Source of the DNA: Epithemia pelagica
Taxonomy: Eukaryota > Protista > Bacillariophyta
Assembly (NCBI GenBank): GCA_946965045.2
Contig: OX337234.1
Location: 1,922,001 to 1,986,000, forward strand
Reading direction: 5' to 3'
Length of the DNA: 64,000 nucleotides
Part shown: positions 1-64,000 of the stretch, in pieces
Numbering within the stretch: the stretch's first letter is position 1
How the letters are laid out: each line of letters begins with the position of its first letter
Notes under the pieces: model-generated
What the model saw: the letters and a program-made list of their open reading frames with translations, nothing else
Told to the model about the DNA's origin: nothing
Databases searched by the model: none
Translations under genes and position numbers: made by a program

Positions 1-1089
1 TCCTCCGTTCTTTATCAGTCGAAAAATGCGACAAGTCCATTGTTACAAATTTCCAGAAACTGTGAGAGAACGAGCTCGGAGGGAACCAGCTGCACAAGAA
101 ATTTGGCAGCTTGGTGCACGAGGCTCCACAAATGGCACCGATCTGCACCAACGGGCCTTCTGGACCAATTGCCAAATCTGTCGAAACGGACAATATTGTT
201 CCCGCGATTTTGACTAGAAAGAGGCGTAAACTGCTGAAGCGCTGGACTCTTACTCCATTGAGAAACGCCTTGACTTCGGGTATACCGGAACCGACAGCAT
301 TGGGAGACACAAAAAGACAAAGCATCGATGACAGAAGAGCGAGGAGGAGATTGGATCCGGCATAAACAAGGAAGGTTGATAAACCTTTATGTCCTTCCCT
401 CCATAAATTGTCTAAGTAATGTGATCGGAAGTCTCTGATCCGTTTCGCTGCAAAAATGGTGGTGAGATCGTACGTTCCATGACGACGCGAGGAAGACTTT
501 GTTCAATCTACTCACTTTGGTAGGCCAAGAAAATTGCAATGGTAGCGGTGAGCAATCCAGTCAAGACACAAAAGAACCATCCGGTGGCCGTTCGTCCCGT
601 GTATCCCCATGGAAATGGTGGCTTTTTCTTCCGAGTTGACTGCGATGGTGCTCCAAGGACGGGGGTGCGTGTGGATAAATCGGTTGGACTGTCCTCAATC
701 GCATCGTATCGAGCTTGTGCATATTCTTCGTTTTCCGCCAAAGGTATACTCTCCGGTATCGCACCTTCTTGACCGTCTTTTCTCGAGTCGTTGGAGGAAC
801 AGCCCATCGGTGCAAGGTAGCGATCCCTGGACGCTTCAATCGAAAAGTTGTTGACGACGCGTTCAAAGTCGAGGCCACTTGGATAGACAAGGTTCATCGT
901 AGAAATATTTTTTCTGGAATCGTTGTACTTATCATAAAAGGGGCGGCGAGATGCTCGTATCTTTGCAAATGACGATTTGGAAGATACATTCTCGACAAGA
1001 AAGCCTTTGAGGGGCACTTCTTCTGTTGCTACCTCCATCGTCCGTTCGCTACGGCTATGTGGGTCCGAGTTTCTGTCTTCTTCTTCCAT
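1..1089 (-). CDS. CLC: CLC-family chloride channel/transporter, 5' part (exon 1 1089-516, intron 515-448, exon 2 447-<1; continues off the left edge)
   Basis: Splicing GTGAGT(515)..TTGCAG(448) joins ORF 508-1089 to a frame absent from the ORF track. That frame reads ...LFVSPNAVGSGIPEVKAFLNGVRV...LVKIAGTILSVSTDLAIGPEGPLVQIGA, containing the CLC motifs GSGIPE and GxEGP. Exon 1 has GLDFE, similar to the ESLDY motif of CLC-6/7, and the first TM helix. Confidence 0.93.
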
Positions 1090-1750
1090 GGTTCAAACGA
1101 CTTGTTTTCATGGTTTTACGGTCGAGGTCGCCGCTCATCAAACGAGGGTGGAGTTGGAGATGGATGAGAGATGGCAGATGGCACCTATGGTGGTGGGGGT
1201 GGGGCGGAGGATCAGCCGCGACCGGAACATCAAGAATAATCCCCCGGCAGTTCATTGTTTTGTGGGAAGTCGTGAATCGGCCGGCGTTCTTTCGTATTTT
1301 GCGCTCGTGTTGGTGGAAGAAATGAGAGAATCGGCCGGCTCGCGTGGAGTGCCATCCAATGAAGTTCGAGCCAAGTCGCACAACCCATCGGGGACATCGA
1401 GTAATGTCAATTCCCCAATATTTCAGGATCACGGATGGAAAGCTCGAGAAGACTTATAATTGAATTACAGAAACGCACGCTTTTGCGATCGATCCGTACT
1501 CGGAACCCCGGACGAGTACTTACCGATCTAAATCCGATCTATTAGCGCACGCTCGCCAAATGATGATTTATGATATCTACAGATCCGTTTATTTTTAATG
1601 TATTTTGCCGTCGTGGACGATCCGCTCTCTTTCGATCTTTTGACAAATGCAGATTATACCATAACTGGGAAAGGAAGGACCAAGTTGGTCTTTGAGCGAA
1701 AGCATTGACGTTATTGCATCGTTCTCCACTTTATTGAAACAACATCAACC

Positions 1751-3608
1751 ATGTAGGTCGTTTGCGTTGAAATGCGAGTTCTGTTTGGGCAACCCGAGTT
1801 GTGGACTGATTAGGTTGGGTTAACATGACAAATGACAATCGCTTACCGTTTTTCTTGCTCGCGTCACAGGGTTTCGTTTCGCCGTAAGAACAAGAAGGAA
1901 GAGCCGGTGAAAGAGGCTGCGACAAAGCCCGCTCCTAAGGAAGAGCCTGCCCCGGCTCCTGCTGCTTCCAAGAAGGTAAGCTTTATATTGCTGTTTTTTA
2001 TTAGTTCGTTGTCCTGGATCACTGAAAAAGTTCTCGGAAATCTCAAAACAGCAACAGGCCACACCAAAGGCGGCTGCCGCCCCATCCAAGCCACCCACTT
2101 TGGACGACATTCCCGATCTCGTCGATCAAATGTTGAACTCGAAAGGAGAAAAGAGCGCCGCTGCAACGAAGAGAATCTACGAGCTTTGTGATGTCGGTCA
2201 CAAGCAAAATCGTGTTCCTATGGTGTGCTCCGGAAAGTACGATGTTCTGTCTCCCCTCGCCAAGTGCTTGACACAGGAGAGTGGAGATGGACGTCATTTG
2301 GCTTGTCTTGCACTGAATAACCTTTCCATCCCCACGGAGAACAAGCGTGTTATGGCACTAGGACCTGCCTCCAAGGAGGTCATTGGAGGACTCTGCAAAG
2401 TTATCGCCGAAGACAAGCAAGAGTCCTACTTGTGCTGCATTTGTCTCATGAACTTGTCATTCCTCGAGGCTAGTATCACATCAATTCTCCAACACTCTCC
2501 TTCCGACGGAAAAGAAATCCTCCCACTTGACAACCCCAACTCTCTCCTCCGTGTTTTGGAGAAGCTCTTGACCAACTCTCCTGCTGTTCCTAAGTCCGGT
2601 TCAGGAAAGTCGGAGGGCGTCCGCTGGGCCTGTGGTCTTATCAAAAACTTGGCCAAGAGCGAAGAGAACGCTGCCCTTATTGGAAAGACTGACATCCCCA
2701 AATGTGTCGTTGAAAACATTCGTTCCACCACCGCTCCTCCCTCTCGATGGACTTCCAACAGTCTTGAAGACTTTTCACTTTTTGTCATTTTGAACCTCGC
2801 TCAGTGGCCTGTTTCCCGAGAAACGCTCATCAACGCTGGTGCTGTCGATGTTATCAAGCCCATTATGGCTGAAGGCGACCTTCAAGGATTGAAGGCCACC
2901 ATGGCCTGCGCATTCCTCGGCGCGAACTGGGCTGCCTTCCCTGAAGGTGGTAACCCGGCTGCCAAGTCTGTTTCTGAGTTGATGACAAACATTGTAGAAA
3001 AGAAAGGCAAGGATGGCCAATATGCTTATGGTGTGTTCAAGTTGTACACCGCTACCAAAGCCTACAGAGACCTCGCACGTGCTGCCGCCAAGGCCGATCC
3101 CGAGACCAATAGCAAGGTTTTGGCATTCCCATCGGCGGTTGCGTTGACCTTGCAAATCATCTCCGATATGGTTATTTCATCCATGGATGATGCCGAAGGT
3201 GGTTCCAAGTACATCCCGGATGCCATGTCCTCCGAATATGCTGTTGGTGCTCTTGAAGCCATGCTTCCAGCAATCCTCCAACCTGCTGACCCACCTCGCA
3301 AGTCTGTCCAAAGCGAGAAAGCCTGCAGTGAAATTTCTCAAATGTTGTTGACCTATGCTGATGTCCCAGGAACAAGTGCAGAAGCGAAACAATGTGCAAA
3401 GGATGCTGCTGCCAAGATCAAGGATTCAACTTCATCGGCACGACCAATTCTCGAGATCTCGCACGATTTGTGGACGCAATATCGCAAGCGTGAAGGCCAA
3501 CCGCTGGACCAATTCGTCCCATCCGAGAAGGGAATTGAAGCTGACATGAATGGTCCATTGGACTTTTTGCCTTGTGCCAACGCGGAAGGCAGCTGCATCA
3601 TTCTCTAA
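1751..3608 (+). CDS. Armadillo/HEAT-like repeat protein with C-terminal CaaX box (exons 1751-1752, 1870-1975, 2058[or 2052]-3608; alternative start ATG 1832)
   Basis: Long ORF 2100-3608 of helical repeats (LACLALNNLS, WACGLIKNLAKSEEN, LFVILNLAQ) ending GSCIIL*. GTAAG(1976)..CAG(2057) joins it in frame to a Lys/Glu/Pro/Ala-rich exon. Confidence 0.75.
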
Positions 3609-3982
3609 ACAGTATGTATGTTGAAACTAGAAGAGAAGAGAGTGTGCTCTTTCTTGTTCCAGATGTAAGAATCACCGGGTTGTGAGAAGGAAAGCGCAGG
3701 GGTCCAGGAGAATAGTTATGGCCTGCAAGCGTTCTTTGAGACATTAACTATGCATTAATTTTACGTAATCATCCAATCATCAATTAAGAACCATTGTTAT
3801 ACGACAGGATTGAATGCGTCTCAGTAATACTTGTTTGAGACCACAGCACAAAAGTGCTATCGTTCATTGTGATAGTTAAGCGGAGTGGGTAGTTGCCAAC
3901 AGGTAGTGTTGCTGTTGGCAGAATCGTGCGAGAAAACCTTTGCCATGCCACCGTTGATTCTAAATACGCCTAAGCATCATTT

Positions 3983-5530
3983 CTACAGGATCTTGCTTGC
4001 AACCAACGTCAACTGATCTGGATAGACGAATTCGCTCTTTTGGGGTTCCATACGATTCAGGAGGTGTTCCGAAACTTGACGCAAAATCTTGTTGACTTGA
4101 TCATTCAACCGTGTGTCCGAAGAAAAGAGAGCTGTCCCAATCCTGTCGGCAAGCTCTTGCTCGTTCCAAACTTTGAGAACAGGACTGGATGCCGCCACAA
4201 CAAAGAAATGGTCGGTTGGTTCCATTGGATTGTTCGCGTCTCTTCTACTTGTCTGTGATTGTTGCAACTGGGACAGATTGAGTTCTTGGACGACTGGAGA
4301 GGCTGTAACGCCAGCATTCAGCTTGAAGCGTCCAGCACCAATGGCACGAGAGGCTGCAATCCCTCCAGCTGCAGGATCGTCCTTCACATACACCATTAGT
4401 TGGCCATTGGACTCGGATAGACTGCTTGTCGCGTCCGCCTGTTCGACCATACCTCCCGAGTCTTGTATTCTTTTTCGTTCGGATTCCATGTCGGGAGTGG
4501 CGGATTGGAGGATTTCGGCCTGACCCGATTGTGGGTTCCATCGAGCCAAAAACCCAATCGAGTTACCGGCCGATGCCAGAAAGACGGTGTTGGTATATTG
4601 CAGAATAATGAGCGCAGATGCACTGGCTTTGTTCCAGAGAGACTGATGCTCTTCATAAAGTTTCCGATCCATTGCTTCAAAGGCATGGGGCAGTATCTTG
4701 CTCTTTATTTTGGAATATGCCTTGGCATAGCGGCGAAATGGGTCCAACACAAGGCCTGGTAAATGCTTGACCACATCTTCTGCCACCATGTTCCCCATTT
4801 CGTTGATCCCATCGGACAGAACAATCATCTGGCCAATGTTTCCACCAGGGTGCTCTGCGCCATCAAACAAGAGTGGGTTGAGAAGAGCCGCATGGTTTCG
4901 TTTGTGAAAGTTGCAAGTTGTTGTCGACGTGTTGGTTGTCACCGCCGAACCCGTGCGTTGACACCCCAAAAGCATGGTCCGTAGACAATATCCTTTGTCA
5001 ACAGATGAAGAGGAATCGACTGCTTGGATGATATCTAAAGGGAAATGAGCTTGGCATGTCATTGTCTCGGAAGTTGTCGACAGTGTGCCCCCATCCGTTT
5101 GTTTCGGCTTGGAACTTTGTGCACAGGCTCGCGTCCCTCGGAATCTCAGAGATCCATTACTGAGAATATTGTTCTCATTGCCGTCTTGTACAATGAGGGA
5201 AGACGAGCCAATGGTCATATCGTGCAGACTCAGCAGATGAGGGTTGTTGTGGTTGGGTGGTGCATGGGACCTTGTGGCCATTCTCCAAACGCCAATAGCA
5301 ACCACCAGCAAGAACATGACATCCATCCATCGCATCATGACAAGGACAACCACTTTGCTTCCTGGACAAGTCCTTTTCCGGTCCATTGTCATGAGGGTCG
5401 AAAGAATTCCCCGTTCTTGTTGTTGCAGTCGCCGTTGGGATTGTTGTTGATGTTTGGGCAGTTGTTGTTGTTGCTTTCGCGGATCGCCACCAACACCTCC
5501 CCGCCGAAAGCGAAATGGGTTTCGATACAT
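3983..5530 (-). CDS. Membrane-anchored PP2C-fold protein with degenerate metal-binding motifs (probable pseudophosphatase); ORF open to 5599
   Basis: Gln-rich N-terminus and a TM segment (VVVLVMMRWMDVMFLLVVAIGVW), then PP2C-like blocks: LSDG, ASASALIILQYTNTVFLASAGNS, ERKRIQDSGGMV, GIAASRAIG, FFVVAASSPV, PDQLTLV. These align with the intact PP2C at 32226-33968. Confidence 0.7.
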   Translation of the reverse strand: MYRNPFRFRRGGVGGDPRKQQQQLPKHQQQSQRRLQQQERGILSTLMTMDRKRTCPGSKVVVLVMMRWMDVMFLLVVAIGVWRMATRSHAPPNHNNPHLLSLHDMTIGSSSLIVQDGNENNILSNGSLRFRGTRACAQSSKPKQTDGGTLSTTSETMTCQAHFPLDIIQAVDSSSSVDKGYCLRTMLLGCQRTGSAVTTNTSTTTCNFHKRNHAALLNPLLFDGAEHPGGNIGQMIVLSDGINEMGNMVAEDVVKHLPGLVLDPFRRYAKAYSKIKSKILPHAFEAMDRKLYEEHQSLWNKASASALIILQYTNTVFLASAGNSIGFLARWNPQSGQAEILQSATPDMESERKRIQDSGGMVEQADATSSLSESNGQLMVYVKDDPAAGGIAASRAIGAGRFKLNAGVTASPVVQELNLSQLQQSQTSRRDANNPMEPTDHFFVVAASSPVLKVWNEQELADRIGTALFSSDTRLNDQVNKILRQVSEHLLNRMEPQKSEFVYPDQLTLVASKIL

Positions 5531-5803
5531 CCTTGCACTTTCTCCAATCTGAAGCAAAGAATATGAACTGTTTTGCTTGTGATACATACAGATGGACACG
5601 GCGCTTGGTTCTTGGTTCGTCGTTGTTGTTCCCGTCGCTGTAAGGGCGAAAACGTTATGAATGAAGGCAAGAACGCCAAGGCGTAGAGAAAGATACGATC
5701 ACCCCGCCAAAAAGATTTGTGCCACTATTTGTGCCATCTCCAGGTCACCCTGTCAAAGAAGGAAGCCCTCTCGTTCATTGTTGACCATTTCCAGAACACG
5801 ATA

Positions 5804-6861
5804 ATGAAAGTGTCTGTCATTCTTGCGTTTGTGGCACTCTGGTTGTCCTTTGTTTCAGGCTTCTCTCGACAATCGATTCCCTCCTCTACCGGGCAATCGT
5901 CTGGAGTTCGACTTGGTCACTACTACGCACCTGTTGTGGTAGATCCGTTCTCTCGGACATCATCACCCTTGCTCCTTCATTCGTCCAACCATGCTGCTGG
6001 TGGATGGTCCCGTAAAACCAACCCCTGGATGGGTGGGAGAAAAACCACTGTGGCCGCCGTCCCACGTGGTGGTGGTGCAAATGACAGCAGCAGCACCACC
6101 AAGACCCGTGCGGCGGCAACGCCCTATGATACAGGAACAAAATGTCCAGCAACAGGATTCATGTCAGTTGTGGCATCCTTGTGGGGATCCGGAGGAGTCC
6201 TATACATTCTCGCCAAAGCCATCAAGAGAGTCATTCCCATTGCCATGGAACCATTTACGGAAGGTGCCTTGCGGCCATTGACGCAATTCGAACTCGGGTA
6301 AGTTCTCCATGATTTTCCACAAGAAAGAGTGAACGATTCGTATGTATCGGAGCACGATGGATTCGTTTGGAAGTCTCTCATCGCAGTGCCCTCTATATTC
6401 AAACAACATTGTTGTCTCGTTCTCTCATCCGATTTGCATCCAGGGCTTATATTGTGACGTGCTTATGGTTTGCATATGTTGAAGGATACAAAGGCTTTCA
6501 ACAAAAGTTCAGCCCACTCGTTGTAAAGCGCTCCTTCACTCTGGTTCCGGGTCGCAATGGGACGCGTTGGTATCACTATCTACTAGCCCCCTTTTATTCC
6601 ATGGGAATGATGCATGCCACGAGGAAACGTCAAATTGTAAGCTGGTCCGTTTCGATTGGAATTGCTGCCATTGTAGCGGCCGTCAAACGATTCCCCTACC
6701 CGTGGCGCAATATTGTGGATGCCGGTGTGGTGGTGGGCCTCACGTGGGGGAGTCTCAGTATCCTTCTCTTTTACGTCCAATCGTGGATGACGGGCAAACC
6801 ACCGGTTGACATTGACGCGGCGCTCCCAGACACGGTGAACAAAGAAAGCGCTTCGGGCTAA
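5804..6861 (+). CDS. Multi-pass membrane protein of unknown function with bipartite plastid-type presequence (exons 5804-6297, 6444-6861)
   Basis: MKVSVILAFVALWLSFVSG-FSRQS (signal peptide then Phe, then a Ser/Arg-rich stretch). GTAAGT(6298)..CCAG(6443) joins two ORFs in frame. Several hydrophobic helices follow. Confidence 0.7.
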
Positions 6862-7022
6862 GTTATTAATTTTGAAGCAATGGAGCAATCGTTGTTAGAA
6901 GTAGCATCATACAAGAAACAACTTTGTTGATTTTTATATTTACATGACATGGAGACAACGACCGGAGAAAAAGCAAACGTTTGCATTCTGCCAAATGAAA
7001 ATGCACCAAGAAACACCTTGCA

Positions 7023-7409
7023 CTACGACCGTCCGACAGCTTTATTGGTAATGTGTGGATCATTGGGTAGTTCTGTTTCTTCTATCGTCTCCATGTGTTG
7101 TTGTTCCGCATGAACTTGATCTACCAAATTGGCAATATCGCCATCATTGTAGGTCGTATAAGTCGAATTCCACCATGTCGAGAACTGATTGAAATCCATT
7201 TTCCCATCCGTCCCATACTTGTTCATAATATGGTCCACATCTCGACCCTGAAAGTGCGTCTTGTCATCTTTCATCATGGCCTGCAGGTCTTGGCGAGATA
7301 TGTAGCCTTTCTTCTCCTTGTCGAAACGCGCAAACATGATTCCCAGGGTTCCACTGGCCGGTTCCGGTTCGGCCGGAGCCTTGGCTGGCTTGAAACATAA
7401 TAATCCCAT
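7023..7409 (-). CDS. Small EF-hand Ca-binding protein with N-terminal MGxxC acylation motif
   Basis: 128-aa ORF starting MGLLCF. EF-hand loop FDKEKKGYISRQDL and a second, degenerate hand YGTDGKMDFNQF. Confidence 0.75.
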   Translation of the reverse strand: MGLLCFKPAKAPAEPEPASGTLGIMFARFDKEKKGYISRQDLQAMMKDDKTHFQGRDVDHIMNKYGTDGKMDFNQFSTWWNSTYTTYNDGDIANLVDQVHAEQQHMETIEETELPNDPHITNKAVGRS

Positions 7410-8126
7410 GTGTTCTTGGCTTTTGGTTGATTCGTTGCTGGTACCAAAGTGTTAATTCTCTTCCCAACGAGTCGTACAATAAAGGTTTTTGTATCTTCTT
7501 GTCAGACTTCCGATTTTTTGTCTGTGGGGCGCTTCTTGGTCTCTGTTGTTTGCGAGCCGAAAGTAGAAAATGGGCAAATGGTATTCATCGGGTCGTTCTT
7601 GTGTTGTTGTTTCGAAATCTGTGACAGATGATTGTGACACGAAGACGACAGACGAAAAGGCTATGTGTACTACCCAACCTTCACCAATACCCTCCGATTG
7701 CGGGGGTACCTCCCGTCTGCTGTCCATACGGTTATTCTCAAATTTTCTTAAAAAATGTTAAAATTATTTCTGGCAAATTTCTTTCGATTTAGCACATTAT
7801 TATAACGTCCAAGCCAACTGTAATGACTGGCTTCGCCCTATTGTGTAGCCGCTTCCGCTCATGCATGACCGTGAGCCGTGAGACTTGACGAGACATGGAC
7901 AAAGAAATCTACAAGCCCATTTTGTACTCAATAGTCTATTGTTTCAGAAGCGAGTACTCTTTACGCAGTAGTGGATCTAGCTTCACGGAATCATCACACA
8001 CACACGCACACCAAACCATGAAATTCACACACATGGTGCATGCACCTCTAGAGGAGTATCAAAACAAGCTCCTGGCACTTTGTCTATGGGAAAGATAAAA
8101 GCATAGTCCTCTACTAATTTAGGCTT

Positions 8127-8170
8127 CCTGCTTCCTGGGCTTACATACCTGCTTCCTGGGCTTACATACC
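8127..8170. repeat. Exact 21-bp tandem duplication (CCTGCTTCCTGGGCTTACATA x2)
   Basis: Read directly: units at 8127-8147 and 8148-8168. Confidence 0.9.
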
Positions 8171-8184
8171 CCATGATGACGCTG

Positions 8185-8204
8185 TCAACCAGTGCACTGG
8201 TTGA
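8185..8204. repeat. Perfect 20-bp palindrome TCAACCAGTGCACTGGTTGA
   Basis: TCAACCAGTG is the reverse complement of CACTGGTTGA. An imperfect direct copy of its right half (TGCACTGGTGGATTGT) follows. Confidence 0.85.
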
Positions 8205-9580
8205 TTGTTCATTGCACTGGTGGATTGTGATGTTTCATGTTGTCATCCTTCCTTTGATGCATTCCACCTTCACTTGTGATCTAGGTGGATGGTTTTGACC
8301 ATAGAGTTGTCACTTTGGTCGTTCGTCCGGCTGGGTGGTTTTCTTTTGGTTTTTGGTGTGCTCACTGCTCATGGTCGTCTTTTGTGGTGTTGCTCGAAAA
8401 GTGAGACGATTCTTGGCCCCATGTGCCAGCAATACAAGGCGTGACCGGCGCGTCGATTTCGAACGACTGAAGGGAGGCTGGCGATATCACCCGGCTGGCG
8501 CTTTGGGAAAAAATACGAGACAATTTTTTTCCATTCGGATGACGGACGAACAAAGGTACCCCCCCAATCGCACCCTATCCGTCGTTTTCCTTACTCCTAG
8601 CTCTCTAGTAGAGCACTCCCTTACACGTCTAATCCTTACCTCTCCCTTGGTAGAGAGGCACTCACCCTCATGCATAGAAAAGTTCCTCTAGCTAGGGACA
8701 TACACCTAAGCTTCAAAATGTTCGCCTCACCTACTCCTGGGATTCGAAAAACTTCTCCTCTAGAGGAATAGCAATACTTGTATGAATGTGGACTATGCTC
8801 TAAACGAAACAGGCATTTGTATCAAGACTCATCACGTAGCTGCAGCGCACGTTCACCAATAACATGGAACACAGCTCTGCAAACTGCAAATGGCAATTCC
8901 TCTACAGAATTCATCCCATTCCCATTATTTGTCGATTATCCATCGCTTCCGGCACCTCTTCTCGCCATCTTCGAAGTTCGTCTTGAAATTAGGTGACAAC
9001 CTAAAGTTTCAAATGCTGAAAATGATGCTGGGGACTAGGCCTTATTATGAAATTCTGATGATGGGACAAACTTGAAACGCGCAGGATTGATGTGGAAAAA
9101 GCGACAGAAGGAAAAAAGAACAAAGACAAACTCCATCTTCTCCATATTGTCCGTAAGGACGCACCCTGCCAAGGTACGGCACTTTTGTGTTTTGTGCGTT
9201 GTGCACGGTCTTCTCATTGGGGCGCAATGTATGATTGTGAAGACGCAACAGAAGAACAATAGAAGAAAAAATAATTGTCCCCTCCTGTTTGAAGGAAGCA
9301 AGTCCTTCAATATTCGATACTCTATCCGAAGCTTTTCTGCCGCTGTTATTATTATTGCTTCGATCCTATTGTTCGTTCTGTTGCTAGACGGACTTCATTC
9401 ACAGTATCTTACGTAGAATTCACGGATCAACATTCTTTGTTGAGTCACCCATTTTCCAGTATCGAAACATCAGACGAGGTTCAATGGCTTCAAGTGAATC
9501 AACATTCAGATAGTGAAATTGGAGCCTCGAAAAAGATCCGCTTGAGCAATCCTTGTTTCCTTTGGAAAGTGGGTGGCAGA

Positions 9581-10409
9581 ATGTTTCGTGGTCGCAAAGA
9601 TAGAGAACAAAATAAGAATCGGCATCGTGGAACTGCCGCGAATAATAATCAAGCTCCCCAACCACCACATCAATCCAAAAGAATAAGGGCAAGGGGAAGC
9701 GAAAGCACTGGTAGATTGTTGGATGCAAGCATTCATTCCAACATCAGTACAGATGCAAGTAAACATGTGAGGAGAAGTACCGTAGACCGCGTGTCCTTCA
9801 CTACCATCGAGATACGCGAGTACGCACGAACGCTTGGTGATAATCCTTCCTGTACCAGCGGCCCTCCTGTATCGTACGTTTCTGCTTGTGATCACTTATT
9901 GGATCTTCGTGTGGCACTGACCCAAACGATTACTGCTTTTCAACAGGATTTCATGGGAGTATTTCCCCTCCACCTTCTTGTCGGTGGATGATTATGAAGG
10001 TAACCGGCCACCTCGTCGGACGAATATAGAAATGATATTGCCACGAGATTTACGTCAGCGCATGTTGCGAAAAGAATGGGATGTTACTCAAAACCAGATT
10101 GCTGCCCAGGTGCGCACGAATATACGGATCAAGAATCAACGTCGTACAACAGTGAATAATTTGGACAAATCGACAAAGGTCGAAGAGACAGTGGAAAATG
10201 CACGCAGAGTGATAGCAAATGTGTTTGGATCTGGGTCTAAGAAAAAGATGCGCGAGCTGGAAGAGCTCATGAAAAATTCGGAGAAGGCGCGACAGCAAAC
10301 ACTTGGACCAGAGTTATCCAGGACCTGTGATGAAAGCCACCCCGAAGTCTACATGGACTTAGTTGAAGACGAAACAGAAAAGGAAGAGAAGCATGGTGGC
10401 AATGAATGA
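9581..10409 (+). CDS. Uncharacterised diatom-type protein, VxF..IEIREY-LGDNPSC-GPP-WEY family, copy A (exons 9581-9873, 9947-10409)
   Basis: GTACGT(9874)..AACAG(9946) joins RVSFTTIEIREYARTLGDNPSCTSGPPVS to ISWEYF...SVDDYEGNRPPRRT...KNQRRTT. Same motif order and intron position as 18952-20345. Confidence 0.75.
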
Positions 10410-10958
10410 GCCTTTGTGCTCACTGATGCTCCACATCTCCCATATTCGGTTGTGTATATTTGGGTCCCTGGAGAACGCATTTTTTACAGTCCGTGTCTGA
10501 TTTTGCCAGTTTTGCATTGATGTTGCTCGCGTGATCATGTGGTTTCTCTGGTGTGTCGTCGATGAGAACATGTTGCACCGGTACAGTTCGTTTTGAGTGG
10601 AGGAGGGCGGCGGCTATACCATAGATGACTTCGTTTGATCTACAGCATTTCCTTACATATGTTCCTCAACAATTGTTACTCCTGGACAGCCAGTGTTGTA
10701 CACATTTGTTAGCATACCCACAGTTTCTTTTATTGGAAACACCACCATGCAAGCTAGCGGTTGAATCGAGAGGACAAAAGTTCGGAATTCGGAAGTAAAA
10801 TTCATTGTCATCATTTGAGTCGCACATTTTGGCTAAAAACAAAACCACAAACTTCGTTCCAACGAAGCCAACTCGCCAAAATCGACCAGTCCCCGTTCCC
10901 ATAATTTCGATCGAAAGCTACCTGTTTAGCGCAAAACTGGGTGTCCAAAATCATCAAA

Positions 10959-13385
10959 ATGATCCGCCGAAGTGGTCGAGGAACTGCAGCTGCATACGCT
11001 AAGGCAAATCTAAAATATGACACCATGGAATCCACAGAGAGTTCTAGCGTCAAACGAAGCCCCGATAGTCGACAGTCAACGAAGCCGTCGTCCAAGAAGC
11101 TCAAGACCGCCAACCTTTCTTCAGAATCCATCATTCCAGAATCTCTGTCTGGCGTGGTTGACCCAGAGGCTGGAATCGATGGTACCGTTACCCTGTTGGA
11201 TAACATGCCATGTGATGTGATGCTTGTGCAACTTGATCCAGCCAAAACCATGGATAGGTTCTACGTGCTACAGCTGATCGAAACTCCAACGAACAGCTTC
11301 ACCGTCCACTCACGCTGGGGACGAACAGGAACAAAAGGACAATCTCTGAAACAAGATTTTGCCGCGTCGCACCTGGCCGAAGAATGTTTTATGAAAAAGT
11401 TCACTCAAAAGACTGGTCTTACATGGGAACATCGGGCCGGATCCCCAAAAGTCGGCAAATATCGCTTCATTGCTCAAGATTATGAGAACAAAAAAGTCGG
11501 ATTTTCCGGTGCATTATGGCGATATTGGCTTGATCATGGTGTCGATGGAAAGAAAGAGGGCTGGTATGACTTTGATCCCGTGGATATGATCCAAACTGAG
11601 CGACTGTTCTCTGAGCACACCAAAAACTCGGGGTTGGTCCGTCGTTGGAGAAAATTCGGTTCTCACAACTATGAGTTGGATTTGGCAAGTATGACTCAAA
11701 CGGATGTCAAAGACAAGACGCGCTCGGTACGCCGCATCCAACGATGTCCCAGAGACTCAAACAAAGAAGAAAACAGCGAAATAACGTCAGGGACCAAGGC
11801 AAAGACTGACGCTAAGATCAAGCCACCACCCACCACACCTGCTCGATCTTCCACCGTTCCAAACGTTGTGACACCCAATGTTGGACCAGATGTTTCTGTG
11901 TCTCGTCCCCCGGTAGATCCTGAAGTCTTTCTCCACAATATAAATGCGGCTGATTATGAAGTGGTTGCCTTTACAAGCAATCCGAACCGGTACTACAGCG
12001 TGATGTTAAACCAATGCAATATAACCAAGGGAAACAACAATAACAAGTACTACCGTATACAGATGATCCGGGAGGTTGCTTCGAGTAAGTTTTATGTTTG
12101 GCAGAAATGGGGAAGGGTTGGAGAGCCTGGTAGATCATCCTCGTCGGCCCTAAAAGGTCCATATGCCAGCGAAGAACAAGCTCTACGGGAGTATTCCGGA
12201 AAGTTCAAGGCCAAGACTGGCAATGCATGGGATACAGAGAACTTTGTTAGCAAGTCAGGAAAGTATACGTTGATTGAAATAGCCGATGGTATGAACACAG
12301 AGGAACCGAGTTTGGAGTCAGTTGAGTACAAGCCATCGAAGCTTGATCCCAAAACAAAGGACCTTGTGGAGGTGCTGTTCTCAAAAGAAATGCGCAATGA
12401 GGCACTAGCCAACTTCAAGCTGGATTTGAAACGTCTGCCATTAGGAGTGCCAAGTCAACAACAGATTCAGCATGGTATTTCCATTCTTCAGAAGATTGAA
12501 AACAAGCTCGGTGGAAACTTGGTTGCAGGTTCTTTTGATGAGCTTTCTTCTGATTTCTACACTGCAATTCCCCATTCATTTGGTCGATCTCGCCCGCCGA
12601 TTATCAACACATCCAGTTCGTTACAAATGCGGTATGATATGTGTAACATCTTGTTGGACATGTATTCGACCAACGAGACGATTCGGCAGCTAGAGGACAG
12701 AACAGAGAGTAACTCCGTGATAGTCCGGGAGAACCCTGTTGATCGCCATTATGAAAGCCTCAATACTGATCTCACGTTGGTGGATGACAACTCCCTTGAA
12801 TACAAGACAATCGTGAACTACTTTCAGAATACACGTGGATTGCATTCCAGATCGCACATGTTAGATATCTGGCAAGTCAACCGTCGTACTGAGGGCGAAC
12901 GGTTCAAGCAATTCGATAAGTTGGACAATCGGCGGCTGTTGTGGCACGGGACCAACATTGCTGTCGTGGCACCGATTCTCACAAATGGCTTACGCATAAT
13001 GCCGCATGCCGGAGGAAGGGTTGGTGCCGGTATTTACTTGGCCGCTTTGCAGGAGAAAAGTCAACAGTACACAAGCGGTTACAACTCCAAATATGCTTGC
13101 ATGTTTCTGTGCGAGGCCGCGTTGGGGAAAATGCACAAAATTAATTCTGATGGACACCATGCTTCTTCGCTTAAAAAGGCCCCGGACGGATTTGATTCTG
13201 TTCACGCTGTTGGGAAATGGACGCCTCAGGAATGGGGTGAAATGCTAGTTGATGGAAACAAGGTTTCTGTACCGGTTAGCGAAGCGGAACAAAAGACCAG
13301 TGAGACAAGCTTTTCACACGACGAGTTCCTCTGTTATGAGGAAGCTCAGGTACGTCTTCGATACATCGTCACAATCCGTCTTTGA
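10959..13385 (+). CDS. PARP3: PARP3-like ADP-ribosyltransferase; architecture WGR-WWE-WGR-PARP regulatory-catalytic
   Basis: Two WGR domains (RWGRTG, KWGRVG) and a WWE-like block (WRYW...WYDFD...NYELDLASMTQ). Regulatory domain starts SKLDPKTKDLVEVLF. Catalytic H-Y-E: LLWHGTNIAVVAPILTNGLRIMPHAGGRVGAGIY and FSHDEFLCYEEAQVRLRY, closely resembling vertebrate PARP3 motifs. First in-frame ATG 10959 (alternative 11025). Confidence 0.9.
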   Translation: MIRRSGRGTAAAYAKANLKYDTMESTESSSVKRSPDSRQSTKPSSKKLKTANLSSESIIPESLSGVVDPEAGIDGTVTLLDNMPCDVMLVQLDPAKTMDRFYVLQLIETPTNSFTVHSRWGRTGTKGQSLKQDFAASHLAEECFMKKFTQKTGLTWEHRAGSPKVGKYRFIAQDYENKKVGFSGALWRYWLDHGVDGKKEGWYDFDPVDMIQTERLFSEHTKNSGLVRRWRKFGSHNYELDLASMTQTDVKDKTRSVRRIQRCPRDSNKEENSEITSGTKAKTDAKIKPPPTTPARSSTVPNVVTPNVGPDVSVSRPPVDPEVFLHNINAADYEVVAFTSNPNRYYSVMLNQCNITKGNNNNKYYRIQMIREVASSKFYVWQKWGRVGEPGRSSSSALKGPYASEEQALREYSGKFKAKTGNAWDTENFVSKSGKYTLIEIADGMNTEEPSLESVEYKPSKLDPKTKDLVEVLFSKEMRNEALANFKLDLKRLPLGVPSQQQIQHGISILQKIENKLGGNLVAGSFDELSSDFYTAIPHSFGRSRPPIINTSSSLQMRYDMCNILLDMYSTNETIRQLEDRTESNSVIVRENPVDRHYESLNTDLTLVDDNSLEYKTIVNYFQNTRGLHSRSHMLDIWQVNRRTEGERFKQFDKLDNRRLLWHGTNIAVVAPILTNGLRIMPHAGGRVGAGIYLAALQEKSQQYTSGYNSKYACMFLCEAALGKMHKINSDGHHASSLKKAPDGFDSVHAVGKWTPQEWGEMLVDGNKVSVPVSEAEQKTSETSFSHDEFLCYEEAQVRLRYIVTIRL

Positions 13386-13654
13386 TGCAAATGGAAAATT
13401 GCGTACTCTGCTTTGTCATCAACTGGTTGTCGGCCTTCATTGTTGTTGTTGTTGGGAGGTTCCGGATGCATTTTAGTTATCTGATTTTTATATTCGGCAG
13501 TATTCTTATTATAATCCATGTGACGAAGATTTATTTTATGGTTGGTTACTTCTAGAGGTTCAAGTGAACCAGAAAAGCTGTAGAGTCCAATATCATTAAA
13601 TGTGCATAGGCCACGATCTACAAATGGATGTAATGAAACAGTAGTTTTCTTCAT

Positions 13655-15397
13655 TCAATGAACAGGAAGGGAAATTGCATGCTTCTCATTTACGGCATCT
13701 TCCTGAAGAGTGCTCAAGTCCAAGGACGATGTGGTACTTGCTGTCATTGAGGTACTTCTGTCATGCATAGATTTTGTGCCTTTCTTGACAATTTGGATTC
13801 CACCTTCCATGATAGGCTTCTCGTTCTCATCCTCGTACCATTCTTCTTCTTCATAGTCATCACCGTCATCCGAGTCAACCACATTGTCGAGTTCTTGGTT
13901 CTCGTCTTTGGTTGATACTTCCATGAGTAGCTGTGCAGCTTCCTCTTCCGTCATCTCACTCCGTTCATTCATGAAGGAAAGGAAGGCTTTACACTCCTTG
14001 TCAAGGTTTGATGTGGAGGGGAAGTCATGCATCGATTCTGCAATACGGCGTAGAGTTCCAGCTTTCTCGCAGCTTCCTGATCGTATTGATCGAATAGCAT
14101 TGGTCATGCCTCGCGCTTCAATCAAGAGTGACGCGGCTGCCAAGGCACCTCCAGCAAACTGGGCCAATTGCGCCGTGCGCATAATCCCGGCGCTTAGTCT
14201 TGACATGTACCGAGAGTTTCGAGTCACGATACTTATACCACTTTTGGAACGGGAATTCATTTTCCCACGTTTTCGTCGGCGACTGTGCTTCATTTCTGCA
14301 GCCACGGCGGCTGCCAACATGGCCCGATCGACACGAATGGAAGCGCTGGCTTCATGCTCCATAGCACTGGTCAATACTTTCTCACGATTCTCCATATTCA
14401 TTTTCTTCAACTCTTGCACCGCCATTGAGTCCTCGTCCACAAAGCGTGACAAGTCTTGATCGAGCAGGGCCGCATCGCGAAGTGTTCCTGTCACGGTAAG
14501 AATCGTAAGAAGCATACCATGCAAAGCGAGGATCCGATCCGCGACTTTTCCTGGCTCAAAGAAGAACTGCTTTTTGATTTCCGTCCCGGTTTGGACTGCA
14601 GTGGCTCCGCCACCAAACAAAAGGGAAGCAACTAGCAAAGGTGGTCCAGCAGGAGTGAAAATGGTAAATGCGGCCGCAACACCCAAAACTCCAGAAACAA
14701 TTCCTGCCGATGATCCACCAACATTGATCTTGCTCTGTCTCATTTTGGTTTGCTCCAGCGCAACCGCAACCTCTTCGATGTATTGACTGGAATAACGCAG
14801 AAGTAGCACCGTCCGATCGTATAAATCCGTTAAGTGATCCATTCGTTCTCTTCGTTCCTTTGCCTCGAGAGTCATGCAACTTAGTATGAAATCTGTGTGG
14901 AAGATTTTTTCACATTCTTTGCAAAGTGTAATGCCTTCTTTCCGGAAAATGTCGGACGAGTGACTAGCACAAGAGGGAGAACCACAAGTAAGGCAACGAT
15001 CTGCTTTACTTCGCTGGAGCCAAGCTTTCCGATATGGTGAACCTGATTCGTTCGCCTTTCGTGCGCGTTTCAAGATACAGGCATTGCACTCTGCGTGATC
15101 GATATCGAAAGCACCCAATTCTTGACAAACAAGACCGAGGTTCAACTGCCTCATGTGTTCCAAAGCCTCGTATGCCTCATTGATCTCCATCGCCCTCAAT
15201 TCGTTCATGTTTTCGCTTGATTGAATATCCTCTTGCGGTTCCTCATCACTCGGGTTGATGAATTCGCCTTTTACGTATAGCTCTGCATATGGTAGTTTCA
15301 ATCTATATACATTGTCCTTTTCACGGTACGACAGAAATGTTGCAACCCCGTAAGGGGTAAGGAGGATACCTCCTCTTCTCAGGCGATTCTGCGGCAT
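13655..15397 (-). CDS. Zn-finger + apolipoprotein-L-like protein, paralog A (580 aa, intronless)
   Basis: N-terminal TPYG..LPY module. Cys/His cluster ECNAC..RCLTCGSPSCASHSS..LCKEC. Hydrophobic hairpin NVGGSSAGIVSGVLGVAAAFTIFTPAGPPLLVASLLFGGGATAVQTGTE. Collinear with 30118-31806. Confidence 0.7.
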   Translation of the reverse strand: MPQNRLRRGGILLTPYGVATFLSYREKDNVYRLKLPYAELYVKGEFINPSDEEPQEDIQSSENMNELRAMEINEAYEALEHMRQLNLGLVCQELGAFDIDHAECNACILKRARKANESGSPYRKAWLQRSKADRCLTCGSPSCASHSSDIFRKEGITLCKECEKIFHTDFILSCMTLEAKERRERMDHLTDLYDRTVLLLRYSSQYIEEVAVALEQTKMRQSKINVGGSSAGIVSGVLGVAAAFTIFTPAGPPLLVASLLFGGGATAVQTGTEIKKQFFFEPGKVADRILALHGMLLTILTVTGTLRDAALLDQDLSRFVDEDSMAVQELKKMNMENREKVLTSAMEHEASASIRVDRAMLAAAVAAEMKHSRRRKRGKMNSRSKSGISIVTRNSRYMSRLSAGIMRTAQLAQFAGGALAAASLLIEARGMTNAIRSIRSGSCEKAGTLRRIAESMHDFPSTSNLDKECKAFLSFMNERSEMTEEEAAQLLMEVSTKDENQELDNVVDSDDGDDYEEEEWYEDENEKPIMEGGIQIVKKGTKSMHDRSTSMTASTTSSLDLSTLQEDAVNEKHAISLPVH

Positions 15398-16417
15398 TGG
15401 AAATTGGAATTGGAATATCGTCTTGTCGTCAAGACGATGGCATGCATGTAATGATCTACTTTTCTATATCATACAGTGGAGGCAATCGCAAGATTTAGCC
15501 CACGTTCGTTGTCCTTTCACCAAGTGTTTCCGAGACAAAGGTTGTTGTCAAGCAAACAGCGAAACGTAAACTCTGTTCCGCTCAAAATGGAAAACGCAAC
15601 ACAACGGTCGTTCCACGCACACGCATGACCATTGACCGCGTGATGGGGGAGAAAGAAGTCTTTTTTTGTCAAAAATTGTATGGAACGCGAAAAACTCATG
15701 ACCCCCCAATATTGCCCCTACATTATTAGGCATCTTATCGCTACCAGTTCCCACTACCTCTTTCTACAAGATAGCTGTACTCCTATTCCCACACTATGAG
15801 GTGAAAGCAAGCTTCCTCAAGTTCCGTCAAATCCGGCAGGGAGTGATTTTCGATGCGACGTTGACGTGCGACCAAGTCGGTGTGTTGTCGCGTAGCAGGT
15901 AGCAGACGTAGCAGTAGCTGTAAGAGGCTGTAAGGTTAGCAGCTCTCTGAGAATAGGCCTCCAACTGATTGATCAAGAAAGAAGAATGGCTTCCAAGAAC
16001 AAATGGAGCAAAGCCGTGGAATGCAGAAAGCCACATTGCCATCCTATGTCTGATTGGGACCGACGGCACGGTGCGACGGGTGAAAATTCCGAAGCCTCTT
16101 TCAGCAAGCATGTCATACAGTGTCACTGCCAACATGAATCGGATACGTTGGAAGACATTAAGAATCCAGATGGGAAGCAGCACTGACAAACGTATCAACA
16201 TTTAACGTCGATGCAGGGGCTAAATATCTGGCATGCGCAATGAAAGCGATCAACGATTTGACATCGTTTATTCTACCTATGTTTCGCTTTTCTCAGATAC
16301 GTGGTCTGGAGAGGCAGGTCTCTTACGATGGTGTTCGATATCTAAACCTGAGGGTTTCAAGTGTGCAAAGATTTTAATAAAGTTACTTCCATTGTTTCCA
16401 TCAAGCTAACTGTAAGC

Positions 16418-17700
16418 TTAATGGTATCCATCAACGTAGTGGAAGTGCCCGTACTTACGGAAGGCTTGAAGCCATTCGTACATGACCTTTTCAACGGGCA
16501 TGGCCTCGATACCAAAATCCTTCAAGGTGATGATCTCGTCTTGGTTTTCGTACGCCTCCGCCGATCCAAGGGGAGGCAAGAAATCTTCGGACCAAATGTC
16601 GACAAGGTCAGGGGTGTTGAAAGGCTCTCGCTGGTACTGCAGAATTTCCGCGGCCGCGCGGTACCATTGCGCAGGAATTGTCCGGATCGGGGTTCTGCGT
16701 AGGGTGCAATCGTCCACAAATTTTGCCAATTCCATGTACGTGTAGTCTTTGGGACCAAACATATCAATTCGCTTCCCTTCAAACGCCTTGGCGTTGTCAC
16801 AAATACCGACGATTGCCCGAGCAACGTCTGCAACCCAAACAGGTTGAATTACAGAGGTTTCGCCCATCCCGAAGGTTCGATCCACCAGGAAGATGTTCTT
16901 GTAGAAGCACTGAGTCCGAGCCATGGGTGTCAACAAACGATCGTCACGTCCATAAATCTGGGTAGGGCGGATGATTGTTGCCCAAGGATAAATCGCCTTA
17001 ACAGCTTCTTCTCCAGCAAACTTTGTTCTGGACCATTCTGACTTGGCATCGGGAGAAGCGGAAGCCGATGACAGATGAACAAAGTGATCAACTTGCATGT
17101 CAAGGCAAATACGAGCTAGTTTCTCAGGAATGGATACATTTACCTCCTCAAAGGTGTAATTCTTCTTATATCCAATGTACGGGAATGTCTTCTTCTCGTA
17201 AGGATGTGCCGACTCGTAGTACTTTCCAATTAAATTAACAACAACATCAGCGTCTGCTATCACCTGTCGAATGGAATCCTCATCACGGGGCTCGTAAAAT
17301 ACAAAGGAGCACCGACCAAGGTCGAAGGCTACCTTCAGATGTCGCATTTCCATGTCATCTCCACGATTGGCAAAATATGTCATGAATCCATTGTTTCCTG
17401 TTATCCAGAAGCATGTCAGCATGTTCATGAAGCTCTCGAATGAAGTAAACGTCCGTCGGCAGGTTTAAACATTGACTTACCAAGTTCAGAACCAACATAT
17501 TTTCCCAAGAATCCAGATCCTCCGAAAACAGCAACTTTGACGCCTTTGTCCGACGATCGACCACCATGTCCAACTTCTGACCCGCGCTGCTCTGTCATCG
17601 TTGGAGAGTACTTTCCCAAAACGCTTGACGAAGAAGCCCGAACTCCTCTCAGCTTCGACCCTGACCGGGCGAACCACGTAGCAGCACGGTGGTTGAACAT
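16418..17700 (-). CDS. NDUFA9: NADH:ubiquinone oxidoreductase 39-kDa subunit (complex I, SDR fold) (exons 17700-17481, 17397-16418)
   Basis: Arg/Ser-rich mitochondrial-type leader. GGRSSDKGVKVAVFGGSGFLGKYV, DVVVNLIGK, SEWSRTKFAGEEAVK, ATIIRPTQIYGRDDRLL. Intron GTAAGT(17480)..AACAG(17398). Confidence 0.92.
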
Positions 17701-17986
17701 TGTTCAGCGAGAAATTATCAGAGCTGCTTCCTCGAGGCTTCTAATGAGCAAGTATATTGTTTCAGCAGCGGTTGCTCCAATATTTGTGCGTCATGGTCGC
17801 ACCCTCCCGGAACTTCTAAGCGGCTAGAAGGCCACAGTATCATGTTTTCTTGTATGATTCATCATATCCTCAGCGCTTCCGAGGAGTTTATCCAAGCGAT
17901 GGATGTCGCATGATCGGGACTCGGGAATCGGGACTCCTTAATATGTATTTTGAATTGAACTTCCCGTAGCAGTATAGCTAGTGTTA

Positions 17987-18751
17987 GGCTATCTCCACCC
18001 GAGCGCCGCTATGCTGACGTATTGGGGCTTTCTGATTGGCCTCGCTATCCGGATAGCGGAATAGCGGAGCCAAACGGAAATAAACTCCACGATCTCCGTT
18101 AAAAGAACGCCGCTATTTCGCGTTGCGCGTACGCCCTCTCTTGTTTCGGTTGAAAAGGGGTGCGGCTTGCGGAATTCAAACAAGACAATCAACGAGAGCA
18201 CAAAGCATAAACCAAAGATGGAGGACTCGTTGTTCTCCCTCTTCATTGTTGACTGTCATGGTGAATCATGTTGTTGTTCATGGCCAATGTAGATGTAGGT
18301 TGTAGTTTGCAGTCCAATCGTCCTATTGTATTCCCTGTCCCATTTCCGATTGATTGTTTGATAATCGAACACACCAATAGTTTGAATGATGCATTTGTTT
18401 GATTGTTGCATTCCTTCCGATCCGTGATCCTCGAATCATCTTGCTGTGCATGGTTCTTGTCCCATTGTAGGAAGTAGGGAACACAACAATGGAAAAAGAG
18501 ATGGTAAGCGATCGTCACAAATCAATACGTGCCATTGCCATGTTTTCGACAAGAGAGATACTGTTGGCAGCAGACGTTAATTTATTTATGCCGACGGTTA
18601 TATTTTGCTCCGCTATCCGCTATTTTCCCCGCTATTCGGGGCCCCAAATAGCGTCAAAAATAGCGGATAGCAGAGCTGTTTAGCGGTTAGAGGAGATGGT
18701 GGAGTTCGATAGCAGTTTTTGGACCTTTAGCGGCCCCGGGTGGAGATAGCC
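17987..18751. mobile_element. Non-autonomous DNA transposon (MITE), PIF/Harbinger-Tourist-like, copy 1 (765 bp)
   Basis: Perfect 15-bp TIR GGCTATCTCCACCCG (17987-18001) / CGGGTGGAGATAGCC (18737-18751), flanked both sides by TTA (17984-17986, 18752-18754). Near-identical second copy at 26564-27368. No transposase ORF recognised. A 3-bp TTA/TAA TSD is characteristic of PIF/Harbinger. Confidence 0.88.
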
Positions 18752-18951
18752 TTATTCCTTTTCCTTCTTCCAGCAAAGTACAACCTAGAATCATGGTCGG
18801 CTTACGAGGTCAAACATGTTGACCACACGGCATGAATCAGGAATTTGATCTTCCCTCAAACCTTTTCTTGATCAACTGTGGTTTGACAGTTGACAGTGTT
18901 TTTACTTCGACATTCATTCAATGCAGCGCATAATCCATTATTCATTAACTT

Positions 18952-20345
18952 TTAATAGCTGTAATGTACAGCAGGACTCCTTTGTTCCCAGTAATGGAGT
19001 TGTTCCATCTCGTAGCCTGGATACCTGACTGGTTGTTGTTGATATTGTTGTACTATCAGAACCGGTTGATGCATATGGTCGGCAAAGTAATTGAAATCCT
19101 CTGATATAACTGTTGGGACTGTTCGACGCTGTGGATGCGGTGCGTCGTACCCGTCGACGTACCAGTGTCGTGTGTCGCGCACCAAGTCTCCAAACCCGTC
19201 GTCGTCGTCATACTCGTCGCTTGAATCAATAGTTGTCGCGTCATCATCGTATGAAAGCTGGGACGATACATCGACATTGTTTCGAAACAAGTCCACTTCC
19301 ATCACGGTGGCGGATACTCTTTGTATGGTACCACTCCAACTCAAGGATTCCTGTCGTGATGTAGTGTACTGAGCTGGTGACATCTCATGCATACCTGGGT
19401 CCGACATCCCTAGAATGTATTCCTCGGGTGCATAAAGATTATGCTGAATGAGTGCTGTAGATTCAGAATGGGGCTTTGAGGGTGCTGTTCCATTGGGTGG
19501 ATGAGGTACATCAGGAGAACCGGTCGGATGCTCATGATTTTCTTCATGCTCCTCTGCAATAACGGGTTCTTTCAGCATCAGACACGGCTGAACCTGGGCA
19601 CTGAGTTCTTTCGCCTTTTGCCCAGTAGTCTTTTGTAATAGTATGGTTCGTTTCAACCGACGACCTGCGTTCTGCATCATTTCTTCCCATCGATCGTATC
19701 TGCCCAAGGAATATACAGAGTGTCGTCGTTGATTTTTTGCTCGTACATTACTTCTGACAGCGTCCACAATCTCATGAACAGATGCACCCCATTCCAACAT
19801 AATTGCTTCCCGTTGCTGCCTCGACAACACAAGCTCGGCCTGGGTCCGTCTAGCTGACCTCCTAGATTCGTAGTCATCCACTTCTATTGTTTTCCCCTTT
19901 GCAAATCCCCAACCAAGTCTGTATTCAAAAACAAAAAGTAAGATACACATTTGTTGGAAGCTCCAGCTAAACATCCGCAAATGAATCCACAAGCTTACCC
20001 TATAGGTGCACCTGAAGAGCAACTGGGATTGTTTGTCAGGACACGTTCAAACTCTCGCACTTCAACATTGGAAAACCTGACATGCTTGGGACCAGTAGAG
20101 CTTCGCGTTGAAACAGTCTGAGAGCCAAGACTCCTATCACTAACCCGAGCTCTGTGTTCGGCAGCACTATGATGGGAATTCGATGGCGTGGATCTCCCAC
20201 TGCTGTGCTTTAGTGATGAGGCTTTTGGTTTCTTTGAATTGTTTCTTGCCGTCGAAGTAGAGTTGCTAGTTCTGGAGCCGGCCACACTGTCGCTTCCCAC
20301 CGAAGACGAGGTGTTATGTCGACCGCTAAGCCGTTTCTTGAACAT
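18952..20345 (-). CDS. Uncharacterised diatom-type protein, VxF..VEVREF-NNPSC-GAP-LGW family, copy B (exons 20345-19999, 19918-18952)
   Basis: GTAAGC(19998)..TACAG(19919) joins KHVRFSNVEVREFERVLTNNPSCSSGAPIG to LGWGFAKGKTIEVDDYESRRSARR...KNQRRHS. Ser-rich N-terminus; long low-complexity C-terminus. Confidence 0.75.
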
Positions 20346-20969
20346 TTGTTACAAGTGCTGTAATGAAATGTAGTTCAACTAGTTCACACTGGTCACAGTA
20401 AGACAAAATCACGGCTACATTCGTCTATGTGCGGTCCCATCGCACCCGCACCACGTTGACGATATTGAGATTGGATGCACAAAACGAGTGAATGGAACGC
20501 GAAGTTCGAAGTTGGAAGTTGGACGAAATCTATCTCCCAGCGGGGATGAGTCATGAGGAACTTCGTGCATAGAGAATTCACCCAGGTGGATACACTCTCA
20601 CTCGCTGGGGGATAGGGCGAAGAACTCAGAACTCTGAAGTAGCATTCATACGAGTACTTGTAGGTTGTAGGGTTAGGGTTTGGAGTAGGGCAATTGTCTT
20701 TGGCGGGGTTAATATTGTATGACAGTTCTGATACTCCTATTGTATTGTAGTTTTCTTTTGCCAAACGGACGTCTGTCAGACCATCATGCTTGCAGCCACA
20801 TAGCAAAGTTCCTCTACACTCCATCGCGGAGAATATTACAATATCAAACAAATAACCGACTCGGGACGTTGTTCTTGCGATCTGGAGATTCGTATCTTTC
20901 CCATGGGGCTGCAGAAATCGTAGCTCATTAGCAGGAAGGAAACGACACAAGACAAATACAAAGAGAGAG

Positions 20970-21464
20970 ATGACATACAAGAGATACCGAACGCTTGGCC
21001 GCAAGAAACCTCACAGGTTGTCTCTCCTCCGAAATCTTGCAACCGCCCTCATCCAACATGAGCGCATTGTCACAACGTATGGTCGAGCCATGGAAATGCG
21101 AAGGCTTTGTGAGAGACTCATTGGATATGCGAAGAAGGATAACAAGGCTCACGGAAGAAACCTGGCCAATAGATACATTTACACGAAAGATGCACAAGTA
21201 AAGCTCATGAACGTACTGGGACCACGTTATGAGTTCCGAGAGGGTGGATACACTCGAGTAATGAAACTCGCCAAACCCCGCTTTGACAATAAAGCTGATA
21301 TGGCTGTTATTGAATACGTTGACAGGCCTGGAGAAATCAGAGCTGCACGCCCTCCTGCTTTCTTTCAAGACAAGTCGATTGAAGAGGTCATGGAAGCGTT
21401 AGGAATTGAAGATCCAGTGAAAAAGGAAGACGAAGCTATCGAAGGGGAAGTGGAAACAACTTAA
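20970..21464 (+). CDS. MRPL17: Ribosomal protein bL17, organellar (probably mitochondrial; no bipartite plastid leader)
   Basis: LGRKKPHRLSLLRNLATALIQHERIVTT, RYEFREGGYTRVMKL, DKADMAVIEYVD. Confidence 0.92.
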   Translation: MTYKRYRTLGRKKPHRLSLLRNLATALIQHERIVTTYGRAMEMRRLCERLIGYAKKDNKAHGRNLANRYIYTKDAQVKLMNVLGPRYEFREGGYTRVMKLAKPRFDNKADMAVIEYVDRPGEIRAARPPAFFQDKSIEEVMEALGIEDPVKKEDEAIEGEVETT

Positions 21465-22456
21465 TTCGAACTATTGTCTGACAAAAGCCATGACAAGCTC
21501 GCATTGAAGACTTGTATTTTGGAGCATCAAGAATCCTTATTTCTAGTTTGTAGGCAAAGTGTCACACCTCGCGTTGCAGGTAACGTTCCCGACTAGGCGG
21601 GTGAGCTGAATCAAAAATCAGTTAAACCCTATCTTCTTATCAATAGAGTCTCTAAGACTATGAAAAACGCGAGTGCCAACTGAAACGACCTAGAACCTCT
21701 GTGAGAGGAGCATATGGAGTTGTCTTGGGGAGAAAGACGGCTGTTGAGTCATAAAAGGACTCTTGTTATCATATTGCTGTGTATGAAAGTCTAGATTTGA
21801 GGTAGTGGCGGAGTCGAATGTTGAGTCAGATCATAAGTCTGCTTTTTTATTCTCGTGGCTGCAGAATTGTCATTTATCATATCTTCTGGCGATTTCTTCC
21901 GATGTGTCATGCGTTATCTTCTCTCTGGCGATTGGTGAATGGAACTACTGAAATGAATTGCTCCCCCGAGAAACCGCGCTCTAGTAGGGGCACGAGGGCA
22001 TATGATCTCGTCTGAAATGTAGACGGGGGGGATATTTTTGAAAGTTCGAAGTGGCCAAGTTCATCATGACTTTACTTTGTTGAGAACTCTCCCGTGTCCC
22101 TTGTGACTCGAAGCATGCTGTTGAATCCGAAAATGTTGCGTTGTGGAGATGGATCTGGTTCCAGTGTCGGCGTGCGCGTCCCGCCACATGGTGACCCCTG
22201 GCACGGATTTTTCTCTCTTTCCTTATTTAGTTTTTTGGTCTTGATCATGTACTGGCGCCGGCACAGCTTTTTGGACTCGTTCCATTGATTGTGGGCACGC
22301 GTTGTGATGTTCTATCATTGGTAATGTAATATGACATGAACCATGAACCTATTATTTCAGCCCTGACGCAACCAATACGACAAGAGATTGGCCATTAAGA
22401 CGACCAAGAAGACATCGGAAGTTTAGACGGGACAACCACTTCCCGACGATTTAAAA

Positions 22457-25400
22457 ATGATTGCTTCATCATCTCTAAAACGGTTGTCCGTCGCAGTGGT
22501 GGTGCTGTTCATCCATCAACCGATCGACATTTGGACTTTGGCGAGATTTACTGAAATCGGTGACAGCGATAATGATCATGCCAACAGAAATGTTGACCAT
22601 GCAAAGCGTCAGATTGACTGGGTGCGATCCAAAGGGGGGTTTGTAACCTCAAAGGTTGCAATTAGGCGTGTTGATCCCAACGATGATACATCTCAACTTG
22701 GTGTATTTGCCACGGAAGATATTCAAGAAGATGAGATGATTCTATCGATCCCACGTGAATGCTTGATTACAAGTGAACAAGAGAAACCTGATTGGGTCTG
22801 TCGAACGTCACGCAATCTCGCTCGAGAAATGAAACTTGGCAGTAAATCCAAGTATGCGCCATACATAGAGTACCTCAAAACGCTCCCCTATGGTCAGTTG
22901 CCGAGTATGTGGAGCGCAGGGGGGAAAGATTTGCTTCTCCAGGTGACCGGAGGAACAGACGAGGCGGATGATCAAATCATACCACCTTTTGGTCCAGCAG
23001 CATGGCTTGACAACGAATGGCGCAGAGAATGCAACGGTTCAAATGATCGGAAGAAACAACACGCGTTTCTACTAGTGATTCAGCGTGGTTGGGATGACCT
23101 TCTTATTCCACTTTATGAGCTATTCAATCATCGGAACGGAAAATGGCTTAATACAAAAAGCAACCGTGTTCATGATTCCAGTCAAGACGTTCAAGTCTAT
23201 GCGTCAAAATTGATCAAGGCTGGGGACGAAATTTATGGCAGCTACACACATTGTGAAGATTGTAGAGGAAGGGTGGATAACTATGGTACTCCCGAATTAC
23301 TACGGGATTATGGTTTTGTGGAGCAGTACCCTCAAAAGTTCATTTTCAGAGAGCAGGGAGTTGCATTTACCGTTGATCTGCCGCCCGATGATGATGACGA
23401 ACTGCAGTTGATCTGGCATTCCGAGGAAGTAGGCCCAAATGACAGCGATAAACTCGAGTTCTTTGCAGAGCAACTTAAGCGCCTGCGCCAGGTGTACTCC
23501 ATGTATATGAGATTTCGTAATGAAGGCATTCCATCCTCCGAAATGCATACACTCCGCTTATTCACTCAGTCCTATATTTTGGCCATCCAACTTTTGCTTG
23601 ACGTGGCCACTGGCGTGACTTGTGCAACACCCCCGGAGGAAGATGGAAAAGCGATTGCAACAGGGCAATGTTACATTTCTTCACAGCGTTACAGCAAACT
23701 CGACAAGCCTTACGAGGACTACGATTTGCGCACCTGTGACAAGGACGTTTCATTGGATTTCTCGTCGTACTATCAACTGGATCAAATTCAATCACATTAC
23801 CAGGTCAGCTCCTACATACAAAGTCCGTATACCAGGGATACTTGCTTTGATCTGGGTACGTGTAAGCGGTGATTGTGGCTTCAGATCATTCTTTTTCTTC
23901 TCACAGCCTGGTTTGTGTCCAATGCTTGGCTCTCAGATGATATTTATCAAATATGTGGAAGTTACCGTCCTCACTACCGTACGTCGTCGGTTATGCTTGA
24001 TTTCAAATCCATCACCCTATGTTCTCACGATATATTGTGCTGAACGATTTGAATTTTTCTAGATGAGATGGTGGTTCATTACACAGCCCGCTTCCTTTCC
24101 AAAGTTGAGCGTGTCCTGTTTGTAGGTGGTGGGGATAGGTGAGTCTCAGGTTTACCAAACTCTCCCCTTTCAATCCGGAAGCTAACTCTTTTCCTCAGCA
24201 TGTTGCTTCATGAGGTCCTCAAATACCCCAAACTGGAATTTGTCGTCGGACTAGAGCTAGGTATGTTTCGAATCATTGTTGTTGTCTTCTCGTTGTTATC
24301 GACTTCTCAGCTCGTCTTGTATGTTTCAGATCAAACGGTGACAAGAGGGGCATTCAAACACTTTGGAACGCAGCCACATTGGGACAATGAAAAGGTGCAG
24401 TGGTGGTACGGTGATGCTGCCAAAAGCTTGCTTATGCTTCCAAAGGAATACTTCGGAACTTTCGATATGGTGTTGGTGGACCTCAGTGAAACTGTGATGA
24501 GTGCCCTTGTCACAAAGGATTTGGATATCATGTCGGCGCTTTCGTTGCTTCTGAAGCCCGAGGGTATCTTTGTCAAGGTACGTGTGGAAGCATACACATC
24601 CTATGTGCGGACTCACAAAGAAAAGGGCTTACATGTAAGTTTGTGCAGAATGAATTATACTTCGAAAAACTGAACCCAATTTTCAAGCACACAATCCAGG
24701 TACATTTTTACGATGTACCTGTTGTCTGCAGTCAGAGCTTGTGCCTTGGAAGTAACGGTTTAGATTTCATCCATCGAGAGTTGACTGACCACAAAGTTGA
24801 GACTAAGCTTGCATTGTTAGACAATGTTGATCACGACCTCGAAATTGTTCATGACTATTTGAGCAACCCCAACGCAGAAAAGCATTGTGCCACAGATGAA
24901 GAGAAAGAGGAACAAGCTGAACAAGAGACAAGTCCCGGTGTTCTCATGATCGTTGAAGCGGAAAATGCCAGTGCCGTTCTTGCTCCCTCCAGTGCCCTCG
25001 AAAGTGTTCTGGTTCCAGCGTTGAAAAAGGAGGGCCTCTCAGTTGTATCTACAGTTGTGTCAGATGATGGTTCAGGCGTGGTTCTGATATCCATATTGAG
25101 AGAGGGGTATGTGGTTGCACGAACATGGCCGGAACACAAATATTGTGCATTTGACATACACCTATGGAGTAGCTTTGACAATCACGACAAAATCAAGCAA
25201 TCGTTGGTAACAGCTGTTGGTGGAGAGTCTCAATCCACTTCCTCGTATCGAATCGTGGCTGGCGGTATGTTTGGCCTGAGCACGTGGAGAGAAGATTACA
25301 AAGCTCGCGGTCCAAAATTCACGCAAGATTGCAGCAAGCCTCCAGGACCAGATCAAAGTTCGAGTATGGACTCCGAAACTATCGATAGTATACTTGTTGA

Positions 25401-26499
25401 TATGATGGATATCAGTGGATGGAAAAATGTTGTTGCAGCCGTAACGTGCGGGCCAAAGGACCAAGAGTGCCACAGCATTGGTCTCGTTTCAAAGCACTCG
25501 TCTGTTCGCAAGACGATTCCGCTTCACACCTGTCAGGTCATGCACGGCATCGAGAACCATGAAGATAGCGCGAGTGAACAGTATGCATGCGAGTTGGAGT
25601 TGTTGGACCTCTTGATAGGGTCGACCAACGATGGTGATAAGATTTCACTTCTTGTTGTGGACATCTCAGCTTCTTTCGCCTTGGCCCAAATTATCAACAA
25701 AATTGCCGTACGCCTCGCAAACAAGATATTCACGGAGGATATACAGGTGGTTGCCCCGATAGAAGATTCAACAGAAACTTGGAGAAAACATTTTGTGGAT
25801 GAGTTCAGAGATGTCATTCCAGAGGAGCCGGCATTCATGGCTGATGTATTGTTTAACGGTACATCAAATAGTCTGCAGATTGTAAGCTTTCTCTCCGGTG
25901 ACGATCATTTCATCACTCACATGAAAGAATCCGTTCAAAGCATTGAATCGCGGACTGGCCTCGTGGCTGACATTCGTGGCTTTGGAGGAGGAGGTTTCAA
26001 GTTTCAAGAGAATTTCGAAGCATCTCAGTGGTTCTTGCCCGGGGATTACGATCAACGAGGCCCCTATGAACAGTGGCAGTCCCAGCAGCCCACAGGCCAT
26101 CAGTCAATAGTTCAGTTACAGGCGCACGGCGAAGGCAATGAAACAGAGTTGTCCACGGGCACAGTGAAAGATTTGTTGATTAACTCACTTTCAGCCTTGG
26201 AAATAGAAACCAGCATTCCTCCTCAAGAATTGGACATCGGAGATGGCAGTGTGATTGTTGCATTTTTGTCAGATGGAACGGGGCATATAGTGACCTTATA
26301 CGATGGCAGAGATCACATGTCGTTGAACATTTTTCTCTACGAGGAGTCATTCTCTTTTGCTGACGACTTGGGATTTGAATTCAAGCAAAGGAAGCCGTCA
26401 CTTGCTGCTGCTTTGTTTGACGAAATGCCCAGAGGCTACGGCCGAGTGGTGAACTTTCTCGATGGCCAGGAACGTCGTGGAGAGCCTCACTGGGTTTAG
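22457..26499 (+). CDS. Multidomain SET methyltransferase + aminopropyltransferase (spermidine-synthase-like) + two degenerate AdoMetDC-like domains, 1225 aa (exons 22457-23855, 23937-23978, 24063-24138, 24199-24260, 24330-24577, 24649-26499)
   Basis: Five canonical GT-AG introns give one open frame of 3678 nt. Hydrophobic N-terminal leader. SET motifs LIPLYELFNH, GDEIYGSY, LLRDYGFVE. APT motifs YHEMVVH, VLFVGGGDS, GLELDQ, YGDAAK, FDMVLVDLSE, LKPEGIFV. AdoMetDC-like ILREGYVVARTWPEHKYCAFDI, plus a second, weaker copy near the C-terminus. Confidence 0.85.
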
Positions 26500-26563
26500 G
26501 TCTGCACATGCAACCATAGAGACCCCATGGTGAAAATGATCATATAGGAATAGTCTTCACTTA

Positions 26564-27368
26564 GGCTATCTCCACCCGAGCGCCGCTATGCTGACGTATT
26601 TGGGCTTTCTGATTGGCTTCGCTATCCGGATAGCGGATTAGCGGAGCCAAAGGGAAATAAACTCCACGATCTCCGTTAAAAGAACGCCGCTATCTCGCGT
26701 TGCGCGTACGCATTGCGCATATGCCCTCTCTTGTTTCGGTTAAAAAGGGGTGCGACCGCGGAAGTTGCGGAATTCAAACAAGCAAGACAATCAACGAGAG
26801 CACAAAGCATAAACCAAAGATGGAGGACTCGTTGTTCTCCCTCTTCATTGTTGACTGTCATGGTGAATCATGTTGTTGTTCATGGCCAATGTAGATGTAG
26901 GTTGTAGTTTGCAGTCCAATCGTCCTATTGTATTCCCTGTCCCATTTCCGATTGATTGTTTGATAATCGAACTCATCAATAGTTTGAATGATGCATTTGT
27001 TTGATTGTTGCATTCCTTCCGATCCGTGATCCTCGAATCATCTTGCTGTGCATGTGCATGGTTCTTGTCCCATTGTAGGAAGTAGGGAACACAACAATGG
27101 AAAAAGAGATGGTAAGCGATCGTCACAATCAATACGTGCCATTGCCATGTTTTCGACACGAGAGATTCAAAGTTTCACTTTTGGCAGCAGACGTTAATTT
27201 ATTAATGCCGACGGTTATATTTTGCTCCGCTATCCGCTATTTTCCCCGCTATTCGGGGCCCCCAATAGCGGCAAAAATAGCGGATAGTGGCGCTGGTTAG
27301 CGGTTAGAGGAGATGGTGGAGTTCGATAGCGGTTTTGGGGCCTTTAGCGGGCCCGGGTGAAGATAGCC
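26564..27368. mobile_element. MITE copy 2 (805 bp), same family and orientation as 17987-18751
   Basis: Left TIR GGCTATCTCCACCCG preceded by TTA. Right TIR CGGGTGAAGATAGCC has one mismatch and is followed by CTC, so the TSD is not intact. The body is collinear with copy 1 apart from small indels and substitutions. Confidence 0.85.
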
Positions 27369-27514
27369 CTCACTCATTGACTGATAGTTCGACATAGAAG
27401 GGTTGGGTGTTGGCTGTTGGGTCGTGTGTCGTGTGGTCGTTGGTCGTGCGTGTTGTCGGCATTTCTCCACGTAAAGTATCCGCGACTGCGCCATGGACGT
27501 TCCCAGTTCCCACC

Positions 27515-29379
27515 ATGACTTCTCACAATGAAACCATGTCCAGTGCAGATAAACCAAATGGTAGTACCAGTGGCGGTGTTCGAGGCTGGTGGGGGAGTAT
27601 ACAAAGAACCTTTGAAGCAAAACAAGAAGAGAAACGAAAGGCTGATGAAGCAAAGTCGATAGGCAAAGTCTGGAACCCAGAAACTAAATCATGGGAGTTC
27701 TACTTCTTGGACGCCGAGCGCATAGAAATCGAGAGCATCGAGAAAGAAAAGGCTGGAAAGAACGACACAACTACCAGTGAGGATGAACGTCCCGTGAAAG
27801 ATCGTGCCTATTATGATCTGTTGGGAGTTTCGACAAGTGCAACAGCTGGGGATATAAAGAAAGCTTACTATAAGAAGGCCAGGGCTTGTCATCCCGACAA
27901 GAACCCGGGCGACTCTGAAGCTGCAGCCAAATTCCAAGAACTTGGTCATGCCTACAACGTCTTGAGCAATGAACAACTACGGGCAAACTATGACAAAAAC
28001 GGAATAAGCGAAAGTAGTACACAGGAGACCATGGAAGTTGATGTCAGTATTTTCTTCAATGTCATGTTTGGAAGTGAACTCGTGACCCCTTATATCGGTA
28101 AGTATTATCTGTCTGATAAAAGTGGTTCTCTTTATCACTATTTGTCACCATTCTTGAGGCTACTTGATACAACTTTCCACAGGTGAACTATGGATGTCCC
28201 AAATGGCAGATAGTTTGATGTCCCAGGAAGATGGTGATCTTAGTCCAGAGGAAATCGAACAGTTGGATGAAGACACCAAGCGTGAAATGATGGAGGAAAA
28301 GATGAAAGTAATGAGTGAAGAGTCAGAGTTCCGACAAAGAAAGCGTCGGGTAGACTGTGCCTTTAATTTGCGCGAAAGAGTTAGTTCCTATGACCCCCAA
28401 AATCGCGAAACCTTTATCCAAGGGGCACGTGCGGAAGCCATGCAGATTGCTTCTGGTTCTTATGGAGCTACCTATTGCAAGACAATTGGGTTCGCTTGGA
28501 TGGTCGCTGCTGAAGAATACCTTGGTTTCGAGAATACATTCCTTGGTATGGGTGGTCACTTGGCCCGATGGCAACGAGGAGCTGCGAGGTAAGCAGGAAT
28601 CTCGATCAAAACTTATGTCAAACGCTATCATTCTCAGTATATCCCGGTCTCCTACCACTTGATCCACATTGCAGCTTCGGAGGTGAAATGAAAATGATTG
28701 GCGCTGGCATAAAGGCAGTAAGCGGTAAGTTTTGTCTGTGTTGATAACAAAACCGAGAGTCCCCTAGTCATGATCCAGACCTGAAACTGAAAATTGATGG
28801 TGTTCTTTGGGCCAGCCGGAAGTCGCGCAATGGAAAAGGTTGAATCATTACAGGATGAGAAAGATGAAGAGAAAGCCGCTCAACAGGTGCAGCAGACTAT
28901 CGACGATGGTCTTCCCGCATTCTTGGAATTTGCATGGGCGGTGAACAAGGTTCGTATGGAAAAAGCGCATGTTCTTTAGACTCTCGTTTGGCCCCGTCAC
29001 ACGATCTCACATGTCATTGTGATCATCTTGCGTTTCATCAACGCTACTTCAGCGTGATATTCAAAGCACTCTCAAGGAGGCTTGCAAGAAAGTTCTACAA
29101 GATGCTGGAGTCCCCAAAGAAGATCGCCTGGTACGCGCTGAAGCCATTAGAACATTGGGTAAAGAGTTTCACTCCGTTGGGGTGATGATGGCCAAGTCTA
29201 CGAAACAGGATGCCGAAGATATCAAAGCACGCGTCGCTGTTGCGTCAATGGCCACAATGGCAAAGGCTCAGGGACAGGAAATGACGGAGGAGGACCAAAA
29301 GGAGATGATGCAACAAGCGAAGGAGCAGATGACAGCTGCCCCTGTGACAGCCGAGAGTGAAGAAACAAGCACGAGCTGA
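27515..29379 (+). CDS. DnaJ co-chaperone with J domain and DnaJ-X domain (Caj1/Djp1/ATJ10-like) (exons 27515-28097, 28183-28588, 28675-28725, 28816-28949, 29053-29379)
   Basis: YYDLLGVS..DIKKAYYKKARACHPDKNPGD..FQELGHAYNVLSNEQLRANYD (HPD motif). Four GT-AG introns restore the frame through RQRKRRVDCAFNLRERV and RDIQSTLKEACKKVL. Confidence 0.88.
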
Positions 29380-30117
29380 AAATTAAGCGAAGTATGGCTT
29401 CACAGGAAGTCGGCTTGCACATGAAATGACAATCTCTTTGAGCAACTCATCGAAATGAATCTGAGAGATCCAGCAATCCCGCATAGTATCAGTTCTTGAG
29501 CTCACAAGAAGCACCCTAATAGACCTTATTGGAGCCATGAATCGATTGATAGTGTGAGATAGCAACTGACATCTTTGCGTCTTCATGCATGTCTGTGGAT
29601 TCCACATTCAACGGCAGCTGACGAAATGCCCATCAGAAACGTTCCGCTACGCCTAATGCTTTGGACGCCGAGCCTCTTCATCTCAGCGTACACGGGGTGG
29701 TGGCTGACCTTGATTTGTTTTGTACACGTGATGGTTTCTCCCTATCTCGATTGCGGTAATGCTATCAGCTACTCCTATCCCCCAACAAAACTCTACTTCC
29801 ACTCCCAAGCGCTCGGAACAGATACAGTGAGATAGGTTATGCGCAGTACTTCCGAATTGCTCGTGGTAGGCATGAGCTCCGGGTTGTCATTGAAGCAAAA
29901 CACGACCAAACATATCCACAATCCACACGTTTTGTCGTTACAAGTACTTCCGGATTTGGTACTCATTATTTCACACTCCATCGGTTCAGAAAGAGTCGCG
30001 CAATCCCAACTTGGGATTTGGGATACACTACACACCACACGCCTACCTTGCGTTTTTTGCATCGTGCATCGTGTCGCTGTCACAAAAAAGAAAAGACTCT
30101 CCAAAGACAAAGGGACT

Positions 30118-31806
30118 ATGAGAATTGGTGATTTTGTCTCCACTCCCTACGGGGAAGCCAAGTTGACTTTATATCGTGAGACAGATAAAACGTATGTACT
30201 TCGCCTGCCTTTCGGCATTCTCTATGCAAACAAGGAGACGATTTCTGCAGTACAAGAAGAGAAAGAGGCGAAGGATGCCCTCGTCCGCGCCAAAAAAGCA
30301 ACGGAACTGGGCGAGGCTTATGCGTCTCTCGAGACCATGAGGAAATTCAATCTTGAAGTCGCTTGTCAGGAATGTGGAATTCAACATGTCGACTACGAAG
30401 AATGTACTGCATGTTTGTTGGAAGGAGCGGTCGCTGCGCGGGCAGCGAGTATGTCGGGTCGCTTCTCGAGCATGTTCAAGCCATCGGATAGTATGCCGCG
30501 GCTCAAGCGCTTTGTGGAAGAGCGTGAAAAGAAGAGTAAACCGGATCGATGCTTGACCTGTGGAGCCCCATGTTGTGCCAAGCATTCGTCGGCAACTTTT
30601 CGTCGAGAAGGAATCACCGTGTGCAGCGAGTGTGAAGGTGTGTTCCAGATGGATTTCATTGTGGACTGCATGACATTGAATAAGAAAGAGCGCCAGGCCA
30701 AGGTGGACAAATTAATTGACCTGTACGATCGAGCGGTATTACTTCTGAAATTTTCAGCTCAATATATTGACGAAGTGGCTGACAGCCTTGAAGATACCAA
30801 GAAACGACACAACCATCTCAACGTCGGAGGTTCTTCGGCTGGCATTGTTTCTGGTGTACTGGGCGTTGCAGCTGCTGTGACAATACTGACACCAGCAGGA
30901 GCTCCTTTATTGCTTGCCTCGTTAATGCTTGGGACTGGAGCTACTGCTGTTCAGACGGGAACCGAAGTCAACAGCAGATACTTTAGTGAACCCAATAAGG
31001 TCGCGGATAGAATCATGGCCACTCATGGAATGCTTCTTTCCGTCCTTACTGTAACAGGAACGTTGCGTGATGCCGCTACAAGAGATCATATCCGAACAGA
31101 TGCCTTTGAAGACGACTCTCCAATATTGAGGGAACTTCAAAAGAACCACATCAAAAATCGCCAGGCTTTGCTGGCTGGAATGACAGCTGGACGCTTCTCC
31201 CTCGCAAGCGCGGAACTTCTGGGCCTGGCTGAGGGTGCCACCATTGCGAGAGGTGCCCGTTTATTTTCTCGATCTGGTACGGCAGCCATGCGAACACTTC
31301 GTTTTGCGCGCTTTGCAGGAGGTGCCTTGGCAGCAGCTACATTGTTGGTGGAAGCCAAAGGCATGCATAACACCGTTGAAGCAATCCGAGCTGGTTCTCC
31401 CTGTGAAAAGGCCGAGGCACTACGACACATTCAACTGGAAATGCCCGATCTCCCGACTACAGCCGATCTTGAGAAGGAATGCACTGCATACTTAAACTAC
31501 ATGGACAACAGAGGTCGTCAAATGAAGGAGGAGGAAGCAATTCAGCTATTGTTGGAAGTTTCGGAGGCTGCACAGAAAGAGCAAGAGCAGAGGGAAAAAG
31601 AAGAGAAGGAAAGAGAGGCAGCCGCCGCCAGAGAAGAAGAGCAAAGGAGAAGCGAGGAAGGTCAAGAACGGGAAGGGGAACTGATTGTGGAAGGAGAGTC
31701 CTCTGTGACAGATGCGACAGAGAGCGTAGCTTCGAAAGAAAGCAGTCGCAGCATGGGGGCTTCTCTACTGGAACGCATTCAACGACACAAACAAACGCAA
31801 CAATAG
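30118..31806 (+). CDS. Zn-finger + apolipoprotein-L-like protein, paralog B (562 aa, intronless)
   Basis: MRIGDFVSTPYG..LPFGILY; ECTAC..RCLTCGAPCCAKHSS..VCSEC; NVGGSSAGIVSGVLGVAAAVTILTPAGAPLLLASLMLGTGATAVQTGTE; FARFAGGALAAATLLVEAKGM..GSPCEKAEALR; acidic coiled-coil tail. Confidence 0.7.
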   Translation: MRIGDFVSTPYGEAKLTLYRETDKTYVLRLPFGILYANKETISAVQEEKEAKDALVRAKKATELGEAYASLETMRKFNLEVACQECGIQHVDYEECTACLLEGAVAARAASMSGRFSSMFKPSDSMPRLKRFVEEREKKSKPDRCLTCGAPCCAKHSSATFRREGITVCSECEGVFQMDFIVDCMTLNKKERQAKVDKLIDLYDRAVLLLKFSAQYIDEVADSLEDTKKRHNHLNVGGSSAGIVSGVLGVAAAVTILTPAGAPLLLASLMLGTGATAVQTGTEVNSRYFSEPNKVADRIMATHGMLLSVLTVTGTLRDAATRDHIRTDAFEDDSPILRELQKNHIKNRQALLAGMTAGRFSLASAELLGLAEGATIARGARLFSRSGTAAMRTLRFARFAGGALAAATLLVEAKGMHNTVEAIRAGSPCEKAEALRHIQLEMPDLPTTADLEKECTAYLNYMDNRGRQMKEEEAIQLLLEVSEAAQKEQEQREKEEKEREAAAAREEEQRRSEEGQEREGELIVEGESSVTDATESVASKESSRSMGASLLERIQRHKQTQQ

Positions 31807-32225
31807 CAAAAAGAACATGCGTGATGACTCTTGTGGACCACAATGGAACGCAGCTCAATCGGATGTCCGCCTATAACAAGATCCTGAACGCAGAGGTCAG
31901 CTTCAGCTTGGAGAGAATCTGGTCCTTGGCACGGGAGAGAAGATCTGCATTGTCCTTCAACTTTTCCACCCGCGGATCAAATACTTGTGGAAAAGAGTTT
32001 ATTTTGGAAAATGCTGGGCGAGTAATCACTTGGTTAGGCGCTAATAAGCTGATCGAGTCCTCTTCCTGCACGATTGATCGCTTAGAGGTCACTATATAGG
32101 ATAAAGAATCATGTTATCATCAGAGATAGGGGCGTATCCAATCTTTGGGTGCAAGACCAGGTAGCATTACGGTGAAATAGCTGCAAGCGAGAGCCCCAGG
32201 CTCATCTTGTATTTAACTCGACATT

Positions 32226-33968
32226 TCATTCTTGTGGTTGAAGTGGTGGTTTTCTAAGAACGCTTACCGAAATGGCAATGTCATCACGGTATCGACCTTG
32301 CTTGTCTTGTTGCCAACTATTCGCGGCCGAAAAAATTAATAATTCACACGCTGTGACAGGATGAGAAGCACCGGCATCAAAAAGGGAGCTTGCCAAAACT
32401 TTTGCGATGTCTTCTGGTGATAAATAATCCATCATACCATCCGTAGCCGCCACACCAAAGATATAAACATCATCTACCATCTTGGCAGCGGATTGATCGT
32501 CGCACCGACTGCGATCAACTTCCCCGTTTTCGTCTACAATAAAACATTGCTCCATTTCGTTCTTCAACACAGTTTGTACCAAGTCCGGAACTTCCAGTAC
32601 ATCCACTATCGGATCCGGTATGACACCTAGTTTGGCTGCCGCCCAGTCGCCAATCGACCTCGACATGGCCAACCCAGATGGTGTTCCAGTCAGGGGATCT
32701 TGATAAACTACTCGACTTGTTCCCCGTTTGGGTATATACACCTGGCCACCCATGGCTTCTACCCGCGCCCTTTCGTCCGGCAGGTCTGGTTTATCTTCCC
32801 TCGATATGTACAATATTTGAACTTGTCGCGTGGACGGACGGTATGCAACCACAAAGGATCGTGAATCTCCGGCATTGGCGATATATATACTACTCTCTTG
32901 TATGAGAATGGCGGATGCCGTGCATCCCCCAGATGGATGGGCGGGGGCATTTTGATCCATTTCAACAAAGGTATCGTGCAGAGCTCGAATCGTTGCCTCT
33001 TTGCGTTGTTCTTCTCCAGACTGCGGTAGCGCATCAAGCTTCGTTGCCAGCGTGGCAGGAAGATTTTGGACCGTATATTCCGAAACCAGCTCTCCCCTTG
33101 AACCATGGCCATCAAAGACGGCCAACAATATTCTTTCGTTCTGTGGTGTTTCCTTTGATCCATTTTCTTGAGAACTGGAATACGACGACAACATACTATA
33201 AATACTGTTGGCATTGTCTTTTGAAACTGGCAACTCGGCAGGTGATCCCATGAAAGGTGAAACAACAATGGCCCGATCTTGGTTTATTTGTTGAATAACA
33301 GGCCCTCCTTTACATCCAATCAATGTCAGACTCACAGCATCACGTCTATTCCAGCCCTTGGACTGAGGATCTCCCTTCAACACATCTTCGTCCACCTCTT
33401 CGGCAGGGATATCGCGAATTCTGCGAAGGATTGCTTTCACGGCATCGGTATTGTAATGGACATCGGCAGGGAACAATGGACATCCAAAGAAGGGGCAGCC
33501 GTCGTCGCGTGTTTTGACTTCGGGAGCCTCCATTCCACCGACCGCACTTTCGGATGTTGCATTGGCACTGGTGCGAGGAGCATCGGCAAACGTCCGAACA
33601 CGGTTGTCGTTCGATGTGAGAAAGGCTACCAAAAAGGGAGCCGCCATGGCCAGCGAAGAGCGACCCATGAACATCATTCTCATGGCTTGTCTCCTGTTAA
33701 AAGCTAATGCCGACCGGATTCTAATGGACACCGCCAAAGTGGACAGTCTTGGTGCCAACACTAGACAACACGCAGACGAAGCCAAAAAGAATGGTCCCCC
33801 GGACGACGACTGATAGAGTTGGCCCAAGGAGACTGTTTGCGGTCGCGACGACGAATGTTTGGGGGCAGTAACCGCGGAGGTAGTTTGATAAGGAAAGAAA
33901 ATGCTAAAAGGTCCACTTGTAGTGAGTACCTTGAAGGGCATTCTCATTGCCTTTTTACCACCAATCAA
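32226..33968 (-). CDS. Protein phosphatase 2C (PPM family), catalytic motifs intact; real start may be ATG 33683
   Basis: INQDR, VFDGHG, GGCTAS, IANAGDSR, ERARVEAMGGQV, LAMSRSIGD, AATDGMMD, RDDIAI. Confidence 0.9.
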   Translation of the reverse strand: MIGGKKAMRMPFKVLTTSGPFSIFFPYQTTSAVTAPKHSSSRPQTVSLGQLYQSSSGGPFFLASSACCLVLAPRLSTLAVSIRIRSALAFNRRQAMRMMFMGRSSLAMAAPFLVAFLTSNDNRVRTFADAPRTSANATSESAVGGMEAPEVKTRDDGCPFFGCPLFPADVHYNTDAVKAILRRIRDIPAEEVDEDVLKGDPQSKGWNRRDAVSLTLIGCKGGPVIQQINQDRAIVVSPFMGSPAELPVSKDNANSIYSMLSSYSSSQENGSKETPQNERILLAVFDGHGSRGELVSEYTVQNLPATLATKLDALPQSGEEQRKEATIRALHDTFVEMDQNAPAHPSGGCTASAILIQESSIYIANAGDSRSFVVAYRPSTRQVQILYISREDKPDLPDERARVEAMGGQVYIPKRGTSRVVYQDPLTGTPSGLAMSRSIGDWAAAKLGVIPDPIVDVLEVPDLVQTVLKNEMEQCFIVDENGEVDRSRCDDQSAAKMVDDVYIFGVAATDGMMDYLSPEDIAKVLASSLFDAGASHPVTACELLIFSAANSWQQDKQGRYRDDIAISVSVLRKPPLQPQE

Positions 33969-34233
33969 CCACGTCTATGACACAGGACAAGAAGAAGAAC
34001 AAAGGAAGATTCTCTTATCAACAGGACGAAGAATTATTTGTGCGTGGTGCGTGGAGGAAGATCTTTGTGCGTTCGTGTTTGGTGAGAACTTCCGACCAAA
34101 ATGTGAGACGGCGAGGGAGCTACCCTTGCTACCGGCAGTATCAGATACAGAAAAGCCATACTCACTCCTAATCCTAGGAGTACATCATTCTCCTGAAGAG
34201 ACTATTCCTCTATAGGCGTACTTAGATCAAGGA

Positions 34234-35463
34234 TTATTTTCTATCAGGAAAAGAAGCCAATATGGCGGATGCTTGTTCGACAAGATTCTCCAGTCTTTTG
34301 TGTTCAGCATGCAAACTGCGATTTTGTAGAAGCAGACTGGAATACTTTTCTTTCAGAGAATTTTCCTCTTTTTGTTTGCGTTCTCGCTTTCGACGAGAAT
34401 GTAGTCGGTCCGCCATTCTTCGCTTGGCAGCTTTGGCTGAGGTCAAGGCACCTGGATCATCGAGCTGGCGTTTTCGTTCTTTTGTTTTTGTCTCCTCCTC
34501 CAACAAAAAGCCCTTGCATCTCTCCTTCTCTCCATCGCATTGACTTTGACACCACTTAAAGAATTCCTCGTATTTCCATTCTCCTCCAAAATAAAGAGGG
34601 ATCCCTGCAGTAGCAAGTCCCATGGACAACAACTGGTCAAATATTTGACCAGGTCGTTCTTGAATGTGGACCCTGGCGGCCAATCCGAATGACTGGAGCA
34701 TAGCTCGAGCAGTGCCATTCAGCAAACCGGCCAGTGTTAATCTGCTTTGCGATGGGAAGTTCAAGAGATGAAGGTTAAGTCGCACGGGGAAGACTGTTCC
34801 CAGGAGACGACCCGCTTGGTCAATCCAACCCCAGTCCAGATCTGGGTGACGAGCCGTCATCATAACAATGAAGCACATTGCTCCTTCGACTTGTGATCTG
34901 TCATCTTGAGCCAACAATGAGAATACATAGAACAGACACCGAAGATGATTCTCCATGGACATGCCAGGGATTCCTTTTCTTCGATCAAACAAGACACAGT
35001 TTTGACCTGACCGAACCTTGGGCAATATGGCCGGGAAGCCAGCATGCAAAGTGAGTACATCGTCGTTGCTCAGAGCACCAGTACCTGTTAGTACCAATGG
35101 AAGAAAGGCCCGCTTTTCACCGAAGAGTCTTCTTCGCTCAGTCCAGTACAAGCACAATCGTTTGGCTCCCATGGTCACATCATAGTTGCAATATCGAACA
35201 AACTGAAGTGAATCAGTCTCTGTCGACACGACTTCTGGACATTTCTTCAAAGCTTGCATGTAAGCGTCTGTTTCCTCCCTTGGCATCGAACGTATTGTAG
35301 ACTCAACATAGCCTCGAACTCTTCCTCGAAGTTCGGGGAGAAGGGCGACTTCGTCTTGACATGTGAATGTGGTGGAATCAACACGACCTATTCTCGATGA
35401 GGACACGTGATCCACAGAATGAATTGAGCGTAAAACATCATTCATCATGATGGATGGTTGCAT
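34234..35463 (-). CDS. CRAL-TRIO/Sec14-like domain protein with C-terminal atypical bZIP
   Basis: DAYMQALKKCPEVV..QFVRYCNYDVTMGAKRLCLYWTERRRLFG resembles CRAL-TRIO-N. The C-terminus KRRMADRLHSRRKRERK..LKEKYSSLLLQNRSLHAEHKRLENL is a basic region followed by four Leu heptads. Confidence 0.65.
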   Translation of the reverse strand: MQPSIMMNDVLRSIHSVDHVSSSRIGRVDSTTFTCQDEVALLPELRGRVRGYVESTIRSMPREETDAYMQALKKCPEVVSTETDSLQFVRYCNYDVTMGAKRLCLYWTERRRLFGEKRAFLPLVLTGTGALSNDDVLTLHAGFPAILPKVRSGQNCVLFDRRKGIPGMSMENHLRCLFYVFSLLAQDDRSQVEGAMCFIVMMTARHPDLDWGWIDQAGRLLGTVFPVRLNLHLLNFPSQSRLTLAGLLNGTARAMLQSFGLAARVHIQERPGQIFDQLLSMGLATAGIPLYFGGEWKYEEFFKWCQSQCDGEKERCKGFLLEEETKTKERKRQLDDPGALTSAKAAKRRMADRLHSRRKRERKQKEENSLKEKYSSLLLQNRSLHAEHKRLENLVEQASAILASFPDRK

Positions 35464-36170
35464 CTGCTGGGTTGTTGTTAGATCAAAGTGGTTTGGGGAA
35501 AACGGTTTGTCAAGAGAACAGGTTCATCAAATTTATGATGAGAGGTTCCCATGTACCGGTGTGCCTACTATGAGGATAAGCAACGAGAAGCATGATGACT
35601 AATCGTGACAGCAACTTCATCTTATGACACGTTTTTTAATGGTCCGATCATCGTTGTTTTCCCAATCTTGGTATGCAAAGAATCAAAAGATGGCATAAAG
35701 GAATTTATGAGACAATTGTAGGAGTATGATGCCGGACTTCAAAATTGCACGCCGACATTTTCTACTGAATATCTCACAGTGGTGGGTTTCTTGCGCCACC
35801 GGAATACATCGACCACGCACGCGCGCAGGTATTCCGGCCAACCGAGAAGTGCGTCTCCTCCCAAACTTCAAACATTGGTATGCGACTGCGACGCCTGAAT
35901 ACATTACGAATAAAACTCCAATCGTTCATAGCAATCGAACACATAAAAGGAAGTATGAAGTTTAACCGCAAAAGATGCTGGGGAGTTGTTCAGGTGACAT
36001 CACGTAGACTTGTAGCCTTAACCTTATTGGGAGAATCTTTTCTTCCTCCTCCCCCTTTTCCTTCCTCCCCCGTCTCTCGTGAACTCCCCCCATTTTTGTT
36101 CGGAGAAAGAAATGCCTTCCCCCCCATTTTCGTTCGGCAGGCATAGAGGCTATTCACAAAAGGTTTGGGA

Positions 36171-38468
36171 ATGACCATGCAACGACACAATGGACTTGTA
36201 TCTACTATCTTTGCATTGATAATAGCATCGCTTGTGCTTCCATGCGTAGTGGTCTTTGCAGCGGTCTACGATGCAAATGGGGGACTACGCAAACTATCGA
36301 CGAGACCGGACGGCAGCAAGAATGAGGTGGATGCACCACTGGCTTCTACAGAATTTAAGGGACATGATGAAGTAGGCCATACTCCAGAAGCGGCAGCCTT
36401 GCGTCATCAGCAACTGCTTAAGAAGAAGCGAAAGGGGTTGCTGGGGAGAAAGCAGAAATCTTTGGCCGAAGTGTTGTTTCCTGGCGTAGCACCCGAATTG
36501 TACACCGTCGACGAAGAAGTATTCATGATGACAGATCTCGTACAATCGAAAAAGACGGTAAGTAGTGCGAGAAGACGTTTAATCTCATCATGAATTGCTT
36601 GAATTTGAAATTGGAAGACGAAGCATTTCTGACGCACCATCTGTTGGTCATTTTCCGGAATTTTTTATTCCAATTGATGTTGGAATGTGCCGCCGTATCG
36701 ATAGCATGTTCCATTTGAGTATTATGATTTGCCCGTTTGCGAGGCACCTCCTCTAGCAGATTTCCGTAGACGCCATCGGACGCAAAGAAAAAATTTGGGT
36801 GCCCGACTCCAGGGTGCTGAACTCAAACCGGCTCCCTTTACGCTCAAAGTCAAACAAAACCAACCTTGTCGAAAGCTTTGCTCTGTGGACATTGGACCAC
36901 ACAAGGTCCGTTGGTTACGCAAATTGGTGGAACGCCAATATCGCGTTCATGTCACCTTTGACTCCTTACCGGTACTCATGAGATCCTCGCAACTCAATTA
37001 TGCCGTGCGTGGGTATCCAGTAGGATTCAAAGCCCCTCCTTCCTATACTGGACTGGCGCATGACGAATACTTCTTGTACAATCATCTAAAGTTCTCCATC
37101 ACCTACCAAGAAGAACCGACAAGTGGGGGCATTTATATCACTGGCTTTGACGTACATCCAGTGACTTTGAATCACAACGACACTACCTGCCTCGGTGAAA
37201 CTTCCTTCCGTCCCAGAAACGACCCAGCTACGTACCTTACTCTACGTACTGGAGTCACTGCCGAGCATCTTAAAGTCACATTTAGTTATGAGGTGGAATG
37301 GGTTCCATCGGAATTGCCCTGGGCCGATCGCTGGGATGTCTACTTGATTGGTTCTCCTGATGACGACATTCATTTTTTTGCCATTGTCAACTCACTCATG
37401 ATTGTTCTCTTCCTGACTGGAGCTATTGCCACAATCATGATTCGAACATTACGCAAGGATATATCCACTTACAATGAAATGGCGCTCTTGGAGGATGGAC
37501 AAGATGAAACTGGCTGGAAACTTTTGCATGGCGATGTCTTCCGTCCCCCTACGCAATATCCCATGGTGTTGTCTGTATTGGTCGGGAATGGTGCCCAGAT
37601 TGGTGTGGCCTTCTTCATAAGCATGCTTGCCGCTGTATTGAAGCTTTTGAATCCAATAAAAAAGGGACACACACTAACGGCCCTGGTCGTGCTCTATGTC
37701 CTCTCTGGTTGCGTTGCTGGCTACGTTTCCTCTCGTGTCTACAAATTTTGCGAGGCTAAAAATTGGAAAATGAACACCTTTCTCACGGCCACGGCGCTCC
37801 CTGGAGTCTTGGTGGGAATTTTCACCATTCTCAACATTTTCTTGTCCTTCGCGGGAGCCGCAACCGCAGTAGGATTCTTCACCCTTCTCGCAATCTTTGC
37901 CTTGTGGGTTGGCGTTTCGGCTCCGTTGGTATTCATGGGTGCCTACTTTGGCCTCAAGGCACCCAAAGTCGAAGTACCGACCAAAACGAACCAGATCGGG
38001 CGTTATGTTCCCGAAATGCCATGGTATGCCAAACCTCCAGTGTCATGCTTCTTGGGAGGGATTCTACCCTTTGGTAGTGTTTGCATTGAACTCTTTTTTA
38101 TCATGAGCGCCTTGTGGTTGCACCAAATATACTACGTCATGGGCTTTTTACTGGCCGTGTTGCTCATTCTCGCCGCAACTTGTGCCCAAGTAAGCATTGT
38201 CATGACGTATTTGCAATTGTGCAGTGAAGATCATTGTTGGTGGTGGAAATCTTTTTTCAATTGCGCCTCTGCTGGTGTCTATCTCTTCTTGTATAGTTTG
38301 TGGTTCCTCGTCAGCCGTTTGGAATTGGTGGGAGTCTTACCTGTTGTGGTCTACTTGACCTATATGAGTATGATCAGTCTACTCTTTTCCATTTTCTGCG
38401 GAAGTGTCGGTTTCTTGTGTGCATTTGCCTTCAACAAAACAATATACGGTGCCCTAAAGGTCGATTAG
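36171..38468 (+). CDS. TM9SF: Transmembrane 9 superfamily (EMP70/nonaspanin) protein (exons 36171-36557, 36705-38468)
   Basis: Signal peptide. Intron GTAAGT(36558)..ATAG(36704) gives SKKT|HVPFEYYDLPVC. Also IHFFAIVNSLMIVLFLTG, ETGWKLLHGDVFRPP, GGILPFGSVCIELFFI, YFQ/YLQLCSEDHCWWWKSF-type motif, IYGALKVD. Confidence 0.95.
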
Positions 38469-39511
38469 TTTCCCACATGTACTCTACGAGCATGTGTCCA
38501 TGTCGGGAACGTTTATTATGATCATTGCATGATTTCATGGAGTCCTTCACAGTTTTATGGCATGCAAAAGAACAACCGTCAGTTGTCAATCTATCGGGAT
38601 GGTGAAGACAACAACAGAGACAGACAAACCAATGTCCATGGACGAGGTCGTAGCATGGCTACCGTTGGTGTTTTGTTCAAGAACACATATTTGTATTGTT
38701 CTAATAGGGAAAGGCGTCTCTTTTTTCTTTTCAAATGACTCTTACTGACTTATGGTAAATATGTTTCGTCGCTAGAACTGCAAGCGTCAAGTCTGCTTTG
38801 GAAAGGTATCCCCACTGGTTTGGACAAACCATTGCTGCAAATGAATCGTAACTTGTCAATAGTTCGTGGCGGTCCAATTGCATCCTTCTCCTCCTCTTTT
38901 TACTTGCATCGTCAAAAGTGACGGACGGCGCAATGAATAGCCACTTGACTCGGCACTCGGAACCCATGGTTGTGAAGATGATAAAGTCCATGTTGTTGGA
39001 TTCCCACGAACCATCTCCTCTCCAACTATCAATGCCGTATGGGGTTCTGGAAGCATACCAGTTACAACAATTTTGCGGAACATTCGTGCCAGACGAGAGT
39101 TTACCGTTCCCCACGGCATCTGCCTTTGAACGTATAACTGTTCACCGATCCCTGCAACGTTCCGTCGACGAGGGAATGGTGTAGGACATTGGCAGCCTCA
39201 AATGGACCCACACTTCTTCTGAACTTTTTGTCTTTCTAGAATCGAGAGACCATGTCCAACTGTGACTGAGACTGACCGCACTTCGCACTCATTCCCGCCT
39301 CCCGACTCCCGAGTGAATGAAGTCCCGTTCGAAGATCTCCCCATCCGTGATCACGATCACGACCATCTCGACAATATCTTTCAGATCACTGACCACGTTT
39401 TGGTAGCAACTCAGACGACAAGATCAACGACCACCTCATCGTTTCGGCCATGATCCAAGAGATCCACGGCGCTGAAACACATAGCAAAAGATTTCATCCC
39501 TAGACGCGACA

Positions 39512-40627
39512 ATGAGATTGTTTTCGGCTGTCCGACTTATGTGCCTGGCGCATGGATCAATTGCATTCATGCAAGCTTCTGTACGGCCTGTGGCATTCAT
39601 GTCACAACGTACCAAGTTTTCCTGGCAACAACTCCACAGTGGAAAAGCTCCGACGCATGATACTCGTGGACAAGCCTTGGAAGATTTGCCCGAAGAAGTT
39701 CAGGCCAAAATTGTTGCTTATCAAGCACATCAAGAGGCCGCTCCGAAATTGGGATGGCCGACCGACATTCGCACCCTCGTGGAGTACAATCATGGATTTG
39801 CCGTCATGTCGACCCATTCCAAGGCCAATCCTGGGTATCCTGGAGGAAGTGTGGTTGGATTTGCCCCCGATGAGGACGGACGACCCTTGTTTATCTTTTC
39901 GGGAATGTCAACCCACACGCAGGACGTCTTGATCGATCCAAGATGCAGTGTTACCATTGCCGCCAAAGAATTTAAAGGTGCTGCGGATGGTCGAGTCAAT
40001 CTCATGGGAACCTGTGAACTGATCAAGGATCGGGAAGAAATTGCCAAAGCTAGGGACACCTATCTGAAGAAACATCCTGGGGCTTTTTGGGTTGATTTTG
40101 GTGATTTCAACTGGTACGATCAGTTCATGGATATAATTCGGTCAATTTTGGAAAAAGAATTGCGGAGGGTTCTGATTCACACGTGTTTTACTCTTTTGTG
40201 GGTTTTGTTTTGTTGTTGGTGCAGGTTTCGTTTGGAGGTGGAAGCCATTCGATTTGTGGGAGGATTTGCTCGTGCGGGCGCGGTCACTGCGGAGGAATAC
40301 AAGGAGGCCAAACCGGATCCCATTTCCGAATTTGGTGGTGCGATTGCCCAACACATGAACGAAGATCATATGGAAGCAACAATTGCCATGGTCCAGGCCA
40401 ATGTGCCCAGCATGGAGGCCGATCCTGAAAATCCCATTGAGGAAGCCATCATCACTTCGGTGGATTCGTTGGGCATGTACATCAAAGTTACCAGAAAGGA
40501 AGCCGTCTCGTTTTTGCCAAAATCGTTCAAACTTCGCCTCCCCTTCCCGAGACCGGCTGAAGACCGCAAAGATGTCAAGACATTGATTGTGGAGATGACA
40601 CAAGCTACCAGTAATGTGGAACAGTAA
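39512..40627 (+). CDS. Plastid-targeted HugZ/HOZ-like split-barrel heme/FMN-binding protein with DUF2470-like C-terminal domain (exons 39512-40113, 40225-40627)
   Basis: Leader MRLFSAVRLMCLAHGSIA-F. Motifs GYPGGSVV, SGMSTHTQDV, GRVNLMG, YLKKHPGAFWVDFGDFNW|FRLEV, IRFVGGFARAG, IAQHMNEDH, VDSLGM. Intron GTACGA(40114)..TGCAG(40224). Confidence 0.8.
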   Translation: MRLFSAVRLMCLAHGSIAFMQASVRPVAFMSQRTKFSWQQLHSGKAPTHDTRGQALEDLPEEVQAKIVAYQAHQEAAPKLGWPTDIRTLVEYNHGFAVMSTHSKANPGYPGGSVVGFAPDEDGRPLFIFSGMSTHTQDVLIDPRCSVTIAAKEFKGAADGRVNLMGTCELIKDREEIAKARDTYLKKHPGAFWVDFGDFNWYDQFMDIIRSILEKELRRVLIHTCFTLLWVLFCCWCRFRLEVEAIRFVGGFARAGAVTAEEYKEAKPDPISEFGGAIAQHMNEDHMEATIAMVQANVPSMEADPENPIEEAIITSVDSLGMYIKVTRKEAVSFLPKSFKLRLPFPRPAEDRKDVKTLIVEMTQATSNVEQ

Positions 40628-40792
40628 CACTATTAGAATTAAAAACCGATGGACGATGCCCTGATGTTTGAAGTTGATCTGTTGCCCGGAATATACAGTC
40701 TTGCACAACTTTATTTCGTCTTTTCTTCGAAAGCATTGGCACTAGTAACTGATCTAGACGAGGCCGTGAACCACAACAATAGATTTGTTTCC

Positions 40793-43552
40793 CTAGGAAA
40801 GGACGAATGTTTGTATTGACCTTGCCGGAATGGACGACGTCATCAAGACGTTGTCTTGATCTTGAAGCACAAAGTTGGCCGACAGAGTCGCTTCGTTCAG
40901 TAGGACGACAGTCTTTTTGTTGCTGCGGGGCGTCACAAAGGCGCCCGTTTGCAAAAAGGGCCATCCTGTCGTCATGCAGACCTCATCTCCGAAAAATGTG
41001 GACGATGCTTCACCAAACTGGGCATCAATCTTCCAATTGGCCGATGGATCCGAGTCGCAATCTCCCAGTACCACCTGTGCTCCACCAAGTGGTCCATTGG
41101 CTCCCCCATTGTTGGCCAGCTCTAAAATGGTTAAACATTGCTGTGAATCGGAACTGGGATGGTTCAACAACATGATCTTGTACATGTCGTCGTTGGAGCC
41201 GGGCTCGTCACTGCCCGAAACGGGTACGACATTAAAGATTCCCGCCGAGGCGCTGTCGCAGCTGACCAGACGAAGTCCGAGGAATTCGGGATCGACGTCA
41301 CTGGCGATACAACTCTTGGTCGGTCGTCCCAACCAATCATGACCACGCACCGTAATATGTTTGCTTTGTTCAAACTCCCAATCAAACATTTGTCGTGTGG
41401 ATCCTTCGCAGGGCCACAGCGTGATTTCAATTCCCTCCCGTGCCAAATTATTCTCGCCACCGCCGGCCACCACGGAACCCGTGGGTCGGAAAATGCGTCC
41501 TCCTCCTCCTTTGTTGCTCTCCTCAGTATTGCTGCTGCTGCTGGATGACGCCGAGGAGGAGGTTACCAATCCCGGAACGGCGTAGGACCCGGGTCGTACA
41601 TACCTGGAAATATGTCCCATGTAATAATAGATTGGTTGTACCACAACTCCAACATCCAAATATTTTGCGGGAAAGCCCAATGCCTGCAATTCTTCACGGG
41701 TTCGTTCATCCCCCACATTCAGTTCACCCAAGGGATGGCTTTTCTCAAAGGGTGGCAATGGCTGTTTATTGTTGGCATTCCGTGCTCGATGGGGAGCCGC
41801 CAAGAGGGTGGATTCACACACATTTCCCAAATGATTGGGACCGCCAATCGAATCCAAAATCAAATTCCATTCGGTCCATCCATTGCTGCCAGCCGCCAAA
41901 TCGGCCAATACCGTATGGGCATAGCGTTCTGCGCGGTCCCACGCGACGCGGATATCCCCACCGGCATACCCCGTCGAAGGACAATGACAGGATTCACTCC
42001 CCAAGAGCAATTCTTGTTCCTCTTCGTCTTGTCCCTCGTGTCGCAAGGTTGCTTGAAGGCGATGCATATTGGGAATTCCCAAGGCTCCATCCAACAAGCG
42101 ATCCATACCACCGGCGTACCAATGATAGGCAATTCCATTGACATAGTCTCGTGCCCCCAGCGTCGCGTTGAGTAGTACATTGGTCCAGTCATTGATGTGA
42201 TCCTTGTTGTGATCAAAGACAAAGAGTTTGACAGTGGGATGATCGTGTGCCAGTCGGGGACCCAAATGATGAGCCACAAATTCCGTTTCCAATTCCGGTG
42301 TAAAGGAACAGGCTTCCCAGGGAGCGGCAAATTCAGGTTCGTTTTGCACCGTCACGGCCCAAATGGGCAAGCCCAATTGCGAATAGGCGGTCAAGAATTT
42401 GGAAAAATACAAGGCCCATGCGGCGGCATAGGGGGATGTGGGACCGACCCCGTCCCGGACACAGACGGGCTCGGCGGACGATACCATGGTTTCGGCATGT
42501 ACGGCAGTTTCATTGTCATTGGGTGTGGGTGCCTTCATCCACGACGGTGGAGACCAGGGACTCACCATGAGCAACAAATTGCCATCTTGGACGCCCGAAT
42601 CATGGTAGTCGTCGTCGTCATTGGTCGAGGAGGAGGATGTCCCCCAGGCATTTCGGAGAACGGACACGGCTCGAAGTGCCATGTCCACCATACCCGATTC
42701 GACATCATGTTGGAGTCCCATATCAAAATGGTTCAATTCAAAGTCTCCGTCCATGTCATCAAAGGAATAGGATTCGACCGAAAAATCGCAGGAATTAATG
42801 GGGATGCGACCGAGGGAGTATCCCAGGCCCGTTTTGCCAAAGAGCAATTCCATGACGGCATCTTTCCCCTCGGTGGACAATTGATTGTAGTTGAGCGCCG
42901 AGGCTTCGGTAAAGGCTCCACCAAATCCATAAATGGGAGGACGATCGGCAAAGGCCCTTGTGGAAAAGTCCACTTGTAAAATGGCATCCGGGGCCTGAAA
43001 GTGATTGACTTGAGACGTCAAGGGACTTGTTGGCACGGATCCATTCGTGTCTGGAGATGCCTTCTGACCCTGTTCTTGGGATGCGCTAAAAAAGCCATAC
43101 CCTCCCTGTGCCACTGGTGGTGGACGCGGCTGGGCCGGAAAGCACGCCAAGGGTGACCACTGCTGGGAGGGTGCCGTCATGGAAGTTTGGATCCCCTCTT
43201 GAAAGACTGGAATCGCACGCGTGTCGTCGTCGTTGTCATCCTGGTTGGGAGCGTTCCAATATTCACACAACGGCCGATACACGAGTGGGGAGGTCGTCGT
43301 TCGGGGAGTGTCGTCTACCCCACCAGTAATGGCTCGTGCCGCGTCGCCGCCGCCATTCGGTGGTGACCTCCACGGAAAGAGATAGACAAAGGCCAGTACC
43401 ACAAACAAGGTGATCAACCCCACTGCTGCTCGTTTCGCCGCATGGAGTCGAGACGACTGGGTCGGGTAGTTGGTGGTGGTGGCAATGGTCGTTTGAAGCA
43501 AGGGATCTTCTTCGCTTTCGGCCCGAGAAAGATTCATTTGGGTCGACGACAT
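40793..43552 (-). CDS. Glycoside hydrolase family 30 (glucosylceramidase-like), type II membrane anchor, with ricin-B-like insertion
   Basis: TM segment AVGLITLFVVLAFVYLFPW. GH30 blocks GFGGAFTEA, GRIPINSCDFS, SPWSPPSWMK, WAVTVQNEP (acid/base Glu), LLGSESC (nucleophile Glu), WTEWNLILD..GGPNH, YYYMGHISRYVRPG. Confidence 0.9.
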   Translation of the reverse strand: MSSTQMNLSRAESEEDPLLQTTIATTTNYPTQSSRLHAAKRAAVGLITLFVVLAFVYLFPWRSPPNGGGDAARAITGGVDDTPRTTTSPLVYRPLCEYWNAPNQDDNDDDTRAIPVFQEGIQTSMTAPSQQWSPLACFPAQPRPPPVAQGGYGFFSASQEQGQKASPDTNGSVPTSPLTSQVNHFQAPDAILQVDFSTRAFADRPPIYGFGGAFTEASALNYNQLSTEGKDAVMELLFGKTGLGYSLGRIPINSCDFSVESYSFDDMDGDFELNHFDMGLQHDVESGMVDMALRAVSVLRNAWGTSSSSTNDDDDYHDSGVQDGNLLLMVSPWSPPSWMKAPTPNDNETAVHAETMVSSAEPVCVRDGVGPTSPYAAAWALYFSKFLTAYSQLGLPIWAVTVQNEPEFAAPWEACSFTPELETEFVAHHLGPRLAHDHPTVKLFVFDHNKDHINDWTNVLLNATLGARDYVNGIAYHWYAGGMDRLLDGALGIPNMHRLQATLRHEGQDEEEQELLLGSESCHCPSTGYAGGDIRVAWDRAERYAHTVLADLAAGSNGWTEWNLILDSIGGPNHLGNVCESTLLAAPHRARNANNKQPLPPFEKSHPLGELNVGDERTREELQALGFPAKYLDVGVVVQPIYYYMGHISRYVRPGSYAVPGLVTSSSASSSSSSNTEESNKGGGGRIFRPTGSVVAGGGENNLAREGIEITLWPCEGSTRQMFDWEFEQSKHITVRGHDWLGRPTKSCIASDVDPEFLGLRLVSCDSASAGIFNVVPVSGSDEPGSNDDMYKIMLLNHPSSDSQQCLTILELANNGGANGPLGGAQVVLGDCDSDPSANWKIDAQFGEASSTFFGDEVCMTTGWPFLQTGAFVTPRSNKKTVVLLNEATLSANFVLQDQDNVLMTSSIPARSIQTFVLS

Positions 43553-43930
43553 GCTCTATACTTTGCCGTGGACAACAAGTCTTTCCCTCTCAAACCAACA
43601 ACAAGGATCTTTCTTTCTTTGTGATTCGAATGCCTGTTGCGGTTGACTATTGATGCTTCTGGATCGTCCAAGAATCTTGGATTCGTCCAGTCCTCTCTTT
43701 TCTGTTTGATGGATCGAGTGGTGGAGGGTGGAGGTGCGATGGCGAGAGATCTTTTTGTGCGACCACCATTCAGACAAAAGATCCTTTGAGTCCCGAGTCG
43801 GTCCCCCTCATTTTTCATTCACGAATCGTTTTTGCTCTGTCCCATTGTTCCAAAGTGTTTTGTGGTTGTGTAATCGCCAAAGCACTTGTTGTGCCGTAAT
43901 CCAAGCTGAACACACAGTATTACTATCGGA

Positions 43931-45658
43931 ATGGAGGATGGTTCCAGGGCCACCACCACAATCGGTTTCTGCCGCCAGCAGCAGGGACAACCATCCGACC
44001 AACCATCCGACCAACCATCCGACCAACCATCCGACCACCCACGGAATGAGGATCCTGGTCGTCCGGTCGAAGGAGACCCATCTCCGCAAGAGTTGCAACC
44101 ACCTCTGTGTCAAGAATGTCTCAAGACTCGAGCGTTGTATCAGTGTCCTCGATGTGGTTTTCGATCCTGCTCGTTGCAGTGTTGCTTGGTCCACAAGAAA
44201 CAACGGAACTGCAACGGCAAACGCATCTTGTTTGCGACTCCTCCCTCGACGAACCATCATGCGGACCACAACAAGAACAAGACGACGACAAATGATTCGA
44301 GTAGGGGCAAGTTTTTTGTCCCCCTGTCACGCATGACGGATCAAACCATGGTCCAAGACTTTTACTTTTTGCAACAAGTTGGACAACGGGTCGAATCCAA
44401 TCAACGGAAACGTCCGGCCAGTGTCATGGGGTCCACCCAGCACCATTCGTCGTCGTTTCGGCGGCGCAACGACCACAACCACCAAAACCGAACACGAGGC
44501 CGACCCTTTCACGAGGTTGGGTCCACGCGACAAGGAGGAGGAGGAGGAGGAGGAGGAGGAGGAGAAGTCGAGGAGCAAACTGGTTTGCTAGGGAAATCAC
44601 ACAACACAGACGACCCGAACCCGGAACCATGCTCCCAGCCAGAACCAGAATTGCATCCCTTATTGATGCAGCCGGTTGCCACCCATCAATGGGTGTTGGG
44701 TGGACCCTCGGGTCGTCGTGCGCCCAAATCTCGTAGTACGACCTTGGCACGAGTCGCGGCCTCTCCGCAGCGACGGGTTCATATTCTCTTCATGCCTCCG
44801 GGAATGCAACGTCCCCTGCAAAACAAATCGTTTGTGAAAAAGCAACACAAAACCAAGGCGCCATGCTCACAGTTGCCAGAGCCGGAACAGGACCCACCAC
44901 GTCCACAAACCAAACAGCTGCAAGAAGTGATTCATTGGACCGTGGAATGTAAAATCTACGGCAAGGTGCAGCAGGAAAATGATCTCAATCCCAACCACCA
45001 AACTACTACTAGTACTAGTACTACTACAAGTCCCCACTCACAAACTATCACCACCACCAACTCTCCAACGACAACCACAACGAGTCGAGGTACTTGTGTG
45101 GACCAATTTTATACTCTCTTGTCCGAAGAGTCCTTGGTTCCTCAGGAACTAGAACACCACTGGGAACAACGACGATTGCAGTTGCGACGGGCCAACATTC
45201 TTTCCAAGAAATCCACCGACGGTGGCAACGACGGGTGGATCCATCATTCGTGCGGCGGCGAGTTGGAATGGTTGCTCGAAGTCCGACGGCCCTCACAACC
45301 ACTCACCTATCGATCCTTGTCCTCCTCCTCCTCTGTGAACCACCAACTCCACTTGCGAGAAGCCTTGCACGATTGTACGGTTTTGGAATTTCCCACCATT
45401 CATGGAGTGCCACGCAGTCAAAGCCAAGCCTGGCCTCGTCTCGTGACTCCCCTTGTCTCTGCCCATTCAAACGAAACAGAAGAAGGACCCTCTACATCAA
45501 TCTTGTCGTCCAAGACCGAAACGAAACCAGCAACAACTTGTACTGTGCCATTGGATACATCTGAACCATCTTCCGCAAAAGAGCAAGTCACACCAACGAT
45601 TGAGCAGAAACACTCACAACAAGTCCCCCCTACGCCAAACGTCGAATCGACGGAATGA
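43931..45658 (+). CDS. BCD1: zf-HIT box C/D snoRNP assembly protein (Bcd1/ZNHIT6-like)
   Basis: CQECLKTRALYQCPRCGFRSCSLQCCLVHKKQRNCNGKR, DFYFLQQV, ILFMPPGMQR, IHWTVE, LREALHDCTVLEFPTIH, separated by low-complexity inserts. Confidence 0.82.
   Translation: MEDGSRATTTIGFCRQQQGQPSDQPSDQPSDQPSDHPRNEDPGRPVEGDPSPQELQPPLCQECLKTRALYQCPRCGFRSCSLQCCLVHKKQRNCNGKRILFATPPSTNHHADHNKNKTTTNDSSRGKFFVPLSRMTDQTMVQDFYFLQQVGQRVESNQRKRPASVMGSTQHHSSSFRRRNDHNHQNRTRGRPFHEVGSTRQGGGGGGGGGGEVEEQTGLLGKSHNTDDPNPEPCSQPEPELHPLLMQPVATHQWVLGGPSGRRAPKSRSTTLARVAASPQRRVHILFMPPGMQRPLQNKSFVKKQHKTKAPCSQLPEPEQDPPRPQTKQLQEVIHWTVECKIYGKVQQENDLNPNHQTTTSTSTTTSPHSQTITTTNSPTTTTTSRGTCVDQFYTLLSEESLVPQELEHHWEQRRLQLRRANILSKKSTDGGNDGWIHHSCGGELEWLLEVRRPSQPLTYRSLSSSSSVNHQLHLREALHDCTVLEFPTIHGVPRSQSQAWPRLVTPLVSAHSNETEEGPSTSILSSKTETKPATTCTVPLDTSEPSSAKEQVTPTIEQKHSQQVPPTPNVESTE
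43988..44035 (+). repeat. 12-bp coding minisatellite (CAACCATCCGAC)x4, encoding QPSD repeats
   Basis: Four exact units read directly. Confidence 0.95.
44534..44563 (+). repeat. (GGA)10 coding microsatellite, encoding poly-Gly
   Basis: Read directly; in frame in the BCD1-like ORF. Confidence 0.9.
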
Positions 45659-45717
45659 GTTAAATGATGGTATCAAACTGTTTTTGAGAAACGAATAAGA
45701 CAATGTTTACTTATATT

Positions 45718-46353
45718 CTAGGTGTTGAATTCGTTGGTCAATTTCATGTGTTCCACCGTGAGTTTGGAAACTGTTTTAAAGTTGGGATGCTCGGCCGATT
45801 GCATCAGCATAAAGGCCGCCGATTGTGCCGTGGTAACAAAGGCTCCCGCGGATTGCATTCGTTGAATGGCCACGGTGCGATCAATGGGTTGTTGACTGCT
45901 CACTCCATCGACAATGACGTGAACGTCCTTCCCCTGCTCCAACAAATCCAAACAGGTTTGTTGGACACACACATGGGTCTCAATGCCTACCAACAAAAAG
46001 GTAGTCTTATCGGCAAAGTCTGTTTGCAATTTGGATTGAACTTGCGGTGTCATCATACTAAATAACTTTTTTTCAAACACCAGATTGGCCGCTTGCAAGG
46101 ACTCCACCGATGTGGTTGATTCGGGTGAAAAGCATTCCGTCATGGTGGGACCAAACACTTTGGTGTATTGTTGGGTTGCCAAAATAGGGACATCCAAGGC
46201 CGATGCGACGCTCGTCATGTATTGCGTCGTTTGCAGGACGGTTGACATTTTGTGAATCACGTCGCGAAATCGTTCTTGCATATCGCACACCAACAAGAGA
46301 GTCTTGGAAGGATCCAATTTTCCCACGGCCCGACGTGCGACAGAAGAGGCCAT
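45718..46353 (-). CDS. ISOC: Isochorismatase-domain protein (ISOC1/2-like); ORF open upstream to ATG 46680 (possible targeting extension)
   Basis: LDPSKTLLLVCDMQERFR, ATQQYTKVFGPT, FEKKLFSM, LVGIETHVCVQQTCLDLL, VIVDGVSS, AAFMLMQSAEHPNFK. The Asp-Lys-Cys triad is present. Confidence 0.88.
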   Translation of the reverse strand: MASSVARRAVGKLDPSKTLLLVCDMQERFRDVIHKMSTVLQTTQYMTSVASALDVPILATQQYTKVFGPTMTECFSPESTTSVESLQAANLVFEKKLFSMMTPQVQSKLQTDFADKTTFLLVGIETHVCVQQTCLDLLEQGKDVHVIVDGVSSQQPIDRTVAIQRMQSAGAFVTTAQSAAFMLMQSAEHPNFKTVSKLTVEHMKLTNEFNT

Positions 46354-46942
46354 GCTGCTGTTGTTGTGATTATCTTCTTTATTTGAACTGGAAAGGGCGG
46401 ACAAAACCCAAAGAGGCGAACGAGACAAGGGATGAGGGGCGCCGACACGGACGAGAAACGCGAATGTGGTGGTGGAAGGAACTGTAATCAACCACCGAAG
46501 GGAAGTTGTAGCGCGGATGCAACAATGGAAAGCCACCCAAAGTCGTAAAAGGAAAATAACAGTAAACGAAAAGGCAAAGTATGGATCCCGTCGCGATGGT
46601 CGAGAAGGAACAGCACCGGTAGGAGATGACGGCACCATCAAAGATTTCTGACGCCATAATGAGCGACTTCCCATTCCCATTTCCCAGAGCTACCCCTACT
46701 TTCCAATACTACGCCGCTCAGCCCACAGTGAGAAGGTTTGCGATCCTCTAAACGCTCGGGATTCTTTTGCGAACCCAGAAACACACCATACACGTTGCCA
46801 TCCTTTGTATCCACTCAAGGAGATCTCGGCGGAATACTTTGTGACGAGAAGCCGACTGTTTCCAGAGAAGATCCAGAACGCACTTCTTCTTTGAACTAAA
46901 TTCGCGTTTGCTGTGCCGATAGCTCCGTTTGGAACTAGAACG

Positions 46943-47878
46943 ATGAAGCCGAACGACTCTGTTACCAACGATTCAAATTTGGTGTTTGTTCTGCCGGGTG
47001 ACGACATTAGTCACCACATTGTCCAAAAACAACCAAGTGGCGAAGATAAGATTTTGTTGGGAACTGGCTTGAGACGATTTTCATCTGGATCTTCTGATGA
47101 CGGAGAAATGGTTTCGAACGGTTCTTCGTTGGATGGTCGCGTACATGCAACACTCTCGGGTTGTTTGCAATATCAATGTCGTTCCACCTCTTCCGGGAAA
47201 AAGAAACACAAGAAGCATGTCTTTTGGATTCAAAGTAGTAATGCGGCTCGACCAATTCAAGTGCATGATCGTGTGGTTGGAATCGTTCAAGAGCGGATTG
47301 GTCCAGATGGAGCTGGTGGAGAGTATGTACGGATCCATTTGGGTAAGGAGAGTATCCCCTCCACAGCAGTGTTGTCCAATTTGAGCTTTGAAGGCGCCAC
47401 CAAACGAAACAAACCCAATCTGGAAGTGGGACAAGTACTGTACGCTCGCGTGGCAGAGTACGAAACTTGTTTGGAACCCGTCTTGTCATGTCAGTTGGGT
47501 CCGAACGATAGTACGGCCATCAAGGCCAAGGATTGGATGACCAACGAAGGGGTCTACGGTGTGTTGCAGGGAGGGACCGCCTTTTCAGTGACGCCGGGTT
47601 TGGCCCGAGTTTTGTTGTCTCCCGAGGCTGGAGGACTATGGGAATCTGTCACGCGACATACCTTGACGTCTACCTTTGAAATCTCGATTGGTGTCAATGG
47701 TTTGCTGTGGATCCATGCCAATCCCAGTCCACAAGCCACCATTGTTCTGCAGAATGCTATTTTGAACTCACAACTACTGACGCCTGAACAAACGGCGGCA
47801 ATGGTCAAGCAGTTGGCCTATACCGTGCAAAAGCATATGCAACGGCATCAGGACAGAACTGGGGACTACCTAGATTGA
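46943..47878 (+). CDS. RRP40: RNA exosome cap subunit Rrp40
   Basis: VLPGD, LGTGL, DRVVGIV, LSNLSFEGATKRNKPNLEVGQVLYARV, FEISIGVNGLLWI. Confidence 0.92.
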   Translation: MKPNDSVTNDSNLVFVLPGDDISHHIVQKQPSGEDKILLGTGLRRFSSGSSDDGEMVSNGSSLDGRVHATLSGCLQYQCRSTSSGKKKHKKHVFWIQSSNAARPIQVHDRVVGIVQERIGPDGAGGEYVRIHLGKESIPSTAVLSNLSFEGATKRNKPNLEVGQVLYARVAEYETCLEPVLSCQLGPNDSTAIKAKDWMTNEGVYGVLQGGTAFSVTPGLARVLLSPEAGGLWESVTRHTLTSTFEISIGVNGLLWIHANPSPQATIVLQNAILNSQLLTPEQTAAMVKQLAYTVQKHMQRHQDRTGDYLD

Positions 47879-48963
47879 GGCAAGATAAGAAATTCGACTG
47901 CATCCAAAGACCACGACCGTGGACAACTTTTACTGGCGTAACTTTTGCCAGAGGCTTGTCTGAAAATGGGACCTGTCACTTTTGATAAAGTACGTGGCAG
48001 CCATGAAGCTTCAGGATCTGATGAATCCCTCTCATTGCGGTCCCAATTTCGATGCATTCCAGAGCCGAGCCTGACAGTGGACGTTGCGTTTCAAGGTCTA
48101 GGTAGAGGAAGTGACTTCGGTAGAGTGTACTCATGCAATCCTGTGAGAAGGAACGTCAAGAGAACTGGAAAAGATGGAGTAGGCACCTCACTTGTTGCGG
48201 ATTGGCACAGCTAAGGATGCACGGTACCCAAGCTCTTGCCTGAATGGATGTCGAAACTATTCACCTATTGATTCTGGTGTGCAATCCATTTTTTACATGG
48301 CTCAACATTTGTTTGGTAGTTTTGAACTAAGGCATACTATTACTCCTGTAACGCTATCCACTGCGGAGATGCTTGGAGAGTCCCGAGTCCCAAAGACAAG
48401 AGTTTGGGTGTTGTTGGTCATCAAAAAATCACACCCGCACTACAACGTGCAATGCCGCGCAGGACATGATTGTGTTCTCTTCTGACCATTCACTACTTAC
48501 TACTTACAAGTAGCGGTATGATTGTTCCTTCGTTCTCACCGTTTTGAACAGACTTCATCATTCGTGCATCGGGTGTATTGTAGAAGGCTATTCGGAAACA
48601 TATACTTTTTGAAATATGCCCTATGTATTGAATATAAGCCCTATTATATTGTGGTGTATATTTATTGTACCATCTTTCGGTCCTGGCTCCTCTTACGTTT
48701 GTTACGCCTCGTCACTTTTGTTGGAAACGCCCAAACAACAGAATTTTAGGACCTGTCCCAGCCAGAAACAAAAACTATGTGGGGGTGTGATGTGATACAA
48801 AACACCCAACGCTACAACCGATGAGCCGATGCAGAGAGAGGCTTTGTTCATGGGTCAAGTGCAGGAGAGTGGAACTTGAACAAACCTTGACATCCCTTCT
48901 AAGACCGGCTCTTTATGCTGCGTTGCTGCTGCTGATCATCGTCTACATCATTCGACCGGAAGC

Positions 48964-51038
48964 ATGCAGGACGATCTCGACGACCTGTTCCCCACATCTG
49001 CAACGCCTACTTTCTTTTCGGTGCAGTCTGCTGCATCGCCTAAAAGCAGGTCTTCGTCACCCTCGAAGGCCAAGAATAGAGTAGTACAACCACCGGTATG
49101 TTGACCATGTTTGGGGGAGAAGATTGAGCTTTGTCTTACTTGGTAGCACATCGATGATGAATGACTCACTTTGTGACAACCTTCCCACTTGTCGCGTGGT
49201 CTCGTTGATTTCAGCCAGACTCATTTGAATTTGTAGATGGCAGTGATGGGAGCGATATTGACGGGGCAAATCGCAGTCAAGAAAATGCCAAGAAAAAGGT
49301 GAAAAAGAAAACAACCAAAACTGTCAAAAAGAAGAAGAAAGTCTCTCAACCATTCGACATGGAGGAAGCGAATAAATCGTTTGGTTTTGGTGATTTTGAT
49401 GATATTTCTGCAACCAAGAGTCCCACCCCGGATGACTCCTTTGACAATGATGACGCAAAAATAATGGAATCCTTCTCCAGTCCAGTAGCATTCAATGACT
49501 CTTTCACAAACATGGGTACAAACAAGCCAATTCGTAAAAAGAAGGAAGGAAGCAAAAAGAAAAAGAATGGCGAAAAAGAGCTTTCTCCTCGTCACACTTC
49601 ATCCCCGTCCAACAGAAAACTCATGACCATGCAGCCGCGAGCCAAACAGAAATCGTCGGGGAAACTGACGACGGACCGAAGCACGTCCCCTTCGAGTCGA
49701 CAAAAGTTGTCCAAGCAAAAGTGGTCCACCAAATTATCTCAGAAGAGTAAACAGCAACAACCACAAAGCACCTTTGCGGCGGGAGATGATACGGACTGGT
49801 TCTTTCCCGATCCCAATAAAAGTGCTACCTTTGAAACCAGCACCAATTCCTCACCGCTGCGTGGTTCCAACGGAAAATCCAAAAAGTCATCTTCAAATGG
49901 AGCATCCAGTCCGACGCGAACGAGCAGTAGGAAATATCAGTCGAGACGAAGTTCCATGGTTGGTCGGGTCGGTTCCACTGACAACAGTTCCATGGAACTA
50001 GCGGAAGTGGCAAAGGCCGAATACAAAAAGTCACGGAGAAGAAGCTACGCTGGAAAAGAAGAAAAGGAAAAGGAGAAGAGCAAATCGCGTTCAAAGACAA
50101 AGAGTAGTACCAAAATACACACAGCAAATGACATTATTTCGAAAAAGACAGTGTCTCCACCGTCATCGCCGACTTTAAAGCAACGGAGACCACCTCGGGA
50201 ATTGTTTGCTATTTTAGACATTGAACCGTGGAGCAGTGATAATACGACCTACTCGGACGAAGAACTGATGGATGCCATTGAGGCAGATCCAGAGTCTGTC
50301 AAGAAGAAGTACCGATTCGAGTTCTTTGGAGTTGTTATTTATCCCTTTTCAATGATGTGCGCCATTGGATCATCTTTAGAGGCCATCCAAATGTGTTACG
50401 AGGTGTTCCCAGAGGCCTTGCAAGAAAAAGACCCATGGGTCGGTTCTCCTCTTCATTATGCCTGTGGGTACGAAGGTCCTTTTGAAGTAGTCGAATGGTT
50501 GATTGAGCAGGAATCCAACATGTTGACGACAGTCAACCGACTGAAAAGGAGTCCATTTCATATTGCATGTCAGTTTAATCCACGATCAGAGATTCTGGAA
50601 GCACTTTTACACACAGCGCCCATGGGCCTTGAGATCGCGGACAAGTACGGATGCACACCACTTCATTTAGCGTGCGAGAACAATGCACCCATTGAAGTGC
50701 TCGAGATGATGACAGACAAGTTCAGTATGGCATGCATAGCCACTTCTCAAGCTGGAGCTTCTCCGCTTCACCTTGCACTCGAGAACCGAGTGAACTTGCC
50801 CAAGATTAAAATTCTGATCAAAGCTCAAGAGTCCGTTTTGACTATTCGAGATGTCGAAGGTCGTACCCCTCTACATATGGCCATTGAGAACGAATGTGAC
50901 GTTAAGATTATCAGATTTTTGGTCAAGTCTTGCCCAGCGAGTTTGGATTACAAGACGGAATGGCAATCGGAGACACCAATGGAAATGGCGAAACGTCTAA
51001 ATGCAAACCATGAAGTGCTGGATGCACTCATAGAGTAA
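48964..51038 (+). CDS. Ankyrin-repeat protein with long Ser/Lys-rich disordered N-terminus (exons 48964-49095, 49215-51038)
   Basis: Repeats GSPLHYAC, RSPFHIAC, CTPLHLAC, ASPLHLAL, RTPLHMAI. GTATGT(49096)..TTCAG(49214) supplies an ATG-bearing first exon (MQDDLDDLFP) that the ORF track misses. Confidence 0.8.
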
Positions 51039-51586
51039 TGCTTTTCACGAAGGAAACTACGACCACAAACGTACAGAATCAATGGCCCATGGACTTGTTC
51101 TCGTCCCTTGGGCATTCTTTACAGCCTTCCTCGTTTTTCGTGGTTCTTGTTGTCTTTCTTGTGATTTAGCCCGCTAATTCCGGTTCATTTTCTCTGTACG
51201 TTGTCCTTTCTTCCTTGTGTCTACGCGCAATGTTGTAGTGACTCATTGGCTTCTGAAACGGAAGAGTCGCATTTGTAGTACGCTTTTGAATAACATTGTT
51301 CCCCTCGAGAAAATTGTTGCCTGGACTTACTGTATTAAAGTCAAAGGAACAGTGACCCATATGACATCTACAGGTGTACTTCTCAGATTGACGCAACGCA
51401 TTCTTTAGGAATTTGGAACAGTGCTGTATATCTGCCGTCACCTTTGATGCTGGTCCATAAATAAACTGCTCTTCTAGTATTTTACAAGCCACAGAAAGGT
51501 AGTGGTACTAAAGAAGCACATGTGTTGTCTCTGATGTGACACTTTTGCAATGATTGCCCCATGCCCGGTCTCCTTTGGTGGTAACT

Positions 51587-52248
51587 CTACGACATGACCA
51601 AAGACAAACAGAGCACCACCCCCACCGACAACAATCCAATCAAACTATGTTCTGCAGTCGCAGCAAGGAAGGACATGGCAGAGCTTGAAGAAACGTTGTC
51701 ATCATTGGGTACATCGTCGTCACGAAAACCTGGATTCGGCACAGTATCATCATTTGTTGTGTCATCGGTGCCCGGTGATGGTGTAACTGATCATATTGAG
51801 AACAAATGGAATTCAGGGTGTTTGAGAACCGTCGCCAATCAGTCAGAGAACACGATCACGAGACATTTAAATCAGGCAATTAAACAAGGGAAGAAATGAA
51901 CTTACATCCATATGGTGGTACGTCTGTTCCGTTGGCGTAAAAGCATGAGCACACTTTGGTCGTCTTCTTGTACAACTCATCACATTGCTGTTGGTTGAAC
52001 GCGTTTCTCGTTGTGCTGGTTATTGTGGCGAGGGCTTGGCAGTTTTGCCTCAAGAAGGTTCCTGGTTCAGTGGGATTCTCGTATCTCACAATGGCAAGCA
52101 GGTTGCCCGGCTGACAACCATCACACCCACAAATGTTGCATTTGGCAGCGTATACAGCTTGGAATGGTCCAAATGCAAAGAGAAGACTGCAGAGGATCAG
52201 CAATAAAAATGCTGGCCTTTGAGCTACTGTCACAGAGGATTTCAACAT
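51587..52248 (-). CDS. Small Cys-rich, predicted GPI-anchored surface protein, copy A (exons 52248-51906, 51786-51587)
   Basis: Signal peptide; CNICGCDGC..NC..QCDELY..VCSC..NGTDVPPYG. After the intron: Asp/Thr-rich stalk, SSSSA and a terminal hydrophobic tail LIGLLSVGVVLCLSLVMS*. Confidence 0.75.
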
Positions 52249-52891
52249 GTTGCTCGATATTTTCTGTTCGTTTGCCACGGTCGCAAGTCGCAATGGATGA
52301 AGAATAAAAAAAGTTTTGTGGCAAGAGGCCGCAAGACGCAAGACCCTGCGAACTTGTTTTAAGAATGACCTCGTCGTGCAGCACGACCAACCATGTCAGT
52401 TTCGAAAGCTAATTTGGTTGGGAATCCGGCACTCCCAAGGACATAAATTTTCACAAGTCGTTTGGGTAAGAACGACTGACATGACTGATACGAGTACGCC
52501 CAACCATTCTTTGTGAATAAGGGAAAGCTGGAGCTAACCTTACTACCTCTTGTACTCGAAGAGAGTATGACATCTGAATCACTTAGAGGTTGTCTAGGTA
52601 GTTGTCAAGGACAACGAACGAAGGTAGAAGGTAATCCCAGAGATGATTTATAACTCACTTGAAGATTGTATATTCAGCAAGAAGACACGAGCCTACTTCT
52701 ATCATTGCCAACAAATGCAAGTGTCGATCTCATAGTTTACAAATAGAATAATCCCTTCCCAACCTCTCGACCATGACTTCTACAAACGCTCCCGTGCACT
52801 TCTTGATAACTACGAAAAGAAACGGGGCAGATTGTAGAGTGAACTGTCGTAGATCATATATTTTCAGAAAGTAATACTAGCAGTTGCTTCG

Positions 52892-53578
52892 TCATGGAAG
52901 CAGTCCCAAAACCAGTATCCAAGAAATTAGAGCGACTGGTCCGTACACGAACGGTCCAACGTTGCCTGCTGAACTGAAATTGGCATCATCTTGGGTCGGT
53001 TCTCTTCGTGGTGATAAATGAATGTCAATTCCTTCACCGGTTCCGGGATCTGATTAACAGCAACATTCAAACCAATGGGTGAGCTTGGTATAATTTGGAT
53101 TTCCAGCAGATAACCTGGTCACTTACTTGGGTCACCGTAGGGATTATCGTCAAATCGGCTGTCATCTTGAACTTCTTCGTCTTCTTTCTCTATGTCACAG
53201 CAAAATCTTTGATGAGAAGAGCACGAGAAAACGGCATAAAGATCCTTTTACTCTGAGAAAGAACTGAAATTCCACCCAACAAACTACTTACTTCCATATG
53301 GTGGGACATCGGTGCCATTGGGATGGAAGCAATCGCACACTGGTGTTGCATACTTGTACAAATCATCACATTCTTGTTGTGTAAAGGGGTTGTTGCGGTT
53401 TGATGCCAGACTGACAATTGTTTTGCAACTTTTTGCCTGGTTCGCGTGGGTTGGGATAGTGCACGATATTGCGGCCCATGCCCACTTGGCAGTTCTCGCA
53501 TCCACAAATGTTGCATGTAGCTGCAATAGTTTGTTGCACCAATAGAAGGAGCAACCACATTGATTGGAAGGCTTTCAT
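52892..53578 (-). pseudogene. Tandem paralog (copy B) of the Cys-rich GPI protein, with a frameshift near 53407-53410 (exons 53578-53292, 53189-53127, 53049-52892)
   Basis: MKAFQSMWLLLLLVQQTIAATCNICGCENC..NNCQS, then the homologous LASNRNNPFTQQECDDLY..VCDC..NGTDVPPYG lies in another frame. Exon 1 is 287 nt where 3n+1 is required. Downstream exons are open and end FSSAG..VALISWILVLGLLP*. Confidence 0.7.
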
Positions 53579-54025
53579 GATGGTTTTCTTGTGATGAGAG
53601 CTTGATAAAGTGTTACTCTGCTTTCATATCAAAAATGCGTGGGTCGCTGTTGTCTTCAAGAGAGGCAAAAGACCACAGACACAGACACATTTCACGTTAG
53701 TGGTAGGGCGCAATACTATAAGCTTATGAGTACGAGTACGGTTTTACGACTCGCTGTATGCTGTATCTCAACTGACAACTGACTGCTTTGGTGATTCGTT
53801 ATGGGCCTTTCTCGCGTCCGTTTTCGTCGGCTTGGCGGACTTCGGATTTCGGATACCTTCTCGTTCTCGCGGGAGCGAAGAATCTTTCAAATGCGAATCC
53901 AGAATCCGAAGACCACCAATGTTGATCCAACAAGAACACAAAGAAAACAATACAACCCGATCCATCGACAAAGACGACCGTGCAGATTTCTCATTATTTG
54001 TGTGACAACAGTTGACTAAGCGACC

Positions 54026-55297
54026 ATGGTAGACTCAAACACTGCTGGCGAAACTAAAAAGTTGGTTTTGTCTATCAACGCCGGCTCTTCGTCTCTCAAG
54101 GCAGCGCTATTGGAGGATGGTACGACACATATTGCCAGTTTCTTGGCGGAACGTTAAGGCACAGAGAGTGCTGCCATCCATTATTCACATGATCGAACAG
54201 CAACCAAGACGGATGAGCAAATTCCCCACTGTACTCATGATACAGCGTTGGAACACATTTTGAAATTCTTGAAGCAACACAACTTGTTGGACCAGCTCGT
54301 GGCGACCGGTCATCGCGTCGTCCACGGAGGGGCCACCTTCAACGATGCTACATTGATCACTGAAGACGTTTTAAAGGCTATTGACTCTGTATCGCATTTG
54401 GCACCCCTCCACAATCCACACAACGTCAAAGGTATCCGGTCGGTTCAAAAGGTTCTTCCCACTCTTCCAGCAGTTGCAGTGTTTGACACGGCCTTTCACA
54501 GTACTCTTCCTCCCAAGGCGAGTATATATCCACTTCCAGAAAGCTATCGCAACCAGGGAATTCGCAAGTATGGATTTCATGGTACTTCGGTGCGCTATGT
54601 AAGTGCCAAAGCCAACGAAATCCTAAAGAAACAATGGGATGAAACTTCCAAGCCAAAAAAGACCAAGAGTACGTCTGGATTCAACATGATTGTATGTCAC
54701 TTGGGAAATGGTGCGTCCGTGACAGCTGTCAGTGACCAAGGCGAATCTGTGGAAACCTCCATGGGATTTTCGCCCTTGGCGGGCTTAATGATGGGGACTC
54801 GCTCAGGTTCCATCGATCCTGCAATTGTATCCTATGCCGTGCACGCGCTGGACAAAGATGTCGATCAAGTTCTCAACGACTTGAACAAGGAAAGTGGCTT
54901 GAAGGCCATGACCAATGATCATGACTTTGATATGCGTTCCTTGCTTAAGCGAGCCAAGGACAATCACCAAGATGCTAGTTTGGCCGTGGACATGTTTGTG
55001 TACCGACTGGTACAGCACATTGCCAGTAGTATGGTGGCACTCCCTGGACCCGTAGAAGCACTGGTATTTACAGCAGGAATTGGAGAGCATTCGGCGGAAA
55101 TTCGTCGACGATGCATCGAGCAATTGCAAATGACTATTTTGCCTCAATTGAGTTTGGATGAAGCCGCCAACAACGCGGATGGAAGTGAAACCAGTGGCAT
55201 CTTGACTGAACCTGGCACTTGGCCCGTTTGTCTTGATATTGCGACTGACGAAGAAGTCATGATTGCCCAAGATTGCTTACGACTTACTCAAGTTTAG
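54026..55297 (+). pseudogene. ackA: Acetate kinase with an in-frame TAA at codon 44 (54155-54157)
   Basis: ATG 54026 gives LVLSINAGSSSLK..ASFLAER*GTES, in frame with ORF 54248-55297. That ORF has GHRVVHGG, APLHN, AVFDTAFH, RKYGFHGTS, CHLGNGAS, MGTRSGSIDP, FTAGIGE, ATDEE. Could be a true null allele or a base-call error. Confidence 0.8.
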
Positions 55298-56036
55298 TGA
55301 ACGTTAGTCTGCGAGAGCAAGCAAGTAAGGCGTATGCATAAGCATAACGTCATCACCTCGCAGCAACAACTTTTTTCTTCTCCTAATACAATGTTTAGAA
55401 ATTTCTCATTAGGAGTCGAAGATGCTCCTAGGAGTACTCTGAGTAGAAAGTCCTAATCGATCTCGTTTAGAGGGTAGTCTCGGAGGGAAGGTAGCTGACA
55501 GCAAGCTCATTGAAGTGCCTGGCCTTCGTTCGTGAAGGTGGATAGTTAGTCAGCGCAAAACAAAAATTGGATGAGGCTGGCGCGCGCACAGCTCCGTCCA
55601 CCCATCCATCGAGAAATAACCACACATTTTTTCTTGTGGTGCAAGCCCAAGGACGTAAACATCTTCATATGCAAAATGGTGAGTCTCTACATGTGTCTTG
55701 GATGGATGCAGGTTATGTCGGAGCATTAGGTTGGCTGTCTTTCGGCAATGCGTCGATGCGCTTTGGAGTGTCGCATCGAATCAGGGGTCCCAACTTTGCT
55801 CCGCTGTCCATTGCCGACTGTGATGCACGACATTTCCCACCAACACCCCATATTTTCCGAATCGCACTTGCGTAGCAAATGCCTATTGACCGTAGTTCCA
55901 TCGCTGGACAACGGAATTCTTAGGTGTACTATTTTCACGTGAACCGCCCAGGTTTACGGCCGCGTCTCACCTTTGCGCCTTCTGTCTCAAAACCAATCGT
56001 ACACACAAAATACAAACAATACGAAACGCCTGAACC

Positions 56037-58148
56037 ATGACAACTATTTCCAACCACTCAACATTAATGCCTACTGTTACTACTTCAGGTAACAAATATG
56101 TGCCACCTCATCTGAGAAACTCTCAAGGTGGTGGCGGCAGCAGCAGCAAAGACGACACTGGCGGCCAACCCAATGATTCGTCACGATTTGGTGGTGGAGG
56201 AGACCGACGTTCGTCTTACAATGACAACCGACGCTCGTCCTACAATGACAGTCGACGCAATTACAACGATAACAGGCGTTCGTCGTACCAAGACCGTGGT
56301 TCTTACCAGGACAGACGTAGTGGGTATGATGACAACCGCGGTGGTGGTGGCGGCGGCCGCGGAGGTGACATGCCCCCGACAAACTCTCGCTGGTCAAACG
56401 TGAACATGGGATCCGGTGGAGGTGGTGGTGGAGGACGACAATCATCTTACCGTGGTGGTGTAGGATATGGTGGTCGCAGAGACAGTGGAATGGGTGCGCC
56501 TACTAACGAGCGTGGTTTTCATGGAGATATGCGTCCTGACAAGCGTTTGGAACAACGCTTGTTTGATCGCAGTGACAAACAAACCACTGGAATCAACTTT
56601 GACAACTACGACAAAATCCCGATCGAAGTGTCAGGAGAAGACATTCCTGATCCCCTTGATTCCTATGCTGAAGAATCGATCGGAGAAGATCTCTTCCGCA
56701 ACACGCAACTTTGTGGGTACAACAAGCCCACACCTGTGCAGAAGTACTCGGTTCCTATCGGTTCGGCTGGTCGTGACTTGATGGCCTGTGCACAGACAGG
56801 TAGTGGTAAAACAGCGGGTTTTCTCTTTCCTATCATCATGGCCATGATCCGTACCGGTGGATCTGAGCCTCCCGATCATAGTCATCGCCGTGTCTTCCCA
56901 AATGCCTTGGTTCTCGCACCTACCCGTGAGTTGGCCCAGCAAATTCATGAAGAAGCTCGCCGTTTCACCTACTGCACCGGCATTGCTCCTGTGGTCATAT
57001 ATGGAGGCGCTGATGCTCGTGATCAGCTGCGTCAGATCGAGCGTGGCTGTGACCTGTTGGTAGCAACTCCAGGACGATTGGTAGACTTTATCGACCGTGG
57101 TCGACTTGCAATGGAGAGTGTTCGATTTTTGGTTCTTGACGAGGCCGATCGAATGCTTGATATGGGTTTTGAAGTAAGTTTCTTGTTGACATTCCGTTTT
57201 CATATTATGGTCACGTCTCATAACTCACAAACCCTGTCTTCATGAATACAGCCACAAATTCGCCGAATTGTGGAAGAAAGCTACATGCCGGCTGGTGATG
57301 ACCGCCAGACCATGATGTTTAGTGCAACCTTCCCTGCAAACATTCAGCGCCTTGCGAGCGACTTTATGCGTGATTACGTGTTTCTTACTGTGGGTCGCGT
57401 CGGTTCTGCTTCGAAGGATGTGACCCAGACAGTGGAATACGTCGAAGAGCATGACAAGATGGGGGCACTTATGAAATTTCTCTTGACCATTGAAGATGGC
57501 CTCATTCTGATCTTTGTGGAAACAAAACGCTCTTGTGACTATGTGGAAGACATTTTGTCAAGCCGTGGGTTCCCAGCTTGCTCCATTCATGGAGATAAAA
57601 GTCAACGTGAACGCGAAGAAGCGTTGAGATCTTTCAAAAGAGGGGATACACCAGTGATGGTTGCCACGGATGTAGCCAGTCGCGGTCTTGACATTCCCAA
57701 TGTCACACAAGTCATCAACTACGATCTTCCGTCCAATACCGACGATTACGTGCACAGAATTGGTCGTACCGGTCGTGCCGGAAACACTGGATTTGCTCTA
57801 TCGTTCCTTAACGAAAAGAATTCCAATATTGTGCGTGAGCTTCGCGATATGTTGGATGAGAATGAGCAAGAAGTTCCGCCTTGGATGAATCAAATGTGTC
57901 AGTACACGGGACGTGGCAGCGGCCGAGGTGGTGGTGGCGGCGGTGGTCGTCGTGGCGGAGGCAGCAACTTTGGAAGTCGTGATGTGCGATACCAACGCAG
58001 TAACAGCAACAACAACAGTTACCGTGGCGGCGGCGGTGGTGGTGGTGGCAACTATGGTGGCGGCGGCGGTGGCTATGGTGGCAACTATGGCGGCGGTGGT
58101 TACGGAGGAGGCAATGGCGGGAACTTTGGTGGTGGTGCCGCATGGTAA
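56037..58148 (+). CDS. DED1: DEAD-box RNA helicase Ded1/DDX3 (exons 56037-57173, 57252-58148; 677 aa)
   Basis: [57 protein letters not shown]|[35 protein letters not shown]; RGG-rich termini. Confidence 0.96.
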
Positions 58149-58329
58149 TCGAATGACGCTTTCCCACATATACACTGACCTTGCAGCACTACGTACTGTT
58201 ATGGTTTCATAATCCGTGACGTAGAATATTCTCACACACCCTGTTTTGACGTCCATAAGAATCTCATTATCTTTACGCTGCTTATTCTAGAATTTCTTGA
58301 AACTTTCTAAGATATGCGAAACTATGGGG

Positions 58330-58956
58330 TTACTCTGCAAGGTCCCTTGCTTTTTGAGTAAGTTCCATGAGATCGTGCCCCAGGACACTGCTTTCATGGC
58401 GAATAAAATCTAGCTTGTCTTGGGTTGACGATGAATGGGTGTCACCACCTCCTCCATGTTGGTCCACACTATGTTGCTGAAGGATTTCGAATTGATTTTC
58501 CATCCAGTTGGCACGTTCCCGCAGGGCCACAATCATTCCTACCCATTCCCGTTCCTTCTGTTGCAGAATTTCTTTTCGGTCAAATTCCAAGTGAACCGCC
58601 TTGATCGCCATTTCCCGCTCCACGTCGAGTTGGTAAGAAGGTGCCGATGGTTTCACAGCCAGTGCGTCACCAGATTCTTCCATAACTATATCTGTATCTT
58701 GTACACCACAGTTTTGCGATATGGAAGGAAGCGGCTGCGGCGGACGGTGGATTCGCACCTTTCCTGTGCTGCTCGGGGCTGGAGTACGTGATTGAACACT
58801 TGTCTTGGCCACCAGTGGCGAGAGATAGGCCTCGCGAGGTTTGAAGACGCCATTACTCATATCTCCTGCACGGAGTTTTGCCAAGCGCCGTTTTTCGGCT
58901 TGTTCCGCACGACGCTGACGTGCCTGATCTTGAGTTTCATCGGGACGAGTCTCCAT
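58330..58956 (-). CDS. Hypothetical protein, 208 aa, charged/coiled-coil
   Basis: ATG-initiated ORF with protein-like composition (RQRRAEQAEKRRLAK; EWVGMIVALRERANWMENQF), filling the space between DED1 and the next promoter. No family recognised. Confidence 0.55.
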   Translation of the reverse strand: METRPDETQDQARQRRAEQAEKRRLAKLRAGDMSNGVFKPREAYLSPLVAKTSVQSRTPAPSSTGKVRIHRPPQPLPSISQNCGVQDTDIVMEESGDALAVKPSAPSYQLDVEREMAIKAVHLEFDRKEILQQKEREWVGMIVALRERANWMENQFEILQQHSVDQHGGGGDTHSSSTQDKLDFIRHESSVLGHDLMELTQKARDLAE

Positions 58957-59165
58957 GCTACATCCACGAAATCAATGGGAAAGTGGGATACTTTTCTTCT
59001 CAAGAATTGACCACAAATGCCGACAAACCGACTGCAGGCATGTTGTTATAATATCTTCCCGTTCGTTCTTTTGAATGAAAGACCTTCTACTAAACGCAAT
59101 GATCACGAATGGGGACCGTTTCACAACTAGACTCCAGAATGTTGGGTGTTGGTGCTGGGTGTTGT

Positions 59166-59186
59166 GGGTCACGGGTCACGGGTCAC
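59166..59186. repeat. (GGGTCAC)x3 tandem in a divergent intergenic region
   Basis: Three exact 7-bp units between the ATGs at 58956 (-) and 59905 (+). Confidence 0.8.
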
Positions 59187-59904
59187 ACACAAATCATGGT
59201 GCGGAAAGGCGACCAAAACAGAAACTTTCTCTGAAGGAAATATATGACGGTTGACGCACCGTTTGAATTTGAATTGTTCATGGTAGGGGGTTAAATGAAG
59301 ACTTGACCTAAGTACAATCAAGGCGCTATTGCCCTTGCGACTATTGGCGGAAATAGCCCTGTTTGCGGGACTTGTATAGGCCCGTATTACAACCTATCGT
59401 TAATATTCTTGATATTGATAAGATATCTTTGAAAAAGAGCACTTTTTGCTTCTGGGTAGTCTTGCGGAATGAGAGCTGGAGTACCACCGCGCGTGCGCCA
59501 CGGCCTGTGCAACCAGAAACGGTAGAGAAACACCAGAGACGGCCCGCAGGGACACATACAGCAACGGGCACACACACACACTTCTAACACTGCCTTCATC
59601 CCCCCCCCATACCATGGTGGAAGAGGCATGAAACGATTCTTGGACTATACTTGTTGTATCTGAAGCTTGCAACACAAACACCTCCTTGGAAATTATAATT
59701 GTGACAACTACACCGTTACTTGCATCACTGGCGATTACGCGGTCCGAAAGTGCTTCCTTTTTTAGTGAGAGGTGCACCGAGTGCTGTGCGGGCACATCAG
59801 GAAGGAAGGAGGCGTCCCATCTCCTCCTTTTCTAACAACAGCAAGTCCCACTCACCAGTCGCACAGCGGTGATACCATTCATAATCAACAAAAAGAGAAG
59901 TACT

Positions 59905-62900
59905 ATGGTGGATTTGATGGATGGTCTGTCGAGTCCGGGATCCAAAACGTGGAACCCAAACATGTCCGCTCACTCCGAGGTGTCTTCCCACAGCGGGAAG
60001 AACAATCTTTCCTCGACGAGCGCCTTTGACTCCATCGTAGGTCAAGCAACGAGTGATAGTCTCTCGTCAGAAGCCTATGAAAAGATGCATGTCTCTTTGG
60101 ACAAATCCACTCCCTTAAAATCAACCGATCCAAAAACAACCAATGTAGTTGGTCACAGCCAGCAGCCCCATACATATGGTGCCTCTGGAGCCGATGTCCG
60201 GTTACGAAACTTATCCGACAACACAACCGCTATGGCGTCGGACTCGGAATCGACAAATCCTTATCATTCCGATGAAGAGACATACCATGAAGAAGGAGAA
60301 GAGGGAATCGAGGTTCCGTACGCAGCAGCATCGTCGGTGGCAACCACTACCCCTCTTTCCGAGGTGGACTCAAATGCAACGGAAAGTAAACCTTCCAGTC
60401 CAGAACGACCGCAGCATGAGGAAACCGATGCGTCGAGTGAACCAATCATATCGTCGAATCGATCCACTCAGGACTCGAGTTCTATGGCAACGCCCATCAT
60501 TTCCAATCCACCAGGTAGTCCGAGGCGAGGAATGATCAAGCCAGGGTCGATTCCTCGTCGATATCGAACGGCCTCGGAGGATTCCCAGTCTGCTGCTGGA
60601 CCTTCTTCTCCTGCAAGAGCCGAGCAAGCTCCTCTCTCTTCCTCTGTCAGCAATAAGAGCACTTCCCAGATCGGACCCTCGCCCAGAAATGAAAGGGTGG
60701 TACGTTCCTATTCCCAAAAACCAGTCAATGCCAGTCAGCAAACGCCGCAGCAAATGCCAACCACTCCCGACAGCTCGAGTGGAAATACGGTCATGGCCGA
60801 AGTATTGCCCGAAAAGAAAGGACGGACAAGACCGTCCAGTGCGCCGCGTACCAGCAAAGGTGGCGTCTTTGGACGATCTACGACCCCTCGGCCACCGACA
60901 TCTCCAACCGATTTCCGAAAACCGACAATGGGCCTACGGAGACCCTCCTTGAGAGACAGCAATACGAATGACGACAAACCCGCAAGTCGGAGGTCCTGGT
61001 TGGGTTCTTTTCGAGGAAAGCCCGTCACGGGCAAACCCGAAGCCTTGGTAGTAGTCGCACCAGATGGAACGGCGAGTGGCGGAGGAGCCCGAAGCTTGAG
61101 CCGGGGAAGTCGAAGTCGCATTGAAAATGCCGCAGAGCAGTCGGAATCCGAAAGCGATGTCTCGAATCTATCGAAGCAAAGCAAGCCCTGGACACCGCGC
61201 ACTGTTAGTGGGCCAGAGACGAAGGCTGCTCCAGAACAGTTGTTTGCCGTCAAGAAATTGGTACAGTCCCTGACCAAGGACCATACGGCGGAAGTGAATT
61301 CGGAGAGTGCCGACCAAGCGTTGCGAGAATTGCGTTCCTTGCAAACCGAACTCAGTACGCTTCGGGCTCAGGGCAATGCCAAACAAACAGAAACGGAGCG
61401 AATGCAAATGGAACTAGGGGCCGCCCAAAAAGCGGCGGCACAACTCGAATCTCTCAACAAGAGTTATCGTAAGAACCAAAAGCAAATGCTCAAGGATTTG
61501 CAAGATGCCCAAGCCGAGTTGGAGAGCTATCGAGAGTCGAATGATACGGCTGCCTCATCGTCTTCCAAGGAAGCACAACATTTGGCCGAAGAACTGGCCA
61601 CGACCATGGCGGAATTACTGGCGCTCCGAGAAGAACACAAGAAATTGTTGGGTGGGAAAAAGCGACCGCGGGCCGCGAGTCTTACTAATAGGAGTGATGG
61701 AGAGGCGTTGCACTTGAGTCGAAGTAGTAGTGAAGAAGAGGAAGCCTTGCTTCAGCAAGAAACCATGTTAAATCTACAAAAGGATTTGGCTGAAGCAATG
61801 GCCACAATCTCCATATTGGAAGAGAACAATGACATTATTCGCAAGCAGCTCAAGAAACGTGATAAACTCGAAGAGCGCTTCAAGAGAGTCCAAGCCGATC
61901 GTGACGAATATGCGGCCCAACTCCGCGACCAACAGCTCGCACAACATGCCCGTGAGGGAGGGGACGTCCAAGACCGTGCCGCGTTGGTCACGATTGAGCG
62001 ACTACAAAAGGAAAAGAAGCAACTATTGGTCAAGGAGCACATGCTGAAGGAAAAGATCCAGAAACTCGACACTAAAAACAAGAACCAGAAGGCGATTTTT
62101 CAGACCGCGGTGGAGATCAAGGACGTGGAAATGAAGATCAACCGGAAAGAACGAGATATTTTAGCTCATCGATTGGTGGAAATAAAAAAGGATGGAGAGA
62201 ACTCGGCACGGGGAGAGCCGCGGAGTAGTCTGGCCAGATCACAACCAGAAGGTGCATCGTCGGAACGGGAACAGCAAATGGCGCAGCAACTGGAAACCAA
62301 ACAGTCGGAAATTACCTCGCTGGAGAAAATGCTCAAGGAGCAAGAACGAGAATCTGATATTCGAATGGAGGAAGCTGTTGCAGATTTTAAACGCCAAATT
62401 GCTGAATTGGATGAGAAAATCAAGAAAAAAGAAAGAGAAATGGGAGAGTTACAAGACTGTGCGCGCTTGGAAGCTTTCAAGGCCCGACGCTTGATGGATG
62501 AGAAAGTAGGGGAGCTACAGGTTCAGTTGGACGAATACGAGGATCGTTTGATTAATCGGGAACAGCAAATCAAGCAGCTCGATGAACAAATGCGAGTGCG
62601 GCAGGCGGAAATCGAACGTATTCGAACTGTCCAGCAACAACAACAACAGCAGCGACGCCCATCCGATCGTCCACAACAAGGAGGTCGGTCGGAGCGCTTA
62701 TCGGAACTCAGAAACAGACTCGATAAGAACGAAAGCTTGATGCGGTCTAAGGTCCAGAATATTCGTAATTTTGACTCTCCGTCGAAGAGCACAATTGCTT
62801 CTCTAAACGACTCCTTCTCGTCTCAGGAACGAGCAGATACAAGCATGTTGGATCTTTCTTCTTGTCCCGACGACGCAACCATTGACAAATTGCGGGAAAT

Positions 62901-64000
62901 GGAAGCAGCACTTCAAAAGGGGCAATCAAAGATTACAGAGCTTCAAGGTGAACTTGCCACGGTACGGACAAATTTAGACAAGGCGAACTCCGACTTGGTT
63001 GAAGAGCAGGAAAGGCGACGCACCGAGGTGCAGGAAGCGGAACAAACTTCACAAAAGAGGATAGAAGAATTATCCAAATCGCTCATGGAGAGGGAAGCGC
63101 ATGCTAGAAATCTCCAAATGGAGCTTGATGATACCAAGAGCCAGTTGGTACAAGCACGATCAAGTCTGGCAGAGCAAATAGCTGAATCATCGATGCTGAG
63201 CAAGCAAGAGGACTCCCATAAAGCTGAAAATACTGCGCTCCGGAATAACCTTACTGACAGGGAAAATTTGTGCAATGAGTTGAAGCAAAAGGTCGATGCG
63301 CTTGAAACAGAAGTTGCAACGGCATATGAATCTCGCCTTTCAGCTGAGAATGAACTACGTGATGCACAAGCTAAGTTTGAGAGAATGGAGGCCCAGTTGA
63401 TTCGTGAATCAAAGGAAGTCATGGCGAAGAACAAAGTATCCGAGGGTTCCGCTGTCGGGGAGGAGCGAATCCAGTCTCTGGAACAGGAATTAGCTTCTAC
63501 CGCAGCGAAGTTAGCTGAGGCGGAAAGCAAGTGCGAAATGCTGGAGCAGTTCATCCATGAAGATACATCCTCAAATCTGCACCTTGGATCTACGAAGGAT
63601 GAGCTAGTGGATGTGGTGTCACTGAAAGAGGCGCTAAGGGAAAAAGAACAAGAAGTGGAGCGTTTTCGACAAGCTGCGGAGGCCTCGGCGGATCAGCTAG
63701 CCCAAGCAAGGAGGAATGTCGAGGAACTCGAAACGGAACGGGCTCTCAGCCAAGCAAAGGTGTCGCAACTGTCTGCGACCCTGGAAAAACGGGGAGACGG
63801 GGAACAGAAACTTTACCAGAAGACTATGGAAGCTGCTGAAGCCACCGCGGCTCAAACCGAGTTGAAAGATAAGCTGAATGAAGCCAATGCTGTCATAAAG
63901 AGACTTCAAGCAGAACTTGAAAGCAACCAAGGTCCAGAGGATAGATCAGTCTCAAGCAACACTCAGCTCAGTGTGAGACTCGCGGAAACTGAAGTCAAGA
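59905..64000 (+). CDS. Very large protein: Ser/Pro-rich disordered N-terminus followed by extended coiled coil; 3' end off the window (>1365 aa)
   Basis: Frame opens at ATG 59905 (MVDLMDGLSSPGSK) and appears stop-free to the last base (first ~1.5 kb and the end read codon by codon). It is not in the ORF track because it has no stop. Glu/Gln/Lys/Leu heptad-rich from about 61300. Confidence 0.85.
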   Translation, partial: MVDLMDGLSSPGSKTWNPNMSAHSEVSSHSGKNNLSSTSAFDSIVGQATSDSLSSEAYEKMHVSLDKSTPLKSTDPKTTNVVGHSQQPHTYGASGADVRLRNLSDNTTAMASDSESTNPYHSDEETYHEEGEEGIEVPYAAASSVATTTPLSEVDSNATESKPSSPERPQHEETDASSEPIISSNRSTQDSSSMATPIISNPPGSPRRGMIKPGSIPRRYRTASEDSQSAAGPSSPARAEQAPLSSSVSNKSTSQIGPSPRNERVVRSYSQKPVNASQQTPQQMPTTPDSSSGNTVMAEVLPEKKGRTRPSSAPRTSKGGVFGRSTTPRPPTSPTDFRKPTMGLRRPSLRDSNTNDDKPASRRSWLGSFRGKPVTGKPEALVVVAPDGTASGGGARSLSRGSRSRIENAAEQSESESDVSNLSKQSKPWTPRTVSGPETKAAPEQLFAVKKLVQSLTKDHTAEVNSESADQALRELRSLQTELSTLRAQGNAKQTETERMQMELGAAQKAAAQLESLNKSYRKNQKQMLKDLQDAQAELESYRESNDTAASSSSKEAQHLAEELATTMAELLALREEHKKLLGGKKRPRAASLTNRSDGEALHLSRSSSEEEEALLQQETMLNLQKDLAEAMATISILEENNDIIRKQLKKRDKLEERFKRVQADRDEYAAQLRDQQLAQHAREGGDVQDRAALVTIERLQKEKKQLLVKEHMLKEKIQKLDTKNKNQKAIFQTAVEIKDVEMKINRKERDILAHRLVEIKKDGENSARGEPRSSLARSQPEGASSEREQQMAQQLETKQSEITSLEKMLKEQERESDIRMEEAVADFKRQIAELDEKIKKKEREMGELQDCARLEAFKARRLMDEKVGELQVQLDEYEDRLINREQQIKQLDEQMRVRQAEIERIRTVQQQQQQQRRPSDRPQQGGRSERLSELRNRLDKNESLMRSKVQNIRNFDSPSKSTIASLNDSFSSQERADTSMLDLSSCPDDATIDKLREMEAALQKGQSKITELQGELATVRTNLDKANSDLVEEQERRRTEVQEAEQTSQKRIEELSKSLMEREAHARNLQMELDDTKSQLVQARSSLAEQIAESSMLSKQEDSHKAENTALRNNLTDRENLCNELKQKVDALETEVATAYESRLSAENELRDAQAKFERMEAQLIRESKEVMAKNKVSEGSAVGEERIQSLEQELASTAAKLAEAESKCEMLEQFIHEDTSSNLHLGSTKDELVDVVSLKEALREKEQEVERFRQAAEASADQLAQARRNVEELETERALSQAKVSQLSATLEKRGDGEQKLYQKTMEAAEATAAQTELKDKLNEANAVIKRLQAELESNQGPEDRSVSSNTQLSVRLAETEVK

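Follow-up and report, generated by a model that had tools for sequence, protein, structure and literature searches.

Work on apolipoprotein L (ApoL) proteins has been almost wholly mammalian, with trypanolysis, kidney disease, bacterial killing, and phagosome rupture as its subjects. Some of the animal proteins form pores, and some lyse bacteria or act in cell death (ApoL1, ApoL3, ApoL6, and ApoL7C); human intracellular ApoLs such as ApoL3 take part in Golgi membrane dynamics. A 64,000-nucleotide stretch of the genome of the diatom Epithemia pelagica (contig OX337234.1; here, the window) carries two genes, paralogs A and B, which a preliminary description took for ApoL-like proteins fused to a FYVE-like zinc finger and proposed as a membrane-permeabilizing defense or cell-death system. 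Is the likeness to ApoL genuine, and do the genes look like defense genes? Literature searches (diatom, stramenopiles, protists, PF05461, and Phaeodactylum accessions) returned no description of ApoL in diatoms, consistent with the earlier statement that none was known.

The gene pair and its family

Both open reading frames (ORFs) are intact (Table 1), and the proteins share 49% identity across 510 residues (E 1e-150), which bears out their description as paralogs. The alignment of paralog A with orthologs P0008 and P0007 spans the whole protein, and all three start with MPQ(N/T)R. The start of paralog B was set by orthologs P0002, P0009, and P0017; its ORF runs upstream for 93 further, nonconserved codons, back to position 29839. 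DNA contigs cross paralog A without joints. Two short metatranscriptome contigs only were placed on gene A (13708 to 13964 and 14239 to 14391), which indicate presence in RNA libraries, not proven transcription. The gene neighborhood (PARP, epimerase, DnaJ, and PP2C) gave no functional clue.

A profile search of a 1.84-billion-protein library found 373 family clusters (50% identity, E ≤ 1e-3), 59 of them between E 1e-10 and 1e-3, and this number in a library of that size places the resemblance far above chance. Named matches came from Epithemia, Phaeodactylum, Nitzschia, Fragilaria, Triceratium, Odontella, and Grammatophora, MMETSP transcripts included, and orthologs occur in pennate and centric diatoms (B7G0A1 in Phaeodactylum). 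A and B are lineage-specific paralogs within a diatom-wide family. All four blocks described earlier as shared by A and B were found in an alignment of 36 diatom sequences. From N to C terminus, the proteins consist of a barrel, a long helix, a two-zinc finger, an ApoL-like domain with a hairpin and a FAGGAL...PCEKA helix, and an acidic tail. Neither has a hydrophobic stretch ahead of residue ~224, so both lack a signal peptide, as had been supposed, and are therefore made in the cytosol; in this they resemble the intracellular ApoL2-6.

Table 1. Features of paralogs A and B, with positions in the window
Paralog	Feature	Residues	Positions	Strand	Basis or remark
A	Complete intron-free CDS	580 aa + stop	13655..15397	-	ORF
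A	N-terminal small beta-barrel, TPYG...LPY...LY	6-45	15263..15382	-	Alignment to B residues 1-40
A	Zinc-finger region, C91, C104-x2-C107 ... C135-x2-C138-x4-C143-x2-H146 ... C159-x2-C162		14912..15127	-	Cys/His positions
A	ApoL-like helical domain	185-483	13949..14845	-	56% identity to B domain; ESM-Atlas features
A	Hydrophobic Gly/Ala/Ser-rich helix-turn-helix hairpin	224-272	14582..14728	-	Kyte-Doolittle maximum 1.79
A	FAGGALAAA...GS-CEKA..LRR helix	414-451	14045..14158	-	Conserved block
A	Acidic, poorly conserved C-terminal tail, net charge -21	484-580	13658..13948	-	dN 0.55 vs ortholog
B	Complete intron-free CDS, from conserved start	562 aa + stop	30118..31806	+	ORF
B	N-terminal Tudor/SH3-like beta-barrel (predicted)	1-40	30118..30237	+	
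B	Zinc-finger region, C83, C96-x2-C99 ... C145-x2-C148-x4-C153-x2-H156 ... C169-x2-C172		30364..30633	+	Alignment
B	Pfam ApoL PF05461 match	210-437	30745..31428	+	29.6 bits; model positions 64-284 of 298
B	Hydrophobic helix-turn-helix hairpin	234-283	30817..30966	+	Kyte-Doolittle maximum 1.92
B	FAGGALAAA...GSPCEKAEALRH helix	399-437	31312..31428	+	Conserved block

The N-terminal barrel and the zinc finger

The N-terminal module of A and B is a predicted small beta-barrel of the Tudor/SH3-like kind. In the AF2 model of B it has four strands (pLDDT 86 to 93), and in a Foldseek search of the full model against the PDB it aligned with two Tudor domains, PHF20 Tudor 2 (3qii) and the LBR Tudor (2dig), with probabilities of 0.99 to 1.0 but E ~1 (47 to 48 columns; target TM, 0.53 to 0.59; rmsd, 2.3 to 2.9). 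The likeness is that of a four-strand barrel of ~45 residues, from which the diatom module differs by an identity of only 14 to 17%, by that Foldseek E value, and by having no Pfam match. The first 200 residues, used as the query of a word search, retrieved only five close relatives.

Eight zinc ligands had been reported for the region that follows, and their pattern is kept in the 36-sequence alignment (B numbering): C145, C148, C153, H156, C169, and C172 are invariant, and C96 (35/36), C99 (34/36), and C83 (33/36) nearly so. The reported x3 spacing is not kept; the invariant form is C-x2-C-x4-C-x2-H, and the shorter spacing appeared because B carries an extra, nonconserved Cys152. Residues 141 to 200 of B are modeled with an AF2 pLDDT of 88 to 95.

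The comparison with FYVE domains survives as a resemblance. Ligand order is the same (CxxC ... CxxC-x4-CxxH ... CxxC), a C-x-x-H-S-S stretch is shared in the alignment with Vps27, and weak matches lie in the correct register (FYVE model positions 26 to 64 of 67). Every family score is nevertheless below the Pfam FYVE (PF01363) cut-off of 27.8 bits, the best being 11.8 bits (P0011, E 0.26) and 10.1 bits (P0255), with E from 0.26 to 0.92, and the PDB profile match to the Vps27 FYVE domain (1vfy) has E 1.5. The diatom finger further differs in the place of its first CxxC, which a linker that varies in length sets 27 (A) to 45 (B) or more residues upstream. The motifs of PI3P binding (WxxD, R(R/K)HHCR, and RVC) are absent from the alignment, as had been noted for R(R/K)HHCR, and (D/P)(R/x)CL(T/I)CG and (I/L)(T/x)(V/L)C are found instead. 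Given the missing motifs, the subthreshold scores, and the variable linker, PI3P binding is not expected. The finger is probably a cross-braced, two-zinc module with eight ligands in FYVE-type spacing, zinc binding being suggested by the ligand pattern.

A finger next to a Tudor-like barrel could also belong to a nucleic-acid-binding or transcription-related protein, a reading to which the basic KR-rich loop of A, weak zinc-ribbon-type Pfam rows (E 0.13 to 0.34), and the name of relative P0074 ("transcription elongation factor Elf1") would lend themselves. We consider it highly improbable: the zinc-ribbon-type matches are far under threshold, the name is a single automatic label, and the largest and best-conserved part of the proteins is a hydrophobic hairpin domain, a feature that does not belong in a soluble nuclear factor.

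The ApoL-like half

By its profile matches, the C-terminal half of A and B is a distant but genuine member of the ApoL (PF05461) domain family. The curated gathering cut-off of PF05461 is 25.9 bits; B exceeds it (29.6 bits, E 6e-7, in the Pfam search; 31.7 bits in a six-frame genome scan), as does relative P0005 (32.0 bits, model positions 71 to 289). Nine further relatives match in the same register, three of them C-terminal fragments. The register is collinear in P0011 (92 to 293), P0029 (92 to 291), P0013 (89 to 290), P0060, and P0025, and the matches together cover model positions of about 64 to 293. In the fragments (P0260, P0259, and P0232) the match lies wholly C-terminal to the hairpin (model positions 208/235 to 290, E 0.004 to 0.025), and the block equivalent to FAGGAL matches positions 235 to 290 by itself; the similarity is therefore more than that of a Gly/Ala-rich hairpin. 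ApoL is matched by 6/36 aligned members at E ≤ 0.01, any other Pfam family by one member at most. In the six-frame translation of the 60.5-Mb genome the B locus is the sole PF05461 match, and 14 control genomes gave none.

Paralog A has no direct Pfam match to PF05461 and is assigned to ApoL because it is 49% identical to B. ApoL clusters came first in the ESM-Atlas feature search for both paralogs (0.95, 212 to 217 of 256 features shared, 42/100 hits; for A, 0.95 and 212 to 216 of 256), a score level reached by shuffled proteins about once in 100. The ApoL-like claim of the preliminary description is thus sustained by B and P0005 above the cut-off, by their collinear relatives, and by the feature search.

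Two observations concern the scores themselves. The PF05461 scores lie just 4 to 6 bits over threshold, and most family members, A included, fall short of it alone. The language-model and Pfam signals may rest on one common compositional cue.

The alternative is a diatom-specific hairpin membrane protein with no homology to ApoL, its likeness due to convergence or composition. Besides the marginal Pfam scores and the many members without a match, it would account for the absence of animal ApoL among the best 150 of the 373 clusters retrieved by the diatom profile, and for the 86 matches of a word search with the domain profile (E ≤ 10), which held family members and fragments only and neither animal ApoL nor bridging sequences. 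It would also fit the lack of structural confirmation from Foldseek, Atlas shape, and PDB searches. No ApoL chain appeared in the PDB searches by sequence profile or Foldseek; the whole-family profile had two PDB matches only, both with E > 1 and neither an ApoL, and the full model had no Foldseek match at E ≤ 0.001. To our knowledge, solved ApoL structures comprise the N-terminal domain only. The ApoL-like domain folded separately reached a pLDDT of 60.6, and its Atlas shape search (TM ≤ 0.30) is meaningless; in the AF2 model of B, the hairpin has a pLDDT below 50. The alpha-pore-forming toxins SmhB, AhlB, and PaxB were set aside at Foldseek probabilities of ≤0.09. We judge an origin of the likeness outside ApoL improbable, since several members match collinearly over ~220 model positions, fragments C-terminal to the hairpin match the correct end of the model, the model matches nothing else in the 60.5 Mb or the control genomes, no other family is matched by more than one member, and in the feature search ApoL headed the list for A and B alike, at a level that shuffled proteins rarely reach.

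Membership in the ApoL family also agrees with the order of elements, in which amphipathic helices and then a C-terminal helix come after a hydrophobic helix-turn-helix hairpin, as in animal ApoL (human ApoL1-6; mouse ApoL7C/9). The C-terminal helix carries a motif of the G-x-x-(S/C)-E-x-A-E-x-L type, which presumably has its counterpart in ApoL1. No other segment of the family is as well conserved as the hairpin (majority-residue fraction, 0.85, versus 0.33 to 0.69 elsewhere in the 36-sequence alignment); conservation is seen in the FAGGAL...PCEKA helix as well (0.69). Unlike animal ApoL, the proteins come from diatoms, have an acidic tail with a conserved SLLERI motif of their own, and begin with a barrel and a two-zinc finger, a front end not known from animal ApoLs.

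Function

We consider it likely that A and B represent a diatom-wide family in which a divergent but genuine ApoL half is joined to a barrel and zinc-finger front and works through a membrane-inserting hairpin. In such a mechanism, the hairpin of the soluble or peripheral protein would be shielded by amphipathic helices belonging to the ApoL-like bundle, and the barrel and zinc-finger module would direct the protein to a given membrane or partner, or else gate it. The hairpin might then enter the bilayer, by analogy with intracellular animal ApoLs, where it could form an ion-conducting or membrane-perturbing element.

Evolutionary data bear on the purpose of such an element. The 60.5-Mb genome has only the two copies, and both are syntenic with Epithemia clementina. 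Against that species dS is saturated for both genes, with a dN of 0.25 for A and 0.15 for B, and hairpin dN/dS is 0.07 (A) and 0.05 (B); A and B are under strong purifying selection. After the duplication the A branch accelerated, and the ApoL-like domain of A gained a strongly basic KR-rich loop (net charge, +12, versus -3 in B). The expanded, fast-evolving ApoL gene clusters of animals stand in contrast to this low-copy, slow-evolving family. Low copy number, deep orthology, synteny, and low dN with saturated dS favor a conserved cellular function over a fast-evolving immune family, and the diatom pattern looks like that of a conserved cellular or membrane role.

Our tentative preference, which may well be wrong, is accordingly a housekeeping one: a hairpin-anchored ApoL-type protein permanently in an endomembrane (ER, Golgi, vacuole, or plastid-surrounding membranes), where it would regulate membrane dynamics, lipid signaling, or cation flux with the zinc finger and barrel as a docking module. 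The missing signal peptide, the MMETSP transcripts of relatives from ordinary cultures, and the part of human ApoL3 in Golgi membrane dynamics are consistent with it; the absence of PI3P-binding motifs deprives it of a clear membrane address.

The defense or programmed-cell-death effector of the preliminary description would work differently: infection or stress would lift autoinhibition, an organelle, phagosome-like, or pathogen membrane would be permeabilized, and the invader or the cell would die. Homology to a family with pore formers among its animal members speaks for it, and so do the lineage-specific duplication, the accelerated A branch, and the basic loop gained there. An algal virus is also reported to have an ApoL domain: gene TsV_04 of Tetraselmis virus TsV-N1 is annotated with PF05461 in the only paper with this accession in the literature searched (PMC4517135). 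That gene places the domain outside animals and in the algal world, but its best match is mammalian (2e-11), and the diatom profile found no relatives on IMG/VR viral contigs. With just two copies and no expansion, with synteny kept, with orthologs throughout diatoms bearing a near-invariant hairpin, and with dN far below saturated dS, unlike typical fast-evolving immune effectors, we regard a defense role as rather unlikely.

A related idea, which we rate as unlikely, is that diatoms retain an ancient cytosolic permeabilizing effector of the ApoL type, in which the zinc-finger/Tudor-like module would sense a danger or death signal and set free the hairpin, which would then breach the membrane of an organelle or one that encloses a pathogen. 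If true, diatoms would have a protist counterpart of the cell-autonomous immunity or cell death mediated by ApoL, and the ApoL mechanism would have arisen before animals did, or outside them.

The family extends the ApoL domain, known mainly from animal immunity, to diatoms, where it has a different regulatory front end. Diatom biology gains from it a concrete candidate for a protein that permeabilizes membranes or acts as a channel when cells are stressed, die, or remodel their organelles, and the Phaeodactylum ortholog makes this conserved, low-copy family a tractable system for the core role of the hairpin domain.

Two paralogous genes, A and B, encode proteins in which a C-terminal half resembling the apolipoprotein-L (ApoL) domain (Pfam PF05461) follows an N-terminal barrel and zinc finger. 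Both ORFs were confirmed as uninterrupted, with the paralogy of the preliminary description (49% identity across 510 residues; E, 1e-150). The genes lie head to head, ~15 kb apart; DNA contigs spanned the locus without joints, and a six-frame search with the domain profile gave a copy number of two in the 60.5-Mb assembly. We place the true start of B at 30118 because orthologs begin at an MRIGDF/MRVGDF methionine. The 93 codons upstream are conserved in no ortholog; P0001 (655 aa), the gene model in the database, takes the long form and so probably has a mis-called start.

Genes and features in the window, in order of position
Feature	Position	Strand	Description
PARP gene	10941-13385	+	814 aa; WGR-WWE-WGR-PARP_reg-PARP; convergent with gene A
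Intergenic interval	13508-13646		Between PARP gene and gene A; two contig versions
Gene A	13655-15397	-	580 aa
Metatranscriptome contig	13708-13964		On gene A; zero mismatches
Basic insertion	14237-14284	-	A residues ~372-387; Arg/Lys/Ser-rich; variable loop of ApoL-like domain
Metatranscriptome contig	14239-14391		On gene A; one mismatch
ORF pair	22457-23872 and 24643-26499 (span, 22457-26499)	+	Correspond to a single E. clementina gene (L004, 4371-8621)
Gene B, full ORF	29839-31806	+
Upstream extension of B	29839-30117	+	93 codons
Gene B from conserved start	30118-31806	+	562 aa
C-terminal motif	31747-31806	+	B residues ~544-562; SLLERI..(H/F)K

Two short marine metatranscriptome contigs matching gene A are weak evidence of its expression, and several MMETSP transcripts were among the relatives. 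DNA runs X4 and X5 each gave two contig versions of the interval that separates the PARP gene from gene A, one equal to the window sequence and the other, at roughly half the depth, differing from it by 6 substitutions and 3 gaps; these look like two haplotypes.

Against PF05461 (model length, 298; curated cut-off, 25.9 bits), B residues 210 to 437 aligned to model positions 64 to 284 with 29.6 bits (E, 6e-7), and the relative P0005 reached 32.0 bits, so both exceeded the cut-off; A by itself matched nothing in Pfam. Over all six genome frames, the sole PF05461 match was the B locus (31.7 bits), and the model had zero matches in 14 control genomes. Six of the 36 aligned family members matched it at an E value of ≤0.01, and any other Pfam family was matched by at most one. 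The same collinear register was found in P0011, P0029, P0060, P0013, and P0025 (E, 1e-5 to 0.5). Three fragments (P0260, P0259, and P0232) matched at the C-terminal helix only (model positions 208/235 to 290; E, 0.004 to 0.025), so that the likeness extends beyond the generic Gly/Ala hairpin that the preliminary description had named as a refuting outcome. In protein-language-model features of the domain, ApoL clusters from nematodes, chordates, and molluscs ranked first for each paralog, with 212 to 217 of 256 features shared, ApoL making up 42 of the 100 nearest clusters, and a score (0.95) that, per the tool, shuffled proteins reach about once in 100. Against homology, the Pfam scores are marginal. 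The diatom profile had no animal ApoL among the matches listed (best 150 of 373 clusters; word-search matches). Structure, proposed earlier as a check, was uninformative: the AF2 model had a pLDDT of 72 overall and <50 for the hairpin and central loop, and Foldseek on PDB, VIA-align, and Atlas shape searches returned generic helical bundles only, with no ApoL chain among the PDB results. We regard homology of the C-terminal half to ApoL as likely.

B residues 1 to 40 were confidently modelled (AF2) as a four-stranded barrel similar to Tudor domains (Foldseek probability, 0.99 to 1.0; 47 to 48 columns). The eight finger ligands described previously are present (C96-x2-C99...C145-x2-C148-x4-C153-x2-H156...C169-x2-C172, B numbering), but the spacing given as x3 is invariantly x4. 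Ligand order and spacing resemble those of FYVE, the family profile aligned weakly with the Vps27 FYVE domain at a C-x-x-H-S-S stretch (E, 1.5), and two members matched Pfam FYVE below threshold in the right register. However, the first CxxC is set apart by a variable linker, scores are far below threshold, and the WxxD, R(R/K)HHCR (its absence already remarked upon), and RVC motifs are missing; we therefore class the finger as a FYVE-like treble clef rather than a true FYVE domain; from its sequence, PI3P binding would not be expected.

A C-terminal-domain profile searched against 1.84 billion representatives matched 373 clusters (50% identity) at an E value of ≤1e-3 and 216 at ≤1e-30. Named matches were diatoms in every case, both pennate and centric (Epithemia, Phaeodactylum, Nitzschia, Fragilaria, Triceratium, Odontella, and Grammatophora). 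In the 36-sequence alignment, C145, C148, C153, H156, C169, and C172 were invariant and C96, C99, C83, and C429 nearly so; the hairpin (B residues 234 to 283) was the most conserved block (majority-residue fraction, 0.85; elsewhere, 0.33 to 0.69). Gene models of several relatives (P0252, P0255, and P0257) stop at an identical mid-hairpin point (...LLFGGR), as if the species concerned shared an intron there that is missing from A and B. Most diatom relatives and the B-type proteins keep the SLLERI..(H/F)K motif, which follows a non-conserved acidic tail and is modelled as a helix (pLDDT, ~82); in A-type proteins it is degenerate.

No description of this family was found in the literature searched (8.4 million papers and preprints), in line with the preliminary description, which knew of none in diatoms; the sole non-animal mention found was a PF05461 gene in Tetraselmis virus TsV-N1 (PMC4517135). 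A few members already carry precomputed PF05461 tags, and the family has therefore been touched by automated annotation. What would be new is an ApoL domain in diatoms, joined to a novel barrel and zinc-finger architecture.

The nearest named relatives came from Epithemia clementina: P0002, with 77% identity to B, and P0008, with 68% identity to A (76% inside the ApoL-like domain). Both are encoded at loci whose neighbours match those in the window. There, the A ortholog adjoins a WGR-WWE-WGR-PARP gene (L003, 12372-14873), and the B ortholog is flanked by a PP2C gene and a SET/spermine-synthase/AdoMetDC fusion (1,256 aa, with matches to all three); the corresponding ORF pair in the window is probably one intron-split gene. 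Against these orthologs, A had a dN of 0.25 and B one of 0.15, with synonymous sites saturated, and dN/dS in the hairpin was 0.05 to 0.07. In a maximum-likelihood tree, A-type (A, P0008, and P0007) and B-type (B, P0002, P0003, and P0004) proteins were sisters within one clade (support, 100/99), and the duplication is therefore lineage specific. The A stem was longer, and A has gained a basic KR-rich loop (domain net charge, +12 versus −3 in B); this faster divergence and the loop hint at subfunctionalisation. The basic insertion, common to A, P0007, and P0008, might serve as a lipid-binding patch or as one resembling a nuclear-localisation signal.

Both proteins lack an N-terminal hydrophobic segment, in agreement with the reported absence of a signal peptide, and are predicted to be cytosolic. 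Each has a single strongly hydrophobic, small-residue-rich two-helix hairpin, additional amphipathic helices modelled as a bundle, and an acidic tail. The bundle may cover the hairpin, and the barrel and finger may target or gate the protein; by analogy with animal ApoLs, the hairpin would enter the membrane and conduct ions or perturb the bilayer. That the hairpin hardly varies across diatoms points to sequence-specific packing of its helices or to a pore lining rather than to a simple anchor. We tentatively propose a conserved membrane or ion-homeostasis role for these proteins, because it agrees better with the copy number of two, the conserved synteny, the deep orthology, and the strong constraint than does the defence or cell-death role first put forward, which we consider unlikely.

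Follow-up and report, generated by a model that had tools for sequence, protein, structure and literature searches.

A transcribed diatom gene that fuses SET and aminopropyltransferase domains to a degenerate AdoMetDC-like module

Two long-standing questions in biomineralisation are how diatoms produce N-methylated long-chain polyamines and how they modify the lysines of silaffins with polyamines, and we know of no enzyme that has been shown to carry out either task. A locus of the diatom Epithemia pelagica at positions 22457-26499 of a 64,000-nucleotide stretch of contig OX337234.1 (the window; all coordinates below refer to it) raises these questions in a more specific form, namely whether SET, aminopropyltransferase (APT) and AdoMetDC-like domains are joined in one protein there, and which of them might be catalytic. 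The gene does not answer the broader question. It does supply the best candidate family with a full-length member verified at transcript level, clearly separates the domains that are possibly catalytic from those that are not, and leads to a structural hypothesis for the large, conserved C-terminal module, which may play a part like that of the dead but essential domain in human spermine synthase. Taken together, the verified model, the domain split and the structural hypothesis define concrete constructs and point mutants for biochemistry.

Gene model and N-terminal leader

The locus carries an intact, transcribed, multi-exon gene on the + strand. A single 3762-nt contig from a public run has five GT..AG introns spliced out and matches the window with zero mismatches over the span 22464-26590, in blocks at 22464-23854, 24063-24136, 24197-24258, 24328-24575 and 24647-26590, with a 43-letter piece of exon 2 held between two joints. 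Exon borders were set by the contig joints together with the splice dinucleotides in the DNA. Exon 1 (22457..23855, followed by GT at 23856) is an open reading frame for residues 1-466 plus one base and holds the leader, the SET domain and the post-SET region. The APT core begins in exon 2 (23937..23978; 42 nt, between the joints 23854>23936 and 23978>24063), and exon 3 (24063..24138) closes with GGGD and two bases of a Ser codon. Exon 4 (24199..24260) covers the strand beta-2 region and ends in Leu-Glu-Leu-Asp, exon 5 (24330..24577) carries Gly-Asp-Ala and Val-Asp-Leu-Ser-Glu-Thr, and exon 6 (24649..26499) encodes residues 610-1225 and the stop codon, with the end of the APT domain followed by the AdoMetDC-like/Rossmann module. 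The six exons total 3678 nt, which corresponds to 1225 residues plus a stop, exactly the length claimed in an earlier note made from the DNA sequence. The 3' untranslated region covers at least 26500..26590, the extent of the spliced contig. Residue numbers for the full protein are arithmetic on these exon coordinates, and searches and structure predictions were run on exons and on relatives. An intron 1 acceptor at 23906, taken from a by-eye model, was ruled out by the RNA contig, which has 23936.

The ATG lies 7 nt before the start of the contig, and an in-frame stop occurs 11 codons upstream of it. We place the start codon at 22457 because this ATG is the first start after the in-frame stop and because relatives carry similar leaders.

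The earlier note had also allowed that the exons might belong to separate transcripts. Such an annotation artefact, in which pieces of separate genes are read as a fusion, could be suspected from prokaryote-style gene calls, which cut the locus into four ORFs, and from a second contig, of metatranscriptome origin, that is unspliced across introns 1-2. However, this explanation is refuted by the single contig that joins all six exons in frame across GT..AG introns, and colinear proteins of ~1200 aa are known from Entomoneis, Corethron and Epithemia; we give it practically no weight. Neighbouring genes in the window encode ribosomal protein L17, a DnaJ protein and ApoL-like proteins.

The 1225-residue product is a putative secretory protein. 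It opens with a signal-peptide-like leader (22457..22522), in which a basic n-region precedes a hydrophobic core at residues 10-19 with a mean Kyte-Doolittle value of 3.27 over this 10-aa stretch, hydrophobicity being the sole measure applied to the leader. The hydrophobic leader described in the earlier note is therefore present, and relatives resemble it: 31 of 39 family N-termini begin with Met and have a comparable hydrophobic stretch ahead of the SET domain. Family alignments also contain 12 conserved Cys residues, and ShK domains are found on some relatives. Judged from these sequence features, the protein probably enters the secretory pathway. A luminal enzyme of this kind would need both SAM and decarboxylated SAM (dcSAM) in the lumen of the ER or Golgi; to our knowledge neither has been documented there.

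The SET and aminopropyltransferase domains

The SET domain (22697..23245, residues 81-263) belongs to the SETD3/SETD6/LSMT class, as had been proposed. It matches Pfam PF00856 (E 5.7e-10; 40 bits, cut-off 22.4), and a family SET profile searched against the PDB retrieves SETD3 (9e-11), SETD6 (2e-6) and Rubisco LSMT (4e-5). Common to all of these are a SET domain with an inserted region, an Asn-His motif and a catalytic Tyr. In the diatom protein the last two are kept as N224-H225 and Tyr263, which align with the corresponding columns of the matched structures, and His225 and Tyr263 are nearly invariant across the family. Unlike in SETD3, SETD6 and LSMT, the SET domain of the diatom protein is fused to an aminopropyltransferase. 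Enzymes of this type methylate protein side chains, SETD3 being a histidine methyltransferase, and we know of no SET domain that methylates polyamines. Diatom SET proteins that stand alone (390-440 aa, with leaders) are also among the close relatives, at 35-43% identity; Nemoto et al. (2020) reportedly gave diatom-specific SET methyltransferases the name 'BacSETs'.

The SET part of such fusions has been termed a histone N-methyltransferase domain (PMC12029483, PMC3820600), and one relative bears an Agenet/Tudor domain, both of which would suit a nuclear chromatin enzyme that couples histone methylation to polyamine chemistry. This is very improbable, however, given that the closest structures are those of non-histone enzymes and that the protein has conserved Cys residues and begins with a hydrophobic leader, not with nuclear features.

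A spermidine-synthase-type domain is encoded across exons 2 to 6, in agreement with the fold named in the earlier note. A family APT profile that includes the window exons matches spermidine synthases with E 1.2e-19, and full-length relatives score 48-66 bits against PF01564 (cut-off 22.9); the ORF at 24200-24670, which consists of exons 4-5 with intron 4 read through, reaches just 18 bits by itself. Residues were mapped on the spermidine synthases of P. falciparum and B. subtilis. Those kept are the Gln (Gln471, which lies with Tyr480 in exon 2), the Tyr-His-Glu motif that is finished in exon 3, the Asp of GGGD, the ribose-binding acidic residue Glu525 in exon 4 and, in exon 5, Asp555 of Gly-Asp-Ala and Asp577 at the catalytic position; exon 5 also encodes Glu580. 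The GGGDS motif bridges the exon 3/4 junction (24125-24138 plus 24199) and contributes Asp505 and Ser506. In the alignment to the P. falciparum enzyme, GGGDS falls on GGGDG and Val-Asp-Leu-Ser-Glu on Val-Asp-Ser-Ser-Asp, so that Asp505 preserves the dcSAM-contacting Asp, as claimed before. GGGDS is a signature of the family as a whole. Among 290 proteins, the residue after GGGD is Ser, Asn, Ala, Thr or Leu in 141 occurrences and never Gly, and two examples lack the Asp.

The canonical diamine-binding loop, Asp-Ser-Ser-Asp-Pro-x-Gly-Pro, is absent throughout the family, and Asp-Leu-Ser-Glu-Thr-Val-Met-Ser is found instead. Because this polyamine-acceptor loop is changed, the sequence suggests an acceptor other than the canonical one; the altered loop alone does not exclude APT catalysis. 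Judged by the residues retained, the SET and APT domains are both probably active. A protein that is non-catalytic throughout, in which SET and APT would be pseudoenzymes on a scaffold, is improbable. The departure of GGGDS from the canonical GGGDG would be compatible with it, as would the C-terminal region, where one enzyme-derived module is certainly dead and cofactor motifs are missing from a second Rossmann domain, but the cofactor-binding and catalytic residues of SET and APT are kept and are nearly invariant in the family.

The C-terminal module

As modelled, the C-terminal 520 residues form an AdoMetDC-like sandwich split by a degenerate Rossmann domain (AF2 model of exon 6, mean pLDDT 82.9). 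Half 1 of the sandwich (24922..25323, exon-6 residues 92-225) matches PF02675 (E 7e-9; 36.4 bits, cut-off 25) and resembles the AdoMetDC of T. maritima (1tlu) with a Z score of 11.0 over 115 aligned residues. Half 2 (26086..26463, exon-6 residues 480-605) packs on half 1 in the predicted structure; hhalign relates the two halves with a probability of 76% (E 2e-5), and together (model 92..605) they match human AdoMetDC 1jl0 with Z 13.5 over 224 aligned residues. Neither half 2 nor the initial 94 residues of exon 6 had a match in Pfam or NCBIfam. The halves thus have their fold in common with class 1b AdoMetDC (1tlu, PF02675) and with the two-lobed human enzyme, but differ from both in being parted by a 200-aa insert and in the replacement of three active-site residues.

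In the alignment to 1tlu, Ser63, His68 and Cys83 of the T. maritima enzyme correspond to Gly, Arg and Trp within a degenerate active-site motif (25102..25167; Glu-Gly-Tyr ... Arg ... Trp-Pro-Glu ... Asp-Ile-His-Leu-Trp). This motif is kept in 72 of 72 relatives, Ser is found at the Ser63 position in none of 125 proteins, and Trp occupies the Cys83 position in 123 of them. The alignment consensus of half 2 likewise lacks the catalytic residues. By these residues, this part of the protein is a pseudoenzyme that the family has conserved: it has neither the Ser that would form the pyruvoyl group nor the His needed for processing, and the catalytic Cys is missing too. With all three lost, the protein would make no dcSAM of its own, and this substrate must come from elsewhere. 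Hence, only part of the earlier picture, a fusion machine ending in AdoMetDC-like domains, survives: the architecture and the single transcript hold and the domains are present as two halves, but they are catalytically dead, they form no simple string since the Rossmann domain splits the sandwich, and the machine is not self-sufficient. The strong family-wide conservation of the dead residues and of the surrounding motif nevertheless argues for a retained non-catalytic function.

The inserted domain (25366..25989, exon-6 residues 240-447; pLDDT 93.3) is predicted to have the class I methyltransferase/aminopropyltransferase fold. In a structural comparison, each of the top 50 entries is a class I methyltransferase or an aminopropyltransferase (highest Z 9.9), and the best Foldseek match is spermidine synthase 1jq3. 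The insert has Cys residues that do not vary in the family and, following strand 4, an Asp that is almost invariant; the glycine-rich cofactor loop is absent from it. Zero matches were returned for it by Pfam and NCBIfam, and its profile gave only chance-level matches to PDB sequences. Its descent from an aminopropyltransferase is thus supported by the fold and not by sequence: against the upstream APT, hhalign aligned only 15 columns, near the Asp that follows strand 4 (E 0.34).

Human spermine synthase is the best Foldseek match of the whole exon-6 model (E 8.5e-7), and its structure (3c6k) likewise has a dead class 1b AdoMetDC-like domain covalently tied to a Rossmann domain of aminopropyltransferase type, although the sequence similarity of the two is insignificant. 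Unlike in the human enzyme, the Rossmann domain beside the dead AdoMetDC in the diatom protein is without a GGGDG loop, and the diatom protein has in addition an active-looking APT upstream, an extra AdoMetDC-like half, a SET domain and a leader. Human-type spermine synthase derives from a bacterial AdoMetDC-aminopropyltransferase fusion. In the animal enzyme, the N-terminal domain has lost AdoMetDC activity and is essential through dimer formation, and in humans both dimerisation and activity depend on it (PMC12803844). By analogy, the dead module of the diatom protein most likely serves as a platform that gives structure, dimerises the protein or holds its substrate.

In the ESM Atlas, the clusters closest to exon 6 comprise bacterial proteins with PF02675 and PF01564 and a 271-aa AdoMetDC-family protein (PF02675), which spans both halves with a TM-score by match of 0.71 over 224 aligned residues; the TM-scores by query are low (0.2-0.33). 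Both functions are active in those bacterial AdoMetDC-aminopropyltransferase fusions that were assayed (PMC12803844), whereas in the diatom protein the decarboxylase is dead and the aminopropyltransferase comes first in order. A more elaborate version of the platform is also conceivable, though unlikely: the protein may be a covalent pseudo-dimer of two aminopropyltransferase and AdoMetDC units, in which the second unit, made up of the Rossmann insert and half 2, would have lost catalysis along with half 1. With Cys pairs of disulfide type, these parts would now form a reshaped, luminal clamp that holds a lysine-rich silaffin segment or the growing polyamine chain for processive action by SET and APT.

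Diatom relatives and a possible function

Proteins of about 1200-1300 aa with the same domains occur in many named diatoms, including Cylindrotheca, Epithemia, Entomoneis, Corethron, Chaetoceros, Mayamaea, Ditylum, Thalassiosira and Seminavis. Every named relative is a diatom, centric or pennate, and most matches are metagenome proteins, so that restriction to diatoms is unproven. A word search with exon 6 returned 72 relatives. The closest named full-length relative is ACA910_007868 of Epithemia clementina (1200 aa, 58-62% identity), which is colinear over all exons, and relatives of 1200-1220 aa that are colinear with the whole model are both transcript-derived (Entomoneis, Corethron) and genome-predicted (Epithemia). 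Since the same domains recur in so many named diatoms, the gene is an ordinary new member of the SET/aminopropyltransferase/AdoMetDC-like fusion class that A. J. Michael reportedly described in FEBS Lett in 2011, as the earlier note had recognised from the domain set. Members of that class have the same domains in one polypeptide, with no essential difference from the protein described here, and the 2011 abstract is said to name a 'catalytically dead AdoMetDC' subclass. The class has been proposed to act in long-chain-polyamine synthesis and N-methylation (PMC12029483, PMC3820600). It is known but still uncharacterised (PMC12029483, PMC3820600, PMC12803844), was still called in need of study in December 2025 (PMC12803844), and its biochemistry is largely unproven, as the note had stated. 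To the class as known from citing reviews, our analysis adds a transcript-verified model, the family-wide Gly/Arg/Trp replacements and the structural reading of the C-terminal region.

We infer a role in long-chain-polyamine or silaffin modification. The reading we prefer, with a probability of roughly 0.4, is that two probably active transferases on a non-catalytic platform alternately build N-methylated oligo-propyleneimine chains on lysines in the secretory pathway. With SAM as donor, SET would N-methylate the end amine of the growing chain as well as the epsilon-amines of lysines in proteins of the silaffin or cingulin type, and APT would extend these amines by aminopropyl units from dcSAM, supplied by a separate, active AdoMetDC, such that alternation of the two reactions would yield the methylated chains. 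The C-terminal 520 residues would then be a fossil AdoMetDC/aminopropyltransferase-like module that has lost SAM decarboxylation.

Alternatively, the protein could be a synthase of free long-chain polyamines, in which APT elongates putrescine, spermidine or norspermidine, SET methylates the chain nitrogens, and proteins are not the substrate. Reviews see the fusions as potential long-chain-polyamine synthases or N-methylators (PMC12029483, PMC3820600), the APT core is intact, and a linear amine could plausibly fit the lysine channel. Nevertheless, this possibility is doubtful, in that the SET class targets protein side chains, silaffins mature in the lumen, where this protein would also reside if luminal, and an active AdoMetDC is missing from the family, in contrast to what is expected of fusions that make polyamines unaided.

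For our preferred reading, lysine modification in the secretory pathway, a link to silica is suggested by expression as well as by distribution. In Seminavis robusta, SET methyltransferase and AdoMetDC-aminopropyltransferase genes peak alongside cytokinesis and cell-wall genes (bioRxiv 10.1101/2020.11.23.393678). This co-expression, and the fact that all named relatives are diatoms, make it unlikely that the enzyme is unrelated to silica and instead modifies secreted or surface proteins of other kinds or contributes to polyamine homeostasis in general. What favours such a role is that the window, with the neighbours named above, contains no link to silica, and that the more than 30 aminopropyltransferase fusions per diatom (PMC12803844) may differ in their roles. 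A silica-proteome preprint makes no mention of such fusion enzymes. A feature-based search of the ESM Atlas gave no usable match, and a paralogue of the gene lies 145 kb away in the genome.

Gene structure and transcript

Between positions 22457 and 26499 of the window, open reading frames follow one another in a row on the plus strand, separated by short stop-bearing stretches, and all except the last lie in one frame. Short GT..AG introns and a composition of 46-50% GC in this region point to a eukaryotic gene. Splicing can be read from X5, a public sequencing run from an organism shared with the DNA-like runs that contain the gene stretch. A single 3762-nt contig of this run matches the window with 0 mismatches over 22464-23854, 43 letters of exon 2, 24063-24136, 24197-24258, 24328-24575 and 24647-26590, leaving five joints, each GT..AG. 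Exon borders were set by the splice dinucleotides read off the genomic sequence, which together with the contig give exons 1 to 6 at 22457-23855, 23937-23978, 24063-24138, 24199-24260, 24330-24577 and 24649-26499 (all plus strand), and introns 1 to 5 of 81, 84, 60, 69 and 71 nt. The first four introns (23856-24329) are all multiples of three in length; hence, exons 1-5 share one frame and the stops are carried by the introns.

The earlier note had proposed a protein of 1225 aa, with RNA evidence of splicing as a check and exons on separate transcripts as one outcome that would undo it. The six exons add up to 3678 nt, exactly 1225 codons and a stop, and because one X5 contig with five GT..AG joints covers all six of them, the exons are not on separate transcripts, a reading that we regard as refuted for practical purposes. 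The contig starts 7 nt past the ATG, so that the 5′ end falls outside it. This ATG is the first start codon past an in-frame stop 11 codons upstream, and the N-terminus that begins there is similar to those of relatives.

Two further runs touch the gene. A colinear contig from the DNA-like run X2 shows 7 differences in 4290 nt from window positions 22429-26618, one of them at 22463, just past the start codon; such differences reflect variation between alleles or strains of the source organism. In the marine metatranscriptome X1, positions 23835-24166 are matched by a 331-nt contig that is unspliced, runs on the opposite strand and differs by 2 mismatches and a 1-nt deletion; it is probably DNA or pre-mRNA of a related strain.

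Transferase domains and secretory features

Domain searches were run exon by exon, and parts split by introns were read through relatives. Exon 1 matches the Pfam SET domain (aa 81-263, E 5.7e-10, 40 bits against a cut-off of 22.4), and a SET profile of 41 relatives matches SETD3 (9e-11), SETD6 (2e-6) and Rubisco LSMT (4e-5), with the Asn-His motif and the catalytic Tyr aligned in these matches. The label of LSMT/SETD3 class given to this domain previously thus holds. His225 and Tyr263 are near-invariant in the family.

The aminopropyltransferase domain extends from exon 2 to the start of exon 6. Taken alone, the reading frame that runs uninterrupted over exons 4-5 scores 18 bits, under the Pfam cut-off for aminopropyltransferases, relatives in which the domain is uninterrupted score 48-66 bits, and a family profile that includes the window exons matches spermidine synthases at 1.2e-19, which bears out the spermidine-synthase-type domain claimed earlier. 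Mapped onto the P. falciparum and B. subtilis enzymes, the domain keeps Gln471, Tyr480-His481-Glu482, the Asp of the glycine-rich loop (Gly-Gly-Gly-Asp505-Ser506), the ribose Glu525, Asp555 of Gly-Asp-Ala and Asp577 at the catalytic position; the diamine-binding loop is replaced. Among 290 fetched proteins, 141 occurrences of the glycine-rich loop have Ser, Asn, Ala, Thr or Leu after GGGD, and Gly is never seen there; therefore, GGGDS is a family signature. Set beside this array of kept residues, the proposal that the whole protein serves as a scaffold is quite improbable.

Judged by hydrophobicity only, the N-terminus carries a basic n-region and a 10-aa hydrophobic core, in agreement with the leader described before, and 31 of the 39 relatives with enough N-terminal sequence have a comparable leader. 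Exon 6 has eight conserved Cys residues and exon 1 has four, and some relatives end in a ShK domain, a cysteine-rich module typical of secreted proteins; P0071, P0234 and P0259 are among those that carry one. The leader, the conserved Cys residues and the ShK domains of relatives would fit a protein of the secretory pathway. Read against the leader and the conserved Cys residues, a SET domain that acts in chromatin is highly improbable.

The C-terminal AdoMetDC-like module

Exon 6 scores 36.4 bits against Pfam AdoMet_dc (cut-off 25), in line with the AdoMetDC-like part of the earlier annotation. When aligned to T. maritima AdoMetDC (1tlu, with its S63A mutant 1tmi), it has Gly at the position of the pyruvoyl-forming Ser63, Arg at that of His68 and, one residue past the printed alignment, Trp at that of Cys83. 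Each of the 72 relatives that exon 6 retrieves has the motif Glu-Gly-Tyr ... Arg ... Trp-Pro-Glu ... Asp-Ile-His-Leu-Trp; in 125 proteins that bear it, Ser never occupies the first position, and Trp occupies the last in 123. These substitutions predict that the AdoMetDC-like part is catalytically dead, with the loss conserved, and that the window protein cannot produce its own dcSAM. The main rival to the role we propose, in which this protein makes free polyamines, is somewhat unlikely. Few stretches of the protein are as well conserved as the dead motif and the residues around it, which argues for some retained non-catalytic function. In its abstract, Michael 2011 reportedly set apart, as a subclass, fusions whose AdoMetDC is catalytically dead and proposed that they act on silaffins.

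An AlphaFold model of exon 6 (57 sequences, mean pLDDT 82.9) divides the C-terminal 520 aa into an AdoMetDC-like half (aa 92-225, numbered from the start of exon 6), a middle alpha/beta domain (aa 240-447) and a second AdoMetDC-like half (aa 480-605). Together the halves match the two-lobed human AdoMetDC 1jl0 (Z 13.5, rmsd 4.2, 224 aa, model 92..605) and a bacterial 271-aa AdoMetDC-family protein of the ESM Atlas (TM 0.71 by match, 224 aa), and a profile-profile comparison relates one half to the other (probability 76%, E 2e-5).

The middle domain, modelled alone at pLDDT 93.3, has the predicted Rossmann fold of class I methyltransferases and aminopropyltransferases. In an exhaustive structural search the best 50 rows all belong to these two groups, with Z values (up to 9.9) only moderately above the search tool's quoted background, and the matches of longest range are aminopropyltransferases. 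The glycine-rich loop is absent, with invariant Cys residues at its site, Pfam and PDB sequence searches gave no match, and sequence similarity to the upstream aminopropyltransferase domain is not significant (E 0.34). For these reasons, the middle domain is probably a degenerate, non-catalytic Rossmann domain.

A Foldseek search with the whole exon-6 model has human spermine synthase as its top match (E 8.5e-7). That enzyme descended from a bacterial AdoMetDC-aminopropyltransferase fusion, and its N-terminal domain has lost decarboxylase activity and is essential through dimer formation (PMC12803844). Hence, human spermine synthase is the best precedent for a possible role of the dead module in the window protein.

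Proposed role, family and gene neighborhood

We favor, with a probability of roughly 0.4, a luminal bifunctional transferase. Its targets would be lysine side chains and the chains that grow on these, to which the SET domain would add methyl groups and the aminopropyltransferase domain aminopropyl groups; both SAM and dcSAM would come from outside the protein, and the dead AdoMetDC/Rossmann module would be a structural or substrate-holding platform.

The gene belongs to an already known class. Diatom genomes encode AdoMetDC-aminopropyltransferase fusions, at times with a histone-methyltransferase-type domain, for which synthesis and N-methylation of long-chain polyamines have been proposed (PMC12029483, PMC3820600, PMC6356823). 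As of December 2025 such proteins, of which Nitzschia inconspicua alone has 32, still "require further study" (PMC12803844). Expression of 24 diatom-specific SET methyltransferases and of eight AdoMetDC-aminopropyltransferase genes in Seminavis robusta peaks together with that of cytokinesis and cell-wall genes (bioRxiv 10.1101/2020.11.23.393678); a role for the window protein without relation to silica is unlikely. What we add is a verified gene model, an account of which catalytic residues are kept and which are lost, and a structural reading of the C-terminal module.

Searches found 72 relatives with exon 6 and 121 with exon 1, including stand-alone SET proteins with leaders and many proteins that join SET to an aminopropyltransferase. 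When a longer relative served as the query, about 60 proteins of 1150-1600 aa came up, many with all three Pfam domains; those with a named source come from Cylindrotheca closterium, C. fusiformis, Epithemia clementina, Entomoneis, Corethron hystrix, Chaetoceros, Mayamaea, Ditylum and Thalassiosira. The E. clementina protein (1200 aa, 58-62% identity) is colinear across all exons, as are transcript-derived proteins of Entomoneis and Corethron. The family member P0009 ends in an Agenet/Tudor-like domain. Three full-length members (P0195, P0196 and P0200) on one 94-kb contig suggest local tandem expansion in C. closterium.

A paralogue with 57-62% identity and identical reading-frame order lies 145 kb downstream on the same 2.18-Mb contig (locus L002; SET frame 3547-5169, AdoMetDC-like frame 6001-7866). 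Directly after it, at 8419-10257, is a 612-aa 2OG-Fe(II) oxygenase frame with an Ofd1-type C-terminal domain. A second assembly (ERZ25042306) has two loci with the reading-frame order of the fusion gene, one followed by an ApoL-like gene, as in the window. Following the fusion gene at a distance of a few kb, the ApoL-like gene occupies 11661-13628 in locus L001 of the source genome and 8439-10352 in locus L003 of the related assembly, and the pair looks like a conserved local gene order.

A dispersed repeat of about 180 bp (26561-26740) begins about 60 nt past the stop codon, and a second copy, 90% identical, lies at 17984-18150. Its word depth in DNA-like runs exceeds the gene's about 100-fold (in X2, 14817 for the repeat and 133 for the gene) and many contigs break at 26559-26561, so the repeat is a high-copy element of the source genome.
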